From a virus (taxonomy: Duplodnaviria; Caudoviricetes): a DNA stretch of 61,267 nucleotides. This document shows, piece after piece, positions 1 to 61,267 of this stretch; within the stretch, counting starts at the first letter, position 1; each line of letters starts with the position of its first letter. Location: positions 1 through 61,267 of IMG/VR virus record IMGVR_UViG_3300018080_000191; one strand, 5' to 3'. The notes beneath the pieces are model-generated. The model worked only from the letters and a program-made list of their open reading frames with translations. It was not told the DNA's origin and did not search any database. Position numbers and translations under genes: made by a program.

Positions 1-1218
1 ACAGAGATAAAACGAGTGCTGAAAAAAGACGGTACGTGCTGGGTGAATATAGGGGATAGTTATAGCAATTATAAAGATTGTAAATCTATTGGACAAACCA
101 TAGCAAAAAATACTTCCAGAGAAAATGCACATTATATTGAAAAGGGTAAATCTGTAACACGCAATTCAAGAATGTTAAAAAAAATGGGATTGCCTGATAA
201 ATCTCTCTGTTGCATCCCTTTCCGCTTCGCTATCCGCATGATAGACTCTGGCTGGATACTCCGTAATACAATAATATGGCACAAGCCGAATTGTATGCCG
301 TCAAGCGTTGGGGATCGATTTACGGTGGATTTTGAATATCTTTTCTTTTTCAGTAAATCAAACACAGCATTATATTGGACAAATGAAAAGACAATGAAGT
401 TGGTGGATAAACAGCCATTGGGAATACATGGTAAAGAAGGGGAAGATTGGGAGTGGATAGAATGTCCTAATTGTGAGAGTAAAGGGATGACAGCAAATGG
501 GAAAATGTGTAAACGGTGCAAAGGAAAAGGCGGAATAAGGCGTAGTTTTTGGACGGGGCATGATTATTATTTTGAGCAGCAATTCGATCAATACAATAAG
601 CCTTTAAATCGATGGGGTGGGGACAGGACAAGGGATACCGATTATTCGAAAGGTGATGATTTTGCAGTTAAAGAAAGAGCTGGCAGGGAAAGAAGGCCCG
701 ACGGGAGGGGAAGAAATAAAAGGACCGTATGGAGTATTAACGTTTCTAGATATCCTGGAACTCATTTTGCTGTTTTCCCTGAAGAACTCCTTGTAGCGCC
801 TATAAACGCTGGATGCCCTGAGTATATTTGCAAGAAATGTGGAAAGCCGAGAGAAAAAGTATATGAGTATGCGGAAGATGAAAATTGGGGGGGCAATAGT
901 GCTAGGGCCGGCAAGACCGTTGAGGAAATGGGTGGTTCCGGTAAGTGGCGTGGCGATAGGACTGTCGGCAGGGTTAAGATGGGACCGATGCCAAGGGAAA
1001 GAGGGACGATTGGTTATACTGATTGTGGCTGTGGGACTGGATTTAGGCCCGGGGTAGTTTTGGACCCGTTCATGGGCAGTGGAACGACAGCTTTAACAGC
1101 CTTAAAGATGGGGAGGCGGTTTGTGGGGATTGAGCTTAATTCTGAGTATATAGAGATGGCAAACAAGCGCATAGAGCCGTATTTGGAACAGTCAAACTTA
1201 TTTTTGGAGGTAATATGA
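1..1218 (+). CDS. DNA methyltransferase (N4-C/N6-A, beta class) with Cys-rich insertions; 5'-truncated
   Basis: Frame is open from base 1 (TEIKRVLKKDGTCWVNIGD). Motifs LRNTIIWHKPN, HFAVFPEEL and SAM-binding VLDPFMGSGTT...GIELN are present. The catalytic PPY motif would lie upstream of the window. Confidence 0.92.
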   Translation, partial: TEIKRVLKKDGTCWVNIGDSYSNYKDCKSIGQTIAKNTSRENAHYIEKGKSVTRNSRMLKKMGLPDKSLCCIPFRFAIRMIDSGWILRNTIIWHKPNCMPSSVGDRFTVDFEYLFFFSKSNTALYWTNEKTMKLVDKQPLGIHGKEGEDWEWIECPNCESKGMTANGKMCKRCKGKGGIRRSFWTGHDYYFEQQFDQYNKPLNRWGGDRTRDTDYSKGDDFAVKERAGRERRPDGRGRNKRTVWSINVSRYPGTHFAVFPEELLVAPINAGCPEYICKKCGKPREKVYEYAEDENWGGNSARAGKTVEEMGGSGKWRGDRTVGRVKMGPMPRERGTIGYTDCGCGTGFRPGVVLDPFMGSGTTALTALKMGRRFVGIELNSEYIEMANKRIEPYLEQSNLFLEVI

Positions 1219-1565
1219 AGATAGAAGATTATTTCGGAAAAAAAATTGATCTTGACGAAACGTATTTTCTGTTTTTCCCGGAAAAGCCGAGAGAGATGAG
1301 CAGGCAACAGAGGGAGGAGTATGATCGAATCTGTAAGCTGCCGGAACGATTTAAGCGCGAGCTGCTAGCGAAGCTTTCCCCGAAAGACAATCCTAATGTT
1401 GTTGAGGTCACGGGCAAGCAACTTATTGAGATTACCGAAAAATCGAAGAGTATACCGTATTTTTGTATGAATTTCGAAAAGAATAAACGGTTAATGTTGG
1501 CCCCTGCCGAGCATATTGACTTTTACGTCCGACACTCAAAAGTATTAGCTGGAGGAGAAAAATGA
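1215..1565 (+). CDS. hypothetical phage protein
   Basis: GGAGG SD, ATGA overlap with the upstream gene, 116 aa. Confidence 0.75.
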   Translation: MKIEDYFGKKIDLDETYFLFFPEKPREMSRQQREEYDRICKLPERFKRELLAKLSPKDNPNVVEVTGKQLIEITEKSKSIPYFCMNFEKNKRLMLAPAEHIDFYVRHSKVLAGGEK

Positions 1566-1879
1566 AGATAGAGATAGAAGGGGAACTAAAAGAGGAATTA
1601 AGTGATAGCCAAAAGGATATCTGGACCGTATGTACAAGGTTGGGGCATTTTCTATCAGAGAAGAATAAAAATTATGGTAATAGCGCACTGAACCCGATGA
1701 GGGTATTCAGCGATCTGAATCCCGAAGAACAGCTCCGGGTCCGGATAGATGACAAGCTTTCTCGAATACGGAATAATCCAGGTGAACCCAGGAAAAACGA
1801 TATCGTTGACCTGATGGGATACTTGGTTCTGTTTTGTGTTCGCCGGGATTGGAAGGATTTTAAGGACTTACTGGATTGA
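1562..1879 (+). CDS. DUF1599/Nmad1-like (nucleotide-modification-associated) protein
   Basis: EKNKNYGNS...RVRIDDKLSRI...DLMGYLVL pattern, GGAGG SD. Confidence 0.75.
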   Translation: MKIEIEGELKEELSDSQKDIWTVCTRLGHFLSEKNKNYGNSALNPMRVFSDLNPEEQLRVRIDDKLSRIRNNPGEPRKNDIVDLMGYLVLFCVRRDWKDFKDLLD

Positions 1880-1888
1880 GGGGGCGTT

Positions 1889-2146
1889 ATGGAGATTGTT
1901 AAAGTATTTCATGTAGAGGGATATCAAATAATAAACGGTAATATCAAAGTTAGCCTTGAGGTTGATGTTGTCAGAGATCGGATATCTATAAAATCGAAAA
2001 TGCCTGATGGTAAATTTTTGTTTGAGAAGTCAGATCCTACTCTTGCTGAGCAAGTTGGTGAAACGATTATGCGTGCAGCAAATAAGGGTCGGAGGATATT
2101 GACGGTAAGAAGAGGGCAAGACCATTTTGGAGAGGGGCTTGAGTAG
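1889..2146 (+). CDS. hypothetical protein
   Basis: GAGGGGG SD, tight gene packing. Confidence 0.7.
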   Translation: MEIVKVFHVEGYQIINGNIKVSLEVDVVRDRISIKSKMPDGKFLFEKSDPTLAEQVGETIMRAANKGRRILTVRRGQDHFGEGLE

Positions 2147-2346
2147 TGATGGTGGTGCGGTTATTGTGTAAGTCAATCATGTTTTATGCCAGGTTGCATC
2201 TTTTGGAGCGGAAACTCAAAAAAAAGGAAAAACGCTCGCTATTGTTGCTGCAGAAGTGTGACGGGAATAAGTGTTTTTATTATAAGGGATATCTCAAGGG
2301 TGTTGACGAGTGTAGAAGTGAGCTCAGAAAAATATGGAGAAAATAG
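2146..2346 (+). CDS. hypothetical protein
   Basis: Coupled to the upstream stop and fills the gap. Confidence 0.5.
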   Translation: MMVVRLLCKSIMFYARLHLLERKLKKKEKRSLLLLQKCDGNKCFYYKGYLKGVDECRSELRKIWRK

Positions 2347-2579
2347 TTGTATTCCCGGAAGTTACAGACCCGCGAGTGAGAAAATCACTTGATAGGCTTG
2401 ATAAGAATATGAAGAAACCGAAATCATATAATTGTTTTATTTGTCAGAGAGAGGTTGATTTTGAGGATCTGTGGTTTCTGAAAAAGAGTGGGAGAGGGGA
2501 AATGGGCCTTTGTTTAAAATGTTTTCTGGCTGAAAGTAGTAGTGCGAAAAAGAACAGCTTAATAATAGAAAATTCATAG
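2334..2579 (+). CDS. hypothetical Zn-finger protein
   Basis: CFIC...CLKC cysteine pairs. Confidence 0.6.
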   Translation: MEKIVVFPEVTDPRVRKSLDRLDKNMKKPKSYNCFICQREVDFEDLWFLKKSGRGEMGLCLKCFLAESSSAKKNSLIIENS

Positions 2580-2587
2580 GGGGAAGC

Positions 2588-3079
2588 ATGAAGAAGCGTA
2601 TTAGAAAGTTCAGAGAGTATTATCATAATGCTGTAGATGAATACTTTCCGGTATCTGATGTTTTACGGCTTGAGCACAAGGGACTATATAATAAGGATTT
2701 TCTAATGTTAATCGTTCTTTGGAATCATGAAGCCATGATGAATCCGGAGAATTGTGACGACTATGTGATAATAAAAAATGATGAGGAAATTGAAATTATA
2801 CCAAACCCCCATCGGGAGCCCGAAAACGTTCAGAAGGTTAAAGAACGAAAGGGAGAGCGTAAAAGCAAAAAGCAACAAGAGAAGCTCCAAGAGCCCGATG
2901 TAGATGACGGGGAAAATCTCCAGGGCGGAAGGGTGGAAGATGGGAAAGGACGGGAAAGAAAAGTCGACAACAATGAAAACGGAAACGGGAGCACTGATGG
3001 TAACGGAAAAGCCAGTAACGCTTCAGGCACGAGTAAAGTCGAAGTTGAGTCAGGAGCAAACTCCGGATACGAGGCATGA
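2588..3079 (+). CDS. hypothetical protein with low-complexity C-terminus
   Basis: GGGGGA SD; stop lies 7 nt before the likely terS TTG start. Confidence 0.6.
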   Translation: MKKRIRKFREYYHNAVDEYFPVSDVLRLEHKGLYNKDFLMLIVLWNHEAMMNPENCDDYVIIKNDEEIEIIPNPHREPENVQKVKERKGERKSKKQQEKLQEPDVDDGENLQGGRVEDGKGRERKVDNNENGNGSTDGNGKASNASGTSKVEVESGANSGYEA

Positions 3080-3086
3080 GGTAAGG

Positions 3087-3608
3087 TTGAGTCCCAGGCA
3101 GCGGCTTTTTGTCTTAGAGTATTTAAAAGACTTTAATGCTACCCAGGCCTATATGCGAGCTGGCTATAAATCGAAGGGAGAGGCAGCGTGGACAAATGCA
3201 TCAAGGTTGCTTAATAGTGATAAGATTCAGTCAGTTCTGAGGGGGATTTTAAAGGAAATTATCGATTCAAAGCAAATAGAGGCCGAATATCGGGTGCGAA
3301 ATGAGGTTATGGAAATTGCTCTTGCTGATATTTCAGAGTTTGTGGATGTTTCCGGAAACAGGCTGTATGTTAAGAATTTTGACGAGATTGGTAGTACCAG
3401 GCCGATTAAGTCGGTAAGGGAGAAGAGGACCACCAGGACAACAAAAAATGGGGATGTTGTTGAACATGTTGATCTTGAATTTACAATGCACGATAAACTA
3501 CGGGCACTTGAGAGCGCGATAAAGATACTGGAAATAGTAAAAGAGGGGGATCCTGGCGAGCCGAAAAAAATGATCATAAAGCTGGTTAAGGGAACAGAGG
3601 ATTGGTAG
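3087..3608 (+). CDS. terS: terminase small subunit
   Basis: LSPRQRLFVLEYLKDFNATQAYMRAGY HTH signature directly upstream of terL. TTG start at 3087 with GAGGT SD preferred over ATG 2904. Confidence 0.9.
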   Translation: MSPRQRLFVLEYLKDFNATQAYMRAGYKSKGEAAWTNASRLLNSDKIQSVLRGILKEIIDSKQIEAEYRVRNEVMEIALADISEFVDVSGNRLYVKNFDEIGSTRPIKSVREKRTTRTTKNGDVVEHVDLEFTMHDKLRALESAIKILEIVKEGDPGEPKKMIIKLVKGTEDW

Positions 3609-5032
3609 TAATTGATGATAAAATAAGGCTGACTGAAAAACAGCTATGTGGCGCGGAGTTGCTTGCTGACGTGACCAAAAAGTATATTCTTTTTTATGGT
3701 GGCTCTCGGTCCGGGAAAACCTTTTTGGCGTGCCATTTTATTCGGCATCGGGCTAGGAAGTATGCTGGCAGCAAGCATCTTATCGCTAGATACTCATTTG
3801 CAAATGCGAAAAAAACGGTTTGGATACAAACCCTTCGACCGCTTCTTCGTGAAGATGAACGCAGGGGGCTTTGCTCAATAAATGAAACGACGGGAATCAC
3901 CACATATAAAAACGGTTCTATTGTTGTTCTAGGGGGCCTTGAACCTTCTAGAATAGATAGCGTATTGGCTGCGGAATATGCAACGATATTTATTACCGAG
4001 GCAAATGAAAATAAATTTTCTGACGTTGAACAGCTCTTTTCACGGCTGAATGATACGGCTATGGATGAGGATGGGAATATTATCCCGTTAAGGTTTATTT
4101 GTGACCTGAACCCTACAGTCAATAGTCACTGGACAAATATATTATTTAGAGCTGGCCTGGACCCGCAGACCAAGGAGCCGAGAGCAAACTATCACGAATT
4201 TGGATTTTTGCATTTTCGTCCCGAGGACAATGAGGAGAATCTGGCAGGGGGATATATTGAGTCATTACGATCATTGTCGCCGGCTATGAAGAAAAGATTT
4301 TACGAGGGGGAATACGGGGCTTACGAGGGACTGGTGTATCAGCTCGACGAGCCAGTTCATATAGTTGATGATTTTGGAATACCAAGACAGTGGGCTAGGG
4401 GAATGGCGATTGATTTTGGGTATACGCATGCGTTCGGGTGCTTATGGGGTGCTCTTGATGAATCGAATGAGACATTATATATTTATAAGGAATATAAACA
4501 GAAAAGAATTACTGTTCGACAGCACTCAATTGTTCTCAAAGAGATGATGGGCTGGAATGGTGAAGGCCATTTCAGGCAAGAAGATTATGTATCGTGGATT
4601 GTTACAGATCATGATGCTGAAGATCGAGCTACCCTAAAGGAAAATGAAATTATTACATTACCGGCGAACAAAGAAGTTTTGGTGGGTATTGACAATGTTG
4701 TGGATTTGCTGTATCATGATGAAGATAAAAAGACGAATATAAAGATTTTTCGCTCCTGTACGGAGCTTATTTCGGAAATGTATTCATATCGGTGGAAAGA
4801 GCAAACAACTGTTAGGCTTCCGAAGGACAGGGAGGTCGTTAAAGAGGATGATGATTTATGTGATTGCCTGCGGTATCTAGTAATGAAGTTTTTTCCTGAT
4901 AACAAGCTTCCGGGGTATATTCTGGGAAGTGGATATAAGGAAAAAAAGAGGGAGTTGGAGAAGCAGGGTCAGTCACCAGGCTTTATTTTTGGGGGGAACC
5001 CGTATGACTACCTAATAAGGAGCAAGAGATGA
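3602..5032 (+). CDS. terL: terminase large subunit (PBSX-like)
   Basis: Walker A YGGSRSGKT, Walker B-like IFITEANE, DLNP motif, nuclease IDFG...DDLCDCLRY. Confidence 0.95.
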   Translation: MVVIDDKIRLTEKQLCGAELLADVTKKYILFYGGSRSGKTFLACHFIRHRARKYAGSKHLIARYSFANAKKTVWIQTLRPLLREDERRGLCSINETTGITTYKNGSIVVLGGLEPSRIDSVLAAEYATIFITEANENKFSDVEQLFSRLNDTAMDEDGNIIPLRFICDLNPTVNSHWTNILFRAGLDPQTKEPRANYHEFGFLHFRPEDNEENLAGGYIESLRSLSPAMKKRFYEGEYGAYEGLVYQLDEPVHIVDDFGIPRQWARGMAIDFGYTHAFGCLWGALDESNETLYIYKEYKQKRITVRQHSIVLKEMMGWNGEGHFRQEDYVSWIVTDHDAEDRATLKENEIITLPANKEVLVGIDNVVDLLYHDEDKKTNIKIFRSCTELISEMYSYRWKEQTTVRLPKDREVVKEDDDLCDCLRYLVMKFFPDNKLPGYILGSGYKEKKRELEKQGQSPGFIFGGNPYDYLIRSKR

Positions 5033-5202
5033 AGCAAAAAACTTATAACAGGATAATGGTGGCATGTTGTATATTGCTGCTGGTTGTTGCGTATATGTTT
5101 GGTCGTAGATCGAAAGTAAAAGAAATCGAACAGCCGTGTAAAAAGATTGGCGAGATTCAGGCTGAACTTGATCAAATTAAAAATTTGTTAAAATGCAAAT
5201 AG
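5029..5202 (+). CDS. small membrane protein (57 aa, not in ORF track)
   Basis: AAGGAG SD, ATGA overlap; MKQKTYNRIMVACCILLLVVAYMFGRR... with one TM segment. Confidence 0.6.
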   Translation: MKQKTYNRIMVACCILLLVVAYMFGRRSKVKEIEQPCKKIGEIQAELDQIKNLLKCK

Positions 5203-5250
5203 AAACGGGCAGAGCGCAGGTGAGGGGAGATAACCGAACAGGGTAAGATT

Positions 5251-6912
5251 ATGAATGATGAAATTGAACAATATGCGTCATTTCTCGGGGTTTCCCCAGA
5301 AGAATTGATAGATAATTTTGGCTTAATAAAGGCAGACAAGCAGGGTTCTACCAAGAGGCCCGGGTATGTAGTTCCTCTCCGAGGAGCACTTGAGAGCCAA
5401 ATGGGAATGTATAGTCCTACGGGAGTGAAGCAGGGATTTTTTTATATCCAAGACAATATCCTGCGCGAGGTGGAAAGGAAAAATGCGATTGTTGGAATAG
5501 TAACTAATACAAGGTGTATGCAGATGGTAGAGTTTGCACGGCCCCAGAGCGATCCCGATAAACCCGGGTTTAGGATTAAGCTGAGGGATGAAGAGAAAAA
5601 CCCGAATAATGCAGAAAAGAAAGAGATGGCAGAGCTCGAGGAGTGGTTTTGTATGACGGGGCGTACCGATTTTGAAGGCAGCGAAGAAAGAGAGGACAAT
5701 ATTCTCGATATGATGAAACAGGCCGTAAGGGATTATCTGACGATTGATAAGATCGCGGTTGAGCTCAGGCGGGACCGTGGAGGTAGGATTGTTGATTTCT
5801 GGATGTTGGATCCCGCAACGATCAAGAGGGTTATCCAGGGGGGGTATCGCGGACAGAAAACGGATTTTGATCCGAGAGTGTATATGTTTAATGATGAATT
5901 TATGGAAAAGCTAACGGAGGCAAAGCTTAAAATCATTCCCCCGCTGGAGAAAATAGCATTTGTGCAGGAGATAGATGGTCGCCTGGTTGCTGCATTTTCG
6001 CGGGAGGACCTTATTTTTGATGTTATGAGTAGAAGAACAGATGTTAGATATAAGGGTTGGGGTTACGCTCCAGCGGAACAGGCCATGAATATGATTACCG
6101 GGTTTTTGTATGCGATAGCCTTCAACAATGAGGCTTTCAATGGGGCTGCTATTCCAAAGCTAGCCATTGCGTTTGAGCAGGGCGATTATACGCAGGCACA
6201 GCTCCAGGAATTGTCGGACGAATGGTTGGCAAATTTTCAGGGGGTTATGGGACAGTGGAGGATGCCGTTTTTTACGGGGAAGGTCCAGGCCATTGATTTA
6301 ATGAAATCAAATCGGGAAATGGAGTATCAGAAATACCTGGAGTTTACGGCTTCCCTGATAGGAGCAATATATGGGTTTGACCTGATGGAGTCGGGTCTAA
6401 AGTTTTTCTCGACAACGAACGCATTGAGCGAGAACGCGGATGCCAGGCAACAATTCTCGAAGGATCGGGGGCTAAAAAGCTTGCTCGGGCAATTAGCCAA
6501 GGTTAATAACATGATTTTGAAGAAAATGGGCCTGTCCGACAGATACGTGTTTGATTATACTGGCCTTGAGCCAAAAGATCGAGAATTTGAACAGAAGTTG
6601 CGACAGGAGAGGGTGAAGTCATACATGACGGTTGACGAGATTCGAGCTGAGGCGGATCTTGAACCCCTGCCGGACGGGAAAGGCGATTTAATCCTGGACA
6701 GTATATATATGCAGAATATTCAGGCCCAGCAGATGGCCGAGCAGGGTGGTGGTTTTGGTGACGAAGGGGAAGAGGGCTTTGGCGAAGAAGAGGGTGCTGG
6801 AGAAGAGGAGTTTGGGGCTGAACACGTAGATGAGGCCATGGACGAGGTTATGGATGAGGCCGGCCTGGAAAAAGCAGCAAAACATATAAAGGCACGAACA
6901 CTTTTGATGTGA
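5251..6912 (+). CDS. portal protein
   Basis: Follows terL; LDPATI, GYAPAE, REMEY, MTVDEIRAEADLEPLPDGKGD motifs; acidic tail. Confidence 0.92.
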   Translation: MNDEIEQYASFLGVSPEELIDNFGLIKADKQGSTKRPGYVVPLRGALESQMGMYSPTGVKQGFFYIQDNILREVERKNAIVGIVTNTRCMQMVEFARPQSDPDKPGFRIKLRDEEKNPNNAEKKEMAELEEWFCMTGRTDFEGSEEREDNILDMMKQAVRDYLTIDKIAVELRRDRGGRIVDFWMLDPATIKRVIQGGYRGQKTDFDPRVYMFNDEFMEKLTEAKLKIIPPLEKIAFVQEIDGRLVAAFSREDLIFDVMSRRTDVRYKGWGYAPAEQAMNMITGFLYAIAFNNEAFNGAAIPKLAIAFEQGDYTQAQLQELSDEWLANFQGVMGQWRMPFFTGKVQAIDLMKSNREMEYQKYLEFTASLIGAIYGFDLMESGLKFFSTTNALSENADARQQFSKDRGLKSLLGQLAKVNNMILKKMGLSDRYVFDYTGLEPKDREFEQKLRQERVKSYMTVDEIRAEADLEPLPDGKGDLILDSIYMQNIQAQQMAEQGGGFGDEGEEGFGEEEGAGEEEFGAEHVDEAMDEVMDEAGLEKAAKHIKARTLLM

Positions 6913-6926
6913 GGGGGTGTAGTGTT

Positions 6927-7805
6927 ATGAGTATCCTTAAAAGTCGCATTTCGCTTTGGAAGGTTCTTTATGAGCGATTTTACGATCCAATTAGGCTCTT
7001 AATGTGCTTTGCCCTTTTTATGGTGATTTTCGGCATATTAAGTTGCGTTAGTTATAAAATCAGGGAGGCGAGCCTGAATAAGGGCGGTGGACGAGAAAAA
7101 TATTACGACTATCATGAATACCGGGCATACAAGGTCCAGTATAAATGGCTTACAGAGGAAATATTTCGGATTGTGTGGGATGAGGCTGTAGAACGTGGTT
7201 TGGAAAGGAGAGCGATATTTGCTATCATTCAGGCAGAATCCGGAGGGCGTAATGTGGTATCCAGGAGAAATCGTAATGGAACCCGGGATTATGGATTGAT
7301 GCAGATTAACTCTGTTCACTCTCCCAAGAACCCTTGGGTCTTGTTAAATGTTAGAGTTAATGTTCGAACGGGTTGTTGGTATTTTTCGCGATGTATTAAA
7401 AAGTCTGGCGGAGTGTTGAGCGAGGCTGTTCGTTATTATAACGCCGGACTGGGTAGTAAAAGGAAAAGCTACAAAAACTGGAGACACGTATACCGGGTGG
7501 TCGCGCATTACAAAAGGAGTGCGAATTATCTCGGGCGTATCGCAATAGGAGTAGAGCGTGAAAAAACCTATCATTTTAGCTTTGTTTCTAGTGGCAGTTT
7601 TAAGGCCAGTGTATGCCGAATCCGAAACACCCAAGAGTTACGGAGTACGATGGGACAGAACCCTGCATTGGCAGTTTGGCACCCTGTCATCGATGTGCAC
7701 AACGCAGTGGTCGATGAGATATCTGAACGTGAAAGAGGATTACAAGCTTTGGGGTATAGGACTAGGGACGGCAACATTTTTGGGTATTACGAAAGAGTAT
7801 CTTGA
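6927..7805 (+). CDS. lytic transglycosylase (SLT) with N-terminal TM segment
   Basis: AIIQAESGG, DYGLMQIN, NVRTGCWY, YYNAG motifs; the last ~83 codons overlap the next gene. Confidence 0.88.
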   Translation: MSILKSRISLWKVLYERFYDPIRLLMCFALFMVIFGILSCVSYKIREASLNKGGGREKYYDYHEYRAYKVQYKWLTEEIFRIVWDEAVERGLERRAIFAIIQAESGGRNVVSRRNRNGTRDYGLMQINSVHSPKNPWVLLNVRVNVRTGCWYFSRCIKKSGGVLSEAVRYYNAGLGSKRKSYKNWRHVYRVVAHYKRSANYLGRIAIGVEREKTYHFSFVSSGSFKASVCRIRNTQELRSTMGQNPALAVWHPVIDVHNAVVDEISERERGLQALGYRTRDGNIFGYYERVS

Positions 7806-7911
7806 CCACAGGACCCTGGATATTAGGGATTGGCCAAAAGATGCGAGATACGATCTCCTGAGTTTCGTTATAGGCGGTATATGCGGTAGGTTTTTGACGT
7901 ATACCTTTTAG
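7558..7911 (+). CDS. exported/membrane protein, YfiM/DUF2279-like
   Basis: GGAG SD plus GTG start; signal peptide; DRTLH...GITKEYLD...DLL pattern. Confidence 0.6.
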   Translation: MKKPIILALFLVAVLRPVYAESETPKSYGVRWDRTLHWQFGTLSSMCTTQWSMRYLNVKEDYKLWGIGLGTATFLGITKEYLDHRTLDIRDWPKDARYDLLSFVIGGICGRFLTYTF

Positions 7912-7935
7912 GTCGGATAAGGGGAGGACGTTTCG

Positions 7936-8826
7936 ATGATTAAAACACTTTGGCTACAGTGCTTATTGCTGGAGAAAGAATTAAGAAGGAGGGGTGAGGA
8001 GATAAGCCGAATAAAAATACAGGAAGCCTTTAGCGTTCCCCAGGCGTTAGCACAGAATATTGTGTTTGCCTTAAAAAATAGGGATTTAATTCAAATTAAA
8101 CCGGAAGCATTTGAGGGTGTTGGCAAAAGGGTTCTCGTTATTGCCGATTTGCACATACCGTTTTCTGATAAGCTATGCGTGGAAACCGTACTGGAATATG
8201 CTGACGAGTATAAGCCAGATATTATTGTGATTTTGGGAGATCTTGTGGATTTTTACAAGATTTCGAAATATGTTAAGAATCCATTGAAAAAGTCGGTTTC
8301 CGGCGAACTTCAAGAGGGCGGAGGGTTCCTTGTAGATTTGCGGAATAGATATAGGAATAGTGAAATTATTTACAAACAAGGGAATCATGAGGATCGGATG
8401 ACAAGATATATAATGGAAAACGCGAAAGAGATATACGATTTGGTTTCTGACTTGTTACCGCAAAAACTCAGATTGAATGAATTAAATATTAAATATATAG
8501 TGGAGCCCTTCAGGATTGGTCGCTTGTGGTTGCTGCATGGCCATGAAAAGGTTGGGGGATCTTATAATCCGGAATATATCACAAACGTGATGTGGAAATA
8601 TATTCACGATCATTTTCTGGTTGGCCATTATCACAGGAACCAGGAAAAGATTTTCAAGAATATTGAGGGCAAACAGTTTTGGGGAGCTGCAGTGGGATAT
8701 CTAGCGGGAGAGCTTGATTGGGCAATTCTCCATAATTGGACCCATGGGTTTGCGACAATTGATTTTGATAATAGAGGAAATTTCAGGGGACGGGTGCGAA
8801 CGGTACAGGGTGGTGAAATATTCTGA
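7936..8826 (+). CDS. calcineurin-like metallophosphoesterase
   Basis: IADLH, LGDLVD, GNHE, HGH, GHYH motifs. Confidence 0.92.
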   Translation: MIKTLWLQCLLLEKELRRRGEEISRIKIQEAFSVPQALAQNIVFALKNRDLIQIKPEAFEGVGKRVLVIADLHIPFSDKLCVETVLEYADEYKPDIIVILGDLVDFYKISKYVKNPLKKSVSGELQEGGGFLVDLRNRYRNSEIIYKQGNHEDRMTRYIMENAKEIYDLVSDLLPQKLRLNELNIKYIVEPFRIGRLWLLHGHEKVGGSYNPEYITNVMWKYIHDHFLVGHYHRNQEKIFKNIEGKQFWGAAVGYLAGELDWAILHNWTHGFATIDFDNRGNFRGRVRTVQGGEIF

Positions 8827-8969
8827 TGGCAGGTAAAAGAAGAAGGAAGCAAAGGGAGAAGAGGTCGCCAACGCAAAAAACGGGGAAGCGGTTAGATACA
8901 CCAGCCCCTAGGGTGATTACTCCCAAAAATGTATATAACAGGAAAAAGAAGCACAAGGGGGAGGTATGA
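8826..8969 (+). CDS. small basic protein, ArfA-like C-terminal motif (47 aa, not in ORF track)
   Basis: MAGKRRRKQ...PRVITPKNVYNRKKKHKGEV; start and stop both coupled to the flanking genes. Confidence 0.55.
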   Translation: MAGKRRRKQREKRSPTQKTGKRLDTPAPRVITPKNVYNRKKKHKGEV

Positions 8970-9796
8970 TTTTCAAAAAACTCTTGAAAGCTTTGTATGC
9001 GATCCAAAGAGCGAAGGGCCTGGTTTGTGATTATTTGAAAAAGAGAGAAAAACTAGTTAGGCTTATTGCTTTGGGGTTGATAGCATGGGTTATGTCAACC
9101 CTCTTTACAACGTTTGTAATTTATAAGACGTTGAATAGCGGTGAGTATGATAATGGCAGGCGGAATAGGATAAAGGCAAGCAGGGCGGTACGCCATGGGT
9201 CTGTGCGAGAGCAACTTAAAGAATTAAGAAGATCTCATGATGCGTATAGAAAGGCAACACCCGGACAACTCCTTGATGTTTGGACAAACAGGTTCATTGA
9301 TGCTGAGTATAGACGAAATGGAAATGTAAAATTTAGGCAGTATGATTGCATTTCTGCTGTTTATCATTTTCTTGTTGATGACTGGGGAGCAAACCTGGTC
9401 ATGGAGAATGTGGAGGGCCTTAATGGAAGGGCTGAAAAGCTAAACAAGGATGGTCGATTGAAAATCAGAAAGTCATATAACGATATTTGTCCCGGAGATT
9501 TGATTATATTTACGCCAATTAGCGGTCGATGGCATGTTGGGGTGGTATATGATAAGAAATCGACCAGGGGCGGGAGAAGGATTTATTATGTGGACGTGAA
9601 CGCTTATGATCGCGGGATGGGTGTGTATAGCCTTGAACACAATTCCTCCCGTATTCATAAGATTATCGAGGTTTCCTATGCACTCTGGATTGGGGATCTC
9701 TATGACGAGTGGGTTGAAGAGGAGAAGGGAATAAGAGAAAAAATTGAGACTCTCGAGGAGATTCTTCAGGTATACAAAAAGGAGCTGGGGACATGA
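8966..9796 (+). CDS. membrane-anchored NlpC/P60-like cysteine peptidase
   Basis: TM helix, then YDCISAV...PGDLIIF...WHVGVV catalytic Cys/His layout; GGAGG SD. Confidence 0.65.
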   Translation: MIFKKLLKALYAIQRAKGLVCDYLKKREKLVRLIALGLIAWVMSTLFTTFVIYKTLNSGEYDNGRRNRIKASRAVRHGSVREQLKELRRSHDAYRKATPGQLLDVWTNRFIDAEYRRNGNVKFRQYDCISAVYHFLVDDWGANLVMENVEGLNGRAEKLNKDGRLKIRKSYNDICPGDLIIFTPISGRWHVGVVYDKKSTRGGRRIYYVDVNAYDRGMGVYSLEHNSSRIHKIIEVSYALWIGDLYDEWVEEEKGIREKIETLEEILQVYKKELGT

Positions 9797-10005
9797 TAGC
9801 AATATTGGAGAGGTTGGTTTTTCTGGTGTTGGGGGAAGAAAAGTTTGTTACCTGGAAAACCAGGAAGGCGTTGAAAAGGATGTATTCTGCAATGAGGCAC
9901 TTGGAGGCGGTTGATGCGAAAGAGGCGTGGTTAATTAAAAACATATTATCACAAAGTATTCACGATTTGAAAAAGTCATGCAAAACAAAAAAAGCGCAAC
10001 GATAG
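9793..10005 (+). CDS. hypothetical protein
   Basis: ATGA coupling to the upstream gene. Confidence 0.6.
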   Translation: MIAILERLVFLVLGEEKFVTWKTRKALKRMYSAMRHLEAVDAKEAWLIKNILSQSIHDLKKSCKTKKAQR

Positions 10006-10259
10006 TAGCAATAAACGCGTACGTGCTCCCGAATGGTCGCTGGTATGCCGAAACAGCCCTGGGGTATATTGACAATATGGTATTTTACTCTGATGTAATT
10101 AAGGTTGGCGGAAGGGTGGAGTTTATGGGCTCGGTTTCGATGGAGGTTAATGCGGTTAGGACCATCGGGAATACCATGATCTGTACCATTCCAACGGAGT
10201 CAGAGGCCATAAAATATGTAGTTGGGGATATAAAACGTGAGGAGGGGCGAGATGGATAG
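9978..10259 (+). CDS. hypothetical protein
   Basis: Operon packing. Confidence 0.6.
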   Translation: MQNKKSATIVAINAYVLPNGRWYAETALGYIDNMVFYSDVIKVGGRVEFMGSVSMEVNAVRTIGNTMICTIPTESEAIKYVVGDIKREEGRDG

Positions 10260-10665
10260 GTTAAGAAAGGATGATTTTATATACATGTACTGGGTAATAT
10301 TGCCTGCAAACAGAGATATTAGGCCAGCCAGCACATTTTGGCTTGTAAGACGGCAAGATGAGCTGATTTTTCAGGGGATATACAACAACACGGATTATTT
10401 TTGGACGCATTTTCCCTACAGGAGTGTAGACCAGGTTGAGGCTATACAGCGAGCCATCGGTGCTATGGGGTTGAGGGAGATTCCCGTATATACGGACTAT
10501 AATCGCATGTCGGTTGAGTATCGCACGTTTCTCAAGGGGCAATTTGATATATTTGATGAAATGAGCGCGAAAAGGGAAGAGGAGTTGGCAAGGTTAAAAG
10601 AGAAAAAGGCACAATTGCAAGATAAACCAGTTAAGGAAGGAAAAGATGAGAGTATTGCAAACTAG
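10252..10665 (+). CDS. hypothetical protein
   Basis: GGAGGGG SD before ATG 10252. Confidence 0.7.
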   Translation: MDRLRKDDFIYMYWVILPANRDIRPASTFWLVRRQDELIFQGIYNNTDYFWTHFPYRSVDQVEAIQRAIGAMGLREIPVYTDYNRMSVEYRTFLKGQFDIFDEMSAKREEELARLKEKKAQLQDKPVKEGKDESIAN

Positions 10666-11158
10666 AAAAATTTTTGCACTAACGGCCGTGTTTTTGCTGG
10701 TTGGCATAGTGGGGCTTGAGCCAAAGTGTAGCAGCATGAAGGAAAAAGAAGCGTTAAAAATTGTTGCTGGTATCAGGTCGCAAGCAAATTGGGAAGCAAA
10801 ACAGCAGTTTGACAGGTTTGACAAGGTTTTGATGCCATATATGAAGGGCCAAGAGGCAAGCGACTTAAAAACGGTTTTGGTGGTTATTGTTGACAATTTC
10901 GGGTTACCATCGCTCTCGGGACATCAGAAATATTATACCGGATATAAAGGTGTTAGGAGCGATATTGGATATCCGCTAGAAGTGAAAGACTTGGTTGTGT
11001 GTGTATATTTGTTTTATTGGAATAAGGGTGGGGATGAAACTGGTAATTTAGATCCGTATTTTGGGATAATACGGTTAAGCACAAAATATGATTTATTGCT
11101 CTTGGTGTTTATCAATGATGAGATTTTGATAGTTCGTGATATTCAATGCATGAGATAG
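10646..11158 (+). CDS. putative exported protein or lipoprotein
   Basis: Basic N-terminus, hydrophobic stretch, then Cys. Confidence 0.6.
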   Translation: MRVLQTRKIFALTAVFLLVGIVGLEPKCSSMKEKEALKIVAGIRSQANWEAKQQFDRFDKVLMPYMKGQEASDLKTVLVVIVDNFGLPSLSGHQKYYTGYKGVRSDIGYPLEVKDLVVCVYLFYWNKGGDETGNLDPYFGIIRLSTKYDLLLLVFINDEILIVRDIQCMR

Positions 11159-11589
11159 CTATGATGTATTTTGATAACATAATAAGAGAGCTCGAGGAAA
11201 AGGAGTCAAAACTGCTCGAAATTAAAAATCCCCAGGACATACTAGCTGCAACGGTTGATGTTGATATGGAAATGCACAAACTGGCTTACAATATAAAGAT
11301 ATTGAGCCAGCTCAAGAGATTGGCGGGTGAAGAGGCGGTCCGGCTCGAGAGAGAGTATAACAAGAGAACCATGGAGAAGGCCAAGGAGCTGACAGAGGAG
11401 CAGCTCAAGGCAATGGGAATTGTTAGGTCGGACAGGTTTAAACTCATAAAGACGATGTTGTATGATGAATATGCGGATCTTGAGAATATGAGGGTTAAGG
11501 CAAAGTATTTTGGTGATATGCGTGATACCTACATTGAGTGGATTATGGTTTATAAAAAAACAAGGGGTATTGAAAACGATAGATGGTGA
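11146..11589 (+). CDS. helical coiled-coil hypothetical protein
   Basis: 147 aa, helical composition, operon packing. Confidence 0.65.
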   Translation: MHEIAMMYFDNIIRELEEKESKLLEIKNPQDILAATVDVDMEMHKLAYNIKILSQLKRLAGEEAVRLEREYNKRTMEKAKELTEEQLKAMGIVRSDRFKLIKTMLYDEYADLENMRVKAKYFGDMRDTYIEWIMVYKKTRGIENDRW

Positions 11590-11861
11590 GAATCGTAAAG
11601 ATAGAAAAAACGAGTAATTGCTATCCTGCGAGGTGGGAGGGGTATACTGACGATAATAGGCCGGTATATATTAGCTACAGACGCGGATATTTGCATGTTG
11701 TCGTTGGAAATCCCGGAGAAAGCTCTAAGTTTATGAGTATGCACAAGGTTTTTCGGCAAAAGATTGGCGAGATTTGTAATGGCTTTCTGAATTATGATCA
11801 GCTCAGGGAGCGTTGTTTTGGTTTTGCGATTTTTCCGGATCGAGAAATAAAAAAGGTTTGA
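11583..11861 (+). CDS. hypothetical phage protein
   Basis: CYPARWEG...YISYRRGYL; operon packing. Confidence 0.65.
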   Translation: MVRIVKIEKTSNCYPARWEGYTDDNRPVYISYRRGYLHVVVGNPGESSKFMSMHKVFRQKIGEICNGFLNYDQLRERCFGFAIFPDREIKKV

Positions 11862-11892
11862 AAAAACCATAGAGGGGGAATAAAAAACAGGT

Positions 11893-12573
11893 ATGATTAT
11901 TGACAGGAAACATGTTGATCCTACCTGGAGATTTATAACACACAATGGTGTTCCGATTAAAGAATATGATGCCTACGGATTTTTTGAGGGATTGCGATAT
12001 TATTGGGGAAAATCGGCCAGCATCAATCTTGATTATTATGTTGAGAGAAATGGTCGCCGTTATCGGGAGGACGAGGACCAGGGGCATAGGTGTTTTTTCT
12101 ATAGATTTGAAAATGAGAAACGGGACGGCTTTAACAAATGCTTTTATCATTCTTACGGCAGGTTGACGTTTGGTTGCAAGAGGATACCGGTTTTTGATAC
12201 ATATTTGAGCTGGAGAAGGGAACACGTACTGCAATTTATTATAGAAAGGGGAGAGGTGTTTTGGTTCCAGTGTGGGGTTGCAATAAAGGGGAAGTGGTAT
12301 ATCGATAAGGAGATACTGAAGGATATCGCCAGGGAGACATCGGGGGATTGTCGGAGCTGTCCCATATTTTACGAGAGCGAGGTACTTGATATCATAGATG
12401 AATTACCGCAGGTGACGCAGATCGAGAACAATCCCTTTTTCGAGTTCGTAAGAATTAACCAGATAGCAGATAGGCCGTTGCTGCAGTATTTTGAGGATAG
12501 GAAGATCAGCCCCACATATATGGTATTGAGGAGATTTAAAAATAGATATCGGATGTGTGATATTGGATTATAA
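11893..12573 (+). CDS. hypothetical protein
   Basis: 226 aa ORF, aromatic-rich. Confidence 0.65.
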   Translation: MIIDRKHVDPTWRFITHNGVPIKEYDAYGFFEGLRYYWGKSASINLDYYVERNGRRYREDEDQGHRCFFYRFENEKRDGFNKCFYHSYGRLTFGCKRIPVFDTYLSWRREHVLQFIIERGEVFWFQCGVAIKGKWYIDKEILKDIARETSGDCRSCPIFYESEVLDIIDELPQVTQIENNPFFEFVRINQIADRPLLQYFEDRKISPTYMVLRRFKNRYRMCDIGL

Positions 12574-12574
12574 A

Positions 12575-13468
12575 ATGGGATTTAAAAAATATCAACATAT
12601 TGAACGATTCGGAACCGACGAGGTTGAGGGAATAGAATTAGGCGAATGTTATGTATTCCCAAAAATTGACGGTTCAAATGGTAGTGTGTGGCAAAACGAT
12701 TATGGTTCGGTTTGTGCTGGTTCCAGAAATAGGGAATTATCTCTCGATAACGATAATGCTGGATTTATGGAATACGCCATTAAACATGAAGGCATTAAGC
12801 AATATCTACGGCGTCACCCAAACCGTAGACTTTATGGCGAATGGCTTGTGCCTCACAGTTTAAAAACATATCGAGAAGATGCATGGCGAAAATTTTATGT
12901 ATTCGACATTCAGGATGAGGAAGATAACTATATCCCATACGATGTCTATAAAGAAGAGCTTGATAAATGCGGGGTTGACTACATTGTCTTACTTGCGAAA
13001 ATCAAAAATGGTTCTTATGAGCAGTTTATTCACCAACTGCAAAATAATGTGTTTCTCGTCGAGGACGGCAAAGGAGTGGGCGAGGGTATAGTAATTAAAA
13101 ACTATGGTTTTTATAATCGTTTTAACCGCCAGACATGGGCAAAGATAGTCACTTCTGAATTTAAGGAAAAAGCCCATAAAGAGATGGGAGCACCGGAAAT
13201 CGCTGGGAAGAGGATGGTAGAGGAGGAATTTATTGAGGAATATTGCACACATGCATTGATAGAAAAAGTTTATCAAGGAATTGTTTCTGAATGTAACGGA
13301 TGGAGGAGCCAATACATACCTAGGCTTTTAAGTACCGTGTTTCACGATATGGTGACTGAGGAAACCTGGCACTTTATTAAAAAGAATAAGAATCCTGTTA
13401 TTAACTTTAAAACGCTTAATCATCTTCTTGTAAGCAAAGTTAAAAATGTGAAGTGCGAACTGTTTTGA
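12575..13468 (+). CDS. ATP-dependent RNA ligase, Rnl2-like
   Basis: Motif I KIDGSN, then SRNREL, LYGEW, FYVFDI, motif IV GEGIVIK and motif V WAKIV. Confidence 0.88.
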   Translation: MGFKKYQHIERFGTDEVEGIELGECYVFPKIDGSNGSVWQNDYGSVCAGSRNRELSLDNDNAGFMEYAIKHEGIKQYLRRHPNRRLYGEWLVPHSLKTYREDAWRKFYVFDIQDEEDNYIPYDVYKEELDKCGVDYIVLLAKIKNGSYEQFIHQLQNNVFLVEDGKGVGEGIVIKNYGFYNRFNRQTWAKIVTSEFKEKAHKEMGAPEIAGKRMVEEEFIEEYCTHALIEKVYQGIVSECNGWRSQYIPRLLSTVFHDMVTEETWHFIKKNKNPVINFKTLNHLLVSKVKNVKCELF

Positions 13469-13491
13469 TTTGTAAAAATGTTGGAGGCTTT

Positions 13492-13625
13492 ATGAAGTAT
13501 GCACAGAATACAAGCGTTTCAGCAGATCGCTCTCGGGACGAAAGCGAGAGGATCTTGATGCGGTATGGGGCCACGCGGAGATGTATAGCACGGGGAAAAG
13601 CATACCCTTATTGCCTATGTCATAA
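13492..13625 (+). pseudogene. internally deleted, frameshifted remnant of a phage protein
   Basis: GGAGG SD; N-terminus MKYAQNTSVSADRSRDESERILMRYGA abuts EMYSTGKSIPLLPMS* in another frame, resembling the two ends of a longer phage family. Confidence 0.45.
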
Positions 13626-13628
13626 GAG

Positions 13629-14420
13629 ATGGGAATACCAAAAGATATATTGAGAGAGCATAGTTATTTGGATAAGCACTCCATTCTGATTGGATATCGA
13701 GGATCGGTGGCTCATGGCATGTATATTCCTAACTCCGATCCGGATTCTATTGACGATATTGACGTTATGGCCGTGGTCGTGATGCCGATAGATTATTATT
13801 TCGGCTTGAAACAGTTTGGCTCTCGGGGTACGAAAGAACATTTTATCCGGGAGTGGGATATTGTTGCGTATGAGCTGAAAAAATATATCAGCCTCCTGGT
13901 AAAGGCGAATCCAAACGTATTAAGCTTGTTGTGGTTGGAAGATTGTCACTATTTGAAAAGGACTGCAGAAGGCCAGTATTTGATTGATAACAGGAGTATT
14001 TTTGCTACAAAACAGGCGTATCATTCATTTACGGGGTATGCGTATGGCCAGCTCAAAAGGATGACCAATTTCAGTTTTGAGGGCTATATGGGGGAGAAGA
14101 GAAGGGCCCTGGTTGAGAAGTATGGCTATGATGTGAAAAATGCAGCTCACCTGATCCGGCTGCTCCGGATGGGGATTGAGTTTCTGAATGAGGGGGAGTT
14201 GTATGTATTGAGAAAAGATGCCCCACTATTGCTAGGAATTAAGACAGGGGGGCGGTCTCTCGATGAGGGAAAGAGGGAGGCAGAAAGACTCGTTAAGAGG
14301 ACCGAGGATGCTTACGATAGGTCTAAGCTGCCTAATCGGCCTGACATGAAAAAAGTAAACGATTTATGTGTGAATCTTTTGTCTGAAGGATTGGGGGTAA
14401 AACATGGGCAATGTATTTGA
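13629..14420 (+). CDS. Pol-beta nucleotidyltransferase, RlaP/YcgL-like
   Basis: GYRGSVAHG...DDIDV, KANPNVL, YDVKNAAHLIRLL motifs. Confidence 0.88.
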   Translation: MGIPKDILREHSYLDKHSILIGYRGSVAHGMYIPNSDPDSIDDIDVMAVVVMPIDYYFGLKQFGSRGTKEHFIREWDIVAYELKKYISLLVKANPNVLSLLWLEDCHYLKRTAEGQYLIDNRSIFATKQAYHSFTGYAYGQLKRMTNFSFEGYMGEKRRALVEKYGYDVKNAAHLIRLLRMGIEFLNEGELYVLRKDAPLLLGIKTGGRSLDEGKREAERLVKRTEDAYDRSKLPNRPDMKKVNDLCVNLLSEGLGVKHGQCI

Positions 14421-14474
14421 TAATGTGACTGAGGAAGAGCTAACCTGAGCTCTGATCTAAGGACATAAGGACAG

Positions 14475-15371
14475 TTGAAGATCTTAATAATAAACATCGA
14501 CAGTAAAATCCCGAATTATGCTTTAAAGAAAATTGAGGCATATCACCGGGATCGGAAAGATGAAGTTATCTGGGACTTTCCGCTTGCGAAATACAGCGTG
14601 GACAGGATCTACGTTTCTTGTATTTTCGCCAAGAATAAAGCTTTGTGTAATGAATATGAGATTATGGATAACGCCTTTATTGGTGGAAGTGGCTATGATT
14701 TGGATACCAACCTCCCGGATGATATTGAATCTGTGAAACCCAGGATAAACCTTGGGTTTACGACTCGTGGCTGTATAAGAAAATGCGGATTTTGCGTTGT
14801 CCCCCGAAAAGAGGGTAATATAAGAGTTGTTGGTGACTTATTGGATTTATGGGATGGTCTGGCAAAAAAGATTGTGTTGTTGGATAACAACATACTTGCT
14901 ATGCCAGAGCATTTTCGTTTGATATGTAAGCAGGCTCGGGATAATAAGATAGCTTTGGATTTTAACCAGGGCCTGGATCACCGCCTGATTGACGATGGTG
15001 TTGCAAAGGAGCTGAAATCGGTATCGCACGAGTTTTATCGACTAGCCTTTGATCACCCATCTTATTTTAAGAATGTAGAGAAAGCTATCGATATTCTTCA
15101 TGCCCATGGACTGATATATAATATCTGGTATGTTTTGGTTGGTTATGATGCCACCATTGAAGAAGATTTATTCAGATTGAACTATTTGAGAAATAGGAGG
15201 GAGAGAGTATTTCTTCAGAGATATAGGCATGATCCTATTTACGTTCCTATGGCACAGTGGGCTAATAACCGGAGCTGGTTTTCGAAAATGACATTTGATT
15301 ATTTTATCAGGAATCATTCGAAAGGCGTGAGATATAAGGAACTCTATCGAGATATTTTGAAAATTGCGTGA
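14475..15371 (+). CDS. radical SAM protein
   Basis: TTRGCIRKCGFC CxxxCxxC motif, LLDNNIL, FNQGLD. Confidence 0.9.
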   Translation: MKILIINIDSKIPNYALKKIEAYHRDRKDEVIWDFPLAKYSVDRIYVSCIFAKNKALCNEYEIMDNAFIGGSGYDLDTNLPDDIESVKPRINLGFTTRGCIRKCGFCVVPRKEGNIRVVGDLLDLWDGLAKKIVLLDNNILAMPEHFRLICKQARDNKIALDFNQGLDHRLIDDGVAKELKSVSHEFYRLAFDHPSYFKNVEKAIDILHAHGLIYNIWYVLVGYDATIEEDLFRLNYLRNRRERVFLQRYRHDPIYVPMAQWANNRSWFSKMTFDYFIRNHSKGVRYKELYRDILKIA

Positions 15372-17398
15372 TGAATCCATATATCGACATAAAAGAAGAG
15401 AACGATATTAAGTATCTGGATGATTTGGCGACAGATATCACTCATTACGTGTCGCAGCTCATTTTGAATGTTTATAACGGTGTTGCCGAGAATGTCGGTG
15501 TTCCGGATCCGGATAAACTTGCGGTTCAACCTCCCAGAAAACTTAAAAAGGCTACCAGCCCGGATATACGGATATATTGCGACATGGATGGTGTACTGAC
15601 CGATTGCGAAGGGCATTTTTATGCCCATACGAGAGTGCGGATGCGTGAGTACGAGCTGGAGTTTGGCGAAGATGCGATGTGGGAGAGGGTAAACAAGATA
15701 GGTCATTTTTGGCTTGATATGCCGTGGACGCCAGAGGGTAAAAAACTATGGGGCCATATCAAAGATTATAATCCGATTTTATTGACCGCTCCAGCGAAGG
15801 GGGTAGATGACTGCCGGCAGGATAAGATTGAGTGGGCAAGGAGAGAGCTTGGACCAGATGTTAAAGTGATTTTCTCGCATAATAAATACAGGTATGCTGA
15901 CGGGAAATCGATCTTGATTGATGATTTTAACTCTAATATTAAGAACTGGCAAATGGCCGATGGGATAGGTATTAGACATAATTCTGCTGCCGAAACCATA
16001 TCGATGCTTGAGGAAAAACTGAACGATATGGTAACGGTTTCGAACCATTCGGGAACGGTTCCGAATGATTCGGGAATGATTCTAAAGGGTTTCCTCTCGG
16101 GTCTGAAAGATGTGGCGAAAAAGATTATCAGGTTTGTTGGGCGTAGGCGGAAAATGGAACCGTTCAAGATTAAGGACATGGTATTATATAAACGTGGAAA
16201 ACCGCTTACACAGGCTCAGTGGGATCGGTTTGAAAAGCGTGTAATAGATTATTTGAAGCCGTATTTACTTGATATCAATGAAGAGATGGCCGTGAAGGGG
16301 GTGCTCCTGGCGATGGTATCGGCAGAGGCCGAGGAGCAGCAAAAGCAGGTAAAGGAATATGGCAAAAAGAGCCTTGAACAGGTAGAAAATGAGCAGTTCA
16401 GGGGGTATATTCCGGATGACATCAGGACAGCCAGGGAAAGGCTGAAGATAGGCCGAGATACAGAAAAATCGATGGTTATGGCGTATGATAGGGCTGCAGC
16501 GTATGTGCAAAAGGTTAGCGATGATGTGAGGACGGCGATAAAGCAGCAGGTTATAAATGCTCACAGGCTCGGGAAAACACCGCAGCAGCTCGCATCGGAT
16601 CTGTATTGGATGAAGGATGAAGTTCCGGAGATGAAACAGTATACGGCTCAACACCTCCTCAGGGATTGGCACAGGGTAGCGGTAACGGAACTGCAGCATA
16701 TTCACAACATGGGGAAATTCGGGAAAACAGAGCACCAGGCCCGGGAGAGCCTGGAGAAACCCGAGCTTGCTGTTTATTTCGTTTTTTCCAGGGGAACCTG
16801 CGAATGGTGTCGAGCTCACCATGGTACGATAGTGCGACAGATACCCATGGATGCAGTGGGGAGCGAGGTCGATGATAGCTTATCGAGCCGGGGCATAAGG
16901 GATCCGTATACCGATATCGCGGTTTGGCAGGGAAAGAATAATGTAGGATACAGGAAGGCAAGCTGGCGGGTGTGTGTACCAGCTCACCCCTGGAATACCG
17001 CGAACTTGGTGAGAATACATCCTGATGCCCAGGAGTACGATAAAAGGACGCATCAGATTAAATTTAAGGATGAACAGGGTCTTGAGAAGTATTTACCTGA
17101 GGGATTCAGGGGGGATCTGGAAGCTGCAAGGAAAAGAAACCTGGAGCGAAAAGAGAGGGCTGTAGCGGACACCAGAGAGGGGGTTCACAAGAAGTGGAGT
17201 AAATATTTTGACGAGAAGGGCGAGCTCAAAGGTACTGACGAAAAGGGTCGTCCTCTGGCGGAGCGCGAGGGTAGGGTATATGTTGGTGTTCCCCAGGAAG
17301 AGGTGGGGAAAGAGCTCGAGGCCTGGAGGGCTGACAGCTCGAGGCCGATTCCGATAGGGACCGGGCAGAAAAACTATACTAGACTGTTTGGGGGGTAA
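15368..17398 (+). CDS. MuF-like head morphogenesis protein with inserted HAD 5'(3')-deoxyribonucleotidase-like domain
   Basis: HAD motifs IYCDMDGVLTD...LTAP...K...LIDD at ~15565-16020; MuF RDWHRVAVTE...CEWC...PAHPW in the C-terminal half. Confidence 0.8.
   Translation: MMNPYIDIKEENDIKYLDDLATDITHYVSQLILNVYNGVAENVGVPDPDKLAVQPPRKLKKATSPDIRIYCDMDGVLTDCEGHFYAHTRVRMREYELEFGEDAMWERVNKIGHFWLDMPWTPEGKKLWGHIKDYNPILLTAPAKGVDDCRQDKIEWARRELGPDVKVIFSHNKYRYADGKSILIDDFNSNIKNWQMADGIGIRHNSAAETISMLEEKLNDMVTVSNHSGTVPNDSGMILKGFLSGLKDVAKKIIRFVGRRRKMEPFKIKDMVLYKRGKPLTQAQWDRFEKRVIDYLKPYLLDINEEMAVKGVLLAMVSAEAEEQQKQVKEYGKKSLEQVENEQFRGYIPDDIRTARERLKIGRDTEKSMVMAYDRAAAYVQKVSDDVRTAIKQQVINAHRLGKTPQQLASDLYWMKDEVPEMKQYTAQHLLRDWHRVAVTELQHIHNMGKFGKTEHQARESLEKPELAVYFVFSRGTCEWCRAHHGTIVRQIPMDAVGSEVDDSLSSRGIRDPYTDIAVWQGKNNVGYRKASWRVCVPAHPWNTANLVRIHPDAQEYDKRTHQIKFKDEQGLEKYLPEGFRGDLEAARKRNLERKERAVADTREGVHKKWSKYFDEKGELKGTDEKGRPLAEREGRVYVGVPQEEVGKELEAWRADSSRPIPIGTGQKNYTRLFGG
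16021..16082. repeat. helically phased GAA-N3-TTC-like array inside the MuF gene
   Basis: Units start at 16021, 16032, 16042, 16053, 16063 and 16074 (spacing 11/10/11/10/11). Confidence 0.7.
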
Positions 17399-17400
17399 AA

Positions 17401-17574
17401 ATGTTTTATTTAGGGATAGCTTTATTGATGTTGTTTTCAACTGCCACCCTCTATAACCTAAAGATGGCGTTAAGCGAGGATGAGGTAGAGGATAGGGTTT
17501 TGCGTTTTCTGGGGGTAATTGTTACGGGGCTTGTGTCGTTTTATGTAGCCCATACATTAGGGTTTTTGGGGTGA
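17401..17574 (+). CDS. small two-TM membrane protein (57 aa, not in ORF track)
   Basis: GGGGG SD; two hydrophobic segments. Confidence 0.5.
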   Translation: MFYLGIALLMLFSTATLYNLKMALSEDEVEDRVLRFLGVIVTGLVSFYVAHTLGFLG

Positions 17575-17595
17575 TAAGATAGGGGGGGTATTCGG

Positions 17596-17919
17596 ATGAA
17601 AATAGCAATAATCGGGACAACGGCATACCAGAACAGGATGACCGAACATGCCCAGAACTTGCTGAAAGAGGGGCACGAGGTCAAGATGCCTGCGTTTGAT
17701 AGTATAGAGGGAGATGAGTATGCCATCTGCAAATACAACAGGAGCGCGATAGAATGGAGCGATAGGGTCCATGTTCTCTGGGATGCGCGGAGTGTGGGTA
17801 CTATATTTGACCTGGGGATGTGTTTTGCGATGAGGAAGCCGATAGACGTAATATTTATGCAGCCGAAAAGGTTTCCTAATTTTGTGGAGCAATATGAAGA
17901 GCGGGGGAGTGATGGATAA
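17596..17919 (+). CDS. nucleoside 2-deoxyribosyltransferase-like protein
   Basis: AIEWSDRVHVLWD..SVGTIFDLGMCFAMRKPI pattern. Confidence 0.7.
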   Translation: MKIAIIGTTAYQNRMTEHAQNLLKEGHEVKMPAFDSIEGDEYAICKYNRSAIEWSDRVHVLWDARSVGTIFDLGMCFAMRKPIDVIFMQPKRFPNFVEQYEERGSDG

Positions 17920-18008
17920 CGGGGAACTGTTAGGTGAGGCAATTATAAATTAAGGGGGTCGTAAAGTGAAAACAATTTCAGGGAACACCAAGATGGTGGA
18001 GTAAGGCA

Positions 18009-18674
18009 GTGATGAGTAAGATTGAATGGTGTGACATGACCTGGAACCCGGTTTGGGGTTGTAAAAACAATTGCCCGTATTGCTATGCCAGGAAGATAGC
18101 GAAGCGGTTTGGCACAACGCCAGAGATGAGAAATTTTGAGCTGACGTGGATGGAGAAAAACTATACCAAGAGGTTTCCTGCGAAGCCGAAGCGCATTTTT
18201 GTCAATTCGATGTCGGATATTTATTTCTGGGAACATGGCTGGGTCGAGCGGGTTTTTGAGAGAATAGTTGATTACCCGCAACACGTATTTATGTTTCTTA
18301 CGAAGTTTCCGGAGTCTTATGGAATATGGAGTCAGCTTATATTTCCCGAGAACTGCTGGCTCGGGATAACGTGTACAACGTTTGAGAGGCTTGTCGAGGT
18401 GGTGCTGGATATGAATCATATCGCCAGGGGGAACACTTTTTTTATTTCAGCGGAACCATTACAGAATGACATCGGAAATGAGATAGGTCGTGTTGGTATC
18501 AGAGAAAACTTTGATTGGCTTATTGTTGGTGCCGAAACAGGCAACAGGAAAGGGAAAACAATCCCGCAGCGGGAGTGGATCGAGGAACTGGTGGACATTG
18601 ATATTCCCCTATTTATGAAGGATAATCTTCGCCCGTATTGGGATGGGAAATTTCGCCAGGAGTGGCCGGGATAA
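18009..18674 (+). CDS. DUF5131 (Gp37/Gp68) radical-SAM-like protein
   Basis: SKIEWCDMTWNPVWGCKNNCPYCYA, FVNSMSD, FLTK, SAEPL, WLIVGAETG motifs. Confidence 0.92.
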   Translation: MMSKIEWCDMTWNPVWGCKNNCPYCYARKIAKRFGTTPEMRNFELTWMEKNYTKRFPAKPKRIFVNSMSDIYFWEHGWVERVFERIVDYPQHVFMFLTKFPESYGIWSQLIFPENCWLGITCTTFERLVEVVLDMNHIARGNTFFISAEPLQNDIGNEIGRVGIRENFDWLIVGAETGNRKGKTIPQREWIEELVDIDIPLFMKDNLRPYWDGKFRQEWPG

Positions 18675-18694
18675 GTAAGTCGATAGGGGGTGAT

Positions 18695-18940
18695 ATGAGT
18701 AAATGGATAAGTGTTAAAGATAGGTTGCCGGAATTTGAAGAGGATGTATTGATACATTATATACTTCAGGGTGGCGATCGAGTATTACATTGTTATGATG
18801 TAGGTTATTTGCAAGCAATAACTGAACGGAAATCCACTGATGGGAGTACCTATATAACGGAGTGGTGGAGTCAGTCCCGCTCGGCACACGAGCCTACCCA
18901 CTGGATGCCATTGCCCGATCCACCGAAGGAGGGGATATGA
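18695..18940 (+). CDS. DUF551-family protein
   Basis: MSKWISVKDRLPE...THWMPLPDPP. Confidence 0.88.
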   Translation: MSKWISVKDRLPEFEEDVLIHYILQGGDRVLHCYDVGYLQAITERKSTDGSTYITEWWSQSRSAHEPTHWMPLPDPPKEGI

Positions 18941-19245
18941 CGAATAAACAAGCACAAAAAAGGGCGTTAAAAAATTATGAGGGATTGATTCGCTGTTTGG
19001 AGACGTTTCCAAAACGAGCAAAAATACATTCCGAGTCAGATATGTTAATGGAGTTATGGAGTGTTTTTATTTATCCCTGCTCATATTGTAAAAAATACAA
19101 ACACTACTGTGTAGAGTGTGTGTTGAAGGTTGATGGTGGTTGTTGTGGTGGTTTGTTTGAATCCATGACAAGTGCTGAAACTTATGGACAGGCATTAAAA
19201 TATGCCAAAGCAATCCATAAGTTCATTCAGGAGAAAGGGATATGA
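18937..19245 (+). CDS. Cys-rich hypothetical protein
   Basis: GGAGG SD; CSYC, CVEC and CC motifs. Confidence 0.65.
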   Translation: MTNKQAQKRALKNYEGLIRCLETFPKRAKIHSESDMLMELWSVFIYPCSYCKKYKHYCVECVLKVDGGCCGGLFESMTSAETYGQALKYAKAIHKFIQEKGI

Positions 19246-19279
19246 GACGGACAATATAGTATTTATTGGGTAAGGGGAT

Positions 19280-19597
19280 ATGGGAACATCACCACAGAAC
19301 GACCGAATGGAGATACAAGAGAAGTATAAGATAGCTGGCTTATGGGTTCCCGTTTTAGTTGTTGATGCAACAATACTGGGGGATGACCGAGGGAGATTGC
19401 AAACGATAAATGGAGAATTAACCATATTGTTGGCTGATAACATGGGAGGCCAGATGCGCGAAACAACGCTGATACACGAGATTTTTGAGGCTATTAACTT
19501 CTTGTTTGAAATAGATCTTGAGCATAATAAAATAAGTACGCTCGAGGCAGCGTGGTATCAGGTTTTGAAAGATAATTTTCTCTTAAAGAGTAGATAA
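19280..19597 (+). CDS. zincin-like small protein
   Basis: ETTLIHEIFEAI (HExxE variant of HExxH). Confidence 0.6.
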   Translation: MGTSPQNDRMEIQEKYKIAGLWVPVLVVDATILGDDRGRLQTINGELTILLADNMGGQMRETTLIHEIFEAINFLFEIDLEHNKISTLEAAWYQVLKDNFLLKSR

Positions 19598-19694
19598 AGG
19601 GTGGAGTAGGGATTATGGGATAGAGAAGAGAGGGTAAACCGCCAGCGGAATTGAATATGGAATTGAAAGCGAGAATTGCGGAATTAGAAAGTGG

Positions 19695-19765
19695 AGCGGG
19701 GTAGAGTAGTGGTTACTCGGGGGTCTCATACGCCCTCCAGGCTGGTTCAATTCCAGCCCCCGCCA
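19695..19765 (+). tRNA. tRNA-Met(CAT), initiator-like, CCA not encoded
   Basis: Cloverleaf: acceptor AGCGGGG/CCCCGCC, D stem GAGT/ACTC, anticodon stem GGGGT/GCCCT with loop CTCATAC, T stem GCTGG/CCAGC with loop TTCAATT, discriminator A. Confidence 0.9.
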
Positions 19766-19787
19766 ATGAAAGAAACAATAGGGGGAT

Positions 19788-19846
19788 GGTTCGGAACGAT
19801 ACCTGAACGATTCGGAATCGTTAGGGAACGATAAGGAATGATAAGG
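19788..19846. repeat. helically phased GAA(C/T)GAT-type array next to the tRNA
   Basis: GAA(C/T) units start at 19794, 19805, 19815, 19826 and 19836 (spacing 11/10/11/10). Confidence 0.7.
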
Positions 19847-20024
19847 GTTTTATGGCTCATCTGTGAGACGATAACCATTAAACGTCTCATATATGACAAT
19901 GCTAACCATCAGAGAACAATGGGTAGAAAATCGAGCATATATATTATGTCCTGAATGTACGAAAGCGGTTGAGGAATTTATAAAACATGGGCGGAGTTGA
20001 AACCTATGAATGGGGGTAGATAGG

Positions 20025-20378
20025 ATGAAAGCATTATCCGTTAAACAGCCCTGGGCCACTATGATTGCCGAGGGGGAAAAGACGATTGAGACGCGGACCT
20101 GGGATACCGATTATCGAGGTGACCTGATTATCTGTTCATCAAAGCAGCCTAAAGTTACCGGTCATCTCGCGGGGTTTGCACTTTGTGTTGTCGAGCTTTA
20201 TGACGTAAGGCCCCTGAAGCCGGCAGATGAGGACCGAGCCCGATGCAGGTATTTCCCTGGTGGTTATGCTTGGTGTTTAAGAAATCTCCGCGATATTATC
20301 CCGAAGGTTCCGGTCCGGGGGCAGCTCGGGATATTTGAACTGGAGTTTAAAGATTCAATAAGGATGGTGAGGAAATGA
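20025..20378 (+). CDS. ASCH domain protein
   Basis: MKALSVKQPWA.MIAEGEKTIETRTW...RGDLII...PVRGQLGIF. Confidence 0.92.
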   Translation: MKALSVKQPWATMIAEGEKTIETRTWDTDYRGDLIICSSKQPKVTGHLAGFALCVVELYDVRPLKPADEDRARCRYFPGGYAWCLRNLRDIIPKVPVRGQLGIFELEFKDSIRMVRK

Positions 20379-20659
20379 AGATAGTAATAAGAATTAGCGA
20401 GGAACAGGCTCGGGCCATGCTGAAGGTGGTGGGGATGCAGGATAATAATGACTGTAACCTGGAGAAGCTTAAAAAGCATGGTTTTGTTGAGAAGTCTGCA
20501 CTCGACAAAGCGAGGGAGGAAAAAGAGAAAATAGCGCAACATGATGACTCTGTTATTGGTGTTAGCTGGGCCATAAAAATAGCCAACATGTATGAGCGGG
20601 CCATTAAAGAGATCCAGGAAATGGGGGATGAGAGAAATGAACTATCTTGCGATAGGTAA
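20375..20659 (+). CDS. hypothetical protein
   Basis: ATGA coupling to the upstream gene. Confidence 0.6.
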   Translation: MKIVIRISEEQARAMLKVVGMQDNNDCNLEKLKKHGFVEKSALDKAREEKEKIAQHDDSVIGVSWAIKIANMYERAIKEIQEMGDERNELSCDR

Positions 20660-20864
20660 TGACGAATTGAAAAACCGCCCCGAAGTGCATGATGGCGACA
20701 TGATTACATGTCCCCGGTGTGGTCGTACCCATGCACTCTACGCAGCAAAAGATGATAAAGGCGAAAAAGATGAGACAATTCTTGCCTATAAGTGCGGAGG
20801 GGTTGTGTGTTTAGCTGCAGTAAATTGTAAGCTATTACCTAAAATAGAGAGGGCGATACAATGA
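20637..20864 (+). CDS. Zn-ribbon hypothetical protein
   Basis: CPRCGRTH...YKC. Confidence 0.6.
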   Translation: MNYLAIGNDELKNRPEVHDGDMITCPRCGRTHALYAAKDDKGEKDETILAYKCGGVVCLAAVNCKLLPKIERAIQ

Positions 20865-20953
20865 CTTTTATTGCTGGTTTTATCTGCGGTGCTATTGCCG
20901 TGGCGGTTGTTGTTCTTTATTGCATCGTCCGCCTGGTAATCGGGAGCTGGTAA
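20861..20953 (+). CDS. 30-aa hydrophobic peptide
   Basis: GAGGG SD, ATGA coupling, single TM segment. Confidence 0.45.
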   Translation: MTFIAGFICGAIAVAVVVLYCIVRLVIGSW

Positions 20954-21064
20954 ATGTTCCGTAAATATCGCAAAATAGGAAGGCTATTGATCGCCCTGGT
21001 TGTTGTGGTGATTTACGGGGTGATGGTCTTGGTTTATATGAAGGTGTTTGATGAAAGAACTTGA
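20954..21064 (+). CDS. 36-aa membrane peptide
   Basis: GGAG SD, basic N-terminus plus TM segment. Confidence 0.45.
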   Translation: MFRKYRKIGRLLIALVVVVIYGVMVLVYMKVFDERT

Positions 21065-21239
21065 GCAACAATACGGTATTGAGAAGGCCGAGGAGATCCA
21101 GGAATCCGTTAAGGACTTCATGAGTCGAATTAAGATATTTTATCGAGGCGAGGCCAAGATCAAGAGGATCGGGTTCGAGATTGAGGTTGAGGGGGTCCAG
21201 GTCGTTGTTTTCTCGGATGATATCACGAAGCCGTATTAA
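21048..21239 (+). CDS. hypothetical protein
   Basis: AAGGTG SD; last gene before the promoter region. Confidence 0.6.
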   Translation: MMKELEQQYGIEKAEEIQESVKDFMSRIKIFYRGEAKIKRIGFEIEVEGVQVVVFSDDITKPY

Positions 21240-21247
21240 ATGGAGCG

Positions 21248-21275
21248 ATTTTTTAAGGAAAGTTCCTTAAAAAAT
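21248..21275. promoter_or_regulatory. perfect 13-bp inverted repeat (putative operator)
   Basis: ATTTTTTAAGGAA-AG-TTCCTTAAAAAAT, 22 bp upstream of the -35 box. Confidence 0.6.
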
Positions 21276-21297
21276 ACTTTGTTGTGACTGGCAACTA

Positions 21298-21326
21298 TTG
21301 ACAAGTGGTGAAGAATGTAATATAAT
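21298..21326 (+). promoter_or_regulatory. consensus sigma70-type promoter
   Basis: TTGACA-17 bp-TATAAT, exact consensus. Confidence 0.9.
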
Positions 21327-21348
21327 GTCTTGAACTGAGGCTCATAAA

Positions 21349-21633
21349 TTGATGGAAAATGAAGCTTCCAGCCCCAATCATATCAGTAGGGAATTGTATG
21401 AGCAATATATATTCCTGATGGGGTGGAACGTACTAAGATATAAGACAAAGCATAATCTGTCAGTTCATGATTTAAAAGATAATTTTCGATGTACCGCGAG
21501 AAGTCGCGGTGAGGGTAGAGGCTATAAACACAGGGAAAGCTTTTACTACAAAAAAAAGTTAATAATCACAATCCAGCTTGAATATTGTGATAGTAGGTGG
21601 GAGTGGAAAATACTTGCAAGTAGCATTGTTTAG
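21349..21633 (+). CDS. hypothetical protein (or structured leader RNA)
   Basis: 94-aa ORF with weak start; overlaps hairpins. Confidence 0.3.
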   Translation: MMENEASSPNHISRELYEQYIFLMGWNVLRYKTKHNLSVHDLKDNFRCTARSRGEGRGYKHRESFYYKKKLIITIQLEYCDSRWEWKILASSIV

Positions 21634-21647
21634 CCCGGGAGAGCTTT

Positions 21648-24600
21648 TTGAAAAGCGATTTAGCGGAATTTAAGTCTTTTATTGGTCGGGACTTCTCAGA
21701 AATAAAATATCATCTGCACACTCAGGGATATGAGTTCGCCTGGGGTAGCACATATTCAATCAATGATGTGCGTAAGGCAATTATGGATCGCCAGCCCGTT
21801 TTTGTTCAGTTGTCTGGACACACGGGCCTGGTTGTTGGTGAGAATCCCGATAGCCTTGTAGTCCATGATGGGAGAAAGATCCTTGAAATTCCCGATTCCA
21901 GGCTTATGAAGTCGTGGACTGGAAATGCTATTATTGTTCAGGAATCCGTAAATGAAACAGAGAACAACGGTAACCCCCTGGTCCTGTTTACCCCGGAGCG
22001 GGATAACTGGCCGGCAGAATGGGAATTGCAGAAACTGGCAACAAACAGGATTTTGAGAACGCTGCAGCTCGATGAGCCCTTTCTCCCGCCACATCCGATT
22101 ATTGTATCATACATAAAACCAACCCAAAACGAGATATCAAAAGGGATTAAGGCTATGCTCCTGGGGGCCGAAGTCAACATTTACGATCCCTCAGATCCCC
22201 TGACCGAGTTCTTGCATGAGCTGGGGCATCTGTATTGGTATACCAGGCTCACGAAAGAAGAAAAACAGGAATGGATTGATTATCACAATACCCTATCGAA
22301 AAAGAACGCTTCTGCAATATTTGCGGGAAAGGCGGGGATGCAGACCGTTGAAGAGGCTTTTGCGACTATCTATATGTGGTATCTGAAGAGCAAGGTTATC
22401 CATGAGGGTTATGGTCGCATTTTGCGATTTCAAGAGCCGAAGGGTCTTGGGCTCCTTGAGAACGTTGTCGAGAGAGTCCGGTACGAGAACCAGGCCGTGG
22501 ATAAGTACAGGGAAAACGAGCAGCTTCTTGCCGAGTGGGTAGAAGCAGAACCGCGCGTGATGAGGCTCGCGGGGGGTTCCAGGATTATCAAGGCTAGGTT
22601 TGGCAGTAAGCCGGCGGAAAAGATACCATTCCCCAGGGTAATAAAACACACAATTAACGAGAGAGAGGATGGCAGAGTATTTATAACCGTAAATGAGGGC
22701 TTGCTGAAGGGTAAGGAACTGGTTGTCAAGGACGGCTTTATCGAGCTGGGTTATGAACCGCTGCTGAAGGCCGGTCCGGGGAAGAAAGATACAACGAAGC
22801 TTGTCAGGAAGGTTATTACCAACAAGAAGGGGCATCGGCAGACAGTTTGGGTCCGTCCTGGGGAGAAAGAGAAAAAGAGAAAGCCTAGTAGTGGTGGGGG
22901 GTTGAAGGAAAAACTACTGGCGAGTACCATCAATGAGGATTACAAAAAGGAGTGGGAGGAGAATAATCGTTTAACTCTACTCGGCCAAAAGGTTACGAAC
23001 GCGAACGATCTCGCGTACTTGGCTAGGATATACAGGAACCCTCAGTATGAAACGTTCCGGATATTTATGCTTAACGACAAGGATGAGGTTGTTGCACAAA
23101 CAGGTATATCGCTGAGGTTGCCTGGGGCTGCGACACCTTTTGTAGAGCCCGAATGTCCGCCAAGGTCGTGGATGTATTACAAATCGATGATGAAAAACTC
23201 GGGAGCAACAAAGTATTACCTGCTGCATAACCACCCAAGCGGACGAACAACACCGTCTATGGCGGACGAGGTTGCAACGCGAGCATTTATCAACCAGATT
23301 CCCGGATTTAAGGCCCATATCGTTATCAATCATGACGAGTATACGAAAATCCAAGCTTTTCCGGACAGCAGTCAGCTTGATATTGAAAAGTCACATTACA
23401 GTCCCCAGGGAGACGACAAATATCATCAAAAAGGCGAAGTTCATCCCCTGGTGGGGGTCAAAATTCTTGATCCCGATCAGTTGGTAGACTTGGCAAAACA
23501 TGCAGAATTTAACAGTAAACGTTATATTTCGCTAATTTCTACTGATGTATACGGAAAGGTAAGCGGGATCATGCAGGTGCCGAAAAACTATTTTCGTGGT
23601 TTTGCCGATAAGGGTTATGATTCCATTCGCGATTTTGCCAGGACAGTCGGGAGTATGAGAATATTTATGATTGGTGGTGGTGAATATGGTAAGTGGGAGA
23701 AAAATTATGATTGGTCTACAGTATATAGAAATGCGATAAAAAGGGGTTATCTTACGGATGCCGTTACCGGTGACGGGAAAAGCTTGTCAGAGCGAGTAGC
23801 ATATATTCGCGACATCAGGCCGGACCCTGGTTATCTTATGGGGGTAAAATTCAGCGAGGCGAAGCCCACGGTCCACGAGGCTGTAAGGAAAGCCAGGGAC
23901 TTTATTTTAAAAGCCAAGGATATTTCGAAGCTCGTTAAAAAGGTTATTATAAATAAAAAAGGAAAGCAGCAGACGGTCTATGTAAAGCCGAGTTCAGGAG
24001 AATATAAAAAGAAGCCGTGGGAATTAACGAAAGAGGAATTTATAAAGAATACGCCAGAGGGATTCAATTATAGTAATTTAATTAAACATGAAGCTGATCG
24101 TCATACAAAACCACCATTGATCACTGTTGGTGATAAATTTTTTAAACTTACACCAATTGAAAGAGAACATGTAATAATCCATGAAAGAGGTCATGAGCTT
24201 TCAGACAAAATGCTTAAAGATGGAAGTGCATTTAAGCTTGCTGACTCTGGGGCATTTGGGCCAAAATATAAAGATGGCACAATAAATGGTATAAATGGGC
24301 AATTCACCCCCGGAGAGAATGTTGCTGAGGCTTATGCGATGTTAATCAGCAATTATAGATGGTTAAAAGAAAAATATCCAATAGTATATAAAAAAATAGG
24401 GGAAAAGGCAATGAGTTATGGCCTGGATATTCCCTTTGCCGTTCAAAAGGAACTTGGGATTATTAAAGTAGATAAAAATCAAAGCAAAAAAAAGAAGAAA
24501 GTGAAAATACTTCCCCAAAAAGTTCGCGAGAATATTGTTGAAAAAGCAGAATTTAAGAAGTGGTTCGGGAACAGCAAGGTTGTTGACGATAAAGGGAAGC

Positions 24601-27407
24601 CACTGGTCGTATATCACGGGACAACAGCAGAGGGCTTTACCGAGTTCGCAGCCGGTAGCGATGTTTCAGGGGAGAGCGATGAATATTATCGTACTGGTAG
24701 TGGTGGCGATCCTACAACTTTTCTCGGAAGCCATTTTGCAGACAGCTCCCTGGTCGCGGGGAAGTTTGCACGGGGCCTGTACGGAGAGCGGGAGTTTTCT
24801 GATAAGGGTGGCAGGATTATGCCGGTTTATCTGAAGATGGAGAACCCGCTGAGGGTTGACGAATCAGAGATGTTTGATATGATGTATCGAGAGTCATATA
24901 ATGCGCCCATTATCGAGAGTATCCTAGAGGGGGAAGCGTATGACGAAGATGTTGAGCCAGAGGAGATTTACGAGCGGTATGATACAGATGAGAAATACAG
25001 GAAAGATATAAATAAGCGAGCTCTCGAGGAGGAGAATCGGGCAGAGGAGCCCATATTTGAGCTCGCACAGGAAATGGCAGATACACTCAGGTCGAAACTG
25101 ATAGATGATGGCCATGACGGTATTATCTATGATAATGAAGTTGAGGGTGGGGTGTCGTATGTCGTATTCGAGTCAACACAGGTGAAATCAGCGACAGGGA
25201 ATCGGGGGACGTTTGATCCGAAGAATCCGGATATAACAAAGGCGTTTCGGGAGATCCTGAAGGCCCCGAAAGACGTTGCGAAGCTAGTTAAGAAAGTTAT
25301 TATCAATAAGAGAGGGAAAAAACAGACCGTTTACGTGAAGCCAGTCGGAGCTAAATCGGAGCCCAAAACGAGGCCTGTTAAGACGGAGTTCAAAAAGAAG
25401 TCCAAGAAGGGGAAAGCAATACACTCTCCTGCGTTCAAGGCCTGGTTCGGGGATTGGGAAAAGGGAGAAGGGAGCCGGGTGGTTAAGAAGGACGGAAGCC
25501 CGCAGGAAACCCATCACCTGGAGAGTTATCCGGACGAAAAGGGAGAGCCGATTAAGGTGTATCACGGGACGGAGAAGGGTGGTTTTACTGAATTTGATGA
25601 AAATGCGATAGATCCCGATGCCCTCTATGGAGCCGGATTTTATTTTACTGAGGATGAAAAAATTGCAGAAGAGTATGCTGGGGGTGGCTTGTATGATGGC
25701 GAGTATACGGTTGTAAAAAGCGATGGCATGAATCATGTGCTATCGTTTGAAGATGAGGACGATCTCGACGATTATACTTCGCAGATGCCAGATGACGAGT
25801 ATAATGCTGCAAAGCAGTACGAGAAAGACGGAAAGTATTTTCTGGAATATAGTGCTGGTCCCGAGAGCGAGGTTTACGAGGTTTATCTTAATATCAGAAA
25901 GCCATTTGATATTGATAATGGTATCATACCGTTTGAGAAATTGAGAGATTTTGTTGAAAAGACAGGTTTGCTGAAGCAGGAAAAGAAAAAGAGTGCCATG
26001 GGGCAGTTGGATGATCCCGATAAACAGGTTGACTATAAATACGAGCATGCGAGTTGGTTGCTCGGTGGTGATGTAGACATAGTAAATGCATTGCTGAAGT
26101 CTATTGGTCATGATGGTCTTACCCATATGGGTGGCAGGAGAGTGGGTACTCGCGATCATCGCGTCTGGATAGCCTTTAAGCCAAACCAGATAAAAGCCAC
26201 AACCGCAGAAGAGTTTGATCCCGGCAGCAATAACATCTATAAGGCAGTGGAGCAGCTCAGGAGCCTTCTGGAAATTGACCTCTCTGGGCTGGGGGAGCGA
26301 TATAGTCATGACTTTAAGAGGTTAGGGACTGAGTTCGGGGACGTGCTCAGGAAGGGGATAAGCTATGCTGATTTGAGGAAGCGCGTTAAAGCCACTGAAA
26401 CCAGCCCAACCGAGGCCCAAAAGCGGGCCGGAAACTATAAAAAGGCGAAGATCCCCTGGAATGGTCTGACTATTTCAATCGAAAACCCGAAGGGTTCCTA
26501 TCGCTCGGGTGTTGATAGGAGCGGGCAGGAGTGGAAATCAAAACTGCATCATGATTATGGCTATATAAACCGGACCGAGGGAGGGGACGGAGATCATGTT
26601 GATGTATTCATCGGCAAGGATGTTGATAGCGATAAAGTTTTCGTCATTAACCAGGTGGATCCGGAGACTGGCCGATTCGATGAGCACAAGGTCATGATCG
26701 GGTTTATGAGTGAGGACGATGCGAGATCTGGATATTTGGCAAACTATGAGGATGGCTGGAATGGAATCCGTGATATTGTTACCCTCTCTTTGGACCAGTT
26801 TAAGAAGTGGTTGAATTTTGGAAATACAAAGGAGTCGTTGATAAGAGAGGCCATTGCAAAGCTTAATACTGTTATTAAGGCAGCAAAAGATAAATCGCAT
26901 CTTACGCCGACCAAAGTTACCAGGAAAGATGGGGTAATTACTACGGTTTACAAGAATCTCAACAAAAAGGTAGAGATAGCAAATTTTGTACGTGATGCAA
27001 TAAAAAATCCACACGGGTATCCTCATACTTTTGAATATGGAGAGGTTGACAAAAAGGAGAATGAGAGGTATAAGAAAATCGGCTTTGACCTGGAGGGGTA
27101 TATACACGTATTAGATAGGTCGGGTATCAGGCATATACATAAAAGGCATGGTGTTGGAAATGAAACGGACCAGAAACTTTCTCCGGTTAAAACCAAACAT
27201 ATCAGGATGATTCCCGATATAGTGAAAAATCCGGACCGCGTTGAATATGCTGGTACTGATGATACTATGGGGCATGATGTTTTACGATATATTCGTAGAA
27301 TAAACGGGGACGTAGTTTATGTTGAAGAAATAAGGATTGGGAAGAAAAGGGTGTTGGCAACGAAGAGTATGAGAATAGAAAAGAGGAGACGCTCTGATGT
27401 CAAATGA
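21648..27407 (+). CDS. 1919-aa polyvalent protein: C39-like, zincin, JAB/RadC, zincin, 2x ART-PolyVal-like, inorganic PPase, PBECR-like RNase
   Basis: HELGH at 22215; HNHPSG..PS.AD at 23226; HERGH at 24180; FKKWFG..VYHGT at ~24552-25240 and FKAWFG..VYHGT..GFYFT at ~25434-26240; PTEAQKRAGNY...IENPKG...DGDHVDVF at ~26400-26820; IRHIHKRHG...IPDIVKNPD...YVEEI at ~26970-27385. Confidence 0.88.
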   Translation: MKSDLAEFKSFIGRDFSEIKYHLHTQGYEFAWGSTYSINDVRKAIMDRQPVFVQLSGHTGLVVGENPDSLVVHDGRKILEIPDSRLMKSWTGNAIIVQESVNETENNGNPLVLFTPERDNWPAEWELQKLATNRILRTLQLDEPFLPPHPIIVSYIKPTQNEISKGIKAMLLGAEVNIYDPSDPLTEFLHELGHLYWYTRLTKEEKQEWIDYHNTLSKKNASAIFAGKAGMQTVEEAFATIYMWYLKSKVIHEGYGRILRFQEPKGLGLLENVVERVRYENQAVDKYRENEQLLAEWVEAEPRVMRLAGGSRIIKARFGSKPAEKIPFPRVIKHTINEREDGRVFITVNEGLLKGKELVVKDGFIELGYEPLLKAGPGKKDTTKLVRKVITNKKGHRQTVWVRPGEKEKKRKPSSGGGLKEKLLASTINEDYKKEWEENNRLTLLGQKVTNANDLAYLARIYRNPQYETFRIFMLNDKDEVVAQTGISLRLPGAATPFVEPECPPRSWMYYKSMMKNSGATKYYLLHNHPSGRTTPSMADEVATRAFINQIPGFKAHIVINHDEYTKIQAFPDSSQLDIEKSHYSPQGDDKYHQKGEVHPLVGVKILDPDQLVDLAKHAEFNSKRYISLISTDVYGKVSGIMQVPKNYFRGFADKGYDSIRDFARTVGSMRIFMIGGGEYGKWEKNYDWSTVYRNAIKRGYLTDAVTGDGKSLSERVAYIRDIRPDPGYLMGVKFSEAKPTVHEAVRKARDFILKAKDISKLVKKVIINKKGKQQTVYVKPSSGEYKKKPWELTKEEFIKNTPEGFNYSNLIKHEADRHTKPPLITVGDKFFKLTPIEREHVIIHERGHELSDKMLKDGSAFKLADSGAFGPKYKDGTINGINGQFTPGENVAEAYAMLISNYRWLKEKYPIVYKKIGEKAMSYGLDIPFAVQKELGIIKVDKNQSKKKKKVKILPQKVRENIVEKAEFKKWFGNSKVVDDKGKPLVVYHGTTAEGFTEFAAGSDVSGESDEYYRTGSGGDPTTFLGSHFADSSLVAGKFARGLYGEREFSDKGGRIMPVYLKMENPLRVDESEMFDMMYRESYNAPIIESILEGEAYDEDVEPEEIYERYDTDEKYRKDINKRALEEENRAEEPIFELAQEMADTLRSKLIDDGHDGIIYDNEVEGGVSYVVFESTQVKSATGNRGTFDPKNPDITKAFREILKAPKDVAKLVKKVIINKRGKKQTVYVKPVGAKSEPKTRPVKTEFKKKSKKGKAIHSPAFKAWFGDWEKGEGSRVVKKDGSPQETHHLESYPDEKGEPIKVYHGTEKGGFTEFDENAIDPDALYGAGFYFTEDEKIAEEYAGGGLYDGEYTVVKSDGMNHVLSFEDEDDLDDYTSQMPDDEYNAAKQYEKDGKYFLEYSAGPESEVYEVYLNIRKPFDIDNGIIPFEKLRDFVEKTGLLKQEKKKSAMGQLDDPDKQVDYKYEHASWLLGGDVDIVNALLKSIGHDGLTHMGGRRVGTRDHRVWIAFKPNQIKATTAEEFDPGSNNIYKAVEQLRSLLEIDLSGLGERYSHDFKRLGTEFGDVLRKGISYADLRKRVKATETSPTEAQKRAGNYKKAKIPWNGLTISIENPKGSYRSGVDRSGQEWKSKLHHDYGYINRTEGGDGDHVDVFIGKDVDSDKVFVINQVDPETGRFDEHKVMIGFMSEDDARSGYLANYEDGWNGIRDIVTLSLDQFKKWLNFGNTKESLIREAIAKLNTVIKAAKDKSHLTPTKVTRKDGVITTVYKNLNKKVEIANFVRDAIKNPHGYPHTFEYGEVDKKENERYKKIGFDLEGYIHVLDRSGIRHIHKRHGVGNETDQKLSPVKTKHIRMIPDIVKNPDRVEYAGTDDTMGHDVLRYIRRINGDVVYVEEIRIGKKRVLATKSMRIEKRRRSDVK

Positions 27408-27453
27408 CGACCTCCAGCTCTACGGCCCCAACCCGCTTTCCCCTCTTTCCCGT
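27378..27453 (-). ncRNA. candidate ~75-nt antisense structured RNA over the RNase 3' end
   Basis: 12-bp closing stem 27439-27450/27378-27389 pairs fully only on the minus strand (two G-U pairs), directly downstream of a minus-strand promoter. Confidence 0.45.
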
Positions 27454-27459
27454 AAAGAT

Positions 27460-27488
27460 AATTTACTATTACTTAGCGTGAATGTCAA
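27460..27488 (-). promoter_or_regulatory. minus-strand sigma70-type promoter
   Basis: TTGACA (27488-27483), 17 bp, TAAATT (27465-27460). Confidence 0.6.
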
Positions 27489-27526
27489 TACCTAAATGGG
27501 AAAAAATAAGCCTTTTGGCATAAATC

Positions 27527-27757
27527 TTGTTAAGGGAGCTATCGATGGAGTTTATGAAGAAAAGAGAACTCAAAGACATCAGGCGGGATATTAAGGTAAT
27601 GTACCTGCTACTGATCGTGAGCAACATAGTGGTTGGTGTTTTTGGTTATTACCTATATCAGGCAATGAGTGCGTATGGCTATTACCTGGCTGTTGCTTTT
27701 AAGCAGATCGGCAAGCTAAAGCAAGCATTGGGCATACTGTTTATGCTTATGAAATAG
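27527..27757 (+). CDS. small membrane protein
   Basis: One or two hydrophobic segments; true start probably an ATG near 27545-27554. Confidence 0.6.
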   Translation: MLRELSMEFMKKRELKDIRRDIKVMYLLLIVSNIVVGVFGYYLYQAMSAYGYYLAVAFKQIGKLKQALGILFMLMK

Positions 27758-27764
27758 CGTAATA

Positions 27765-27809
27765 TCGACACGTATATTTTATGTGTAGATAATCGCTTTA
27801 AAAGCGATT
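27765..27809 (+). promoter_or_regulatory. possible promoter overlapped by a palindrome
   Basis: TCGACA-17 bp-GATAAT, followed by AATCGCTTT-A-AAAGCGATT (27791-27809). Confidence 0.4.
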
Positions 27810-27844
27810 GTTTCGAAATGGGTATTTATATAGGGGATAAAATC

Positions 27845-30800
27845 ATGAAATTAGCGGAACTACTCAATAAAGCTCGAAAAAATACGTTACGCAAAGGGAA
27901 ACCTCCCGGGAAGCTTGATACGTCTAAACTGGTCAGGAAACAGATCATTGACAAAACAGGGCGTAGAACGACCAAGTGGGTCCGTGTCGTAAAAGAGGAA
28001 AAGAAGTCTATCTGGGATATTATTTCCGGTTTTTTTAAGAATCGGGATCCAATACGTGTAGTGCATGAAGAATATGACAAGCACAGAATAAAAGATAGGT
28101 TTGGGATAAACATGAAGTCCTGGACAGAACATTTTGTCGAATATTTCAAGAATAAGGCGAAGTGGGATAAGCTGTTCGGTAAAACCAAAACTACTACCGG
28201 TGGTGGTGGCGGAAAAACCGGTGGTGGCGGTGGCAAAACTGGCGGTGGTGGGGAGAAGGCAACCCCAACGCTTAATCGCAATGTTATGAAGTTTCTCTAT
28301 GAAACTTATGGAAATTTAAGGGAGGCAAAAGATGGAAAAGATCAACCTGGTGCTGGACGAGAGGTACTTTCCGAGGCTGGCGAGGATGAACGCGGAAAGG
28401 CTCAGGCAAAAGTTAGTGTCGCTGTGCCAGATGCACAACCTTCCGATCACGGAAGCCAATCTACGGTCAGTGGCAGCGGATCTGGAATCGGATCTGGCAA
28501 CAAGTCTTGGAAGCAAGGATTGAAAGAAATTAAGGATATTCGGGCCCAATGCCTGGAGATTCTTAAAAAGTCTGATGAGGAAATAACTTACGATGATTTA
28601 CAGATTTTGCGACAATATGAGGGCATTGGCGGAGTTGAGAGCGAGGGTCGTGGGATATTAGATCAGTATTACACTCCCCACAAAGTTATTAGCAAGATGT
28701 GGGATTTGGTAGCCAAGTATCCCCAACGCAGGCAATCTGGGAAGTGGAACTCTCGCGTCCTGGAGCCTGCAGCAGGAACAGGGCGGTTCGCGGATGGTAT
28801 AAGCGGGGATGTAAATTTTGACATGATAGAGCCGGATCCGATTGCAGCTCGGATCAACAAGTTGTTGCATCCGGATGCAAACGTTATTGAGGGTGAATTT
28901 CAATCACTGTTTTTTAAAGAGGGCCGTCTCCATCAGAAAAAATATACGGGCAAAAAGTATGATGTCGTTATCGGTAATCCGCCGTATAGGCCCTATGAGG
29001 GTAAATGGAAAGGTATGGGTGAGGGTAAAGGCCATACCCAGATGCACGAATATTTCATTGATCGGGGCCTGGATACCCTGATAGCAGGTGGTATCCTGGC
29101 CATGATAGTGCCATCAGGTTTCCTCAGAAGTGCGAACAGTAAAGTAAAAGAGGAGATCGCCAAGAAGGGTCGGTTGCTTGAGGCGTATAGGCTCCCGAAC
29201 GGTACATTTAACACAACGGCGGTGGGGACCGATATCCTGATTATCCGAAAAGAAGAAGGCGGGAGCACCGAGCACTTTTTTGATGACAATTACTTTAATG
29301 ACAATCCCACACATATCCTGGGAGAGGAGTCTACGAGGACGGGCAAGTTTGGTCCCGAAAGGTTTGTATCTCTGAGGACCGGCCAAACGTTTGATAGCAC
29401 TATTGACATGATTAACGTAAATGCTGTTGAGCGTGTTGGCATGGGTGAGAAAACGCTATCTGAAGAGGCAAAGGAAAAAATATCTCTGGCATTGATGGGG
29501 AATAAAAACGCCGAAAAGGAGATACATGAAGAGCACAAGGACAACTTCAAAGAAGCCCACAAGGGTGAGAGCGTGGAACTCTTGGAGTCGCTCCTGGGAG
29601 CCGAGAAGGCGAACGAGGCCAAGGACCAGGCCAGGGTAGAAGCCCTCCAAGAGATGGTTGATCAAAGGAAAAAGACAAAATATAATGATGTTGGCACCTG
29701 GAATCTGAAGAAGTTTCACAGGGAATTGAGCGAAAGTATAAAAACTGGTGGTGTTCACGAAAGCGACCTGGAGCAGGCCAAAAAGAACCTGACCGAGATG
29801 GAAGTGGAACTGCAAAAAAGGCAGGAGTGGACGAAAGAGGATGAGAAAAAGGCGAAGCAGCGCGAGAAGATTAAAAAGCAGGAAGCAACGGCACCGGAAG
29901 CCACAGAGAAGAAGAAAAAGGAGTTCTATACTCTAGATGAGTTTATAAAACAATATGGCGGAAAGTTTGACGAGCTTGACCTGAAGATATGGCGACATAC
30001 CAAAAATGATGGCTCGATAGATATATCGCAGACCCCCTGGAACAAGGACAGTAAGGGCCGTATCTGCTATTTGGGTGGAAAGTATTATCACAATACGAAC
30101 TATGCCAGCGGGAATGTAATTGAAAAGCTTAAAAAACTTGAAGAGGAAAAAGACGAGATCATAAAGAAGTTTGGCAAGGAGCAATATACGAGACAGAAGG
30201 AACTTCTGGAGAGCGTCAAACCCGAATATAAAACCACGAAAGAAATTGTGATGTCCCCATTGTCCAGTTTTGTGAGGGATTTTAGATTCGAATGGGATAA
30301 AGACGAAAACGATAGTCAAAAGTCCCTGATTCAGTTATTCTGGGATTGGTGTGGTGTCGAAAGTAATTGGAGGGGAACCAACTTTAACGGTGGTGCCACT
30401 CCTCACGATCTTACTGGCGGGATAGATTGGGATGATATTGTTGAATATGTCAACAGGGTACCCAGGAAAAAGTCGCAGCATGAAACGAAGGAATTTGTTG
30501 GACAAATTAAAGCCAAAAGGCGTGAAAATGCGGAGAGGCTGTTTAATCGCTTTATCCAGGAGGGGCTCTCGGGTAAGTATAAAGAGGATTTTGAGAATAG
30601 ATTCAACGAGCGTTTCAACAGCAATGTAAATGCCGATTTTGCGAATATCCCGGTATTTGTGGATGGGTTATCAAAAACCTTTAAGGGAGACAAGCTACAG
30701 GTAAAGGACGTTCAGCTCGAGGGTGCAGCGTATTTGACCAATAAGGGGGCCGGACTATTGGCGTATGAGGTTGGGGTTGGAAAGACTTTAACGGGTATTC

Positions 30801-33238
30801 TGGCCACTGTGCAGCAGTTACAGTTGGGGCGTGCTAAAAAACCGGTTATTGTCGTTCCAAAGGCAACTTATAAGGGATGGTTAAGCGAAATCCGGGACCT
30901 GTTCCCAAACCTGAAGATTAACGAGCTAGACAATTTACGTGGGTACAATAAAGATAATATGCCGGATATTAAAGATGGAACGCTATCGATATGTACCTAC
31001 CAGGCTCTTGACAACCTGACATTTAAAGATGATACGCTTTTTGAGTTGTCAGAGGATCTTGAGGATACTATGGCCAATCCGTTTGGTGTTGACATAAAGG
31101 CCGGTAGTGCAGAAGAGAAGCGCAGAGAAAAGGAACGGGAGCGTATAAAGACAAAATTAGGCGAGGGAGCGAGCGTTGTAAGTGACGTTATTCATGTTGA
31201 GGATCTGGGATTTGACCATATTACGGTTGATGAAGCTCATAACTTTAAGAACGTGTTCTCGAAAGCTGAGGCCGAAAAGAATCAGGATGGCTCGAAGGCT
31301 GCAAACGAATATTCTACAGTAACGGGATCGTCCAGTGTGCGCGGGTCTAAGATGTTTATGTTATCGCAGTATATACAGCGCAAGAATGAGGGGCGAAATG
31401 TGTTTATGTTGACAGCAACACCGTTTACGAACTCCCCCTTGGAGATTTATAACATGCTATCATTCATGGCGCGGGATAAGCTGAAAGAGATGGGAATTTA
31501 CAACATCAATCAGTTTCTCAGTGCTTATGCCAAGGTCCAGGACGAATGGGCAGTGTCTCATACGGGACAAATTACGAAAAAGGGCGTAATCAAGGAGTTC
31601 CATAATGTTGGTGCTCTTCAAAAGCTGATAAAGCAGTATATCGATTTTAAGGGAATCGATGACATTAACGAAAGAGCTGGTTACGAAGCCATAAAGAGAC
31701 CGAAGAAATTTCAGCATCTTGTCGAGCTCCCGAATAATCCCGAGTTGGAAAGCATACTAGAGGGTGAACAGAGAAGAATGACGGATATCGAAGAAATACG
31801 AAAGGGCGGGGTGCTGAAGGGGATTAACACGTCTAGGACGGCAACGCTCTCTCCGGCCCTAGTGGCAAGCAAGCTCGATGATTTTCATAGTGCTGATGTT
31901 CGGACAAAAAAATGGGATTTGGTTGAGGACAGCCCAAAGCTGAAATTTAGTTTTGGCCTCACCGCCGAAATGTACAAAAAGAGGCCGGATTTGGGGCATG
32001 TAATATACATTCCCCAGGGGGTGGAGAAATTCAAGGAGATGACCGAGCACCTGGTTAAGCAGGGCGTTCCCAAGGATGCAATTGCAACTATTCATGGCGG
32101 TATGAGTGGCGATAAGGGAGCTGAGCGAATTGAGGCGATTAAGAAAGAATTTAACGATCCTGACGGGAAAATTAAGGTTTTAATCGGCAGCTCCACTATT
32201 CTGGAGGGTATCAATCTGAACGGCAATACGGCATTTTTGCATAATACAATGTTGGGGTGGAACGCCAGCGAAACGGTGCAGCTCGAGGGCCGGTCATGGA
32301 GACAGGGAAATAGACAGGAGAATGTTCACATAATTACTCCCGTTATTCATGATTCGATTGATTCTGTGATGTATCAAAAACATGATGAAAAAAAATCGCG
32401 GTTTGCGGAAATCCATAACTTCAAGGGCGATAAAATGGATGCTGGTGAGATTGACTACAAGGACGTAAAGTTTGATCTTATTAAGGATCCGGAGAAAAAA
32501 GCTCAATTTAGGATCGAGCTCGAAACCGAGAGGTTGAACGATCAAAAGCTGGAGAAGAGAATTTTGAAAGACGGGATTGGCAATATTGCCAAGCAGCGTG
32601 ATGAAAGTATAAATGAGATACCGAGACTGGAAGAGGATATAAAAGAGCATGATCAGAAGATGGAGGAGCTCAAAGGGGCTATTGATAAGGCGCGAGCTGA
32701 AATTAAGGAGATGCCAAACGAAACTGATGAGCAGCTTAGTGCGATTGAGCGAAAAAAGAGGTTTGAGGTTGACTATGTAAAGGATGACTACGATCACGAG
32801 AAGCGATATCGGGATAATAAAAAGAAAAAGATTGAAACCCTGAAGGTGCAGATTGAGGTTTTTAATAAAAAAATGAACGAGTTGGGTGGCGAGGATATCA
32901 ATGCCACCATTGCGAATCTTGACCAGGAGATAGACGAGATCAATAATACGATTAAGGGATTCCAGGAGAAAAAGAGCCAATATGTCGAGGAGGCAAAAAG
33001 GGATATAGAGCGCAAGAAAAAAGTGGTCCCTGGCGTAAATGAACAAATAACCAAATATGCTGAAATGCTATTGGAAAACGTGGAGTACAGCAAGGAGTAT
33101 CAGGAATTACTCGAGGAGTCTAAGAAAAAGTATAAGGTTGGCAAAAAGGTTGTAAAGGCACATGTTCTGCCAAAAGCCAGAAAAGAGCCCCGGACGTATA
33201 TTTTTGGGGGTGTAACATATAGAATGATAGGAGAGTAA
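27845..33238 (+). CDS. DarB-like protein: N6-adenine methyltransferase plus SNF2/SF2 helicase
   Basis: MTase QYYTP, LEPAAGTG, VIGNPPY, AYRLP..TF; helicase EVGVGKT, DEAHNFKN, LTATP, EGINL, QLEGRSWRQGN; C-terminal coiled coil. Confidence 0.9.
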   Translation: MKLAELLNKARKNTLRKGKPPGKLDTSKLVRKQIIDKTGRRTTKWVRVVKEEKKSIWDIISGFFKNRDPIRVVHEEYDKHRIKDRFGINMKSWTEHFVEYFKNKAKWDKLFGKTKTTTGGGGGKTGGGGGKTGGGGEKATPTLNRNVMKFLYETYGNLREAKDGKDQPGAGREVLSEAGEDERGKAQAKVSVAVPDAQPSDHGSQSTVSGSGSGIGSGNKSWKQGLKEIKDIRAQCLEILKKSDEEITYDDLQILRQYEGIGGVESEGRGILDQYYTPHKVISKMWDLVAKYPQRRQSGKWNSRVLEPAAGTGRFADGISGDVNFDMIEPDPIAARINKLLHPDANVIEGEFQSLFFKEGRLHQKKYTGKKYDVVIGNPPYRPYEGKWKGMGEGKGHTQMHEYFIDRGLDTLIAGGILAMIVPSGFLRSANSKVKEEIAKKGRLLEAYRLPNGTFNTTAVGTDILIIRKEEGGSTEHFFDDNYFNDNPTHILGEESTRTGKFGPERFVSLRTGQTFDSTIDMINVNAVERVGMGEKTLSEEAKEKISLALMGNKNAEKEIHEEHKDNFKEAHKGESVELLESLLGAEKANEAKDQARVEALQEMVDQRKKTKYNDVGTWNLKKFHRELSESIKTGGVHESDLEQAKKNLTEMEVELQKRQEWTKEDEKKAKQREKIKKQEATAPEATEKKKKEFYTLDEFIKQYGGKFDELDLKIWRHTKNDGSIDISQTPWNKDSKGRICYLGGKYYHNTNYASGNVIEKLKKLEEEKDEIIKKFGKEQYTRQKELLESVKPEYKTTKEIVMSPLSSFVRDFRFEWDKDENDSQKSLIQLFWDWCGVESNWRGTNFNGGATPHDLTGGIDWDDIVEYVNRVPRKKSQHETKEFVGQIKAKRRENAERLFNRFIQEGLSGKYKEDFENRFNERFNSNVNADFANIPVFVDGLSKTFKGDKLQVKDVQLEGAAYLTNKGAGLLAYEVGVGKTLTGILATVQQLQLGRAKKPVIVVPKATYKGWLSEIRDLFPNLKINELDNLRGYNKDNMPDIKDGTLSICTYQALDNLTFKDDTLFELSEDLEDTMANPFGVDIKAGSAEEKRREKERERIKTKLGEGASVVSDVIHVEDLGFDHITVDEAHNFKNVFSKAEAEKNQDGSKAANEYSTVTGSSSVRGSKMFMLSQYIQRKNEGRNVFMLTATPFTNSPLEIYNMLSFMARDKLKEMGIYNINQFLSAYAKVQDEWAVSHTGQITKKGVIKEFHNVGALQKLIKQYIDFKGIDDINERAGYEAIKRPKKFQHLVELPNNPELESILEGEQRRMTDIEEIRKGGVLKGINTSRTATLSPALVASKLDDFHSADVRTKKWDLVEDSPKLKFSFGLTAEMYKKRPDLGHVIYIPQGVEKFKEMTEHLVKQGVPKDAIATIHGGMSGDKGAERIEAIKKEFNDPDGKIKVLIGSSTILEGINLNGNTAFLHNTMLGWNASETVQLEGRSWRQGNRQENVHIITPVIHDSIDSVMYQKHDEKKSRFAEIHNFKGDKMDAGEIDYKDVKFDLIKDPEKKAQFRIELETERLNDQKLEKRILKDGIGNIAKQRDESINEIPRLEEDIKEHDQKMEELKGAIDKARAEIKEMPNETDEQLSAIERKKRFEVDYVKDDYDHEKRYRDNKKKKIETLKVQIEVFNKKMNELGGEDINATIANLDQEIDEINNTIKGFQEKKSQYVEEAKRDIERKKKVVPGVNEQITKYAEMLLENVEYSKEYQELLEESKKKYKVGKKVVKAHVLPKARKEPRTYIFGGVTYRMIGE
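28196..28258 (+). repeat. 21-nt tandem repeat encoding TGGGGGK linker (~3 copies)
   Basis: TGGGGGK TGGGGGK TGGGGEK. Confidence 0.75.
28332..28523 (+). CDS. candidate overprinted 63-aa gene inside the DarB-like linker
   Basis: GGGAGG SD 7 nt before ATG; helical-looking product; the host frame here is a low-complexity linker. Confidence 0.4.
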   Translation: MEKINLVLDERYFPRLARMNAERLRQKLVSLCQMHNLPITEANLRSVAADLESDLATSLGSKD

Positions 33239-33243
33239 TAGCG

Positions 33244-35379
33244 ATGAAGGCTGAAACTGAGAATCTGAAGGCTTTATTGAAAGCCGGCGGGCATAAGTAT
33301 ATCAAGAGATTACCGCACCCGAGCCCGAAGCCTGGAAGGAAGTACATCTATTTCTACAACCAGGAGCAGATTAAGAAGTATAAGGAAACAGGCGAGATCC
33401 CGGGAGACGAAAAGGGTGAAAAAAAGAGCAGCGTACTTGGTACGATAATGAAATTTTTTGGGTTCAAGCGCGAGACTGAAGCGGATGCAAAGGTAAGGGC
33501 GGTAAATGCAGAGTTGAGTGATGCTGGCCTTCATGTTGGATATACTACAACGCTGGAGCACATGGCCGAGTATTTTTCCAATAAGGCCAAGTGGGATGCC
33601 AGGTTCTCGAAAAAAAGCGGTGGTGCTAAGTCCGGAGCAGGATCGGGTGAGAAAAAGACTGGTGGCGGAGCCAAACCCGAGAAGAAATGGAATACTAACG
33701 TTATGAGGTTCCTGTACCAAAAATACGGCAGTGGCGGAGGGGCTAGCGATGACCAGGCCAAGAAAGAAAAGGAGTTGCGCGAGCTTGGTATAGCAGAAGA
33801 TGTAATTGAGCAACGAAAAGAAGAGGATGGCGATCTGGATACCCTTTACGATGAGTCAATGGGGGTGGGAGAGGAAAATGCTGATAAAATGAGGGAAGAT
33901 CTGAAAAAGGATATCAATGGCCTGCTCGACAAATATGAATCTGCAGAGGGCAAGGAAAAGGAAAAACTTGCCGGCCAGGTAAAGGAGAAGTTTGGGCAGC
34001 TCTCGAAGGAAGACAAGGAGAAACTGCTCGATGAGCGGAAAAGGAGTGGTGAAAAGGGTAAACCAGAAGAGAAGAAGGGAGATGTTGACGATTCCAATGA
34101 TTTTGGTGTGGATAGACTGAAAGAAAATGAGAAAAAGTTATTGCTTGAGATAACTGGCGATAAGGATGTGAAAAAGGTTCTTGAAAAATGGAAGGCAATT
34201 GACGATGGCATTTTCAATGATAAAGAGTTAGTCGTTTTAAATGGGATAGTTTATCACAAGCTAGACTCAAATAAAAGGCCATTAGCAGGTGCAGTTAATT
34301 ATAAAAAGTTTAAGGAAGAATATCCTCATTTTGTTTCGAATGATATGCTGCATAAAGATTCTTTAATTCACGGTGGGGTATTTGTACTGACCCCAAAAGG
34401 TGAAGATGTGCTAAAAGGCAGAGTCCGGAGATTATTGACTAAGTTTGGCAAGGGGAAAGAGAAGGGCATACCTCAAGACGAGAAGCTTTCCAAGCGTGAA
34501 GAGCAACTCTCCAGGATGGTTGAGAAGCATGAAAAAGGAGTTGATAAGGAGACCCAGAAAAAGACCGAGGAGATCGCCGAAGGGGCGGGAGTTGATACGG
34601 GTAAGGTACCTGATGAGCCAGGCACAGAATACGGTCATCCGTCCATCGAGGGTACCCTGGTCCACGGCGATGCCGATACTGTTTTAAAGAAACGGTCCAA
34701 CCCGAAGAAAGCCCTTGAGCCTGGAGTTGCAGATTTATCAGACCATTTTGGCATACACATGATGAACGAAGCTCTCGAAAAAGATGGAATCTATACCAAC
34801 ACCAAATTTATGATTATTGATGATCCTAAAAACGTTAAAGACATATACGAGAAGAACAGGGAAAAATTTATTGATAGCCGGGTCAAGGATATTAAAAAAT
34901 CCGTAAGTAAGGGAGATGGTGAACCCTTGTCTGATGAAGAGGCCCGAGAATTGGCGATAAAGAATCTTGAAGATGAAATGAATAATGCCAAAAAACTGCC
35001 CTGGCAAAGTGCTGTGCCGAAGGAGAAGGATATCCCCAAGAAGGAGGCGCAGATTATTGGCGGATACAAGACTGCTCAGGCAAAAATGTGGTGCTCTCTC
35101 CTCTCTGATGGGGAAAATCATGCTTTTGTCCAGAATGACTACATTGCAATGTTCAGGAAGCGGTATCCTGGTGCAAGATTTAAAGTAACAAGCAGCAAGG
35201 GGGCCGGGAAAAGTCCTGTTGTTGTCGAGAAAGATGGCAAAATGGTAGGTGTTGTTATGCCTATACTGATGGGATCGAATGCTGGCGAGGCTCGGGATCA
35301 CCTGCTGGAGCAGCAAAAGAAGCGGGGCCTGAAAAAAGCACTTGGCGAACCAATTGAAATATTTGGGATAAGGGTATAG
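33244..35379 (+). CDS. 711-aa putative virion cargo protein; C-terminus possibly beta-clamp-like
   Basis: N-terminal domain shared with neighbours; C-terminal YIAMF...SPVVV...VGVVMPI; tail KALGEPIEIFGIRV. Confidence 0.7.
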   Translation: MKAETENLKALLKAGGHKYIKRLPHPSPKPGRKYIYFYNQEQIKKYKETGEIPGDEKGEKKSSVLGTIMKFFGFKRETEADAKVRAVNAELSDAGLHVGYTTTLEHMAEYFSNKAKWDARFSKKSGGAKSGAGSGEKKTGGGAKPEKKWNTNVMRFLYQKYGSGGGASDDQAKKEKELRELGIAEDVIEQRKEEDGDLDTLYDESMGVGEENADKMREDLKKDINGLLDKYESAEGKEKEKLAGQVKEKFGQLSKEDKEKLLDERKRSGEKGKPEEKKGDVDDSNDFGVDRLKENEKKLLLEITGDKDVKKVLEKWKAIDDGIFNDKELVVLNGIVYHKLDSNKRPLAGAVNYKKFKEEYPHFVSNDMLHKDSLIHGGVFVLTPKGEDVLKGRVRRLLTKFGKGKEKGIPQDEKLSKREEQLSRMVEKHEKGVDKETQKKTEEIAEGAGVDTGKVPDEPGTEYGHPSIEGTLVHGDADTVLKKRSNPKKALEPGVADLSDHFGIHMMNEALEKDGIYTNTKFMIIDDPKNVKDIYEKNREKFIDSRVKDIKKSVSKGDGEPLSDEEARELAIKNLEDEMNNAKKLPWQSAVPKEKDIPKKEAQIIGGYKTAQAKMWCSLLSDGENHAFVQNDYIAMFRKRYPGARFKVTSSKGAGKSPVVVEKDGKMVGVVMPILMGSNAGEARDHLLEQQKKRGLKKALGEPIEIFGIRV

Positions 35380-35381
35380 AA

Positions 35382-38300
35382 ATGCAACCGATACTATTTG
35401 AGATCGCAGATTGTGATGACCATATCGGTAAATTAAAAGAACTTCTTAAAGCTGGCGGTAAGAAGGACATCAGCAAGCTCCGGAAGGAAGTCATTACCAA
35501 TAAGCGCGGGAAGAGGCAGACCGTATATAAGAAAATCCATGAAGATGAGAAAAAAAACGTTTTTGACATCATCATGGAATTTTTCGGATTTAAAAAGAAA
35601 AACGAGGTGCTGCAGCAGCTTGATAGCGATTACAAGAAACATGATATCGCAACAAAATTCAATCTGTCACACGATCAGTGGACCAGTCACTATCTGGAGT
35701 ATTTTAAGCACAAAAAGAGATGGGATGCTGCATTTGCCAAAAAAAAGACTACCGAAGGTGGTGGAGAACGCAAAAAGGGTGGTGAAAAGAAAACAGGGGG
35801 TGGCGATGAGAAAAAGAAAGGCATTACCTGGAACAGGGACGTGATGAAGTTTTTGCACGAACTCTACGGGAAAGGGAAGCCGGAGACAGAAAAAGAGGTG
35901 GGGAAATACAAGGACCTGGTTGGTAAGAAATTTAAAATATCTACTACCATGGTCAGCGGTTCGAGCATGAAGCCCGAGAAGATAGATAGCGAGATAGTTG
36001 TTGAAAAGATAGATGACTCAGGGATACATTACCGGGATGCCAAGGATGTTGGAAAACCCGCCCACGAGGGTGGTAGTGGATTTATGACTTTTAATGGTTT
36101 TAACAGGATGGTTGCTGCAGGCGAGATGATGGAGATAAAGCCTGATGTCACCGAAAAAGTTAAGGAGTTGCTAACCACAAAAAAAGAGCGGAAAAGAAAA
36201 CCACTCAGCAGCGGGGAAGGGGAGAAAGAAGAGAGCAAGCCCCGGGGCCCTACCGAGGAAAAGAAGAAATATCTTGATGTTGGCGAAAAGATAGGCGGAG
36301 CCAGGAAAGATATCGCAGCACTGATGAACATGTATAAAACCGAAAAAGATAAGGCTGTATCCATGACAGATCTGGAAGCCATTGAAGAGTCTGGCGAAGC
36401 CGGCTTGCTGATAAATAGAGAACGCCAGTTCGGAGGCAAGAAAGCCATTGTTGATATGATGCGCTCTGTGGGAGCTGATTCTGGGGCTACATATATTGTT
36501 TGGAGACTGGCATCGAGCATCGAAAAAATGCCTGCCGATAACCCAGAGTCCCGGAAAAAATATGTATTGGGAATTGAGCGATTGCTAAAAACAGTTGTGA
36601 ACTGGACTGATGTAAGTGCAGCAAGAGAGGGGTTGAGTATTATACAATCCGAACTTAACGGATATTATTATACAGATAGTGAGCTTGCAACATCGAAGGC
36701 AATAGACGAAAGGACATCAAAAATCAAGTCTGAGATAAATAAGATATGGAATCAAATATATATTCCCAAATATAAAGGTACAGGCGGGGACTGGAGAAGA
36801 AAAGCATCAGATATTTTCTGGAAGGACCCGGATGTTGTTAAGCTAGAAAAGCAAAAAGATGAGCTAAGGAAGGAATTTTTAAAAATAAGAAAAGTGGCGC
36901 AAGAGAGATCGGATAATGACCCCATGTCTCCGGCAAACCTGTATAAGGCACTCGGGAAAAGCTTTACCGAACTTATTGCCCCTCCATGGAGATCGAAGAG
37001 GAGAGATACGCTTATAAATAATGCCTACAAAAATGATGACTGGAAGTGGGCGGGAGGGGCGAAGGAAACCGGCGAAGAGGAAAAGGAGCGCAAAAAGAAG
37101 AGTCGAGAAAGGTTGAAGTGGAGACGTGAGGTTCCCGAGGAAGTTGAACGCGTGTCTCAGGCTGGGACCAAGGATTACGAATCAAAAACGCTTATGAATG
37201 ATTTCGGGCTCAGGGCTGTTGAATACGGCAACTGGATGGATATAGAATCGAGCAAGATCCATACACAGCGAGCTGGCGAAGCCCTGGCGGACCTGGCCTA
37301 CCTTTTTGGTGTGGATAAGAAGCTGATATCCCTGAACGGCAGGCTCGCAATAGCGTTTGGAGCTCGAGGGAAAGGTAAAGCCTCAGCTCATTATGAACCC
37401 GGGAGAAAGGTTATCAACATCACAAAAGAGAGGGGTGGCGGGTCCCTGGCGCACGAATGGGGGCATGCCCTAGACAATATCCTGTCCATAGTGGCTTATA
37501 AAGAAGCCGGCCAGGAGGGGGGCAATATTTCTTTTATGTCCGATTCGGACTATAAGAATAAGTATTCTCATACACTGGGAACGGTTCAAACTGCGTTAGA
37601 CAAGGTTAATGATGCCATACATAAGGGCAGTTTTGTGATGCGGAAAACCATCAATCTGAAGGGAAGCGAAAGATATCAACATAGTACTTTCTGGAAGTAC
37701 GAGGAAAGAACCGCAATAGGGCTTTATGGGGAGCCAAATGAGAAGGGCAGGTTACAAGAAATATGGAAAGAGGTTAAAACCACCAACGATAAATATAAAG
37801 GTGATAACGAAGCCCACAAAAAGCCGGAGTTTTATGATGATCTATTTGCTCATAAAGACCTACAGCATCCAGTAGACAGAGCAAGGATGCGTGAGTTCAT
37901 TGAGGGTGATATTTTATACCGTAGCGATTTTGCAATGAAACACGTTTGGGAACTTGTGCCAGGTGAAGGCATTATTGACTGGAAAACCGTTGATGTCGGT
38001 AAACTCGGGGAATACTTGCAGAAAAAGGCTGATGAATATGTTGATACAAGGAAAAGTCAATATGATGACGATTATTTTAAAAGAAAATATTTAGAAAAGG
38101 ACTGGGATCGTCTTGACAAAAGGGTGGCTTATGAATTCAGGAAAGAGAGTGATGCTGACTATATAATGTCAAAACTTTATCATGATGGAGACAAAAAAGA
38201 GCCGATCACCATTAACATGAAAAGCGTTCGTCCTGTTGGGGGCAAGTCCAACTACTTTTCCACTGCAAGCAAAATGGGGGGGTATTGGAAAAGGCCTCAT

Positions 38301-38612
38301 GAGTTATTTGCCCGCGCATTTGAAAGCTACGTTTACGATAAGCTCAGGGAAAAGAACATGAAGAACAGCTATCTTGTTTCTGGTGTGTCGAAAGAGGCTG
38401 CTGCGAATTGGGGGAAAAAGGCCAAGGAGCTCGAGGGCGAGGGTGGGGTGACAAGCATATACCCCCTGGGAGACGAGAGAGAGCGTATTAACGCTGCTAT
38501 GGATGAACTGGTGGAGGCAATCAAGGAACACGAAGTTTTGGCAAAAGCAATTCAGATCCTGGATGCTCAGCTCCTAAAAGCTCCTATCGAAATTTTTGGG
38601 ATTAAGGTGTAA
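35382..38612 (+). CDS. 1076-aa LPD1-type polyvalent protein with zincin motif
   Basis: DVGEKIGGARKD, VEYGNW, LAIAFGARG, AHYEP, SLAHEWGHALD, YWKRPHELFARAFESYV, YP.G.ER. Confidence 0.85.
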   Translation: MQPILFEIADCDDHIGKLKELLKAGGKKDISKLRKEVITNKRGKRQTVYKKIHEDEKKNVFDIIMEFFGFKKKNEVLQQLDSDYKKHDIATKFNLSHDQWTSHYLEYFKHKKRWDAAFAKKKTTEGGGERKKGGEKKTGGGDEKKKGITWNRDVMKFLHELYGKGKPETEKEVGKYKDLVGKKFKISTTMVSGSSMKPEKIDSEIVVEKIDDSGIHYRDAKDVGKPAHEGGSGFMTFNGFNRMVAAGEMMEIKPDVTEKVKELLTTKKERKRKPLSSGEGEKEESKPRGPTEEKKKYLDVGEKIGGARKDIAALMNMYKTEKDKAVSMTDLEAIEESGEAGLLINRERQFGGKKAIVDMMRSVGADSGATYIVWRLASSIEKMPADNPESRKKYVLGIERLLKTVVNWTDVSAAREGLSIIQSELNGYYYTDSELATSKAIDERTSKIKSEINKIWNQIYIPKYKGTGGDWRRKASDIFWKDPDVVKLEKQKDELRKEFLKIRKVAQERSDNDPMSPANLYKALGKSFTELIAPPWRSKRRDTLINNAYKNDDWKWAGGAKETGEEEKERKKKSRERLKWRREVPEEVERVSQAGTKDYESKTLMNDFGLRAVEYGNWMDIESSKIHTQRAGEALADLAYLFGVDKKLISLNGRLAIAFGARGKGKASAHYEPGRKVINITKERGGGSLAHEWGHALDNILSIVAYKEAGQEGGNISFMSDSDYKNKYSHTLGTVQTALDKVNDAIHKGSFVMRKTINLKGSERYQHSTFWKYEERTAIGLYGEPNEKGRLQEIWKEVKTTNDKYKGDNEAHKKPEFYDDLFAHKDLQHPVDRARMREFIEGDILYRSDFAMKHVWELVPGEGIIDWKTVDVGKLGEYLQKKADEYVDTRKSQYDDDYFKRKYLEKDWDRLDKRVAYEFRKESDADYIMSKLYHDGDKKEPITINMKSVRPVGGKSNYFSTASKMGGYWKRPHELFARAFESYVYDKLREKNMKNSYLVSGVSKEAAANWGKKAKELEGEGGVTSIYPLGDERERINAAMDELVEAIKEHEVLAKAIQILDAQLLKAPIEIFGIKV

Positions 38613-38615
38613 GTT

Positions 38616-39758
38616 ATGGATGGAATATCAATGCTTAAATCAAAACTTGAGGAAACTGCTCACAAATCCCCGCCGAAGGAATATCGAGAAGAGGGGGCAG
38701 CAGATCGGGGGGATTATGCAGACCCAAAACGATATAAATACCCTCTCCATACGGAAAAGAATGTTCGGGCTGCAATCAGCTATTTTGCTCAACCCGATAA
38801 TCACGGGATGTATTCTCCAGAAGAGCGAAAAAGTATAGCCAGGAAAATTTTTAACGCAGCCCGGAAGTACAATATTGAAGTAAGTGATGACTGGAAGGAA
38901 AAGTTTAACCTATCCAAGGCGATGGGCCAGGATGGGGAACGAGAGCAAACAGGTGGTACAGGTTTTTGTGTATGCCCGAAGTGTGGACATAGAGCAAAGC
39001 ATGACAGGGGAAAGCCCTGCAATACATTAACCTGCCCCGAGTGTGGTGTTGCACTGACGGGGGAGGGGACCGCTGGAAGTAAACTCAAAAAGAGTAAGGT
39101 AATTAAGACGCGTGTAATTCTTACCCGAGATGGTAAAATGCTTATGAAAAGCCGGACCGGAAAAAAGGAAAATCCTGCAATAACAGTAATAACAAAAATG
39201 GTAAATGAATATGAGATAAACGGTGGAGACCCGGCTGTAGCAATTGAAAGTATTCGGAACGTCGTGAATAGCCATAAGGATCGGCTCCCGAACCTATCAA
39301 AAGTCCTGGAGGATGAATTTGGAAGTAGAACGCTGAAGGCGAAAGATACGTCCAGGTTAATTAAAAAGCAGATTATCAACAAGCAGGGCAAGAAGCAAAC
39401 AGTATACGTGAGGCCCGGGGAAGATCCCCAAAAACAGGTCCAAGGGCAGCAACAACCCGGGGTGCAGCAGGCCAGAAAAGATTCTGATACCGCGAAAGAG
39501 GAGAAGAAAAAGTCAAAACGGGACATGTTTAAAAACGCTATTAAAAATTTGATTGAGACGATGACGCAGGTATTTTCGGGCCAAGGTGGGACAGAGCAGG
39601 CAACGGGCACGGCACAGCAAGCTGGCGAGGATGCGTCAAGGGTTGGCATTGCACAGAGGAAGGAAAAAACTGCGAAAAAACGAGAGAAGCAAGCAGAAAA
39701 GAAAACAGAGAAAAAGTCTGGAAAAGATTATTATACAGGAACCCTGTTTGAATTATGA
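38616..39758 (+). CDS. 380-aa multidomain protein: DUF6582-like, Zn ribbon, basic tag
   Basis: KYPLHTEKNVRAAISYF; CVCPKCG..H..G.PC...CPECG; KDTSRLIKKQIINKQGKKQTVYVRP. Confidence 0.75.
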   Translation: MDGISMLKSKLEETAHKSPPKEYREEGAADRGDYADPKRYKYPLHTEKNVRAAISYFAQPDNHGMYSPEERKSIARKIFNAARKYNIEVSDDWKEKFNLSKAMGQDGEREQTGGTGFCVCPKCGHRAKHDRGKPCNTLTCPECGVALTGEGTAGSKLKKSKVIKTRVILTRDGKMLMKSRTGKKENPAITVITKMVNEYEINGGDPAVAIESIRNVVNSHKDRLPNLSKVLEDEFGSRTLKAKDTSRLIKKQIINKQGKKQTVYVRPGEDPQKQVQGQQQPGVQQARKDSDTAKEEKKKSKRDMFKNAIKNLIETMTQVFSGQGGTEQATGTAQQAGEDASRVGIAQRKEKTAKKREKQAEKKTEKKSGKDYYTGTLFEL

Positions 39759-39979
39759 AAAACGGAATTGAAATAGTAAACGGTAAAATCGTTCTCGATA
39801 AAGTCGAGAAAAAGATAATGTGTCGGCAGTGTCGAAAGATTATTGCACTTAAAAATAGAAACACCCTTTTATATAAGGGGATGGTGGCCCATGTTCAGGA
39901 TTCGGCACTTGTCCGATGTGACAGATGTAAAACATATAATGTGATTCGCTTAAATGACAAAAAAGAGGAAAAAAAGTAG
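39755..39979 (+). CDS. Mu Com-like zinc-ribbon protein
   Basis: CRQCRK...VRCDRCKTYN, located just before the head operon promoter. Confidence 0.6.
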   Translation: MKNGIEIVNGKIVLDKVEKKIMCRQCRKIIALKNRNTLLYKGMVAHVQDSALVRCDRCKTYNVIRLNDKKEEKK

Positions 39980-40028
39980 AAAATCTGCATTTTTTTTATT
40001 TTTGGCACGGGATATCCATTCTCGGGGA

Positions 40029-40057
40029 TTGACAAAAGAGGAACTTTGTGGTAAGAT
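40029..40057 (+). promoter_or_regulatory. sigma70-type promoter of the head/tail operon
   Basis: TTGACA-17 bp-TAAGAT with extended -10 TG. Confidence 0.8.
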
Positions 40058-40126
40058 GTCCTCAAAATAGGGGTAATTGTTAAAAACGCCCCATCTCGCT
40101 GCTTATAGTAAGTGGCATAAGAAATT

Positions 40127-40185
40127 AAAAAGCCACCATAGATATCATGCGTTAGCGTGTGCTCTATCTCTCGGTGGCTTTTTTT
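40127..40185 (+). terminator. long hairpin with T-tract (terminator/attenuator-like)
   Basis: AAAAAGCCACC...GGTGGCTTTTTTT with inner ATAGA/TCTAT and CATGC/GCGTG pairing. Confidence 0.6.
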
Positions 40186-40216
40186 ATGAAATCAATTTAG
40201 CGGAATATTTACCTCA

Positions 40217-41083
40217 ATGAGAATCGTAATCGGTAATTTTCAACTTCAAAAGGCTGATAGGCCTGAGGATGATAAATATGTATACGTCCGGATGATTGCC
40301 AATCGGCTTGATATTGATAAAGAAAACCAGCAGATTTTACCCCAGGCATTTAGTAAGGCAACCATTGAGAATTTTCTGAAAAACGGGATTATCGACTGGC
40401 ATCATCAGAGTGTCCTAGGGAAAACCAGCGAGGAAAGAGCTAAGGCTATCCTGGGGGAACCTTACGATTTCAAGTGGGAAGATGGTTTGCCGGTTGTATA
40501 TGCCAGGTTAACCAAGGGCCATCCTATAGTACGAGACTCTATTCTTCCCCATCTTGATGCTGAGCAGCGGGTATTCAGCGCGAGTGTTGGTGGGTCTATC
40601 AAAAAGATCAAAAAGTTTTTTGATAAGGCGATCAATACGGCGAAAGAGGAAATTTTGGCTATCGATTGGAACCATTTGGCGATAGCTGCCACACCGTATG
40701 TTATTTCTGCTGGGTCCGCGGTGAGTATGGTTAAGGCCCAAAACGATCTGTGCGTTGAGTTTAGCGATGTGTCTGCATTTGAGAGCGAAATAGATATTAT
40801 CACGAAAGAGGGGGAATTGCGTAAGGCCCTCCAGATGGGAGCTGGAACAGATGTATCGAGTTTAGCCGGGGCTGACGCTCTCAGGATGCAAAGCCTGGAG
40901 GGGGATCGGCAATATAACCGATTACGAGATGATGTTATGTTTGCCATTATGGATGGAACAATTACGCCATCTCGGGACAGCGTAATGATGTTTTTAAAGG
41001 CCAAAGGTGTTCCCGAGAGAGAATCAAGGGATTTCCTGTCTCAATTTTTAAAAAGCATACGAAACGCCATTCAAACCATTTAA
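40217..41083 (+). CDS. prohead (capsid maturation) protease
   Basis: DKENQQI, IDWHH, FSASVGG, LAIAATP motifs; precedes scaffold and capsid. Confidence 0.82.
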   Translation: MRIVIGNFQLQKADRPEDDKYVYVRMIANRLDIDKENQQILPQAFSKATIENFLKNGIIDWHHQSVLGKTSEERAKAILGEPYDFKWEDGLPVVYARLTKGHPIVRDSILPHLDAEQRVFSASVGGSIKKIKKFFDKAINTAKEEILAIDWNHLAIAATPYVISAGSAVSMVKAQNDLCVEFSDVSAFESEIDIITKEGELRKALQMGAGTDVSSLAGADALRMQSLEGDRQYNRLRDDVMFAIMDGTITPSRDSVMMFLKAKGVPERESRDFLSQFLKSIRNAIQTI

Positions 41084-41097
41084 GGAGGAAATATATA

Positions 41098-41790
41098 ATG
41101 AAAGGCGATGAAATTAAAGTTCTCTCGGATTTACTTAATCTCGAAAAGCTGTCAAAGGCTGAAGAGGTTAATGATGACGAAGAAAGAGATGATGAGGACG
41201 AGTATAACGAGGAATACATGAAGAAATACATGAAGAAGTTCATGAAGAGCAACCGGGACTATGTTGCCAAGTGTTCTGAGGATCTCGGATTCGTCAAAAA
41301 GGCTATCGATACCGAAGTGGAAAATATCGAAGGTATTGAAGAGGCCGATGCAACACTGGTCGATGGGACAAGTTTTATCAATGCCCTGTCTGACGGTATG
41401 GGTGTACTCGCTAAGGCTGTGGCCGGGATTATCGAAGAGATGGCAGAACTGAGAAGTGAGCTTGAGTATCAAACCGAACTGTCAAAGGCTTCTGGCGGTG
41501 TTCTTGTGAAAGCTGCTGAGGCACTGGATGAGCTCTCATCTGCACCTCTCGAAAGGCGTGGTCACGATTTTGCACCGCAAGACAGGAGTGCTGATGGCGG
41601 TGGTAACGGGTCTGCACTTCGAAAAGCAAAAAACCTTAGCGTAGATGAAATCAAGAGAATGGCCTTAAGGGCTGCCCAGGAAGGTGACAACAGAGCTGCT
41701 TCGCTGGTTACAGATCTGGACTGCTGCAATGGCAATCTCGGGATGTTGAGAAAGGCCTCAATAAATCTGATTGAAGAATTAGCAAGCTAA
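41098..41790 (+). CDS. capsid scaffold protein
   Basis: Acidic helical protein between protease and capsid; seven hydrophobic-x-KA motifs. Confidence 0.7.
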   Translation: MKGDEIKVLSDLLNLEKLSKAEEVNDDEERDDEDEYNEEYMKKYMKKFMKSNRDYVAKCSEDLGFVKKAIDTEVENIEGIEEADATLVDGTSFINALSDGMGVLAKAVAGIIEEMAELRSELEYQTELSKASGGVLVKAAEALDELSSAPLERRGHDFAPQDRSADGGGNGSALRKAKNLSVDEIKRMALRAAQEGDNRAASLVTDLDCCNGNLGMLRKASINLIEELAS

Positions 41791-41812
41791 GAGATAAAGG
41801 GGGAATATTAGG

Positions 41813-43306
41813 ATGGAAATTACAAATCAAAAAGAGTATTGGGAAGGTTTCGGGCAATCGAGCGCAGAAGATGTCCAGAACCTTTTAAAGGCTCTTCAGG
41901 CCCAGGAAGGGATTACGGACGTTGCGAACCTGATTGGCGTAGGAGCCCTCCAGCCTCAAAGCCTGGAAGGAACTCTCGCTCTTCTCACATTTCAGGAAAA
42001 GCACCTTGCCCTGTGGCGAGATATCCCGAAGGGGATGGCTGAAAGCACACTCGAAGAATACTCCGTGCAGCTCGGGTATGGCCAGGATTCGAGTGGCTGG
42101 GTCCAGCAAATGGAATCGGCTCTTGAGTCTGATGCTGAGCTTGCTCGCGAATATGCGATCATGAAGTATCAGCGACAGATGTGGAAATTTTCGGATGTTG
42201 CCGGAATCGTTAAGACCATTAGCCCTGTTGAACGTGTTCAAAAACAGGCTGCTGCTCTCAGGTGTTTGCGAAACATGAACAGAACGCTGTATTCTGGCGA
42301 CTCCAATATGATTTCTGAATCGATTGACGGTTTTGAAAAGACCATTCTGAACAATGGCTCTTCTGATCACGTAATCGATTTGCGTGGTGCTTCGCCTGCT
42401 CAAAAGAATTTTCGAGAAGCTGCAGAGCTGATAACGGCGAATTTTGGTAATGTCGAAGGTGCTGGACTGTATATGTCTCCTGGGGCCCTGACGACTATTA
42501 GCCAGATCATCGAGACTAATCAGCGGTATGCACAGAACCAATTGGGGGCCGATGGAAACCTGAGCCTGGGGCACAGAATCAATGTGATTCATACCGATTT
42601 TGGCTCCATCACGCCTAAGGTCGATATCTTTCTTGCGGGTGAATATGACGGAAGAACCGTTCCCAAGATAGCAAGCCCTTCGAACCCGAAGGTCCTTGTT
42701 GAGGGTGCTACTTCTGAGCGAGCTCCCGGGATGCCGTCAATAGCGGTTACTGCCCAGGGTGCAACGGTATCGGGTTCCTTGTGGAGTGACACCGGTACTC
42801 GTCCGTCTGCCAAGACATACAACTTTCGAGTGGCTGCTGGAAACAGGTTTGGTTTAAGCAAGGCTTGTGCTTCTGCAAATGCGGGTGAGAACGTGGTTGC
42901 AAATGGTTCTCTTACCATCACCATTACCCCGTCTGGGGCAAGCAACTATCCTGCAACCTACTACGAAATTTATTCCGAGCAGGTCGCTGGATCGGGCGTT
43001 TTCCGCTTTCTTGCACGAGTTAAGGATAGTGGTGCCGGAACTACCAGCTATGTGGATCTGAATAAATACATTCCTGGGACTTCGCGGATGTTCTTGCTTG
43101 ACCTTACCTCTCTCGGGGATCTGAGAACCTTCATGCTGAAGAGGCTGGCCCCGATGCACTCGAAAGAGTATGCAAGAATTGGTGAGTTTCGCTGGGGAAG
43201 CGTGAACCTCTATGCTACTCCTCAGTATTACGCACCGTTGCGTTTCGTACTTTTTATCAACGTTCCGGTTGGCGTACAGAGCAAGTCCTCAAGAATTGAC
43301 CTGTAA
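41813..43306 (+). CDS. major capsid protein (SPO1/Twort-like) with Ig/FN3-like insertion
   Basis: LLKALQ...GALQPQSLEGTL, STLEEY; beta-rich insert YNFRVAAGNRFG..YYEIY. Confidence 0.9.
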   Translation: MEITNQKEYWEGFGQSSAEDVQNLLKALQAQEGITDVANLIGVGALQPQSLEGTLALLTFQEKHLALWRDIPKGMAESTLEEYSVQLGYGQDSSGWVQQMESALESDAELAREYAIMKYQRQMWKFSDVAGIVKTISPVERVQKQAAALRCLRNMNRTLYSGDSNMISESIDGFEKTILNNGSSDHVIDLRGASPAQKNFREAAELITANFGNVEGAGLYMSPGALTTISQIIETNQRYAQNQLGADGNLSLGHRINVIHTDFGSITPKVDIFLAGEYDGRTVPKIASPSNPKVLVEGATSERAPGMPSIAVTAQGATVSGSLWSDTGTRPSAKTYNFRVAAGNRFGLSKACASANAGENVVANGSLTITITPSGASNYPATYYEIYSEQVAGSGVFRFLARVKDSGAGTTSYVDLNKYIPGTSRMFLLDLTSLGDLRTFMLKRLAPMHSKEYARIGEFRWGSVNLYATPQYYAPLRFVLFINVPVGVQSKSSRIDL

Positions 43307-43316
43307 GAGGTAGAAA

Positions 43317-43631
43317 ATGGATTTCCAGAACGGATTACCGAGATCGCAAAATAGAATTATTCTTTCTCCCCAGGACATAGCTTCCGCGAGACTGAATAAC
43401 CAATTTGCGGTATATGGCACGGATCCATCGTTTACGGGTGACAATAAAATTGTGTTTTTGGAATATGTGGCGCACGGTGGGAGCCTTGTCATTAAAGACA
43501 AGGACTCCAACGCCGTGTCCGGCACAATAACGGGAACGCTTGATCTGTCGTGTGCTCCCATGAGGCTGGATGGGGGTGTTGTATTGACAGGTTCAGTATT
43601 GATCGCAAAAGGGTTCTTTATTGAAAAGTAA
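43317..43631 (+). CDS. putative virion protein
   Basis: GAGG SD; follows the capsid gene. Confidence 0.6.
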   Translation: MDFQNGLPRSQNRIILSPQDIASARLNNQFAVYGTDPSFTGDNKIVFLEYVAHGGSLVIKDKDSNAVSGTITGTLDLSCAPMRLDGGVVLTGSVLIAKGFFIEK

Positions 43632-43651
43632 TATAAGGGGGAAAGGGATAG

Positions 43652-44080
43652 ATGAATAATCCTAATTTGAATAAAATCATCGAACTGGCTTCTCAACTTG
43701 AGAGCGGGAATGTTCTCAGGGAAAAGATTGTCAAGGGCGTGTACGATTTTTCAGTGCAGGGAGGCGCACAGGGGACATATAGCCTGGGCGTAGAATTGCC
43801 TATACATGCTGTTGTAACACGCAGTTATGTTGACGTTCTTGCAACCGTACTTCCCGATTCTGCTGTTCTTGGGGTCGGCTCTGCTTCTGATGCTGATATA
43901 GTTGCTGCTTCTGCTGCTGGCAGTGTTTTTGAGATTGGGCAATCTGAAGGAGTTCAAACCGGAACTGCTGCAAGCATGCTCAAGATGACGGCCAAAAAAA
44001 CCGTATACGTGAAAATTGCTACGGATGACGTGACGGCTGGAAAGTTTAACGTGTTCATTGAATATCTTAATTCCGAGTAG
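43652..44080 (+). CDS. putative head decoration protein
   Basis: Beta-rich, ends AGKFNVFIEY; position after capsid. Confidence 0.6.
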   Translation: MNNPNLNKIIELASQLESGNVLREKIVKGVYDFSVQGGAQGTYSLGVELPIHAVVTRSYVDVLATVLPDSAVLGVGSASDADIVAASAAGSVFEIGQSEGVQTGTAASMLKMTAKKTVYVKIATDDVTAGKFNVFIEYLNSE

Positions 44081-44086
44081 CAGACA

Positions 44087-44224
44087 ATGGCTAGTTGGGA
44101 TGCGTTAATTCTTATTCATGATGTGGCAGCCAGCAAGATCGCTACAAAGTTTATCTACCAAGCAATTTTCGTAGTGGCTGCCTTTATATTCGGCTTTTTG
44201 GCCGGTAAATGGTATAAGAGATAA
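44087..44224 (+). CDS. 45-aa membrane peptide
   Basis: TM segment AIFVVAAFIFGFLAG; no clear SD. Confidence 0.35.
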   Translation: MASWDALILIHDVAASKIATKFIYQAIFVVAAFIFGFLAGKWYKR

Positions 44225-44313
44225 AGGGGGGTCTCCCCAATCGAACAGTCTCCGGACGGTGGCGTGCCTTACAACAGTAAGGAGTAGAGCGGGGAGACAA
44301 AACAAAATAAGAT

Positions 44314-44679
44314 ATGTCACTGAAAGCAACAATTTCCGGCGAGTTCACAATTGTCAATGAAAGCTCAAATGAAAAGCTTTTAAACCTTTCATTATCGAGC
44401 ATATTTGGCAATGTATCAAGCATAAAAGAACACGTATTTGTAGAGAGGCAAATCAGTAGTGGTGACGGAGCGGTTTCTGTCCATACCGGGGGTATTGGCA
44501 CTATTAAGGGGTTTCTCCTTGTTGTTGAGAGTGGAACCGTAACAGTCAAGCACGACTCAAACAGTACCGGTATCGATATTACCAGCAGTGCCCTGGTCTT
44601 GTTTGGGAAGCTTGCCAGCATAACTATTGAAACCTTATCTGCAACAGACATTAGCGTGAAGTATGTACTTTTCGGATAA
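44314..44679 (+). CDS. putative virion protein
   Basis: Beta-rich, inside the structural operon. Confidence 0.65.
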   Translation: MSLKATISGEFTIVNESSNEKLLNLSLSSIFGNVSSIKEHVFVERQISSGDGAVSVHTGGIGTIKGFLLVVESGTVTVKHDSNSTGIDITSSALVLFGKLASITIETLSATDISVKYVLFG

Positions 44680-44686
44680 TGACAGA

Positions 44687-44716
44687 ACGGGCGTGCTGGT
44701 TTTTCAGCACGCCCGT
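44687..44716. other. perfect 12-bp intergenic hairpin
   Basis: ACGGGCGTGCTG-6 nt-CAGCACGCCCGT; no U-tract on either strand. Confidence 0.65.
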
Positions 44717-44739
44717 AAATCTATGAAAGAGATGTTTCA

Positions 44740-45627
44740 ATGGATGAAAGAAAGGGCTTTGCATTTGACAATCCCGATCTGGAAAATGATAAATATTATA
44801 CCGATTGGGGGTTAGTAGTAACACCTGATGAATTACGATACATTGTGGCGTGGGGGACGAAGCTTGTAGCAACTGATGCAAGCCAAACATTTACTGATAA
44901 TAACTTACAATACTATATTGATAATGCAATTGATATTGTCGAAGCTGATTTACAAATTGATCTTTACCCCCGCGTAGTTCGGTATGAAGATCCAATCGAT
45001 CCGGAAACGGGAGCGAGAACTCCCAGGAGCGGTATTTCAGATGACGTTAACCAGATACGGGAGCTCGGGTATCCTTTTAGGGAAAGGTTGGCCGACCATT
45101 ATTTGTATGTTAAACTAAAAAGAAGGCCTCTCCAAGAAGTCATATCTGCCAAGCTTGTAGATCCAGTACGAAATACGTTGATTGACATTTATCCCTGGAG
45201 GAGGGAGCTTTCTGGGTTAGAAGCTACTGTTCGATTTTTCCCGCAGGTCGGTTCCGGTCTTGTCGGGATACCCTTCATGAGCCAGAACCTGTTACGGTTG
45301 TACTATCCTTTTAAAGATTTCCCAAACGCAATTATGATTGATTATAAAACCGGTTACGAGCGGGCCGATAAAGTTCCGCGTGATCTGGTGGAAGTTGTCA
45401 GAAAGCTGGCAGGTATTATGCTGCTTAATGATTTTGGTGATGGTCGGTCCGCAGCTCTGGCAAGTGCAAGCGCATCATTAAACAGTATATCTGAAAGCTT
45501 TAACACCACCATGAGTGCGACCAATGCAATGTACGGGGCCAGGATATTGCAGTGGCAGAAGGAGTTGAAGCAGTGGTGGCAACGAAATCATAATCGTTAT
45601 CGGCGGTCTATATTTGGTGTGTTATGA
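44740..45627 (+). CDS. head-tail adaptor/neck protein
   Basis: YIDNAI..VE..L.I; DYKTG...VP.DL; SLNSISESF...SATNAMYGARI; position. Confidence 0.75.
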   Translation: MDERKGFAFDNPDLENDKYYTDWGLVVTPDELRYIVAWGTKLVATDASQTFTDNNLQYYIDNAIDIVEADLQIDLYPRVVRYEDPIDPETGARTPRSGISDDVNQIRELGYPFRERLADHYLYVKLKRRPLQEVISAKLVDPVRNTLIDIYPWRRELSGLEATVRFFPQVGSGLVGIPFMSQNLLRLYYPFKDFPNAIMIDYKTGYERADKVPRDLVEVVRKLAGIMLLNDFGDGRSAALASASASLNSISESFNTTMSATNAMYGARILQWQKELKQWWQRNHNRYRRSIFGVL

Positions 45628-46121
45628 TAAAACGTGAAATCGGAGAATTAGGTGGTGATAAATTAACGTATTGCCAGGCCGAATCAATCGACGAGGCCCA
45701 GAGGGAAGGGTTTCCCCAGGGGCTGTATTTTTGCTGGGAGTATAAAGGAGAGCGCATATTTAGTCCCGGTAAGATTATTTCCATGGTTCAAGACAGTGTA
45801 CGCAATGGTGTGTTTGAACCACAAAAACTGATTAACAAGAATGATATTCAGAAAGTCTACAACGAACTGGTGAGCAACCAGAAAAAAAATATCGTTGAGC
45901 AATTAACAAAAATTCTGAAGAGATACGAAAACGAAAATGCCCCTAAAGAGGTTATAGAAGCCATTAAGAACACGATAGAAAGCTACAAAAACCAGGTCTT
46001 TCCCGATCGGGATGGAATTGTGAGGCCAAACAGGAAACAGGCTGAAAGCCTGGCGGGCAGTGAAGAGCAGCTCAAAAGCATTTTTGATTCAAGTATAATA
46101 GAAAGGGAGTTTGGCCGATAA
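45624..46121 (+). CDS. hypothetical protein
   Basis: Coupled gene in the neck region. Confidence 0.65.
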   Translation: MIKREIGELGGDKLTYCQAESIDEAQREGFPQGLYFCWEYKGERIFSPGKIISMVQDSVRNGVFEPQKLINKNDIQKVYNELVSNQKKNIVEQLTKILKRYENENAPKEVIEAIKNTIESYKNQVFPDRDGIVRPNRKQAESLAGSEEQLKSIFDSSIIEREFGR

Positions 46122-47335
46122 TGCAGGATCGCCATGTAGGAAGAGAAACCCCGGTTTTCGTTATTGAGGGACATCCGGATAAGTTTATAGGGCTGATTCA
46201 GCGACATGGTGTTTTATCCAGGATTATGCGAGCTCGCAGGTGTCCTTGTGCTACTTCCACGGGATCGCCGGATATTTACTGCGATTTATGTATGGGTGAC
46301 GGGATGATATACGATTTTCAACGAAAGATGTTGCAGGCTGATGAGGACAGCGATATTGGCGTTGATTCATCTGTTGTATATCCATTTCGAATACCTGTTA
46401 TTGAGCCGGTTCGGGTGGAGCGTTTACTGGCTCCCGAGCAGGGTGGCATTAAAGAATATACCATTGACGAGTATACCGCTAGTGAGATCAGGATATCAGG
46501 CAACCCTCTCCCGCGCAAGTATGAAAAGATGAGGGTTACATATTATTTTGACAGATTTGAATATGTGCAAGACGAACTGGTTACTGTCGATGCTGCAACT
46601 AGAATATTAACAACGAAAGGGACTGCATTTGATGGTGGTCATAGGTCAAGTAATTTTTTTAATGTTCATGGTGACATAGCGGTTGTTGAAAAGGTGTATG
46701 ATACTGAAAAATCGCATACTTATACAAATTATACGTTCAGAAAAAATAAGATATATGTTGATCCTGGCGAGCCGGCACCTACTCCCGATAAAGTGCAGGT
46801 GTCATATTATTATGTGCCACCTGCACGCGTTCTCACTTCAGATATTGAGGTCAGGCAATTAAAGCAGGAAAAGTGGACATCGGAACTGCCAGAGGGGGAG
46901 TGTAGAATGGCCATGGAGCCCTGGTTTGAACTCGGAGAGGGAGATATTATAACGTTATTAACCCCAACCCTGTATAAGAATGAAATTATTAAGCATAGTG
47001 GTGTTATTGACAAACTAATAGAGTTTGATGTTGCACGAATTGATGAAATAATTTTTGATGAGGACGGAAAGCGGTATGAAGTTAATATCGATTTTGTTCT
47101 CAAAGGCTTCAGGGATATATCCTGGATAGGAAACCAGCCCGTTCCCGGGAAAAGGATATCAGTCAGGTACGGATATCATCCGACATACGTTGTTTTCCAG
47201 GATCACCCGATGCCCAATACTCTAGAGAACAAGCAGTATCCCCAGGTTGTGCGTGCAAAGATTTGGGCGAAAACCCTGAGTAAAGATATCGAGACAATGA
47301 AACCCCTGGATAGCGATTTTGGATATGCCAGTTAG
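46121..47335 (+). CDS. neck/head-closure protein
   Basis: RRCPC...CDLCMGDG N-terminal motif seen in SPO1/Twort-type neck proteins; position. Confidence 0.65.
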   Translation: MQDRHVGRETPVFVIEGHPDKFIGLIQRHGVLSRIMRARRCPCATSTGSPDIYCDLCMGDGMIYDFQRKMLQADEDSDIGVDSSVVYPFRIPVIEPVRVERLLAPEQGGIKEYTIDEYTASEIRISGNPLPRKYEKMRVTYYFDRFEYVQDELVTVDAATRILTTKGTAFDGGHRSSNFFNVHGDIAVVEKVYDTEKSHTYTNYTFRKNKIYVDPGEPAPTPDKVQVSYYYVPPARVLTSDIEVRQLKQEKWTSELPEGECRMAMEPWFELGEGDIITLLTPTLYKNEIIKHSGVIDKLIEFDVARIDEIIFDEDGKRYEVNIDFVLKGFRDISWIGNQPVPGKRISVRYGYHPTYVVFQDHPMPNTLENKQYPQVVRAKIWAKTLSKDIETMKPLDSDFGYAS

Positions 47336-48059
47336 AGAATTTAACATACTACGTGGGCCGAGTGCCAGAGCTGTTATGGGAATATTCCAAGCAGCAGGAA
47401 AGGATCTTCCATCTCAGGCGATGGGACTCGCAAACCTGATTGCATCCAAGGCGAGCGAGTTCTGGCAGAATAAAGCTGAAGGTGCCTCTCCCTGGGGTAT
47501 AAAGTATGCGCGAGCAATAACATGGGAGCCGATGACTAGGCTTAGCGAGAGCGCAAGTGTTTTTGTTGATGATGAAATGGTAGATTCTCGCAGCGGGAAA
47601 CCCTCAATTCTATTCGTACACATGACAGAAAGCGGGGTAAAACCTTTCTCAATTAAAGAGGGGCTTCTGAGCAGTAAGCGGGTTAAAACTAGCAGCAAGG
47701 GTGTTAAGTATATAGTTGTACCGTTTCGATGGCGAACGCCGAAAAAGGGGCAGGTCCCGTCTGATGCGTTCTCGGGCGTGCAGCCAGGGGATGTTTACAA
47801 AATCGTGAAGAGCGGGATTCCCCTGAAGGGTGAAGAATATGGTCACATGGCGGGCCTCCAAAAGATTGAGAAGCCCAGGCATAGCCAGTATTTTACTTTT
47901 CGAGCTGTAAGTGAAAAATCAACAGGGTGGCAACATCCAGGCAAGGAGGCTACTCCGGTTTTTGAGGATGTACTTGATAAAGTTGAAAAAATGATTGAAG
48001 GAACTATCGAAAATTATTTGCAGGCCTATATCAAAAAATTGGAGTCAACATCCAAGTGA
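47325..48059 (+). CDS. tail completion/neck protein
   Basis: PFSIKEGLL, YIVVPFR, YFTFRAVSEKS..W.HPG; position. Confidence 0.65.
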   Translation: MPVREFNILRGPSARAVMGIFQAAGKDLPSQAMGLANLIASKASEFWQNKAEGASPWGIKYARAITWEPMTRLSESASVFVDDEMVDSRSGKPSILFVHMTESGVKPFSIKEGLLSSKRVKTSSKGVKYIVVPFRWRTPKKGQVPSDAFSGVQPGDVYKIVKSGIPLKGEEYGHMAGLQKIEKPRHSQYFTFRAVSEKSTGWQHPGKEATPVFEDVLDKVEKMIEGTIENYLQAYIKKLESTSK

Positions 48060-48823
48060 ATGTGATAGCGAAATATACTGATTATCTGATATTTTCGCCA
48101 GATTTTTTTATCGACTATATCAGTACCGAGATACATGACAGAGATATCAGTGGTCTCACCAATGGCAGGGTAAGCGCGATCAATGTAACCGGGGAGCACC
48201 CTATGGTACAGCTCGTGGGTTCAATCATGAGCACTGGAGATCCGAATTTTGCGGGACTGCTACCATCAATCAGTGTTACCGAGAGCGATGAAAATGAGGA
48301 AAACACGACAATAGGGCATGGTTTGAGAGAATATGAATCGGTTGATCAAACCTGGGTTGACAATATTAAGAATAATTATCCGAAGCTACGGGATAGGACC
48401 AGGGAAGGGATAATAACCGATAAGCAAATCCAAGCAATCGAAACAGCTCTCACGAACAGCACAGAGGGAAAACTCATTACCGAAGTACGTCAGTTTTACG
48501 AGAGGCAATCTGTTTTTATATCGCTTTGGACTCACAATATTCACGAACGTCAAATTATCGGAGGCCTTCTGCGTTCAATATTATATGATTTGCGGTTGGA
48601 AATGATTGAGAAGAAATTACGGGATATTAGCATCAAAACCTCAAAGGGGCTGGTGAATTTTAATTTTGGTCGAGTACTGTATGGTCAGGAGTCCGAAATC
48701 AGTTATATGAGCTCATTCAGGAATTTTACAGTGTATGACGAAGAAGAGATCGATCACGATCTTGCAGTTAAGGGCGAATTTACGACCATCAACAGTCTTG
48801 ATGAAACTTATAAATTCAGCTAA
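48056..48823 (+). CDS. tail terminator-like protein
   Basis: LPSISV...E motif; upstream of the sheath gene. Confidence 0.55.
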   Translation: MNVIAKYTDYLIFSPDFFIDYISTEIHDRDISGLTNGRVSAINVTGEHPMVQLVGSIMSTGDPNFAGLLPSISVTESDENEENTTIGHGLREYESVDQTWVDNIKNNYPKLRDRTREGIITDKQIQAIETALTNSTEGKLITEVRQFYERQSVFISLWTHNIHERQIIGGLLRSILYDLRLEMIEKKLRDISIKTSKGLVNFNFGRVLYGQESEISYMSSFRNFTVYDEEEIDHDLAVKGEFTTINSLDETYKFS

Positions 48824-48827
48824 AGGG

Positions 48828-49022
48828 ATGGTTATGGAAATGAGACAATCAAAAAGTGAGAAAATTCCGGTAGGAGCATTTTTAGCCAACTCAAAGCTGG
48901 TGAGGAAACATAGTAACTATCTCATTGCCGGCTTTCAGGCATATATCAAAAAAGAAGGTATCCCATATCATCAGACATTTGGGGAGTGGGAAAAGTTGTA
49001 TAAGAAATTTATTACATCGTAA
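48828..49022 (+). CDS. small hypothetical protein
   Basis: Fills the gap before the sheath gene. Confidence 0.55.
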   Translation: MVMEMRQSKSEKIPVGAFLANSKLVRKHSNYLIAGFQAYIKKEGIPYHQTFGEWEKLYKKFITS

Positions 49023-49031
49023 AGGAGAAGA

Positions 49032-50792
49032 ATGATGGGAATAGATCAGGAATTTGAAGGCATCAAAACTAATATACCAGGCGTGTATTCAAAAAGCGAG
49101 TACCCGCCTTCGCTGGGCGCAATAGGTGCAGCAAGTAATGTTGTTGCCATTATTGGCGAAGCAAAGGGCGGAGTTCCACATAATGCGTCTGTTGACGATG
49201 CCCAAAAAATTAACGTAATTACATCTCTCGGGCAGGCTGTGGATCTTTTGGTTGGCGGTCCCGGTTTCTATATGACCGAATTTTATCTTACACCAACAAA
49301 AGAGGAGAATCTCGCAAAGCCGAGCCAGTGTTATTTTGTGCGTGTTAATCCCGCAACTCAGGCCATAGCAACACTGGTTGACGCATCAAGTGACGAGATT
49401 ATTAAATTATCGTCTACCCGATACGGGGTTCTCGCAAACCAGATATCGAGAAAGATAGAAGCTGGCACCAACAAGGGGAAAAAGGTCACGGTTAAGTTTA
49501 AGGGCTCAACACTGGTTGCAAAAGATGATATTGCTCAGGAATATATGGAATTGCTATACAGTGGAGGCGGAAGTCCCGCAACGGTGTCAATCAATAGTGT
49601 TGGCTTAACAACGAGTTGTACTGGGGCAACTACCGATGATTTGTCGTTGGCCTTTGCCGATTACCCAAAATTGGGCGATCTCGTTAATTATATTCATCAG
49701 CAAGCAAATTATACCTGCACCTTGACGGGAAAGGAAGACGCAGCAACAGCGAATTTTGACGCAGTTGCCGATGTTGACATGACAACCACTGCTGCGTTAG
49801 ATGCAAACGTGCAGGCCCTCATCGACTTTTTTAATGATGAAAGTGGTGGGGAAATTAAAGCCGAGCTCGTAACTGGAGCTGATCGGGATCCAATTACCAA
49901 TGACTCAAATTTCGTATTTCTCACTGGGGGTTCGGAAGGCACGACATCCAACAATCACTGGGCAGCAACCCTGGAATTGCTGGAGAAGTTTAAGATAAAT
50001 CATATTCTCGTTGCGAGCGGTGATTCTGCCATACATGCGATGGTTGACACACACATTATCGAACAGTCAAGTATCGAGAACAGGAATAATCGCTCCGCCG
50101 GGGCTGGAGCTGGTTCGTCTACCAGCACCAAGGCTGCGAGAATCGCCGAGATGAAGGCTCTCAATTCTCCAAGACTTGAATATTGGTGTACCCCGTTTTA
50201 CCGATACGATATCGTGAACGGGAACGTAAAAAAGGAGTTTGAACCTTTTTATCTATCTGCGTTGGGAGCTGGTATCAGGTTTGGGAACCATCAGACAACA
50301 ACTGCTACGTTCAGGGCGTTAAATATTCTCGGCATAAAAGAGGAATACACGAGGCAAGACAAAAAAGATTATATTGCTGCTGGTGGTTCTATACTTGAAA
50401 GAAATGAACGCGGGATTTGCGTTGTTCATAACGTGAGCACATACCAGGGCTCAAACCTGATATTGAACCTCCCGCCTGCGCTCAGGACGGCAGATTATAT
50501 TACTCTCGATATCCAAGCAAAGCTGACGGCAATGTTGAATAGTCTGACCAAGGCCCCAAACAGCCTGGTTATAAAGTCGATTCAAAACTATATCATAACA
50601 AATCTGCTGCCTGGATACGTGAACGATGGACTGTTGATGTCGGATCCGAACACCGGGGCTCCGGCGTTCTCCGATGTCGAGTTTTCGCTTTCGGGTGATA
50701 GGTTCGATGTGAGCTTTACGGGTATTGTTGCTGTACCGCTCCATTTCATATTCATAAAACAAAAATTTATTGTTGTTGGATTTAACTCATAA
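49032..50792 (+). CDS. tail sheath protein
   Basis: IPGVYS, IIGEAKGG, LTGGSEG, C-terminal PLHFI; precedes the tube gene. Confidence 0.92.
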   Translation: MMGIDQEFEGIKTNIPGVYSKSEYPPSLGAIGAASNVVAIIGEAKGGVPHNASVDDAQKINVITSLGQAVDLLVGGPGFYMTEFYLTPTKEENLAKPSQCYFVRVNPATQAIATLVDASSDEIIKLSSTRYGVLANQISRKIEAGTNKGKKVTVKFKGSTLVAKDDIAQEYMELLYSGGGSPATVSINSVGLTTSCTGATTDDLSLAFADYPKLGDLVNYIHQQANYTCTLTGKEDAATANFDAVADVDMTTTAALDANVQALIDFFNDESGGEIKAELVTGADRDPITNDSNFVFLTGGSEGTTSNNHWAATLELLEKFKINHILVASGDSAIHAMVDTHIIEQSSIENRNNRSAGAGAGSSTSTKAARIAEMKALNSPRLEYWCTPFYRYDIVNGNVKKEFEPFYLSALGAGIRFGNHQTTTATFRALNILGIKEEYTRQDKKDYIAAGGSILERNERGICVVHNVSTYQGSNLILNLPPALRTADYITLDIQAKLTAMLNSLTKAPNSLVIKSIQNYIITNLLPGYVNDGLLMSDPNTGAPAFSDVEFSLSGDRFDVSFTGIVAVPLHFIFIKQKFIVVGFNS

Positions 50793-50803
50793 GGGGGAAT
50801 ATT

Positions 50804-51262
50804 ATGTTTGAAGGAACTGCAAGCAATCCCGAAGGTCCTGTCGGTGCTGGTCTTGACAGTATATTGATACAGGATGGGAAAATAGTTGTCTACGCATCTG
50901 GAGTCAACTATAGCGTTGACTGGGAAATAGAAGGGATTCGAACGCTTGGATTTCATGGAGATAGAAGCTTTAAATCGTTGGGGATGACCGGAAATCTGAC
51001 GATAGACACTTATCTCTTGCGTGGCAAAAATGTTGATGGCGCCCTACAGACACCGGGGTATCAGAGTGATGGGTCATGTAATATAAATTCGGCTGGGGAG
51101 TTTGATTTTGCTATTCTCGATCTTCACAGTCTCGAGGTTCTGGTCACTCTTCTCGGGGTTAAGCTTGGAAGCGAGGATGTTCAGTTTCCGGCCAGGGGCC
51201 TGAACACAAAGTCAACATCGTGGCGATTTTCACGTTATGCGCCAGGTTTAAATTCGAGCTAA
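50804..51262 (+). CDS. tail tube protein
   Basis: 152 aa directly after the sheath gene, beta-rich. Confidence 0.8.
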   Translation: MFEGTASNPEGPVGAGLDSILIQDGKIVVYASGVNYSVDWEIEGIRTLGFHGDRSFKSLGMTGNLTIDTYLLRGKNVDGALQTPGYQSDGSCNINSAGEFDFAILDLHSLEVLVTLLGVKLGSEDVQFPARGLNTKSTSWRFSRYAPGLNSS

Positions 51263-51289
51263 AAAACGTCTTTAACGTTGGAGGGGGAA

Positions 51290-51676
51290 ATGAGCGAGAA
51301 ATATGAAGTGCGAAACATGCTGTTCCTGGATGATGACAGGAAAAAGAACATATCAATAGGTAAAGATAAATTTATCATCAGGGCATTGTTTCCAAAAGAC
51401 AGGAAGGAAATAGCAAGACGAATGAGTGTCGAGCAGAACGGTCTGCCGGCAAATTCTTTCAGTATTGATGATCGGTATATGTTTGAACGAAGTGCTATAA
51501 TCGATCAGGGAATGGTCGAGAGTCCGGATTGGTGGAGCAATGCCGACGAATGTCCCGATGAGGATGTACTGGAATTTCTTTATGTCGAAATAATGAAGTG
51601 GACAGCAGAATTTCAGGAAAAATTAAAAAAAAATAGACTTAATAAAAGAAAGCCTGAAGAACAAGTATCTGGTTGA
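51290..51676 (+). CDS. tail assembly chaperone (G-like)
   Basis: Between tube and tape measure; PDWW motif; A9 tract near the 3' end. Confidence 0.75.
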   Translation: MSEKYEVRNMLFLDDDRKKNISIGKDKFIIRALFPKDRKEIARRMSVEQNGLPANSFSIDDRYMFERSAIIDQGMVESPDWWSNADECPDEDVLEFLYVEIMKWTAEFQEKLKKNRLNKRKPEEQVSG

Positions 51677-52169
51677 TGGCTTCTTTATGCGAACGTTCAA
51701 GCAGTTTCCAGATGGCTGCGATCCCCACAATCTCCTTGAAATCCAGAGAGAATTTATCATGTACCTGGTTGCTGCAACACCATCGGTTGACGCATTAAGC
51801 GTCTGGTTGCAATACATGGAAGAAAAACATAAGATCGATAGCGAGGACTTCCTGGGTAAGATTGGTCAGAGCGAACTTACCTTGAAGATGGCTGCAGACA
51901 AAAAGGGAATGTCGGTCGAGCGGTATAAAAAAGAAGTCATCAAAACAATGAAAGAAGAAAAAATTAAACAGCTAAACAAGAAGTATGGCTATGGGGATAG
52001 CGAAGAGAAAGAAAACCAGGTTGAAAGTGCGGTGGACAGGATCCGGAGGTTCTCAGAGCAACTCTCCCAAAGGGAAAATGACGGCCAGCAGCTAAGAAAA
52101 CTGATATTCGAGAAACCAGAAGGCCTAAGAGAAGGCCTAAGAGAAGGCCTAAGGGTAGAAGATGGCTAA
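51627..52169 (+). CDS. tail assembly chaperone frameshift extension (T-like)
   Basis: Frame opens at 51627 within the A9 tract; ATG 51687 lacks an SD. Confidence 0.65.
   Translation, partial: KKIDLIKESLKNKYLVDGFFMRTFKQFPDGCDPHNLLEIQREFIMYLVAATPSVDALSVWLQYMEEKHKIDSEDFLGKIGQSELTLKMAADKKGMSVERYKKEVIKTMKEEKIKQLNKKYGYGDSEEKENQVESAVDRIRRFSEQLSQRENDGQQLRKLIFEKPEGLREGLREGLRVEDG
52118..52153 (+). repeat. 12-bp tandem repeat x3 (AGAAGGCCTAAG)
   Basis: Three exact copies encoding EGLR. Confidence 0.85.
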
Positions 52170-53727
52170 GGAATACAAAATAGACATTGGTGTCGGTGTT
52201 AAAGAAGATCGAAAAGGGGTGTCCGATTTACGCGAGCGCATCAGCCAGGCCAGGGAGATCAGAAAACAAGCGGGAAAGGGCACTGGGTGGGGTATTGAAA
52301 CCTCTAATTTTCAGCTTAATAAAAACATCCAGAAAATAGTAAAATCCAATGAGGATTTGATTCGTGCCTTGAAGGAAAATACAAGGACCGCTAGAAGAGG
52401 AGATGGTGGGCGTAGGGGTGGTCCTAGTGGACGGGGTATTGATGGAGCTTCAGGCGTGGGTATATCTCGGATAGGCGCATCGACCATTATCCCAGGGCTT
52501 GGTCTTGCTCTTGGTATAGCTGGATTCGCAATACATCAAATGATGCGAGTGGGGAAAGCGCATCTTGCCAAGGCACAAGAACAGATTATGACTGCCGGTA
52601 TAGCGGGAACGCGAACCGGAATGGAGAGTTATTTTAGCGCAGCTCAGGCTGGCGAGTTTGTAAAAGCCCGACGAATGGCTGCAGGAACTTATAAGTCACC
52701 CGGGGGCGATCAAAGAATGACTGCCCTCTATGCAAAAAGATTCGGACTGAGCGGAGCCGATGTCGGGAAACAGCTCGGGATAATGGATCTGATGACGGGG
52801 GGATATGGTGGTAAGAATTTTGCTCGAATAATTGAGACAGCTCACCAGAAAGGGATACAGACCGAAATGCCTCTCATGATCAACATGATTACGGATTCCC
52901 TGGAGCAAGCCGTGGAGGCGGGTGTTAATGCCTCAAATCTCGCAACTGATTTGGCTGGTGAGATATCGAGAAATGCAGCATATTCTCCCAATGCCTCTAT
53001 TCGACCCATTATCGCAATGACCAGAAATTTGATGCAGTTACAACAGCAGGTTTCCAGGGGACAATACAGCGGAGTGTCCAACTGGAGAATGTTTGAAGCT
53101 GGTCGTGAAAAAGTTACCAAAGCCGTACTGGGTAGGGGCGGTAAAACCGGAGATAGAATTGTTCAGTCTCTTATCGCTGGTGGAACAATAACTCAGAGAG
53201 AGGTTGAGCAAATCAGAAAAGCTGGCAATATATCGCCTATTGTAATGGAATACCTAACCCGAAGTTATTTACAAAAAACACCAGAAGAGGCTAGAACAGC
53301 ATACATGAAAGATATTGTTGGTACGCTCGGGAAAGGGAAAACGGGACTGCAGCGAAGGGCAATGCTGGCAAATAGGGCAAGACAGTTCGGGATAACCGAA
53401 AATGTTGCGGAAACTGATTATTATTATCGTGTTGCCACGGGCCAAAAAATTAGCGATAGGTTTACAGATGTGAAACGCCCAGCATTTGACGAAGGCAAAT
53501 GGCAACAGACGACTGCATTTGCAGCCCAGGGATTACAAAACGCAAGAGAGGCATTTTTACTAACCAGTAAGGCTGCACAGTATTCCGCACGCCAGGTCAT
53601 AAAGTTTGAAAAAATATTGATACAGCTCGCAACAACGCTAGAGGGAACGGTTTCAAAATCCTTGAATGATTTATTGAAGCGTACAAATAAGAAATCATCG
53701 TCATTTCTTGATATCATTACAAATTAA
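52162..53727 (+). CDS. tape measure protein (short)
   Basis: Ala/Gly-rich helical protein with a hydrophobic stretch, following the chaperones. Confidence 0.7.
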   Translation: MAKEYKIDIGVGVKEDRKGVSDLRERISQAREIRKQAGKGTGWGIETSNFQLNKNIQKIVKSNEDLIRALKENTRTARRGDGGRRGGPSGRGIDGASGVGISRIGASTIIPGLGLALGIAGFAIHQMMRVGKAHLAKAQEQIMTAGIAGTRTGMESYFSAAQAGEFVKARRMAAGTYKSPGGDQRMTALYAKRFGLSGADVGKQLGIMDLMTGGYGGKNFARIIETAHQKGIQTEMPLMINMITDSLEQAVEAGVNASNLATDLAGEISRNAAYSPNASIRPIIAMTRNLMQLQQQVSRGQYSGVSNWRMFEAGREKVTKAVLGRGGKTGDRIVQSLIAGGTITQREVEQIRKAGNISPIVMEYLTRSYLQKTPEEARTAYMKDIVGTLGKGKTGLQRRAMLANRARQFGITENVAETDYYYRVATGQKISDRFTDVKRPAFDEGKWQQTTAFAAQGLQNAREAFLLTSKAAQYSARQVIKFEKILIQLATTLEGTVSKSLNDLLKRTNKKSSSFLDIITN

Positions 53728-53729
53728 CT

Positions 53730-55463
53730 ATGCCAAATATAACCGACATAAAGAATAAGAAAATAGTCTATAATGCAGGCTATGAGGCGGTTAATGAGTA
53801 CATGGACCGGGGTAAGGTCAAAAAACGATCCCCAAAAATTATGTTGCTCGTTGCCCCCTTTGGTATCCCCTTTGTTCCGATAGAGTTGGTTAGCGAGGAC
53901 ATGGGTGGTATTATACAATCGTGTGAGTGGATGAAGTCGAGATCGGTTCCGGGCGGTTCGGTATCGATTACCATGGCCGGGGACGAGAAGGCGTTAAGGG
54001 GTCTCGGTTTTGTTTTAAGTAAGCCTCTTGAAGCTCTCTGGAAGCACCTGGGGCCTGACTTGCGAGACCTTCTCAAGCCGAGAACGTTATGCCAATTATG
54101 GTTAGACGGATATCACGTCATGACCGGGTATGTTCGATATTGCAGGAGGCAGGCAACCCCTGGCAGGGCCATTTATACGGTGCAAATTGATGAGCTTGGC
54201 ACCATTTATCAGCAGAACATCTTGAGTCTAAAGTCAATCTGGTATGGCGAATATCAAAGCATTTTCAGTGATATCAATAGTATGTTGGGAGGTATCTATG
54301 TTGGAGCTCCCCTTTGGCTGGTTATAAATCTTTTCATAAATTCATTTATTATTTCTACTCTCAATTTTGGGTTTGGTGGTTACGTTCGGGCAAGTGACGG
54401 TCTACCGTTAGCGTTCAGGTTAATTGCTTTACCCCCACCTATCGGTGGTATTTCTATGAACTCACTGATATCTCAGGTTGTAACGGATGCGTCTATTTTG
54501 CAAATCAGCGAAGGCGGGAGTATCTGGGATTTTATCAGGAACTTATGTCCGGACCCATTTATGGAATTATTTACTGAGAGCGGAGGTAGAACAATCTGTA
54601 CGGGCAGAGTTTTGCCAGCATCAATGAGTGCTGGAATTTTGCAAGCTGCGACAACAGCAGTCCCTGCCATATCCGGGCTAAACCTTTCCGTGCTCCTTCC
54701 CGGGTTTAATTATATCATAGCACGGACAAGCCCTTACGATATTCCCTGGACGGGGCTATCGTCATGGCTTCAATTATATTCGCTTACCCTGGGAGTGCTT
54801 GATCTCATAATGGCGGGCGATTTTGTTATTATCACAGACGATGACGTAATATCGAAGGATCTTGGTGTTTCTGATGCACAGCAATATACATTATATCATG
54901 TCAGCTACGGCTCAAAATCGGCATCGGGGACACCCGGACAGATCCAAAACAGGCCCTCTGTATCTAGGGGACCGCTTATCCCATTGTTCCCAGGCGGTGT
55001 TAGAACCTATGGCGGGATAGAGCTCAATACGTCAATCGACCCTACAGGCCTAAAATGGGGAGGAGTTGTCGGCCAGGCAATTGAACGTATCAACAACTAT
55101 ACAGGAATACCAACAAATATACCGGCCTTATCTACGCTTCTCAATGTCTGGTTCCGAAATGCTGGAAAATTTAATGAGGGTACAATTGTTACGAGGGCTA
55201 TTCCCTATGCGAGGCCCGGTATGGTTTTGCTTTATTTACCAAGTCTCTCGGGATCGGGGGTTGACAATAGCAGGGATATCGGGTTATACTATATAGATAA
55301 TATTGACTATAGATACGAAATTGGCAAGGTGGATACTACGACATTTAGCGTTATACGGGGTGTGCCAATCCCTATGAACGCATCTGCGCTAGCCATGCTT
55401 ATGATGGACTGGGAGGTTTTACCACCAGGTCTGAATTTAACTGATATTGATAACATTCTCTAA
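53730..55463 (+). CDS. baseplate hub protein
   Basis: PFMELF; C-terminal ARPGM...YYIDNIDY.Y...TT..V.RG; position. Confidence 0.7.
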   Translation: MPNITDIKNKKIVYNAGYEAVNEYMDRGKVKKRSPKIMLLVAPFGIPFVPIELVSEDMGGIIQSCEWMKSRSVPGGSVSITMAGDEKALRGLGFVLSKPLEALWKHLGPDLRDLLKPRTLCQLWLDGYHVMTGYVRYCRRQATPGRAIYTVQIDELGTIYQQNILSLKSIWYGEYQSIFSDINSMLGGIYVGAPLWLVINLFINSFIISTLNFGFGGYVRASDGLPLAFRLIALPPPIGGISMNSLISQVVTDASILQISEGGSIWDFIRNLCPDPFMELFTESGGRTICTGRVLPASMSAGILQAATTAVPAISGLNLSVLLPGFNYIIARTSPYDIPWTGLSSWLQLYSLTLGVLDLIMAGDFVIITDDDVISKDLGVSDAQQYTLYHVSYGSKSASGTPGQIQNRPSVSRGPLIPLFPGGVRTYGGIELNTSIDPTGLKWGGVVGQAIERINNYTGIPTNIPALSTLLNVWFRNAGKFNEGTIVTRAIPYARPGMVLLYLPSLSGSGVDNSRDIGLYYIDNIDYRYEIGKVDTTTFSVIRGVPIPMNASALAMLMMDWEVLPPGLNLTDIDNIL

Positions 55464-55469
55464 GGCATT

Positions 55470-56249
55470 ATGTATAACGAAGGACAATGGAAAAAGCAGT
55501 TTTGGCGAAGAGGTGGTGACAGTAATCTCTGCTCAATTGAGTATAATGAGAACCGTAAATATAATCACGTTTACCAGCTCAGCCTTGGCGAAGTAGCATT
55601 ACCTCAACCAGAACCGCTTTTCAAGCAGGACATGGTAACAGTCAATCTTGTTAAGGGCGGGATGTTGACAAGTGTGGCATGGCCCGGGCCTAACGTGGTT
55701 TTCCCTGGAGCTGGTATTCATGGGCTCTGGGAGCCCCCTCTACCAGGACAGCAGGTTCTTGTCGGGTTTGTTGATGGGCGGGCATCAGATCCTGTTGTTG
55801 TGCAGAAATATCCCTATAACCCATCGCAGGACCCAGCTCTCGAGGCTGCATACTTTATGCCGATGACGCAGCAAGCACATGGAATTTTTGATATAGTTTT
55901 GGGGCATATTACGGGTTCATATATGGCCTTCAGGACCACGCTCCCGCTGCCCGGTGCCGTAGAAATTAACTCCCCAACTATACTCGATGTAAATTCAACA
56001 ATACAGATGAATCTGAAAACAATTGGAACAATGAGCATTTCGGCTACGATATCAACAATCATAGAGAGCGCATTGGTTACGCTGCAGGATCTCCTGGGAG
56101 TGATGAAAATAGAACTGGGGCCAACGGGAATAAAGCTGACTACCGGTGATGCTGCAGCATGGCAGCCAAACATTATTGCCACCTGCCCGTATACCGGCCT
56201 TCCCCACGGGGGAACTTCCGCTGGAATTGTGTTATTAAAGGGTGGATAA
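55470..56249 (+). CDS. baseplate spike (gpV/gp5-like)
   Basis: PLPGQQVLVGFVDG..SDPVV OB-fold motif, beta-helix-like repeats, terminal CPYTGLPH. Confidence 0.78.
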   Translation: MYNEGQWKKQFWRRGGDSNLCSIEYNENRKYNHVYQLSLGEVALPQPEPLFKQDMVTVNLVKGGMLTSVAWPGPNVVFPGAGIHGLWEPPLPGQQVLVGFVDGRASDPVVVQKYPYNPSQDPALEAAYFMPMTQQAHGIFDIVLGHITGSYMAFRTTLPLPGAVEINSPTILDVNSTIQMNLKTIGTMSISATISTIIESALVTLQDLLGVMKIELGPTGIKLTTGDAAAWQPNIIATCPYTGLPHGGTSAGIVLLKGG

Positions 56250-56253
56250 GTAA

Positions 56254-57171
56254 ATGTCTGTTCAATCCATACTGAAAGCAATTTACGGTACTTATGTGCC
56301 GACCGGGGTTTACTCCTTTGAGTTTAAGGGGGTAGCGGAGATATTTTTTCTGTTACCACCTGAATCAATAACGGTAAGCGAGGGACAGCGAGCCGAACTG
56401 CTCCCCACCCTGGGGGATGGCGCAGGATATTTGTGTGATTACGGTCAGGAATTTAAAGATATTGCGATATCGGGTTCCTTGAATTTCTTCTACGGTGGTT
56501 CGACCAGAAACCCGATCGATCGCGTTCCGGACAGTGCCGTGGACTTGGTTGATGGGTACTCTGAGTTTATCAAGCTCAGGTTCATGTTGTCCAGATATCG
56601 TGATTACACGATGACAAAAAAGGGAAAGCTAATTGCTCCCGATTTTTCGCTTCCCGGCCTGGCATCGGTTAAGAAGTTGAAGGGCTGGGTAAATAAGCAG
56701 GTACGTGATAAGTCTGGGGCACTGGCCGATCAGGTTGATCTGATATGGCATGATTATGATTATGATGATCATTTCAAGGTAAAGGTCGATACCTTTTCAT
56801 TGACTCGGAGCAAGGACGATCCCTGGACGGTTAATTACGATATATCTCTCAAGGCGTATGCGGTTGACGATAGAACAGGCAAAATCGAACTGAAATCTCC
56901 TGAAACAAAGGAAAACACAGCTCAACAAATAGACACTGCTACTTTACTCATGGAAAGCGTAGATGTAGAATTGCCAGATAGCCTTAAAAAGGATATTGGC
57001 AGATATCTCCTGGACCAAAAACTCAGCACTGCAAAGTCTTATTTAACCTGGGCCAACGGGATGATAAAAGCTGGTGTAATGACACCCGAAAGGGCATTGA
57101 GAACATTGAGCGATGTATTCGGTGATACATTAACCGTTGAAGATAACATTATTACGTTAAAGAAATTCTAA
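56254..57171 (+). CDS. baseplate/tail tube initiator-like protein
   Basis: PPESITV...PTLG...DYG; FSLTRSKDDPW..NYDI. Confidence 0.6.
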   Translation: MSVQSILKAIYGTYVPTGVYSFEFKGVAEIFFLLPPESITVSEGQRAELLPTLGDGAGYLCDYGQEFKDIAISGSLNFFYGGSTRNPIDRVPDSAVDLVDGYSEFIKLRFMLSRYRDYTMTKKGKLIAPDFSLPGLASVKKLKGWVNKQVRDKSGALADQVDLIWHDYDYDDHFKVKVDTFSLTRSKDDPWTVNYDISLKAYAVDDRTGKIELKSPETKENTAQQIDTATLLMESVDVELPDSLKKDIGRYLLDQKLSTAKSYLTWANGMIKAGVMTPERALRTLSDVFGDTLTVEDNIITLKKF

Positions 57172-57172
57172 G

Positions 57173-58144
57173 ATGATAGACCAGGTAATAATTAACACAA
57201 TTGATGAATTGCTGAAATCGGTGGAGGCATCGATAGTACCGAAAGGAAGTGCGACCTCTTTTAGTGATGGTGATGAAGCCCTCATTGACTATGTTGAGCA
57301 CGGAGAGCTCGACAAACTTAACTATTACAATTCGCTGATAAAGCAAAAGCTTTATGTATATGGGGTAACGGCAGCAATAATTTCTTCACCAACGAAAAAG
57401 GAGATGCCCATTCAACCGCCAAACAGCAATTTAACTGGCAATGTACTGGATGTGCTTGATATAGACGAGTTTGTGGACCAGGGATATGAAAATCCGGTTG
57501 TAGGGCTTGACCAGGAATACACCTATTATTGCATCGAGCAGGGCGATACACTTCAATCCATTGCTCAGGATTTTTATGAAGATTATCGTCAGTGGACCAG
57601 GATTGCACAGGCAAACCAATTACAAGAAAACGATCTCATTGATGCCGATATGGTTGGCTCATATATTAAAATACCCGTGAGCCAGGCCGGGTCCCTTGTT
57701 CGATCAAACCAAAATTTGGTATATGAAAGCATGTATGATCCCGAGAATGTCAGCTCTATTGAAAGATATCTTTTTGGCACCGATTTTGATGTTGGCAATG
57801 AGAAAATTGAGTCGAGCAGTAAGGGCGATCTGAAGAAAATATCTGGCATTAAAAACGTTTCCCAAAACATTAAAAACCGGTTTAGAGCAGGGAAAGGAAG
57901 TTTAAATCCACTTCACCCGGATTGGGGAATAAGCTTGATGAATGATATGGCTCAAACACCGTGGGTTATTGGCCTGGAACGGCAGATTGCCGACATGGAG
58001 ATTCAGGCTATGCACGATCCGCGGGTTGTGTCATCGACTATTGACAGGGGCAAGCTGGAGCTTGCAGGTGACAGAATTGATATAGAAATTGAGATTGAAC
58101 TACATGGTGGATTTTTAACTACTTGGAAAACGGAGATAACATAA
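57173..58144 (+). CDS. LysM plus gp25-like baseplate wedge protein
   Basis: GDTLQSIA...W..IAQAN...IKIP LysM; GDL...G..N..Q, HPDWG, DPRV gp25-like motifs. Confidence 0.82.
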   Translation: MIDQVIINTIDELLKSVEASIVPKGSATSFSDGDEALIDYVEHGELDKLNYYNSLIKQKLYVYGVTAAIISSPTKKEMPIQPPNSNLTGNVLDVLDIDEFVDQGYENPVVGLDQEYTYYCIEQGDTLQSIAQDFYEDYRQWTRIAQANQLQENDLIDADMVGSYIKIPVSQAGSLVRSNQNLVYESMYDPENVSSIERYLFGTDFDVGNEKIESSSKGDLKKISGIKNVSQNIKNRFRAGKGSLNPLHPDWGISLMNDMAQTPWVIGLERQIADMEIQAMHDPRVVSSTIDRGKLELAGDRIDIEIEIELHGGFLTTWKTEIT

Positions 58145-58145
58145 A

Positions 58146-59555
58146 ATGGCCGAAATATTAAAGGTATTTACGCCGGAACAGCTATATACACTCTTAAAAG
58201 CGAAAATCATTGCCGATAATGTCGGGATTACCGATTTTAACGAGGGATCGGTGATCCGGAGCATGCTGGAGGCTATTGCTCTTATTGAGTCAACAACTGG
58301 TTTTGATTACCTGGAAGCCTTGAGAAACGCGATTCCTGTTGCCCTGTATGATGGGTTGGGATTCACCAGGAAGGGCGCAACCAGGGCAACCGGCTATCTC
58401 AGGTTTTTTCGATTACCAGAATTTACAATTGAGTATACCGGATCCGGATCTGATTGTTTATTGACAATCACCGACACGCATCTTACAACATCATGTACGG
58501 GGGCCAGCGGGGATAACCTGAATATAGCATTTTCGGTTTATGATACGACCCAGAAGGTTAGAGACGAAATCAATGGAACGTCAAACTATACCTGCACAAT
58601 GGTTGGTAGGGGAAATGATGATCCGAAAGATCTCTATCATTATTCCGGTAAGGACATCAAGGGTGCAAAAAACTATCTTGATGGGAATGGTTTTGATGTG
58701 ATGCTGGGGAGCGCATCCCTGGTTTCGATTACATCTGGTGCGCAAGCATCAGTGGATGAGATTTATTTCAAAACAACAGCAAGTGGCTCTATCCCCCTGG
58801 GTGAGTCAACAAGTGATGATATCGCAGTTCAGGCAATTACGGAAGGGTCTAGCGGAAATATTTCAGCGGGAGCAATTGATACCCTGAACGGAAAGGGTGT
58901 TTTGAACACGCCGATTACCGGCGTTGAGTATGTCAAGAATGATTCGGCTTTTACCGGAGGAGAGAACGCGGAAAGCGAGCAAGAAAGGGCAAGGCGGTTC
59001 CAGGTATTCGTACAAGGCCTGGCCGGGGCCACGGTAAAGGGGATTGAGTCTGCAGTGCTGGGCATAACTGGAATAAAATCGGTAACGATACGGGAGCGAT
59101 ATCCGCAACCAGGATATATTACTATCATTGCAGATGATGGGACCGGAAGCCTCAGCAGTTCCCAGATAAGCGAAATAATTAAGGTTGCTAGTGGCGACCC
59201 CAATGATTTTGAGAACTATCCCGGTTATCGAGCTGCAGGAATCCTGCTAAACGTATCGGCCCCATCGGTAGTGGCCGTGGACGTGACGATGACAGTTACC
59301 AGGCTGTCACAGTTTTCAGATGAGAATGAGATTAAAAATGATGTTAAAACAGCCATAGAGAACTACATCAACACCCTGAAACTGGGAGATGATGTAATTT
59401 GTAATAAAATCCGCGAACTGGCCATGGGGGCTCACCCTGCAGTATATGATATTTCGATGTCGGTTCCATCGAGTAATGTGTCAATATCTGATTCGCAAAT
59501 TGCACGGACGGGCTCCGGCACGGGGGGGAGCGTAACAATAACGGTAACAACATAA
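58146..59555 (+). CDS. baseplate J-like wedge protein
   Basis: TDFNEGSV, G..GNI..GAI, FTGGENAES...RRF, YINTLKLGDDV. Confidence 0.9.
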   Translation: MAEILKVFTPEQLYTLLKAKIIADNVGITDFNEGSVIRSMLEAIALIESTTGFDYLEALRNAIPVALYDGLGFTRKGATRATGYLRFFRLPEFTIEYTGSGSDCLLTITDTHLTTSCTGASGDNLNIAFSVYDTTQKVRDEINGTSNYTCTMVGRGNDDPKDLYHYSGKDIKGAKNYLDGNGFDVMLGSASLVSITSGAQASVDEIYFKTTASGSIPLGESTSDDIAVQAITEGSSGNISAGAIDTLNGKGVLNTPITGVEYVKNDSAFTGGENAESEQERARRFQVFVQGLAGATVKGIESAVLGITGIKSVTIRERYPQPGYITIIADDGTGSLSSSQISEIIKVASGDPNDFENYPGYRAAGILLNVSAPSVVAVDVTMTVTRLSQFSDENEIKNDVKTAIENYINTLKLGDDVICNKIRELAMGAHPAVYDISMSVPSSNVSISDSQIARTGSGTGGSVTITVTT

Positions 59556-59556
59556 T

Positions 59557-60216
59557 ATGAGCACAAATGCTGATAAACTAAATAAATACCTGAAAGCGTT
59601 AATTGATGTTACTGACGATTTGTATAAGTCCATAGTATCGGATCCAGACGGCACTCCCGAGTCAACGATTGTTAACCCTGTTGACTTGAATTATGGTTGT
59701 GTTGCGGATCTCCTGGAATGGAATAGGATGCTTACAAAGTCTCTAGTCAGGCAACTCTATTTTGACCAAGCGGAAGGAAAGTTTTTGGACCTGATTTCCC
59801 ATACTCATTTTGGTCTTATTAGAGCCAGCGGAGAAACCGATAGTCAGTATAAGTCGAGAGTAAAAGATATTATCCTGGGACATAAAATAAGTCCCGCATC
59901 TATAATATATCTCACCCGTGGGTATTCCAGCCCCGGGGAACCGCAGCTTATCGAAGGGGAACAAGATTCAGCATTTGCAGATTGCAGCTTTACGGAATGT
60001 TATACCAGTTTTCAGGTGGCAAGTTCCAGCAGCAACAGTTATCAGGTGGGTTGGTGGGTATTCCCGGCAATTGCACTAGCCTCAACGACCTCATTATATT
60101 TCTTTATTTTAATTCTAGAAAATACGCCGTCAAGTCAGGCATTAACGGTGTTGGATATAGTAAACCGCAGCATAGCAGCCGGTATTGATTTCGAGATTTG
60201 GATTAAGAAGGTATAA
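59557..60216 (+). CDS. baseplate wedge protein (gpI-like)
   Basis: AEGKFLD...FGLIR..GETD..Y..R; AAG near the C-terminus. Confidence 0.75.
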   Translation: MSTNADKLNKYLKALIDVTDDLYKSIVSDPDGTPESTIVNPVDLNYGCVADLLEWNRMLTKSLVRQLYFDQAEGKFLDLISHTHFGLIRASGETDSQYKSRVKDIILGHKISPASIIYLTRGYSSPGEPQLIEGEQDSAFADCSFTECYTSFQVASSSSNSYQVGWWVFPAIALASTTSLYFFILILENTPSSQALTVLDIVNRSIAAGIDFEIWIKKV

Positions 60217-60219
60217 GTT

Positions 60220-61267
60220 ATGGGAAAGAATTTGAGATATTTGCAACACGCAAACCGAGCAAAAATTGAATCGGATCTTGTGTTGACGAGGATAGGAGAG
60301 TTATCTATTCGAGATATAGATGCTCTTGCTAGGGGTGCTCTTTACGAAGGAACAGGTAAAGATGCTGTAATTCTCGAGGGCCTTATGGCTACGGCAGCCG
60401 GTGGCATGGATGTGTCTGTAAGTGTTCCTGCAGCAGCGATGCAGATTATTGACGGGAATGATGTGCGATATTGTCTCGATTTTAACGATGGCAGCAATTT
60501 CAGTATTACATTATCGAACTCAGATCCTTCGAATGACAGAATTGATATAATCGAGGCCAGGGTAACGAAGAGTTCGGCTCTCCAGGATGCGCTGGTTGAT
60601 ATTATAGACCCCGTAACGAAATCCGTAACGCCCACATCAAAATATAGAGATTACGAAATTCATTTCGAGCTCCAGAAAAAAGATGGCACACCGGCGGGAT
60701 CGCCCGCTCCCCCGAGTACTACTGCTGCAACAGCGGGTTCTATCACGGGAACGGTTACGATATCGGGTACAATAGACCTCTCCAGCCAGTATCTTTTAAA
60801 TCTCACAATCGGTACTGATGGTGAGTTCACAGAAATAGATTGTAGGGGCAGTACGCCTTCAGCAACAACCTTAACCGAAATAATCAATGCCATAAATGCA
60901 GCAGGTTTTGGCAGTATCGCAAGCAATGACGGAAGCGATCACTTGAAAATCACAGCCCCGGGAACCGGCGAAAATTCAATTATCAAGATACGACCCCCCG
61001 CTGACACGTCAAAGGATGCGTATGCCGAAATCCTGGGCGGAACTGAATCGACTGCTTATTACGATATTTTCCAGGGAGAAAACAAATGGTTTAAGATTGC
61101 AGAAATTGCTGTTGGAGCTGCCGTGAGCTCGGTTACTGATACCGACATCCTGGACAGGACCGAATGTGCACAATGGGCTGCGGAATCGACCAGTATAGTA
61201 GACGGCAAAACGCTTGAAGGACACAGGGATGCTGCCATTCTTGACCATCCCGATGGAAGTATATACT
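60220..61267 (+). CDS. tail fibre/baseplate-attached protein; 3'-truncated (not in ORF track)
   Basis: ATG 60220, MGKNLRYLQ...SDPSNDRIDII; appears open to the window end. Confidence 0.75.
   Translation, partial: MGKNLRYLQHANRAKIESDLVLTRIGELSIRDIDALARGALYEGTGKDAVILEGLMATAAGGMDVSVSVPAAAMQIIDGNDVRYCLDFNDGSNFSITLSNSDPSNDRIDIIEARVTKSSALQDALVDIIDPVTKSVTPTSKYRDYEIHFELQKKDGTPAGSPAPPSTTAATAGSITGTVTISGTIDLSSQYLLNLTIGTDGEFTEIDCRGSTPSATTLTEIINAINAAGFGSIASNDGSDHLKITAPGTGENSIIKIRPPADTSKDAYAEILGGTESTAYYDIFQGENKWFKIAEIAVGAAVSSVTDTDILDRTECAQWAAESTSIVDGKTLEGHRDAAILDHPDGSIY

Follow-up and report, generated by a model that had tools for sequence, protein, structure and literature searches.

Genes of the head region and the putative protease

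The window, by which we mean the whole 61,267-nucleotide stretch of IMG/VR record IMGVR_UViG_3300018080_000191, comes from an uncultured SPO1/Twort-type phage. Its head genes are arranged as protease, scaffold and major capsid protein, an order kept in the related loci examined, and immediately upstream of them is a block of tagged polyvalent cargo genes spanning 17 kb (Table 1). The capsid protein matched phrog_752 (E 1.2e-72 over residues 11-487) and the PDB entries 9vel, Gp6.1 (E 3e-45), and 5lii (E 5.7e-25); the scaffold matched nothing in Pfam or PHROG. A DNA-level search of deposited phages gave no match to the protease-capsid region, and a single-protein locus search of viral contigs found no relatives. 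For the locus scan we used a 14-sequence alignment (A2) in place of a 29-sequence one (A1), because A1 was too diverse.

Table 1. Features of the window. An arrow marks a predicted cut.
Feature	Coordinates	Strand	Basis or remark
Portal, 553 aa	5251..6912	+	phrog_12; sites LIK27↓A and LEK541↓A
Polyvalent cargo protein 1, 1919 aa	21648..27407	+	Pfam domains
Hairpin modules of cargo protein 1	22785-22892, 23916-24023, 25269-25376	+	Fourth copy degenerate
DarB-like cargo protein 2, 1806 aa, Eco57I-type methylase and SNF2 helicase	27818..33238	+	Pfam (Eco57I, SNF2, Helicase_C), phrog_10089; module 27914-28021
Cargo ORF, 711 aa	33244..35379	+	Leader ends LLK13↓A
Cargo ORF, 1076 aa, LPD1	35382..38612	+	Leader ends LLK23↓A; module 35463-35570
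DUF6582 protein, 380 aa	38616..39758	+	Internal TLK241↓A, module 39342-39449
Putative prohead protease, 288 aa	40217..41083	+	Fold, invariant residues, gene position
Protease site LQK12↓A, predicted N-terminal self-cut	40244..40255	+	K12 invariant; [LIF]-x-K-[AST] in 13/13 aligned homologues
Protease site MVK173↓A, end of catalytic domain	40727..40738	+	K173 invariant; [LMI]-x-K-[AS] in 13/13
Protease site LRK203↓A, then capsid N-arm copy (aa 201-229)	40817..40903	+	Kept in 13/13 homologues
Scaffold, 230 aa, acidic N-terminal stretch	41098..41790	+	Seven [LV]-x-K-A sites
Major capsid protein, 497 aa, SPO1/Twort type	41813..43306	+	phrog_752, PDB matches
Capsid leader, aa 1-26, ending LLK26↓A27	41813..41890	+	Lys conservation, phage 812 alignment

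The 40217-41083 product matched no family in Pfam at E up to 1 and nothing in PHROG at E up to 0.001, so that these searches gave no sequence-profile link to the gp21 families; tblastn matched it weakly (E 1e-6 to 2e-7) to the "capsid maturation protease" of phages with genomes of about 90 kb. Its AF2 model (pLDDT 77.9) found herpes proteases and gp21 as top Foldseek matches (prob 0.93-0.99, with weak E values of 8e-4 to 8e-3). By VIA, the model aligned with T4 gp21 (5jbl) at Z 10.8 (rmsd 3.0, 134 residues) and, over model residues 17-176, with the herpesvirus proteases (assemblins) at Z 7.4-10.2. As modelled, the catalytic domain (about residues 17-176) has the T4 gp21/herpes assemblin fold, and the match stops near the K173 site. 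All 13 homologues keep H63, S123 and H153 without change, along with K12, K173 and K203; the first three resemble the herpes Ser-His-His triad described in the available text of PMC4498786, a likeness of sequence conservation rather than of superposition. After the catalytic domain come a linker, the capsid N-arm copy and, at aa 231-287, a helical C-terminal domain. The copy shares 18 of 30 residues with capsid residues 24-53 (pairwise E 9e-5), its region of the model has pLDDT below 50, and the protease profile also matches the N-terminus of the SPO1 capsid Gp6.1 (PDB 9vel, E 0.0034). The presence of this copy inside the protease is newly noted here.

A Lys-specific motif in the head proteins

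The sequence-only reading had picked out hydrophobic-x-Lys-Ala/Gly tetrapeptides in the head and cargo proteins, every one of which is found in the sequence, and had suggested comparing their density with that in tail and accessory proteins. We defined the motif as Phi-x-K↓A (Phi, hydrophobic; a small residue at P1') and counted [LIVM]-x-K-A against 2000 composition-preserving shuffles of each protein in the window. The four head-core ORFs hold 14 copies against 2.13 expected (6.6-fold) and the five cargo ORFs 22 against 8.68 (2.5-fold), totals reached by 0 of the 2000 shuffles in either case. The 20 neck/tail ORFs (8 against 5.46, p 0.18) and the 35 other upstream ORFs (7 against 6.73, p 0.52) are at background. 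Taken by class, the enrichment in the window is confined to head and cargo, but one tail ORF (52162-53727) is likewise enriched (4 against 0.88, p 0.01), and the whole-protein signal was diluted once Gly or Ser was permitted at P1'; owing to this dilution, Gly at P1' was dropped from the expression for whole proteins. Taken singly, the scaffold has 7 copies against 0.53 (0 of 2000 shuffles reach 7), the protease 3 against 0.52 (p 0.016), the capsid 2 against 0.45 (weak, p 0.08) and the 21648-27407 protein 10 against 2.26.

The relatives point to the Lys itself. When all 400 Phi-x-X-Y patterns were scanned without bias in 15 related scaffolds, only KA (64 against 8.6 expected) and KS (68 against 9.9) stood out, at z about 20 with the runner-up at about 6, although family-wide z-scores overstate independence because homologous sequences are mutually related. 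Phi-x-K-[AS] occurs 132 times against 18.6 expected, whereas Phi-x-R-[AS] does not occur (0 against 3.9), Phi-x-E-[AS] is rarer than expected (8 against 17.6) and Gln is also depleted. In the loci of seven relatives, [LIVM]xK[AS] is in excess in the protease (41 against 6.5), scaffold (55 against 7.2), capsid (12 against 6.1) and upstream ORFs (85 against 51.2), and their 96 neck/tail ORFs are without enrichment (29 against 35.1). Across 19 related loci, each ORF at the scaffold position has 7-12 Phi-x-K-[AGST] sites. The excess extends to scaffold-position ORFs of distant lineages, namely SPO1L1 (11 against 0.84), Silviavirus SPJ2 (8 against 0.90), Leptospira LE1 (7 against 1.12) and Thermus Lalka27b (3 against 0.51), but that of Bacteroides DAC19 is unenriched (2 against 0.85). 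Chance as the explanation of the excess is ruled out by the shuffle, 400-pattern, relatives' loci and Lys-specificity tests.

The placement of the sites resembles that of prohead-protease sites. In the capsid, the K26 column has Lys in 81 of 82 full-length homologues, with Leu in 77 and Ile in 5 at P3 and Ala in 79 and Ser in 3 at P1', while the leaders themselves range from 23 to 56 residues and vary in sequence; Phi-x-K-[AS] also ends the leader in all 5 of the distant-lineage capsids. K26 aligns with K24 of phage 812, whose 439-residue chain (9row) starts at Ser25 of the 463-residue precursor (5lii), directly after this Lys. The PDB record thus fits the earlier statement on Twort-type capsids, namely the loss of a short leader at a Lys site. 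The scaffold sites (LSKA K20, VKKA K68, LAKA K106, LSKA K130, LVKA K138, LRKA K176 and LRKA K219, with an additional FMKS at K50) would, if all seven were cut, leave pieces of at most 48 residues. At the portal, LEK541↓A lies 12 residues from the C-terminus, and about 33 of 39 homologues have Phi-x-K-[AGS] in the first 60 residues and about 35 of 39 in the last 45, some of these perhaps being non-homologous sites. The motif as a mark of the head core is thus real, conserved and Lys-specific, and it behaves like a prohead-protease site in the capsid leader, scaffold, protease and both portal ends. We consider it very likely that the head-core sites are cleavage sites.

Phi-x-K-A would also suit an a-b-c-d heptad register, and the scaffold is predicted to be helical, as is the enriched tail ORF; the motif could then reflect structure or binding in helical head proteins (coiled-coil a/d positions, a scaffold-capsid contact) rather than a protease site. 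Against this, Arg never replaces Lys in the scaffolds, and Glu and Gln are depleted. The capsid site follows a leader variable in length and sequence, the mature chain of phage 812 begins directly after the homologous Lys, and the relatives' neck/tail ORFs are unenriched. A purely structural role is therefore very improbable.

If the sites are cut, the enzyme could be a host or other Lys-specific protease. In staphylococcal phage 80alpha, a host protease cuts the capsid and scaffold proteins, and our assignment of the 40217-41083 product is a comparative one. However, the motif occurs together with a gene for an assemblin-fold protease, placed immediately before scaffold and capsid, across lineages whose recorded hosts are Bacillus, Staphylococcus, Thermus and Bacteroides, as well as in Leptospira phages, and the protease carries three invariant sites of its own. 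We regard a different protease as extremely improbable and infer that the 40217-41083 product is the enzyme that would cut all the listed sites.

Cargo proteins and the basic hairpin module

The cargo proteins are polyvalent in that several effector domains share one polypeptide adjoining virion genes. In the 21648-27407 protein, which holds the listed ITKA, IYKA and LRKG, the order is a HELGH region, RadC/JAB, ART-PolyVal, a second ART-like domain, InPase and PBECR3. Its junction sites K374, K755, K1205 and K1744 all fall between Pfam domains, and each is followed by a basic hairpin module; three modules match at E 5e-24, 1.4e-20 and 4.3e-21, values that are circular because the model was built from these very instances, and the fourth scores 0.68. 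In the 27818-33238 protein, LNK18↓A and LRK26↓G lie in a leader at the N-terminus, and VVK1780↓A, kept as ILKA in the homologue of L003, lies near the C-terminus; a conserved VPK1015A lies inside its SNF2 domain and is therefore probably structural. In the 33244-35379 protein, K13 is conserved in the related locus L002, and the tail LGEPIEIFGIRV comes after LKK698↓A near the C-terminus. Tails of this kind are present in 7 ORFs from 3 phages. The 35382-38612 protein ends similarly, with LAK1055↓A and LLK1066↓A before the tail PIEIFGIKV; K23 and K1055 are conserved in homologues, and the AF2 model places the leader site in a low-confidence stretch between the leader helix and the hairpin. The 38616-39758 protein also holds LSKA, and its TLK241↓A, which falls outside the earlier expression because P3 is Thr, opens together with the module a basic C-terminal part of 140 residues. 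In L011 and L026, that part has an ORF of its own, 127-142 residues long; in L003 and L015 it is joined to other proteins. Modules thus begin small independent ORFs in the first pair, whereas in this phage they stand inside fused proteins.

A module profile that excluded the Lys site was used for the wide search and found the hairpin in 619 protein clusters. [LIVMF]xK[AGS] lies within 10 residues upstream in 111 of 147 module copies, against 5.5 (maximum 14) in 1000 random-window controls; the motif is missing from the other 36, one relative has LLLA for LLKA, and 21 copies stand at a native N-terminus, without a leader. The module matched nothing in Pfam or PHROG, the cargo N-domain fold (pLDDT 60.7) had no BFVD match at E 0.001 or better, and no match came from 50,697 deposited phage records when the cargo N-domain and the module-bearing C-terminal part served as tblastn queries, a result that does not imply absence. 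From these sequence patterns, the cargo is marked by a composite of short leader, Phi-x-K↓A/G and basic hairpin, or else by a C-terminal Phi-x-K-A followed by an FGI[KR]V tail; the junctions with leader, motif and hairpin are new here. We infer that the hairpin serves as a loading or DNA-associated tag.

The bare motif does not suffice for this purpose. It had been proposed to predict which proteins are packaged, and this is too strong because a tail protein is enriched and most internal cargo sites are unconserved between homologues; there are also 15 [LIVM]xKA sites across the 55 non-head ORFs of the window. A further label given to one of the putative substrates, MuF for ORF 15368-17398, must be withdrawn: the ORF carries LKKA at residue 59 and ILKG at residue 238 but shows no MuF profile match and no motif enrichment, and it weakly matches NT5C (Pfam, E 0.0048) and a 5'-3' deoxyribonucleotidase PHROG. 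ORF 6909-7805, adjoining the portal gene, encodes an SLT transglycosylase (E 2.1e-12).

For the cargo junctions we give cleavage an even chance. Another possibility is that they stay uncut, the polyvalent proteins being packaged whole or freed by an embedded metallopeptidase of their own; Phi-x-K-A/G with its hairpin would then be a reiterated loading or DNA-binding element, with the junction Lys-Ala as part of a fold or binding surface. The HELGH motif at about residue 190 of the 1919-residue protein could belong to such a peptidase, but a Pfam search of the surrounding region (aa 101-381) gave no peptidase match at E up to 1. In the available text of PMC5512222, Iyer et al. (2017) favour embedded zincin-like peptidases and point out that phage N4 packages its virion RNA polymerase without processing. 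The mostly unconserved cargo sites outside the modules and the 36 modules without a motif also fit uncut junctions. On the other hand, the capsid leader and scaffold have the same Lys-specific motif as the one that precedes the module, relatives carry these units at the start of small ORFs of their own, and the 21 modules at native N-termini fit a need for a free N-terminus, as cutting would create. Uncut junctions are accordingly, in our judgement, unlikely.

A proposed model of head processing and its relation to known systems

We propose as probable that the 40217-41083 product is an assemblin-fold serine prohead protease cutting after Lys in Phi-x-Lys↓Ala/Ser, with Gly at the cargo tags. 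In the procapsid it would first take off the 26-residue capsid leader and then dice the scaffold at its seven sites. It would next cut itself at K12, K173 and K203, freeing the catalytic domain from the C-terminal part, which, as a copy of the capsid N-arm, probably docks the protease in the shell. Both portal ends would then be trimmed, and the cargo proteins would lose their leaders and C-terminal tails. Finally, splitting of the 1919-residue protein at K374, K755, K1205 and K1744 would yield pieces with one enzyme each, every piece headed by a basic beta-hairpin module.

This scheme recalls that of T4. According to the available text of PMC9026906, T4 uses a three-residue code, L/I-x-E; its scaffold gp22 is cut into many pieces, gp21 carries sites of its own, and the cargo (IPI-III, Alt) is loaded via short N-terminal propeptides that are later removed, Alt and gp21 also being trimmed C-terminally. 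The present system shares the short code, a scaffold predicted to be cut many times, the terminal cargo peptides, the sites in the protease and the fold; leaders ending LLK↓A or LRK↓G stand on 27818-33238, 33244-35379 and 35382-38612. It differs in having Lys and a small P1' where T4 has Glu at P1. The T4 targeting sequence lies upstream of the cut and is removed, whereas the basic hairpin lies downstream and would be retained, and the reiteration of the unit inside giant polyvalent proteins is unlike T4. In the giant phages (phiKZ gp175, SPN3US gp245), many head and ejected proteins share a short cleavage motif, and propeptides have several redundant sites; in the available text of PMC10052503 and PMC9026906, Glu is the last residue of these motifs (S/A-x-E, A-x-E), and what a cut removes is nearly always an N-terminal propeptide. 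In the present system the predicted P1 is Lys, and cutting is expected at internal domain junctions and C-terminal tails as well.

A close likeness is to the SPO1/Twort type (Herelleviridae; phage 812, 5lii and 9row; SPO1 Gp6.1, 9vel), which has a homologous capsid, the protease-scaffold-capsid order, the Phi-x-K↓A/S leader site, motif-rich scaffold-position ORFs and a protease with a capsid N-arm copy. Capsid identity, however, is only 25-29% (tblastn, over 95% of the length), the portal and terminase here lie 33 kb from the capsid genes, and the tagged cargo block stands directly upstream. Our full-text literature search found no Lys code for the scaffold or cargo of SPO1/Twort-type phages and no Twort-type capsid cut site; the available text of a MALDI paper on staphylococcal phages (PMC5923470) has nothing on capsid processing, and that of a Felix O1 paper (PMC3185647) concerns a different protease type.

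For the cargo, a parallel is the Dar system of phage P1, in which DarB carries an N-terminal capsid localisation signal; the DarB-like giant methylase-helicase found here (phrog_10089) likewise has a putative signal at its N-terminus. In the available text of PMC9024508, DarB packaging depends on an N-terminal stretch of more than 9 but fewer than 30 residues and the P1 capsid is cut after Glu120, and a basic hairpin module or Lys site is not described there. Polyvalent proteins, with a predicted head location and an analogy to viral polyproteins, were described by Iyer, Burroughs, Anand, de Souza and Aravind (2017; PMC5512222), whose set includes the ART-PolyVal, InPase, PBECR3, LPD1 and RadC/JAB found here. 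There, in the available text, release is by embedded peptidases, assemblin-like peptidases are mentioned only as C-terminal fusions, and we found no description of a Lys junction motif or basic hairpin tag. Compared with this, we offer only tentatively, and at somewhat less than an even chance, the wider reading of our sequence comparisons: that polyvalent proteins are true polyproteins, cut in the procapsid at Phi-x-Lys↓Ala/Gly junctions by a stand-alone prohead protease instead of an embedded peptidase, that the portable hairpin tag at the start of every released enzyme (at least 619 clusters of proteins otherwise unrelated) is a general signal both for head loading and for entry into the host along with the DNA, and that the protease is docked by N-arm mimicry.

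The head-core part is directly testable in the cultured phages SPO1, K, 812 and A511, with scaffold-position ORFs that have 8-11 motif copies; standard trypsin proteomics of these phages would miss the cuts because Lys cuts look like tryptic ends. The hairpin tag could also be used to load foreign proteins into phage heads. If the scheme is true, polyvalent proteins would have to be regarded as released by the head protease and not by self-processing. If the cuts are real, a four-residue rule and a 30-residue tag would make the mature virion proteome readable from sequence. Such a reading would cover a large, mostly uncultured SPO1/Twort-related group, including which anti-defence enzymes enter the cell with the DNA.

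Lysine sites in the head core and its relatives

Compared with 2000 composition-preserving shuffles of each protein, [LIVM]xKA is over-represented in the head core (portal, protease, scaffold and capsid: 14 found, 2.13 expected) and in the five cargo ORFs (22 against 8.68), but not in the 20 neck/tail ORFs (8 against 5.46, p 0.18) or the 35 other ORFs (7 against 6.73, p 0.52). The scaffold by itself holds 7 against 0.53. The sequence-only reading had proposed that a hydrophobic-x-Lys-Ala/Gly motif reflects the specificity of the prohead protease and marks the full set of its head-internal substrates. The tetrapeptides that it listed are all present.

As a guard against post hoc choice of motif, we scanned 15 scaffold-position ORFs from the family for all 400 patterns of the form Phi-x-X-Y (Phi, hydrophobic). 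KA (64 against 8.6) and KS (68 against 9.9) both reached z ~20 and the runner-up z ~6, scores that overstate independence because these scaffolds are homologous; the counts for the window scaffold and for single loci are unaffected. The signal is specific for lysine: Phi-x-K-[AS] occurs 132 times against 18.6 expected, Phi-x-R-[AS] 0 times against 3.9 and Phi-x-E-[AS] 8 times against 17.6, which counts against helicity or charge alone as the explanation. Across 19 scaffold-position ORFs there are 7-12 Phi-x-K-[AGST] sites per ORF, with Ser favoured after the lysine (P1') in AT-rich relatives; the scaffold-position ORF of the Bacteroides phage DAC19 showed no enrichment. Locus scans yielded 11 viral and 24 metagenomic loci. 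When [LIVM]xK[AS] was counted in seven non-redundant loci, found and expected numbers were 41 and 6.5 for the protease, 55 and 7.2 for the scaffold, 12 and 6.1 for the capsid, 85 and 51.2 for upstream ORFs, and 29 and 35.1 for 96 downstream neck/tail ORFs.

The capsid leader site, LLK26-A27, is nearly invariant. Among 84 capsid homologues (27-100% identity), 81 of the 82 full-length proteins have Lys in this column, the remaining two of the 84 being truncated at the N-terminus. At P3 there are 77 Leu and 5 Ile, and at P1' 79 Ala and 3 Ser. Conservation of the leader is poor, and its length ranges over 23-56 residues. The capsid shares 25-29% identity with its counterparts in SPO1-like, Twort-like, Leptospira LE1, Bacteroides DAC and Thermus Lalka phages, and the family capsid profile aligns K26 with Lys24 in the capsid protein of phage 812 (463 aa; PDB 5lii). 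The 812 chain in 9row, of 439 aa, has the identical sequence from Ser25 on, directly after Lys24; judging from chain lengths and alignment register, we take it as the depositors' mature 812 capsid. SPO1 Gp6.1 (9vel) has LNK-A at the equivalent place, with the lysine at K23, and the SPO1 scaffold-position ORF carries 11 Phi-x-K sites.

Most of 39 portal homologues (25-100% identity) match Phi-x-K-[AGS] within the first 60 residues, and most also within the last 45, typically ~12 residues before the C-terminus; these terminal counts were read by eye and possibly include non-homologous matches. At its C-terminus (6865-6909) the window portal has an acidic run followed by LEK541-A and a basic tail of 12 residues with RTLLM as its end; in most of the 39 the acidic run and the site recur, along with a short tail that is basic or hydrophobic. 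From these alignments and counts, the head-core sites would very probably be cut.

The predicted protease and its genomic setting

The viral contig of 61,267 bp has an estimated completeness of 46%, and a DNA-level search with its protease-capsid region matched no deposited phage. All plausible genes lie on the plus strand, and the GC skew is strong and positive throughout the 61 kb (0.06-0.34).

Gene layout of the contig, from PHROG and Pfam
Feature	Position	Strand	Basis
Small and large terminase	2904-5032	+	PHROG/Pfam
Portal	5251-6912	+	PHROG/Pfam
SLT transglycosylase, hydrophobic N-terminal segment, directly after portal	6909-7805	+	Pfam, E 2.1e-12
Accessory genes, ~13 kb	after SLT transglycosylase	+	
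Giant-protein block, 17 kb, five ORFs	21648-39758	+	
RadC/JAB, ART-PolyVal, InPase, PBECR3	21648-27407	+	PHROG/Pfam
Eco57I-type methylase and SNF2 helicase, DarB-like	27818-33238	+	PHROG/Pfam
Cargo ORF without family	33244-35379	+	PHROG/Pfam
LPD1	35382-38612	+	PHROG/Pfam
DUF6582	38616-39758	+	PHROG/Pfam
Protease gene, no family	40217-41083	+	PHROG/Pfam
Scaffold gene, no family	41098-41790	+	PHROG/Pfam
Major head protein	41813-43306	+	phrog_752, E 1.2e-72
Neck, sheath and baseplate genes	downstream of capsid gene	+	

The head module is unusually split: accessory and cargo genes separate portal and terminase from protease, scaffold and capsid by ~33 kb. The label "MuF" in the sequence-only reading did not hold for ORF 15368-17398, which has weak nucleotidase-like matches only and no motif enrichment; the ORF next to the portal is an SLT lytic transglycosylase and not a MuF-type head protein. 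Among the accessory genes, a metallophosphoesterase (7936-8826), an RNA ligase (12557-13468), a nucleotidyltransferase (13629-14420) and a radical SAM protein (14475-15371) form a cluster that looks as if it served to repair or modify RNA. A 74-aa zinc-ribbon ORF (39755-39979) precedes the protease gene, with a gap of 237 nt; its PHROG matches, to a "translational regulator" (E 4e-4) and to Mu Com (E 8e-4), are weak. Small CxxC ORFs occupy the equivalent position in the related loci L002, L003 and L005, and the zinc-ribbon ORF may control head-gene translation.

The 288-aa predicted protease matches no Pfam or PHROG family. Its AlphaFold model (pLDDT 77.9) was matched by Foldseek to T4 gp21 and herpesvirus proteases with prob 0.93-0.99 and weak E-values, and by VIA to 5jbl (Z 10.8) and to assemblins (Z 7.4-10.2) over residues 17-176. 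By these model comparisons the predicted fold is assemblin-like. H63, S123 and H153, invariant across 13 homologues, are candidate catalytic residues only; the lysines of its own sites, K12, K173 and K203, are equally invariant, and MVK173-A coincides with the end of the assemblin-like fold. Beyond it, residues 201-229, starting from LRK203-A, copy the capsid N-arm, with 18 of 30 positions identical between this stretch and capsid residues 24-53. All 13 homologues have the copy, as do the proteases of SPO1, a Silviavirus and Thermus Lalka, and in the PDB the protease profile also matches the N-terminus of the SPO1 capsid. The copy points to docking by mimicry: the protease seems to be docked via its imitation of the capsid N-arm and then freed through cleavage of the same motif.

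Cargo junctions and the basic module

Key cargo sites are followed by a conserved basic module with the consensus KDISKLVKKVITNKxGxxQTVYVKP. It is found at K374, K755 and K1205 of the 1919-aa polyvalent protein and, in degenerate form, at K1744, all between Pfam domains; at the N-termini of the DarB-like and LPD1 ORFs; and inside the DUF6582 ORF. In the relative L011 it starts six separate ORFs of 142-965 aa, and the C-terminal part of the DUF6582 ORF stands alone as an ORF in L011 and L026 and is joined to other proteins in L003 and L015. Since the pieces are separate ORFs in some relatives and fusions in others, the cargo junctions are gene-fusion seams.

A module profile (A4; 18 sequences, beginning after the site) searched against 1.84 billion representative proteins found 619 at E <=0.001, with lengths of 68-2715 aa. 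The best 150 of these 619 gave 175 module copies, from which 7 of our own sequences and 21 at the extreme N-terminus were set aside. Of the 147 left, 111 have [LIVMF]xK[AGS] no more than 10 residues upstream, against 5.5 (sd 2.3, maximum 14, 1000 trials) in random windows of the same proteins. P2 is Glu in 56 of these 111 sites, and P1' is Ala in 72, Gly in 28 and Ser in 11. The other 36 copies lack the motif; one relative has LLLA instead of LLKA. In a model of the shared cargo N-domain (pLDDT 60.7), a leader helix precedes the site and a beta-hairpin packed against a helical bundle follows it; the site itself falls in a low-confidence stretch, and a fold search of the model in BFVD gave no match at E <=0.001. 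At the other end, seven cargo ORFs of three phages finish with Phi-x-K-A, 8-20 residues and then [FYH]-G-I-[RKE]-[IV] (35329-35376, 38571-38609 and the cargo ORF ends of L002 and L011; for example PIEIFGIKV). A possible role for this tail is that of a docking strand, and immediately behind the N-terminal hairpin module there is a similar EFFGFK.

The 1919-aa polyvalent protein might instead process itself, as has been proposed for polyvalent proteins in general (PMC5512222). Its N-terminal 374-aa part contains HELGH at aa ~185-195 (22160-22240), and L005 191-1084 shares this region (28% over 214 aa) with HEIGH, but the region has no Pfam peptidase match. For cutting of the cargo junctions by the prohead protease, the sequence signals leave the prospects evenly balanced.

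As for the wider claim that the motif predicts which proteins are packaged, the observation stands and the interpretation is partly supported, but the bare four-residue motif fails as a predictor: 15 [LIVM]xKA sites lie in the 55 non-head ORFs. Among homologues, the internal cargo sites are for the most part unconserved, and one of those that are conserved falls within the SNF2 domain. The tail-region ORF 52162-53727 (521 aa, no family match), probably tape-measure-like, has 4 sites against 0.88 expected (p 0.01), an unexpected enrichment given that a tail protein ought not to come into contact with the prohead protease.

Relation to known head-processing systems

Overall, a protease cutting Phi-x-K sites of head core and cargo is the probable explanation. 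T4 gp21 cuts after L/I-x-E, dices the scaffold gp22, frees internal proteins of their targeting propeptides, shortens Alt from both termini and has sites of its own (PMC9026906); in phiKZ and SPN3US the motifs of many ejected proteins are S/A-x-E and A-x-E (PMC10052503), and P1 DarB has an N-terminal loading signal (PMC9024508). Literature searches found no description of a scaffold or cargo Lys code, though subscription papers or supplements may hold one. The window phage differs from these systems in that P1 is Lys, the conserved tag lies downstream of the predicted cut, the unit is reiterated inside polyvalent proteins, and the protease has a capsid N-arm copy. By analogy, it is best read as a Lys-specific counterpart of T4 processing, in which the conserved tag would stay on the product and polyvalent proteins with the reiterated unit would act as polyproteins. 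Judged from sequence comparison, the head-core part is valid for cultured SPO1 and Twort-type phages too, and would thus be a property of a known lineage rather than one unique to this contig.
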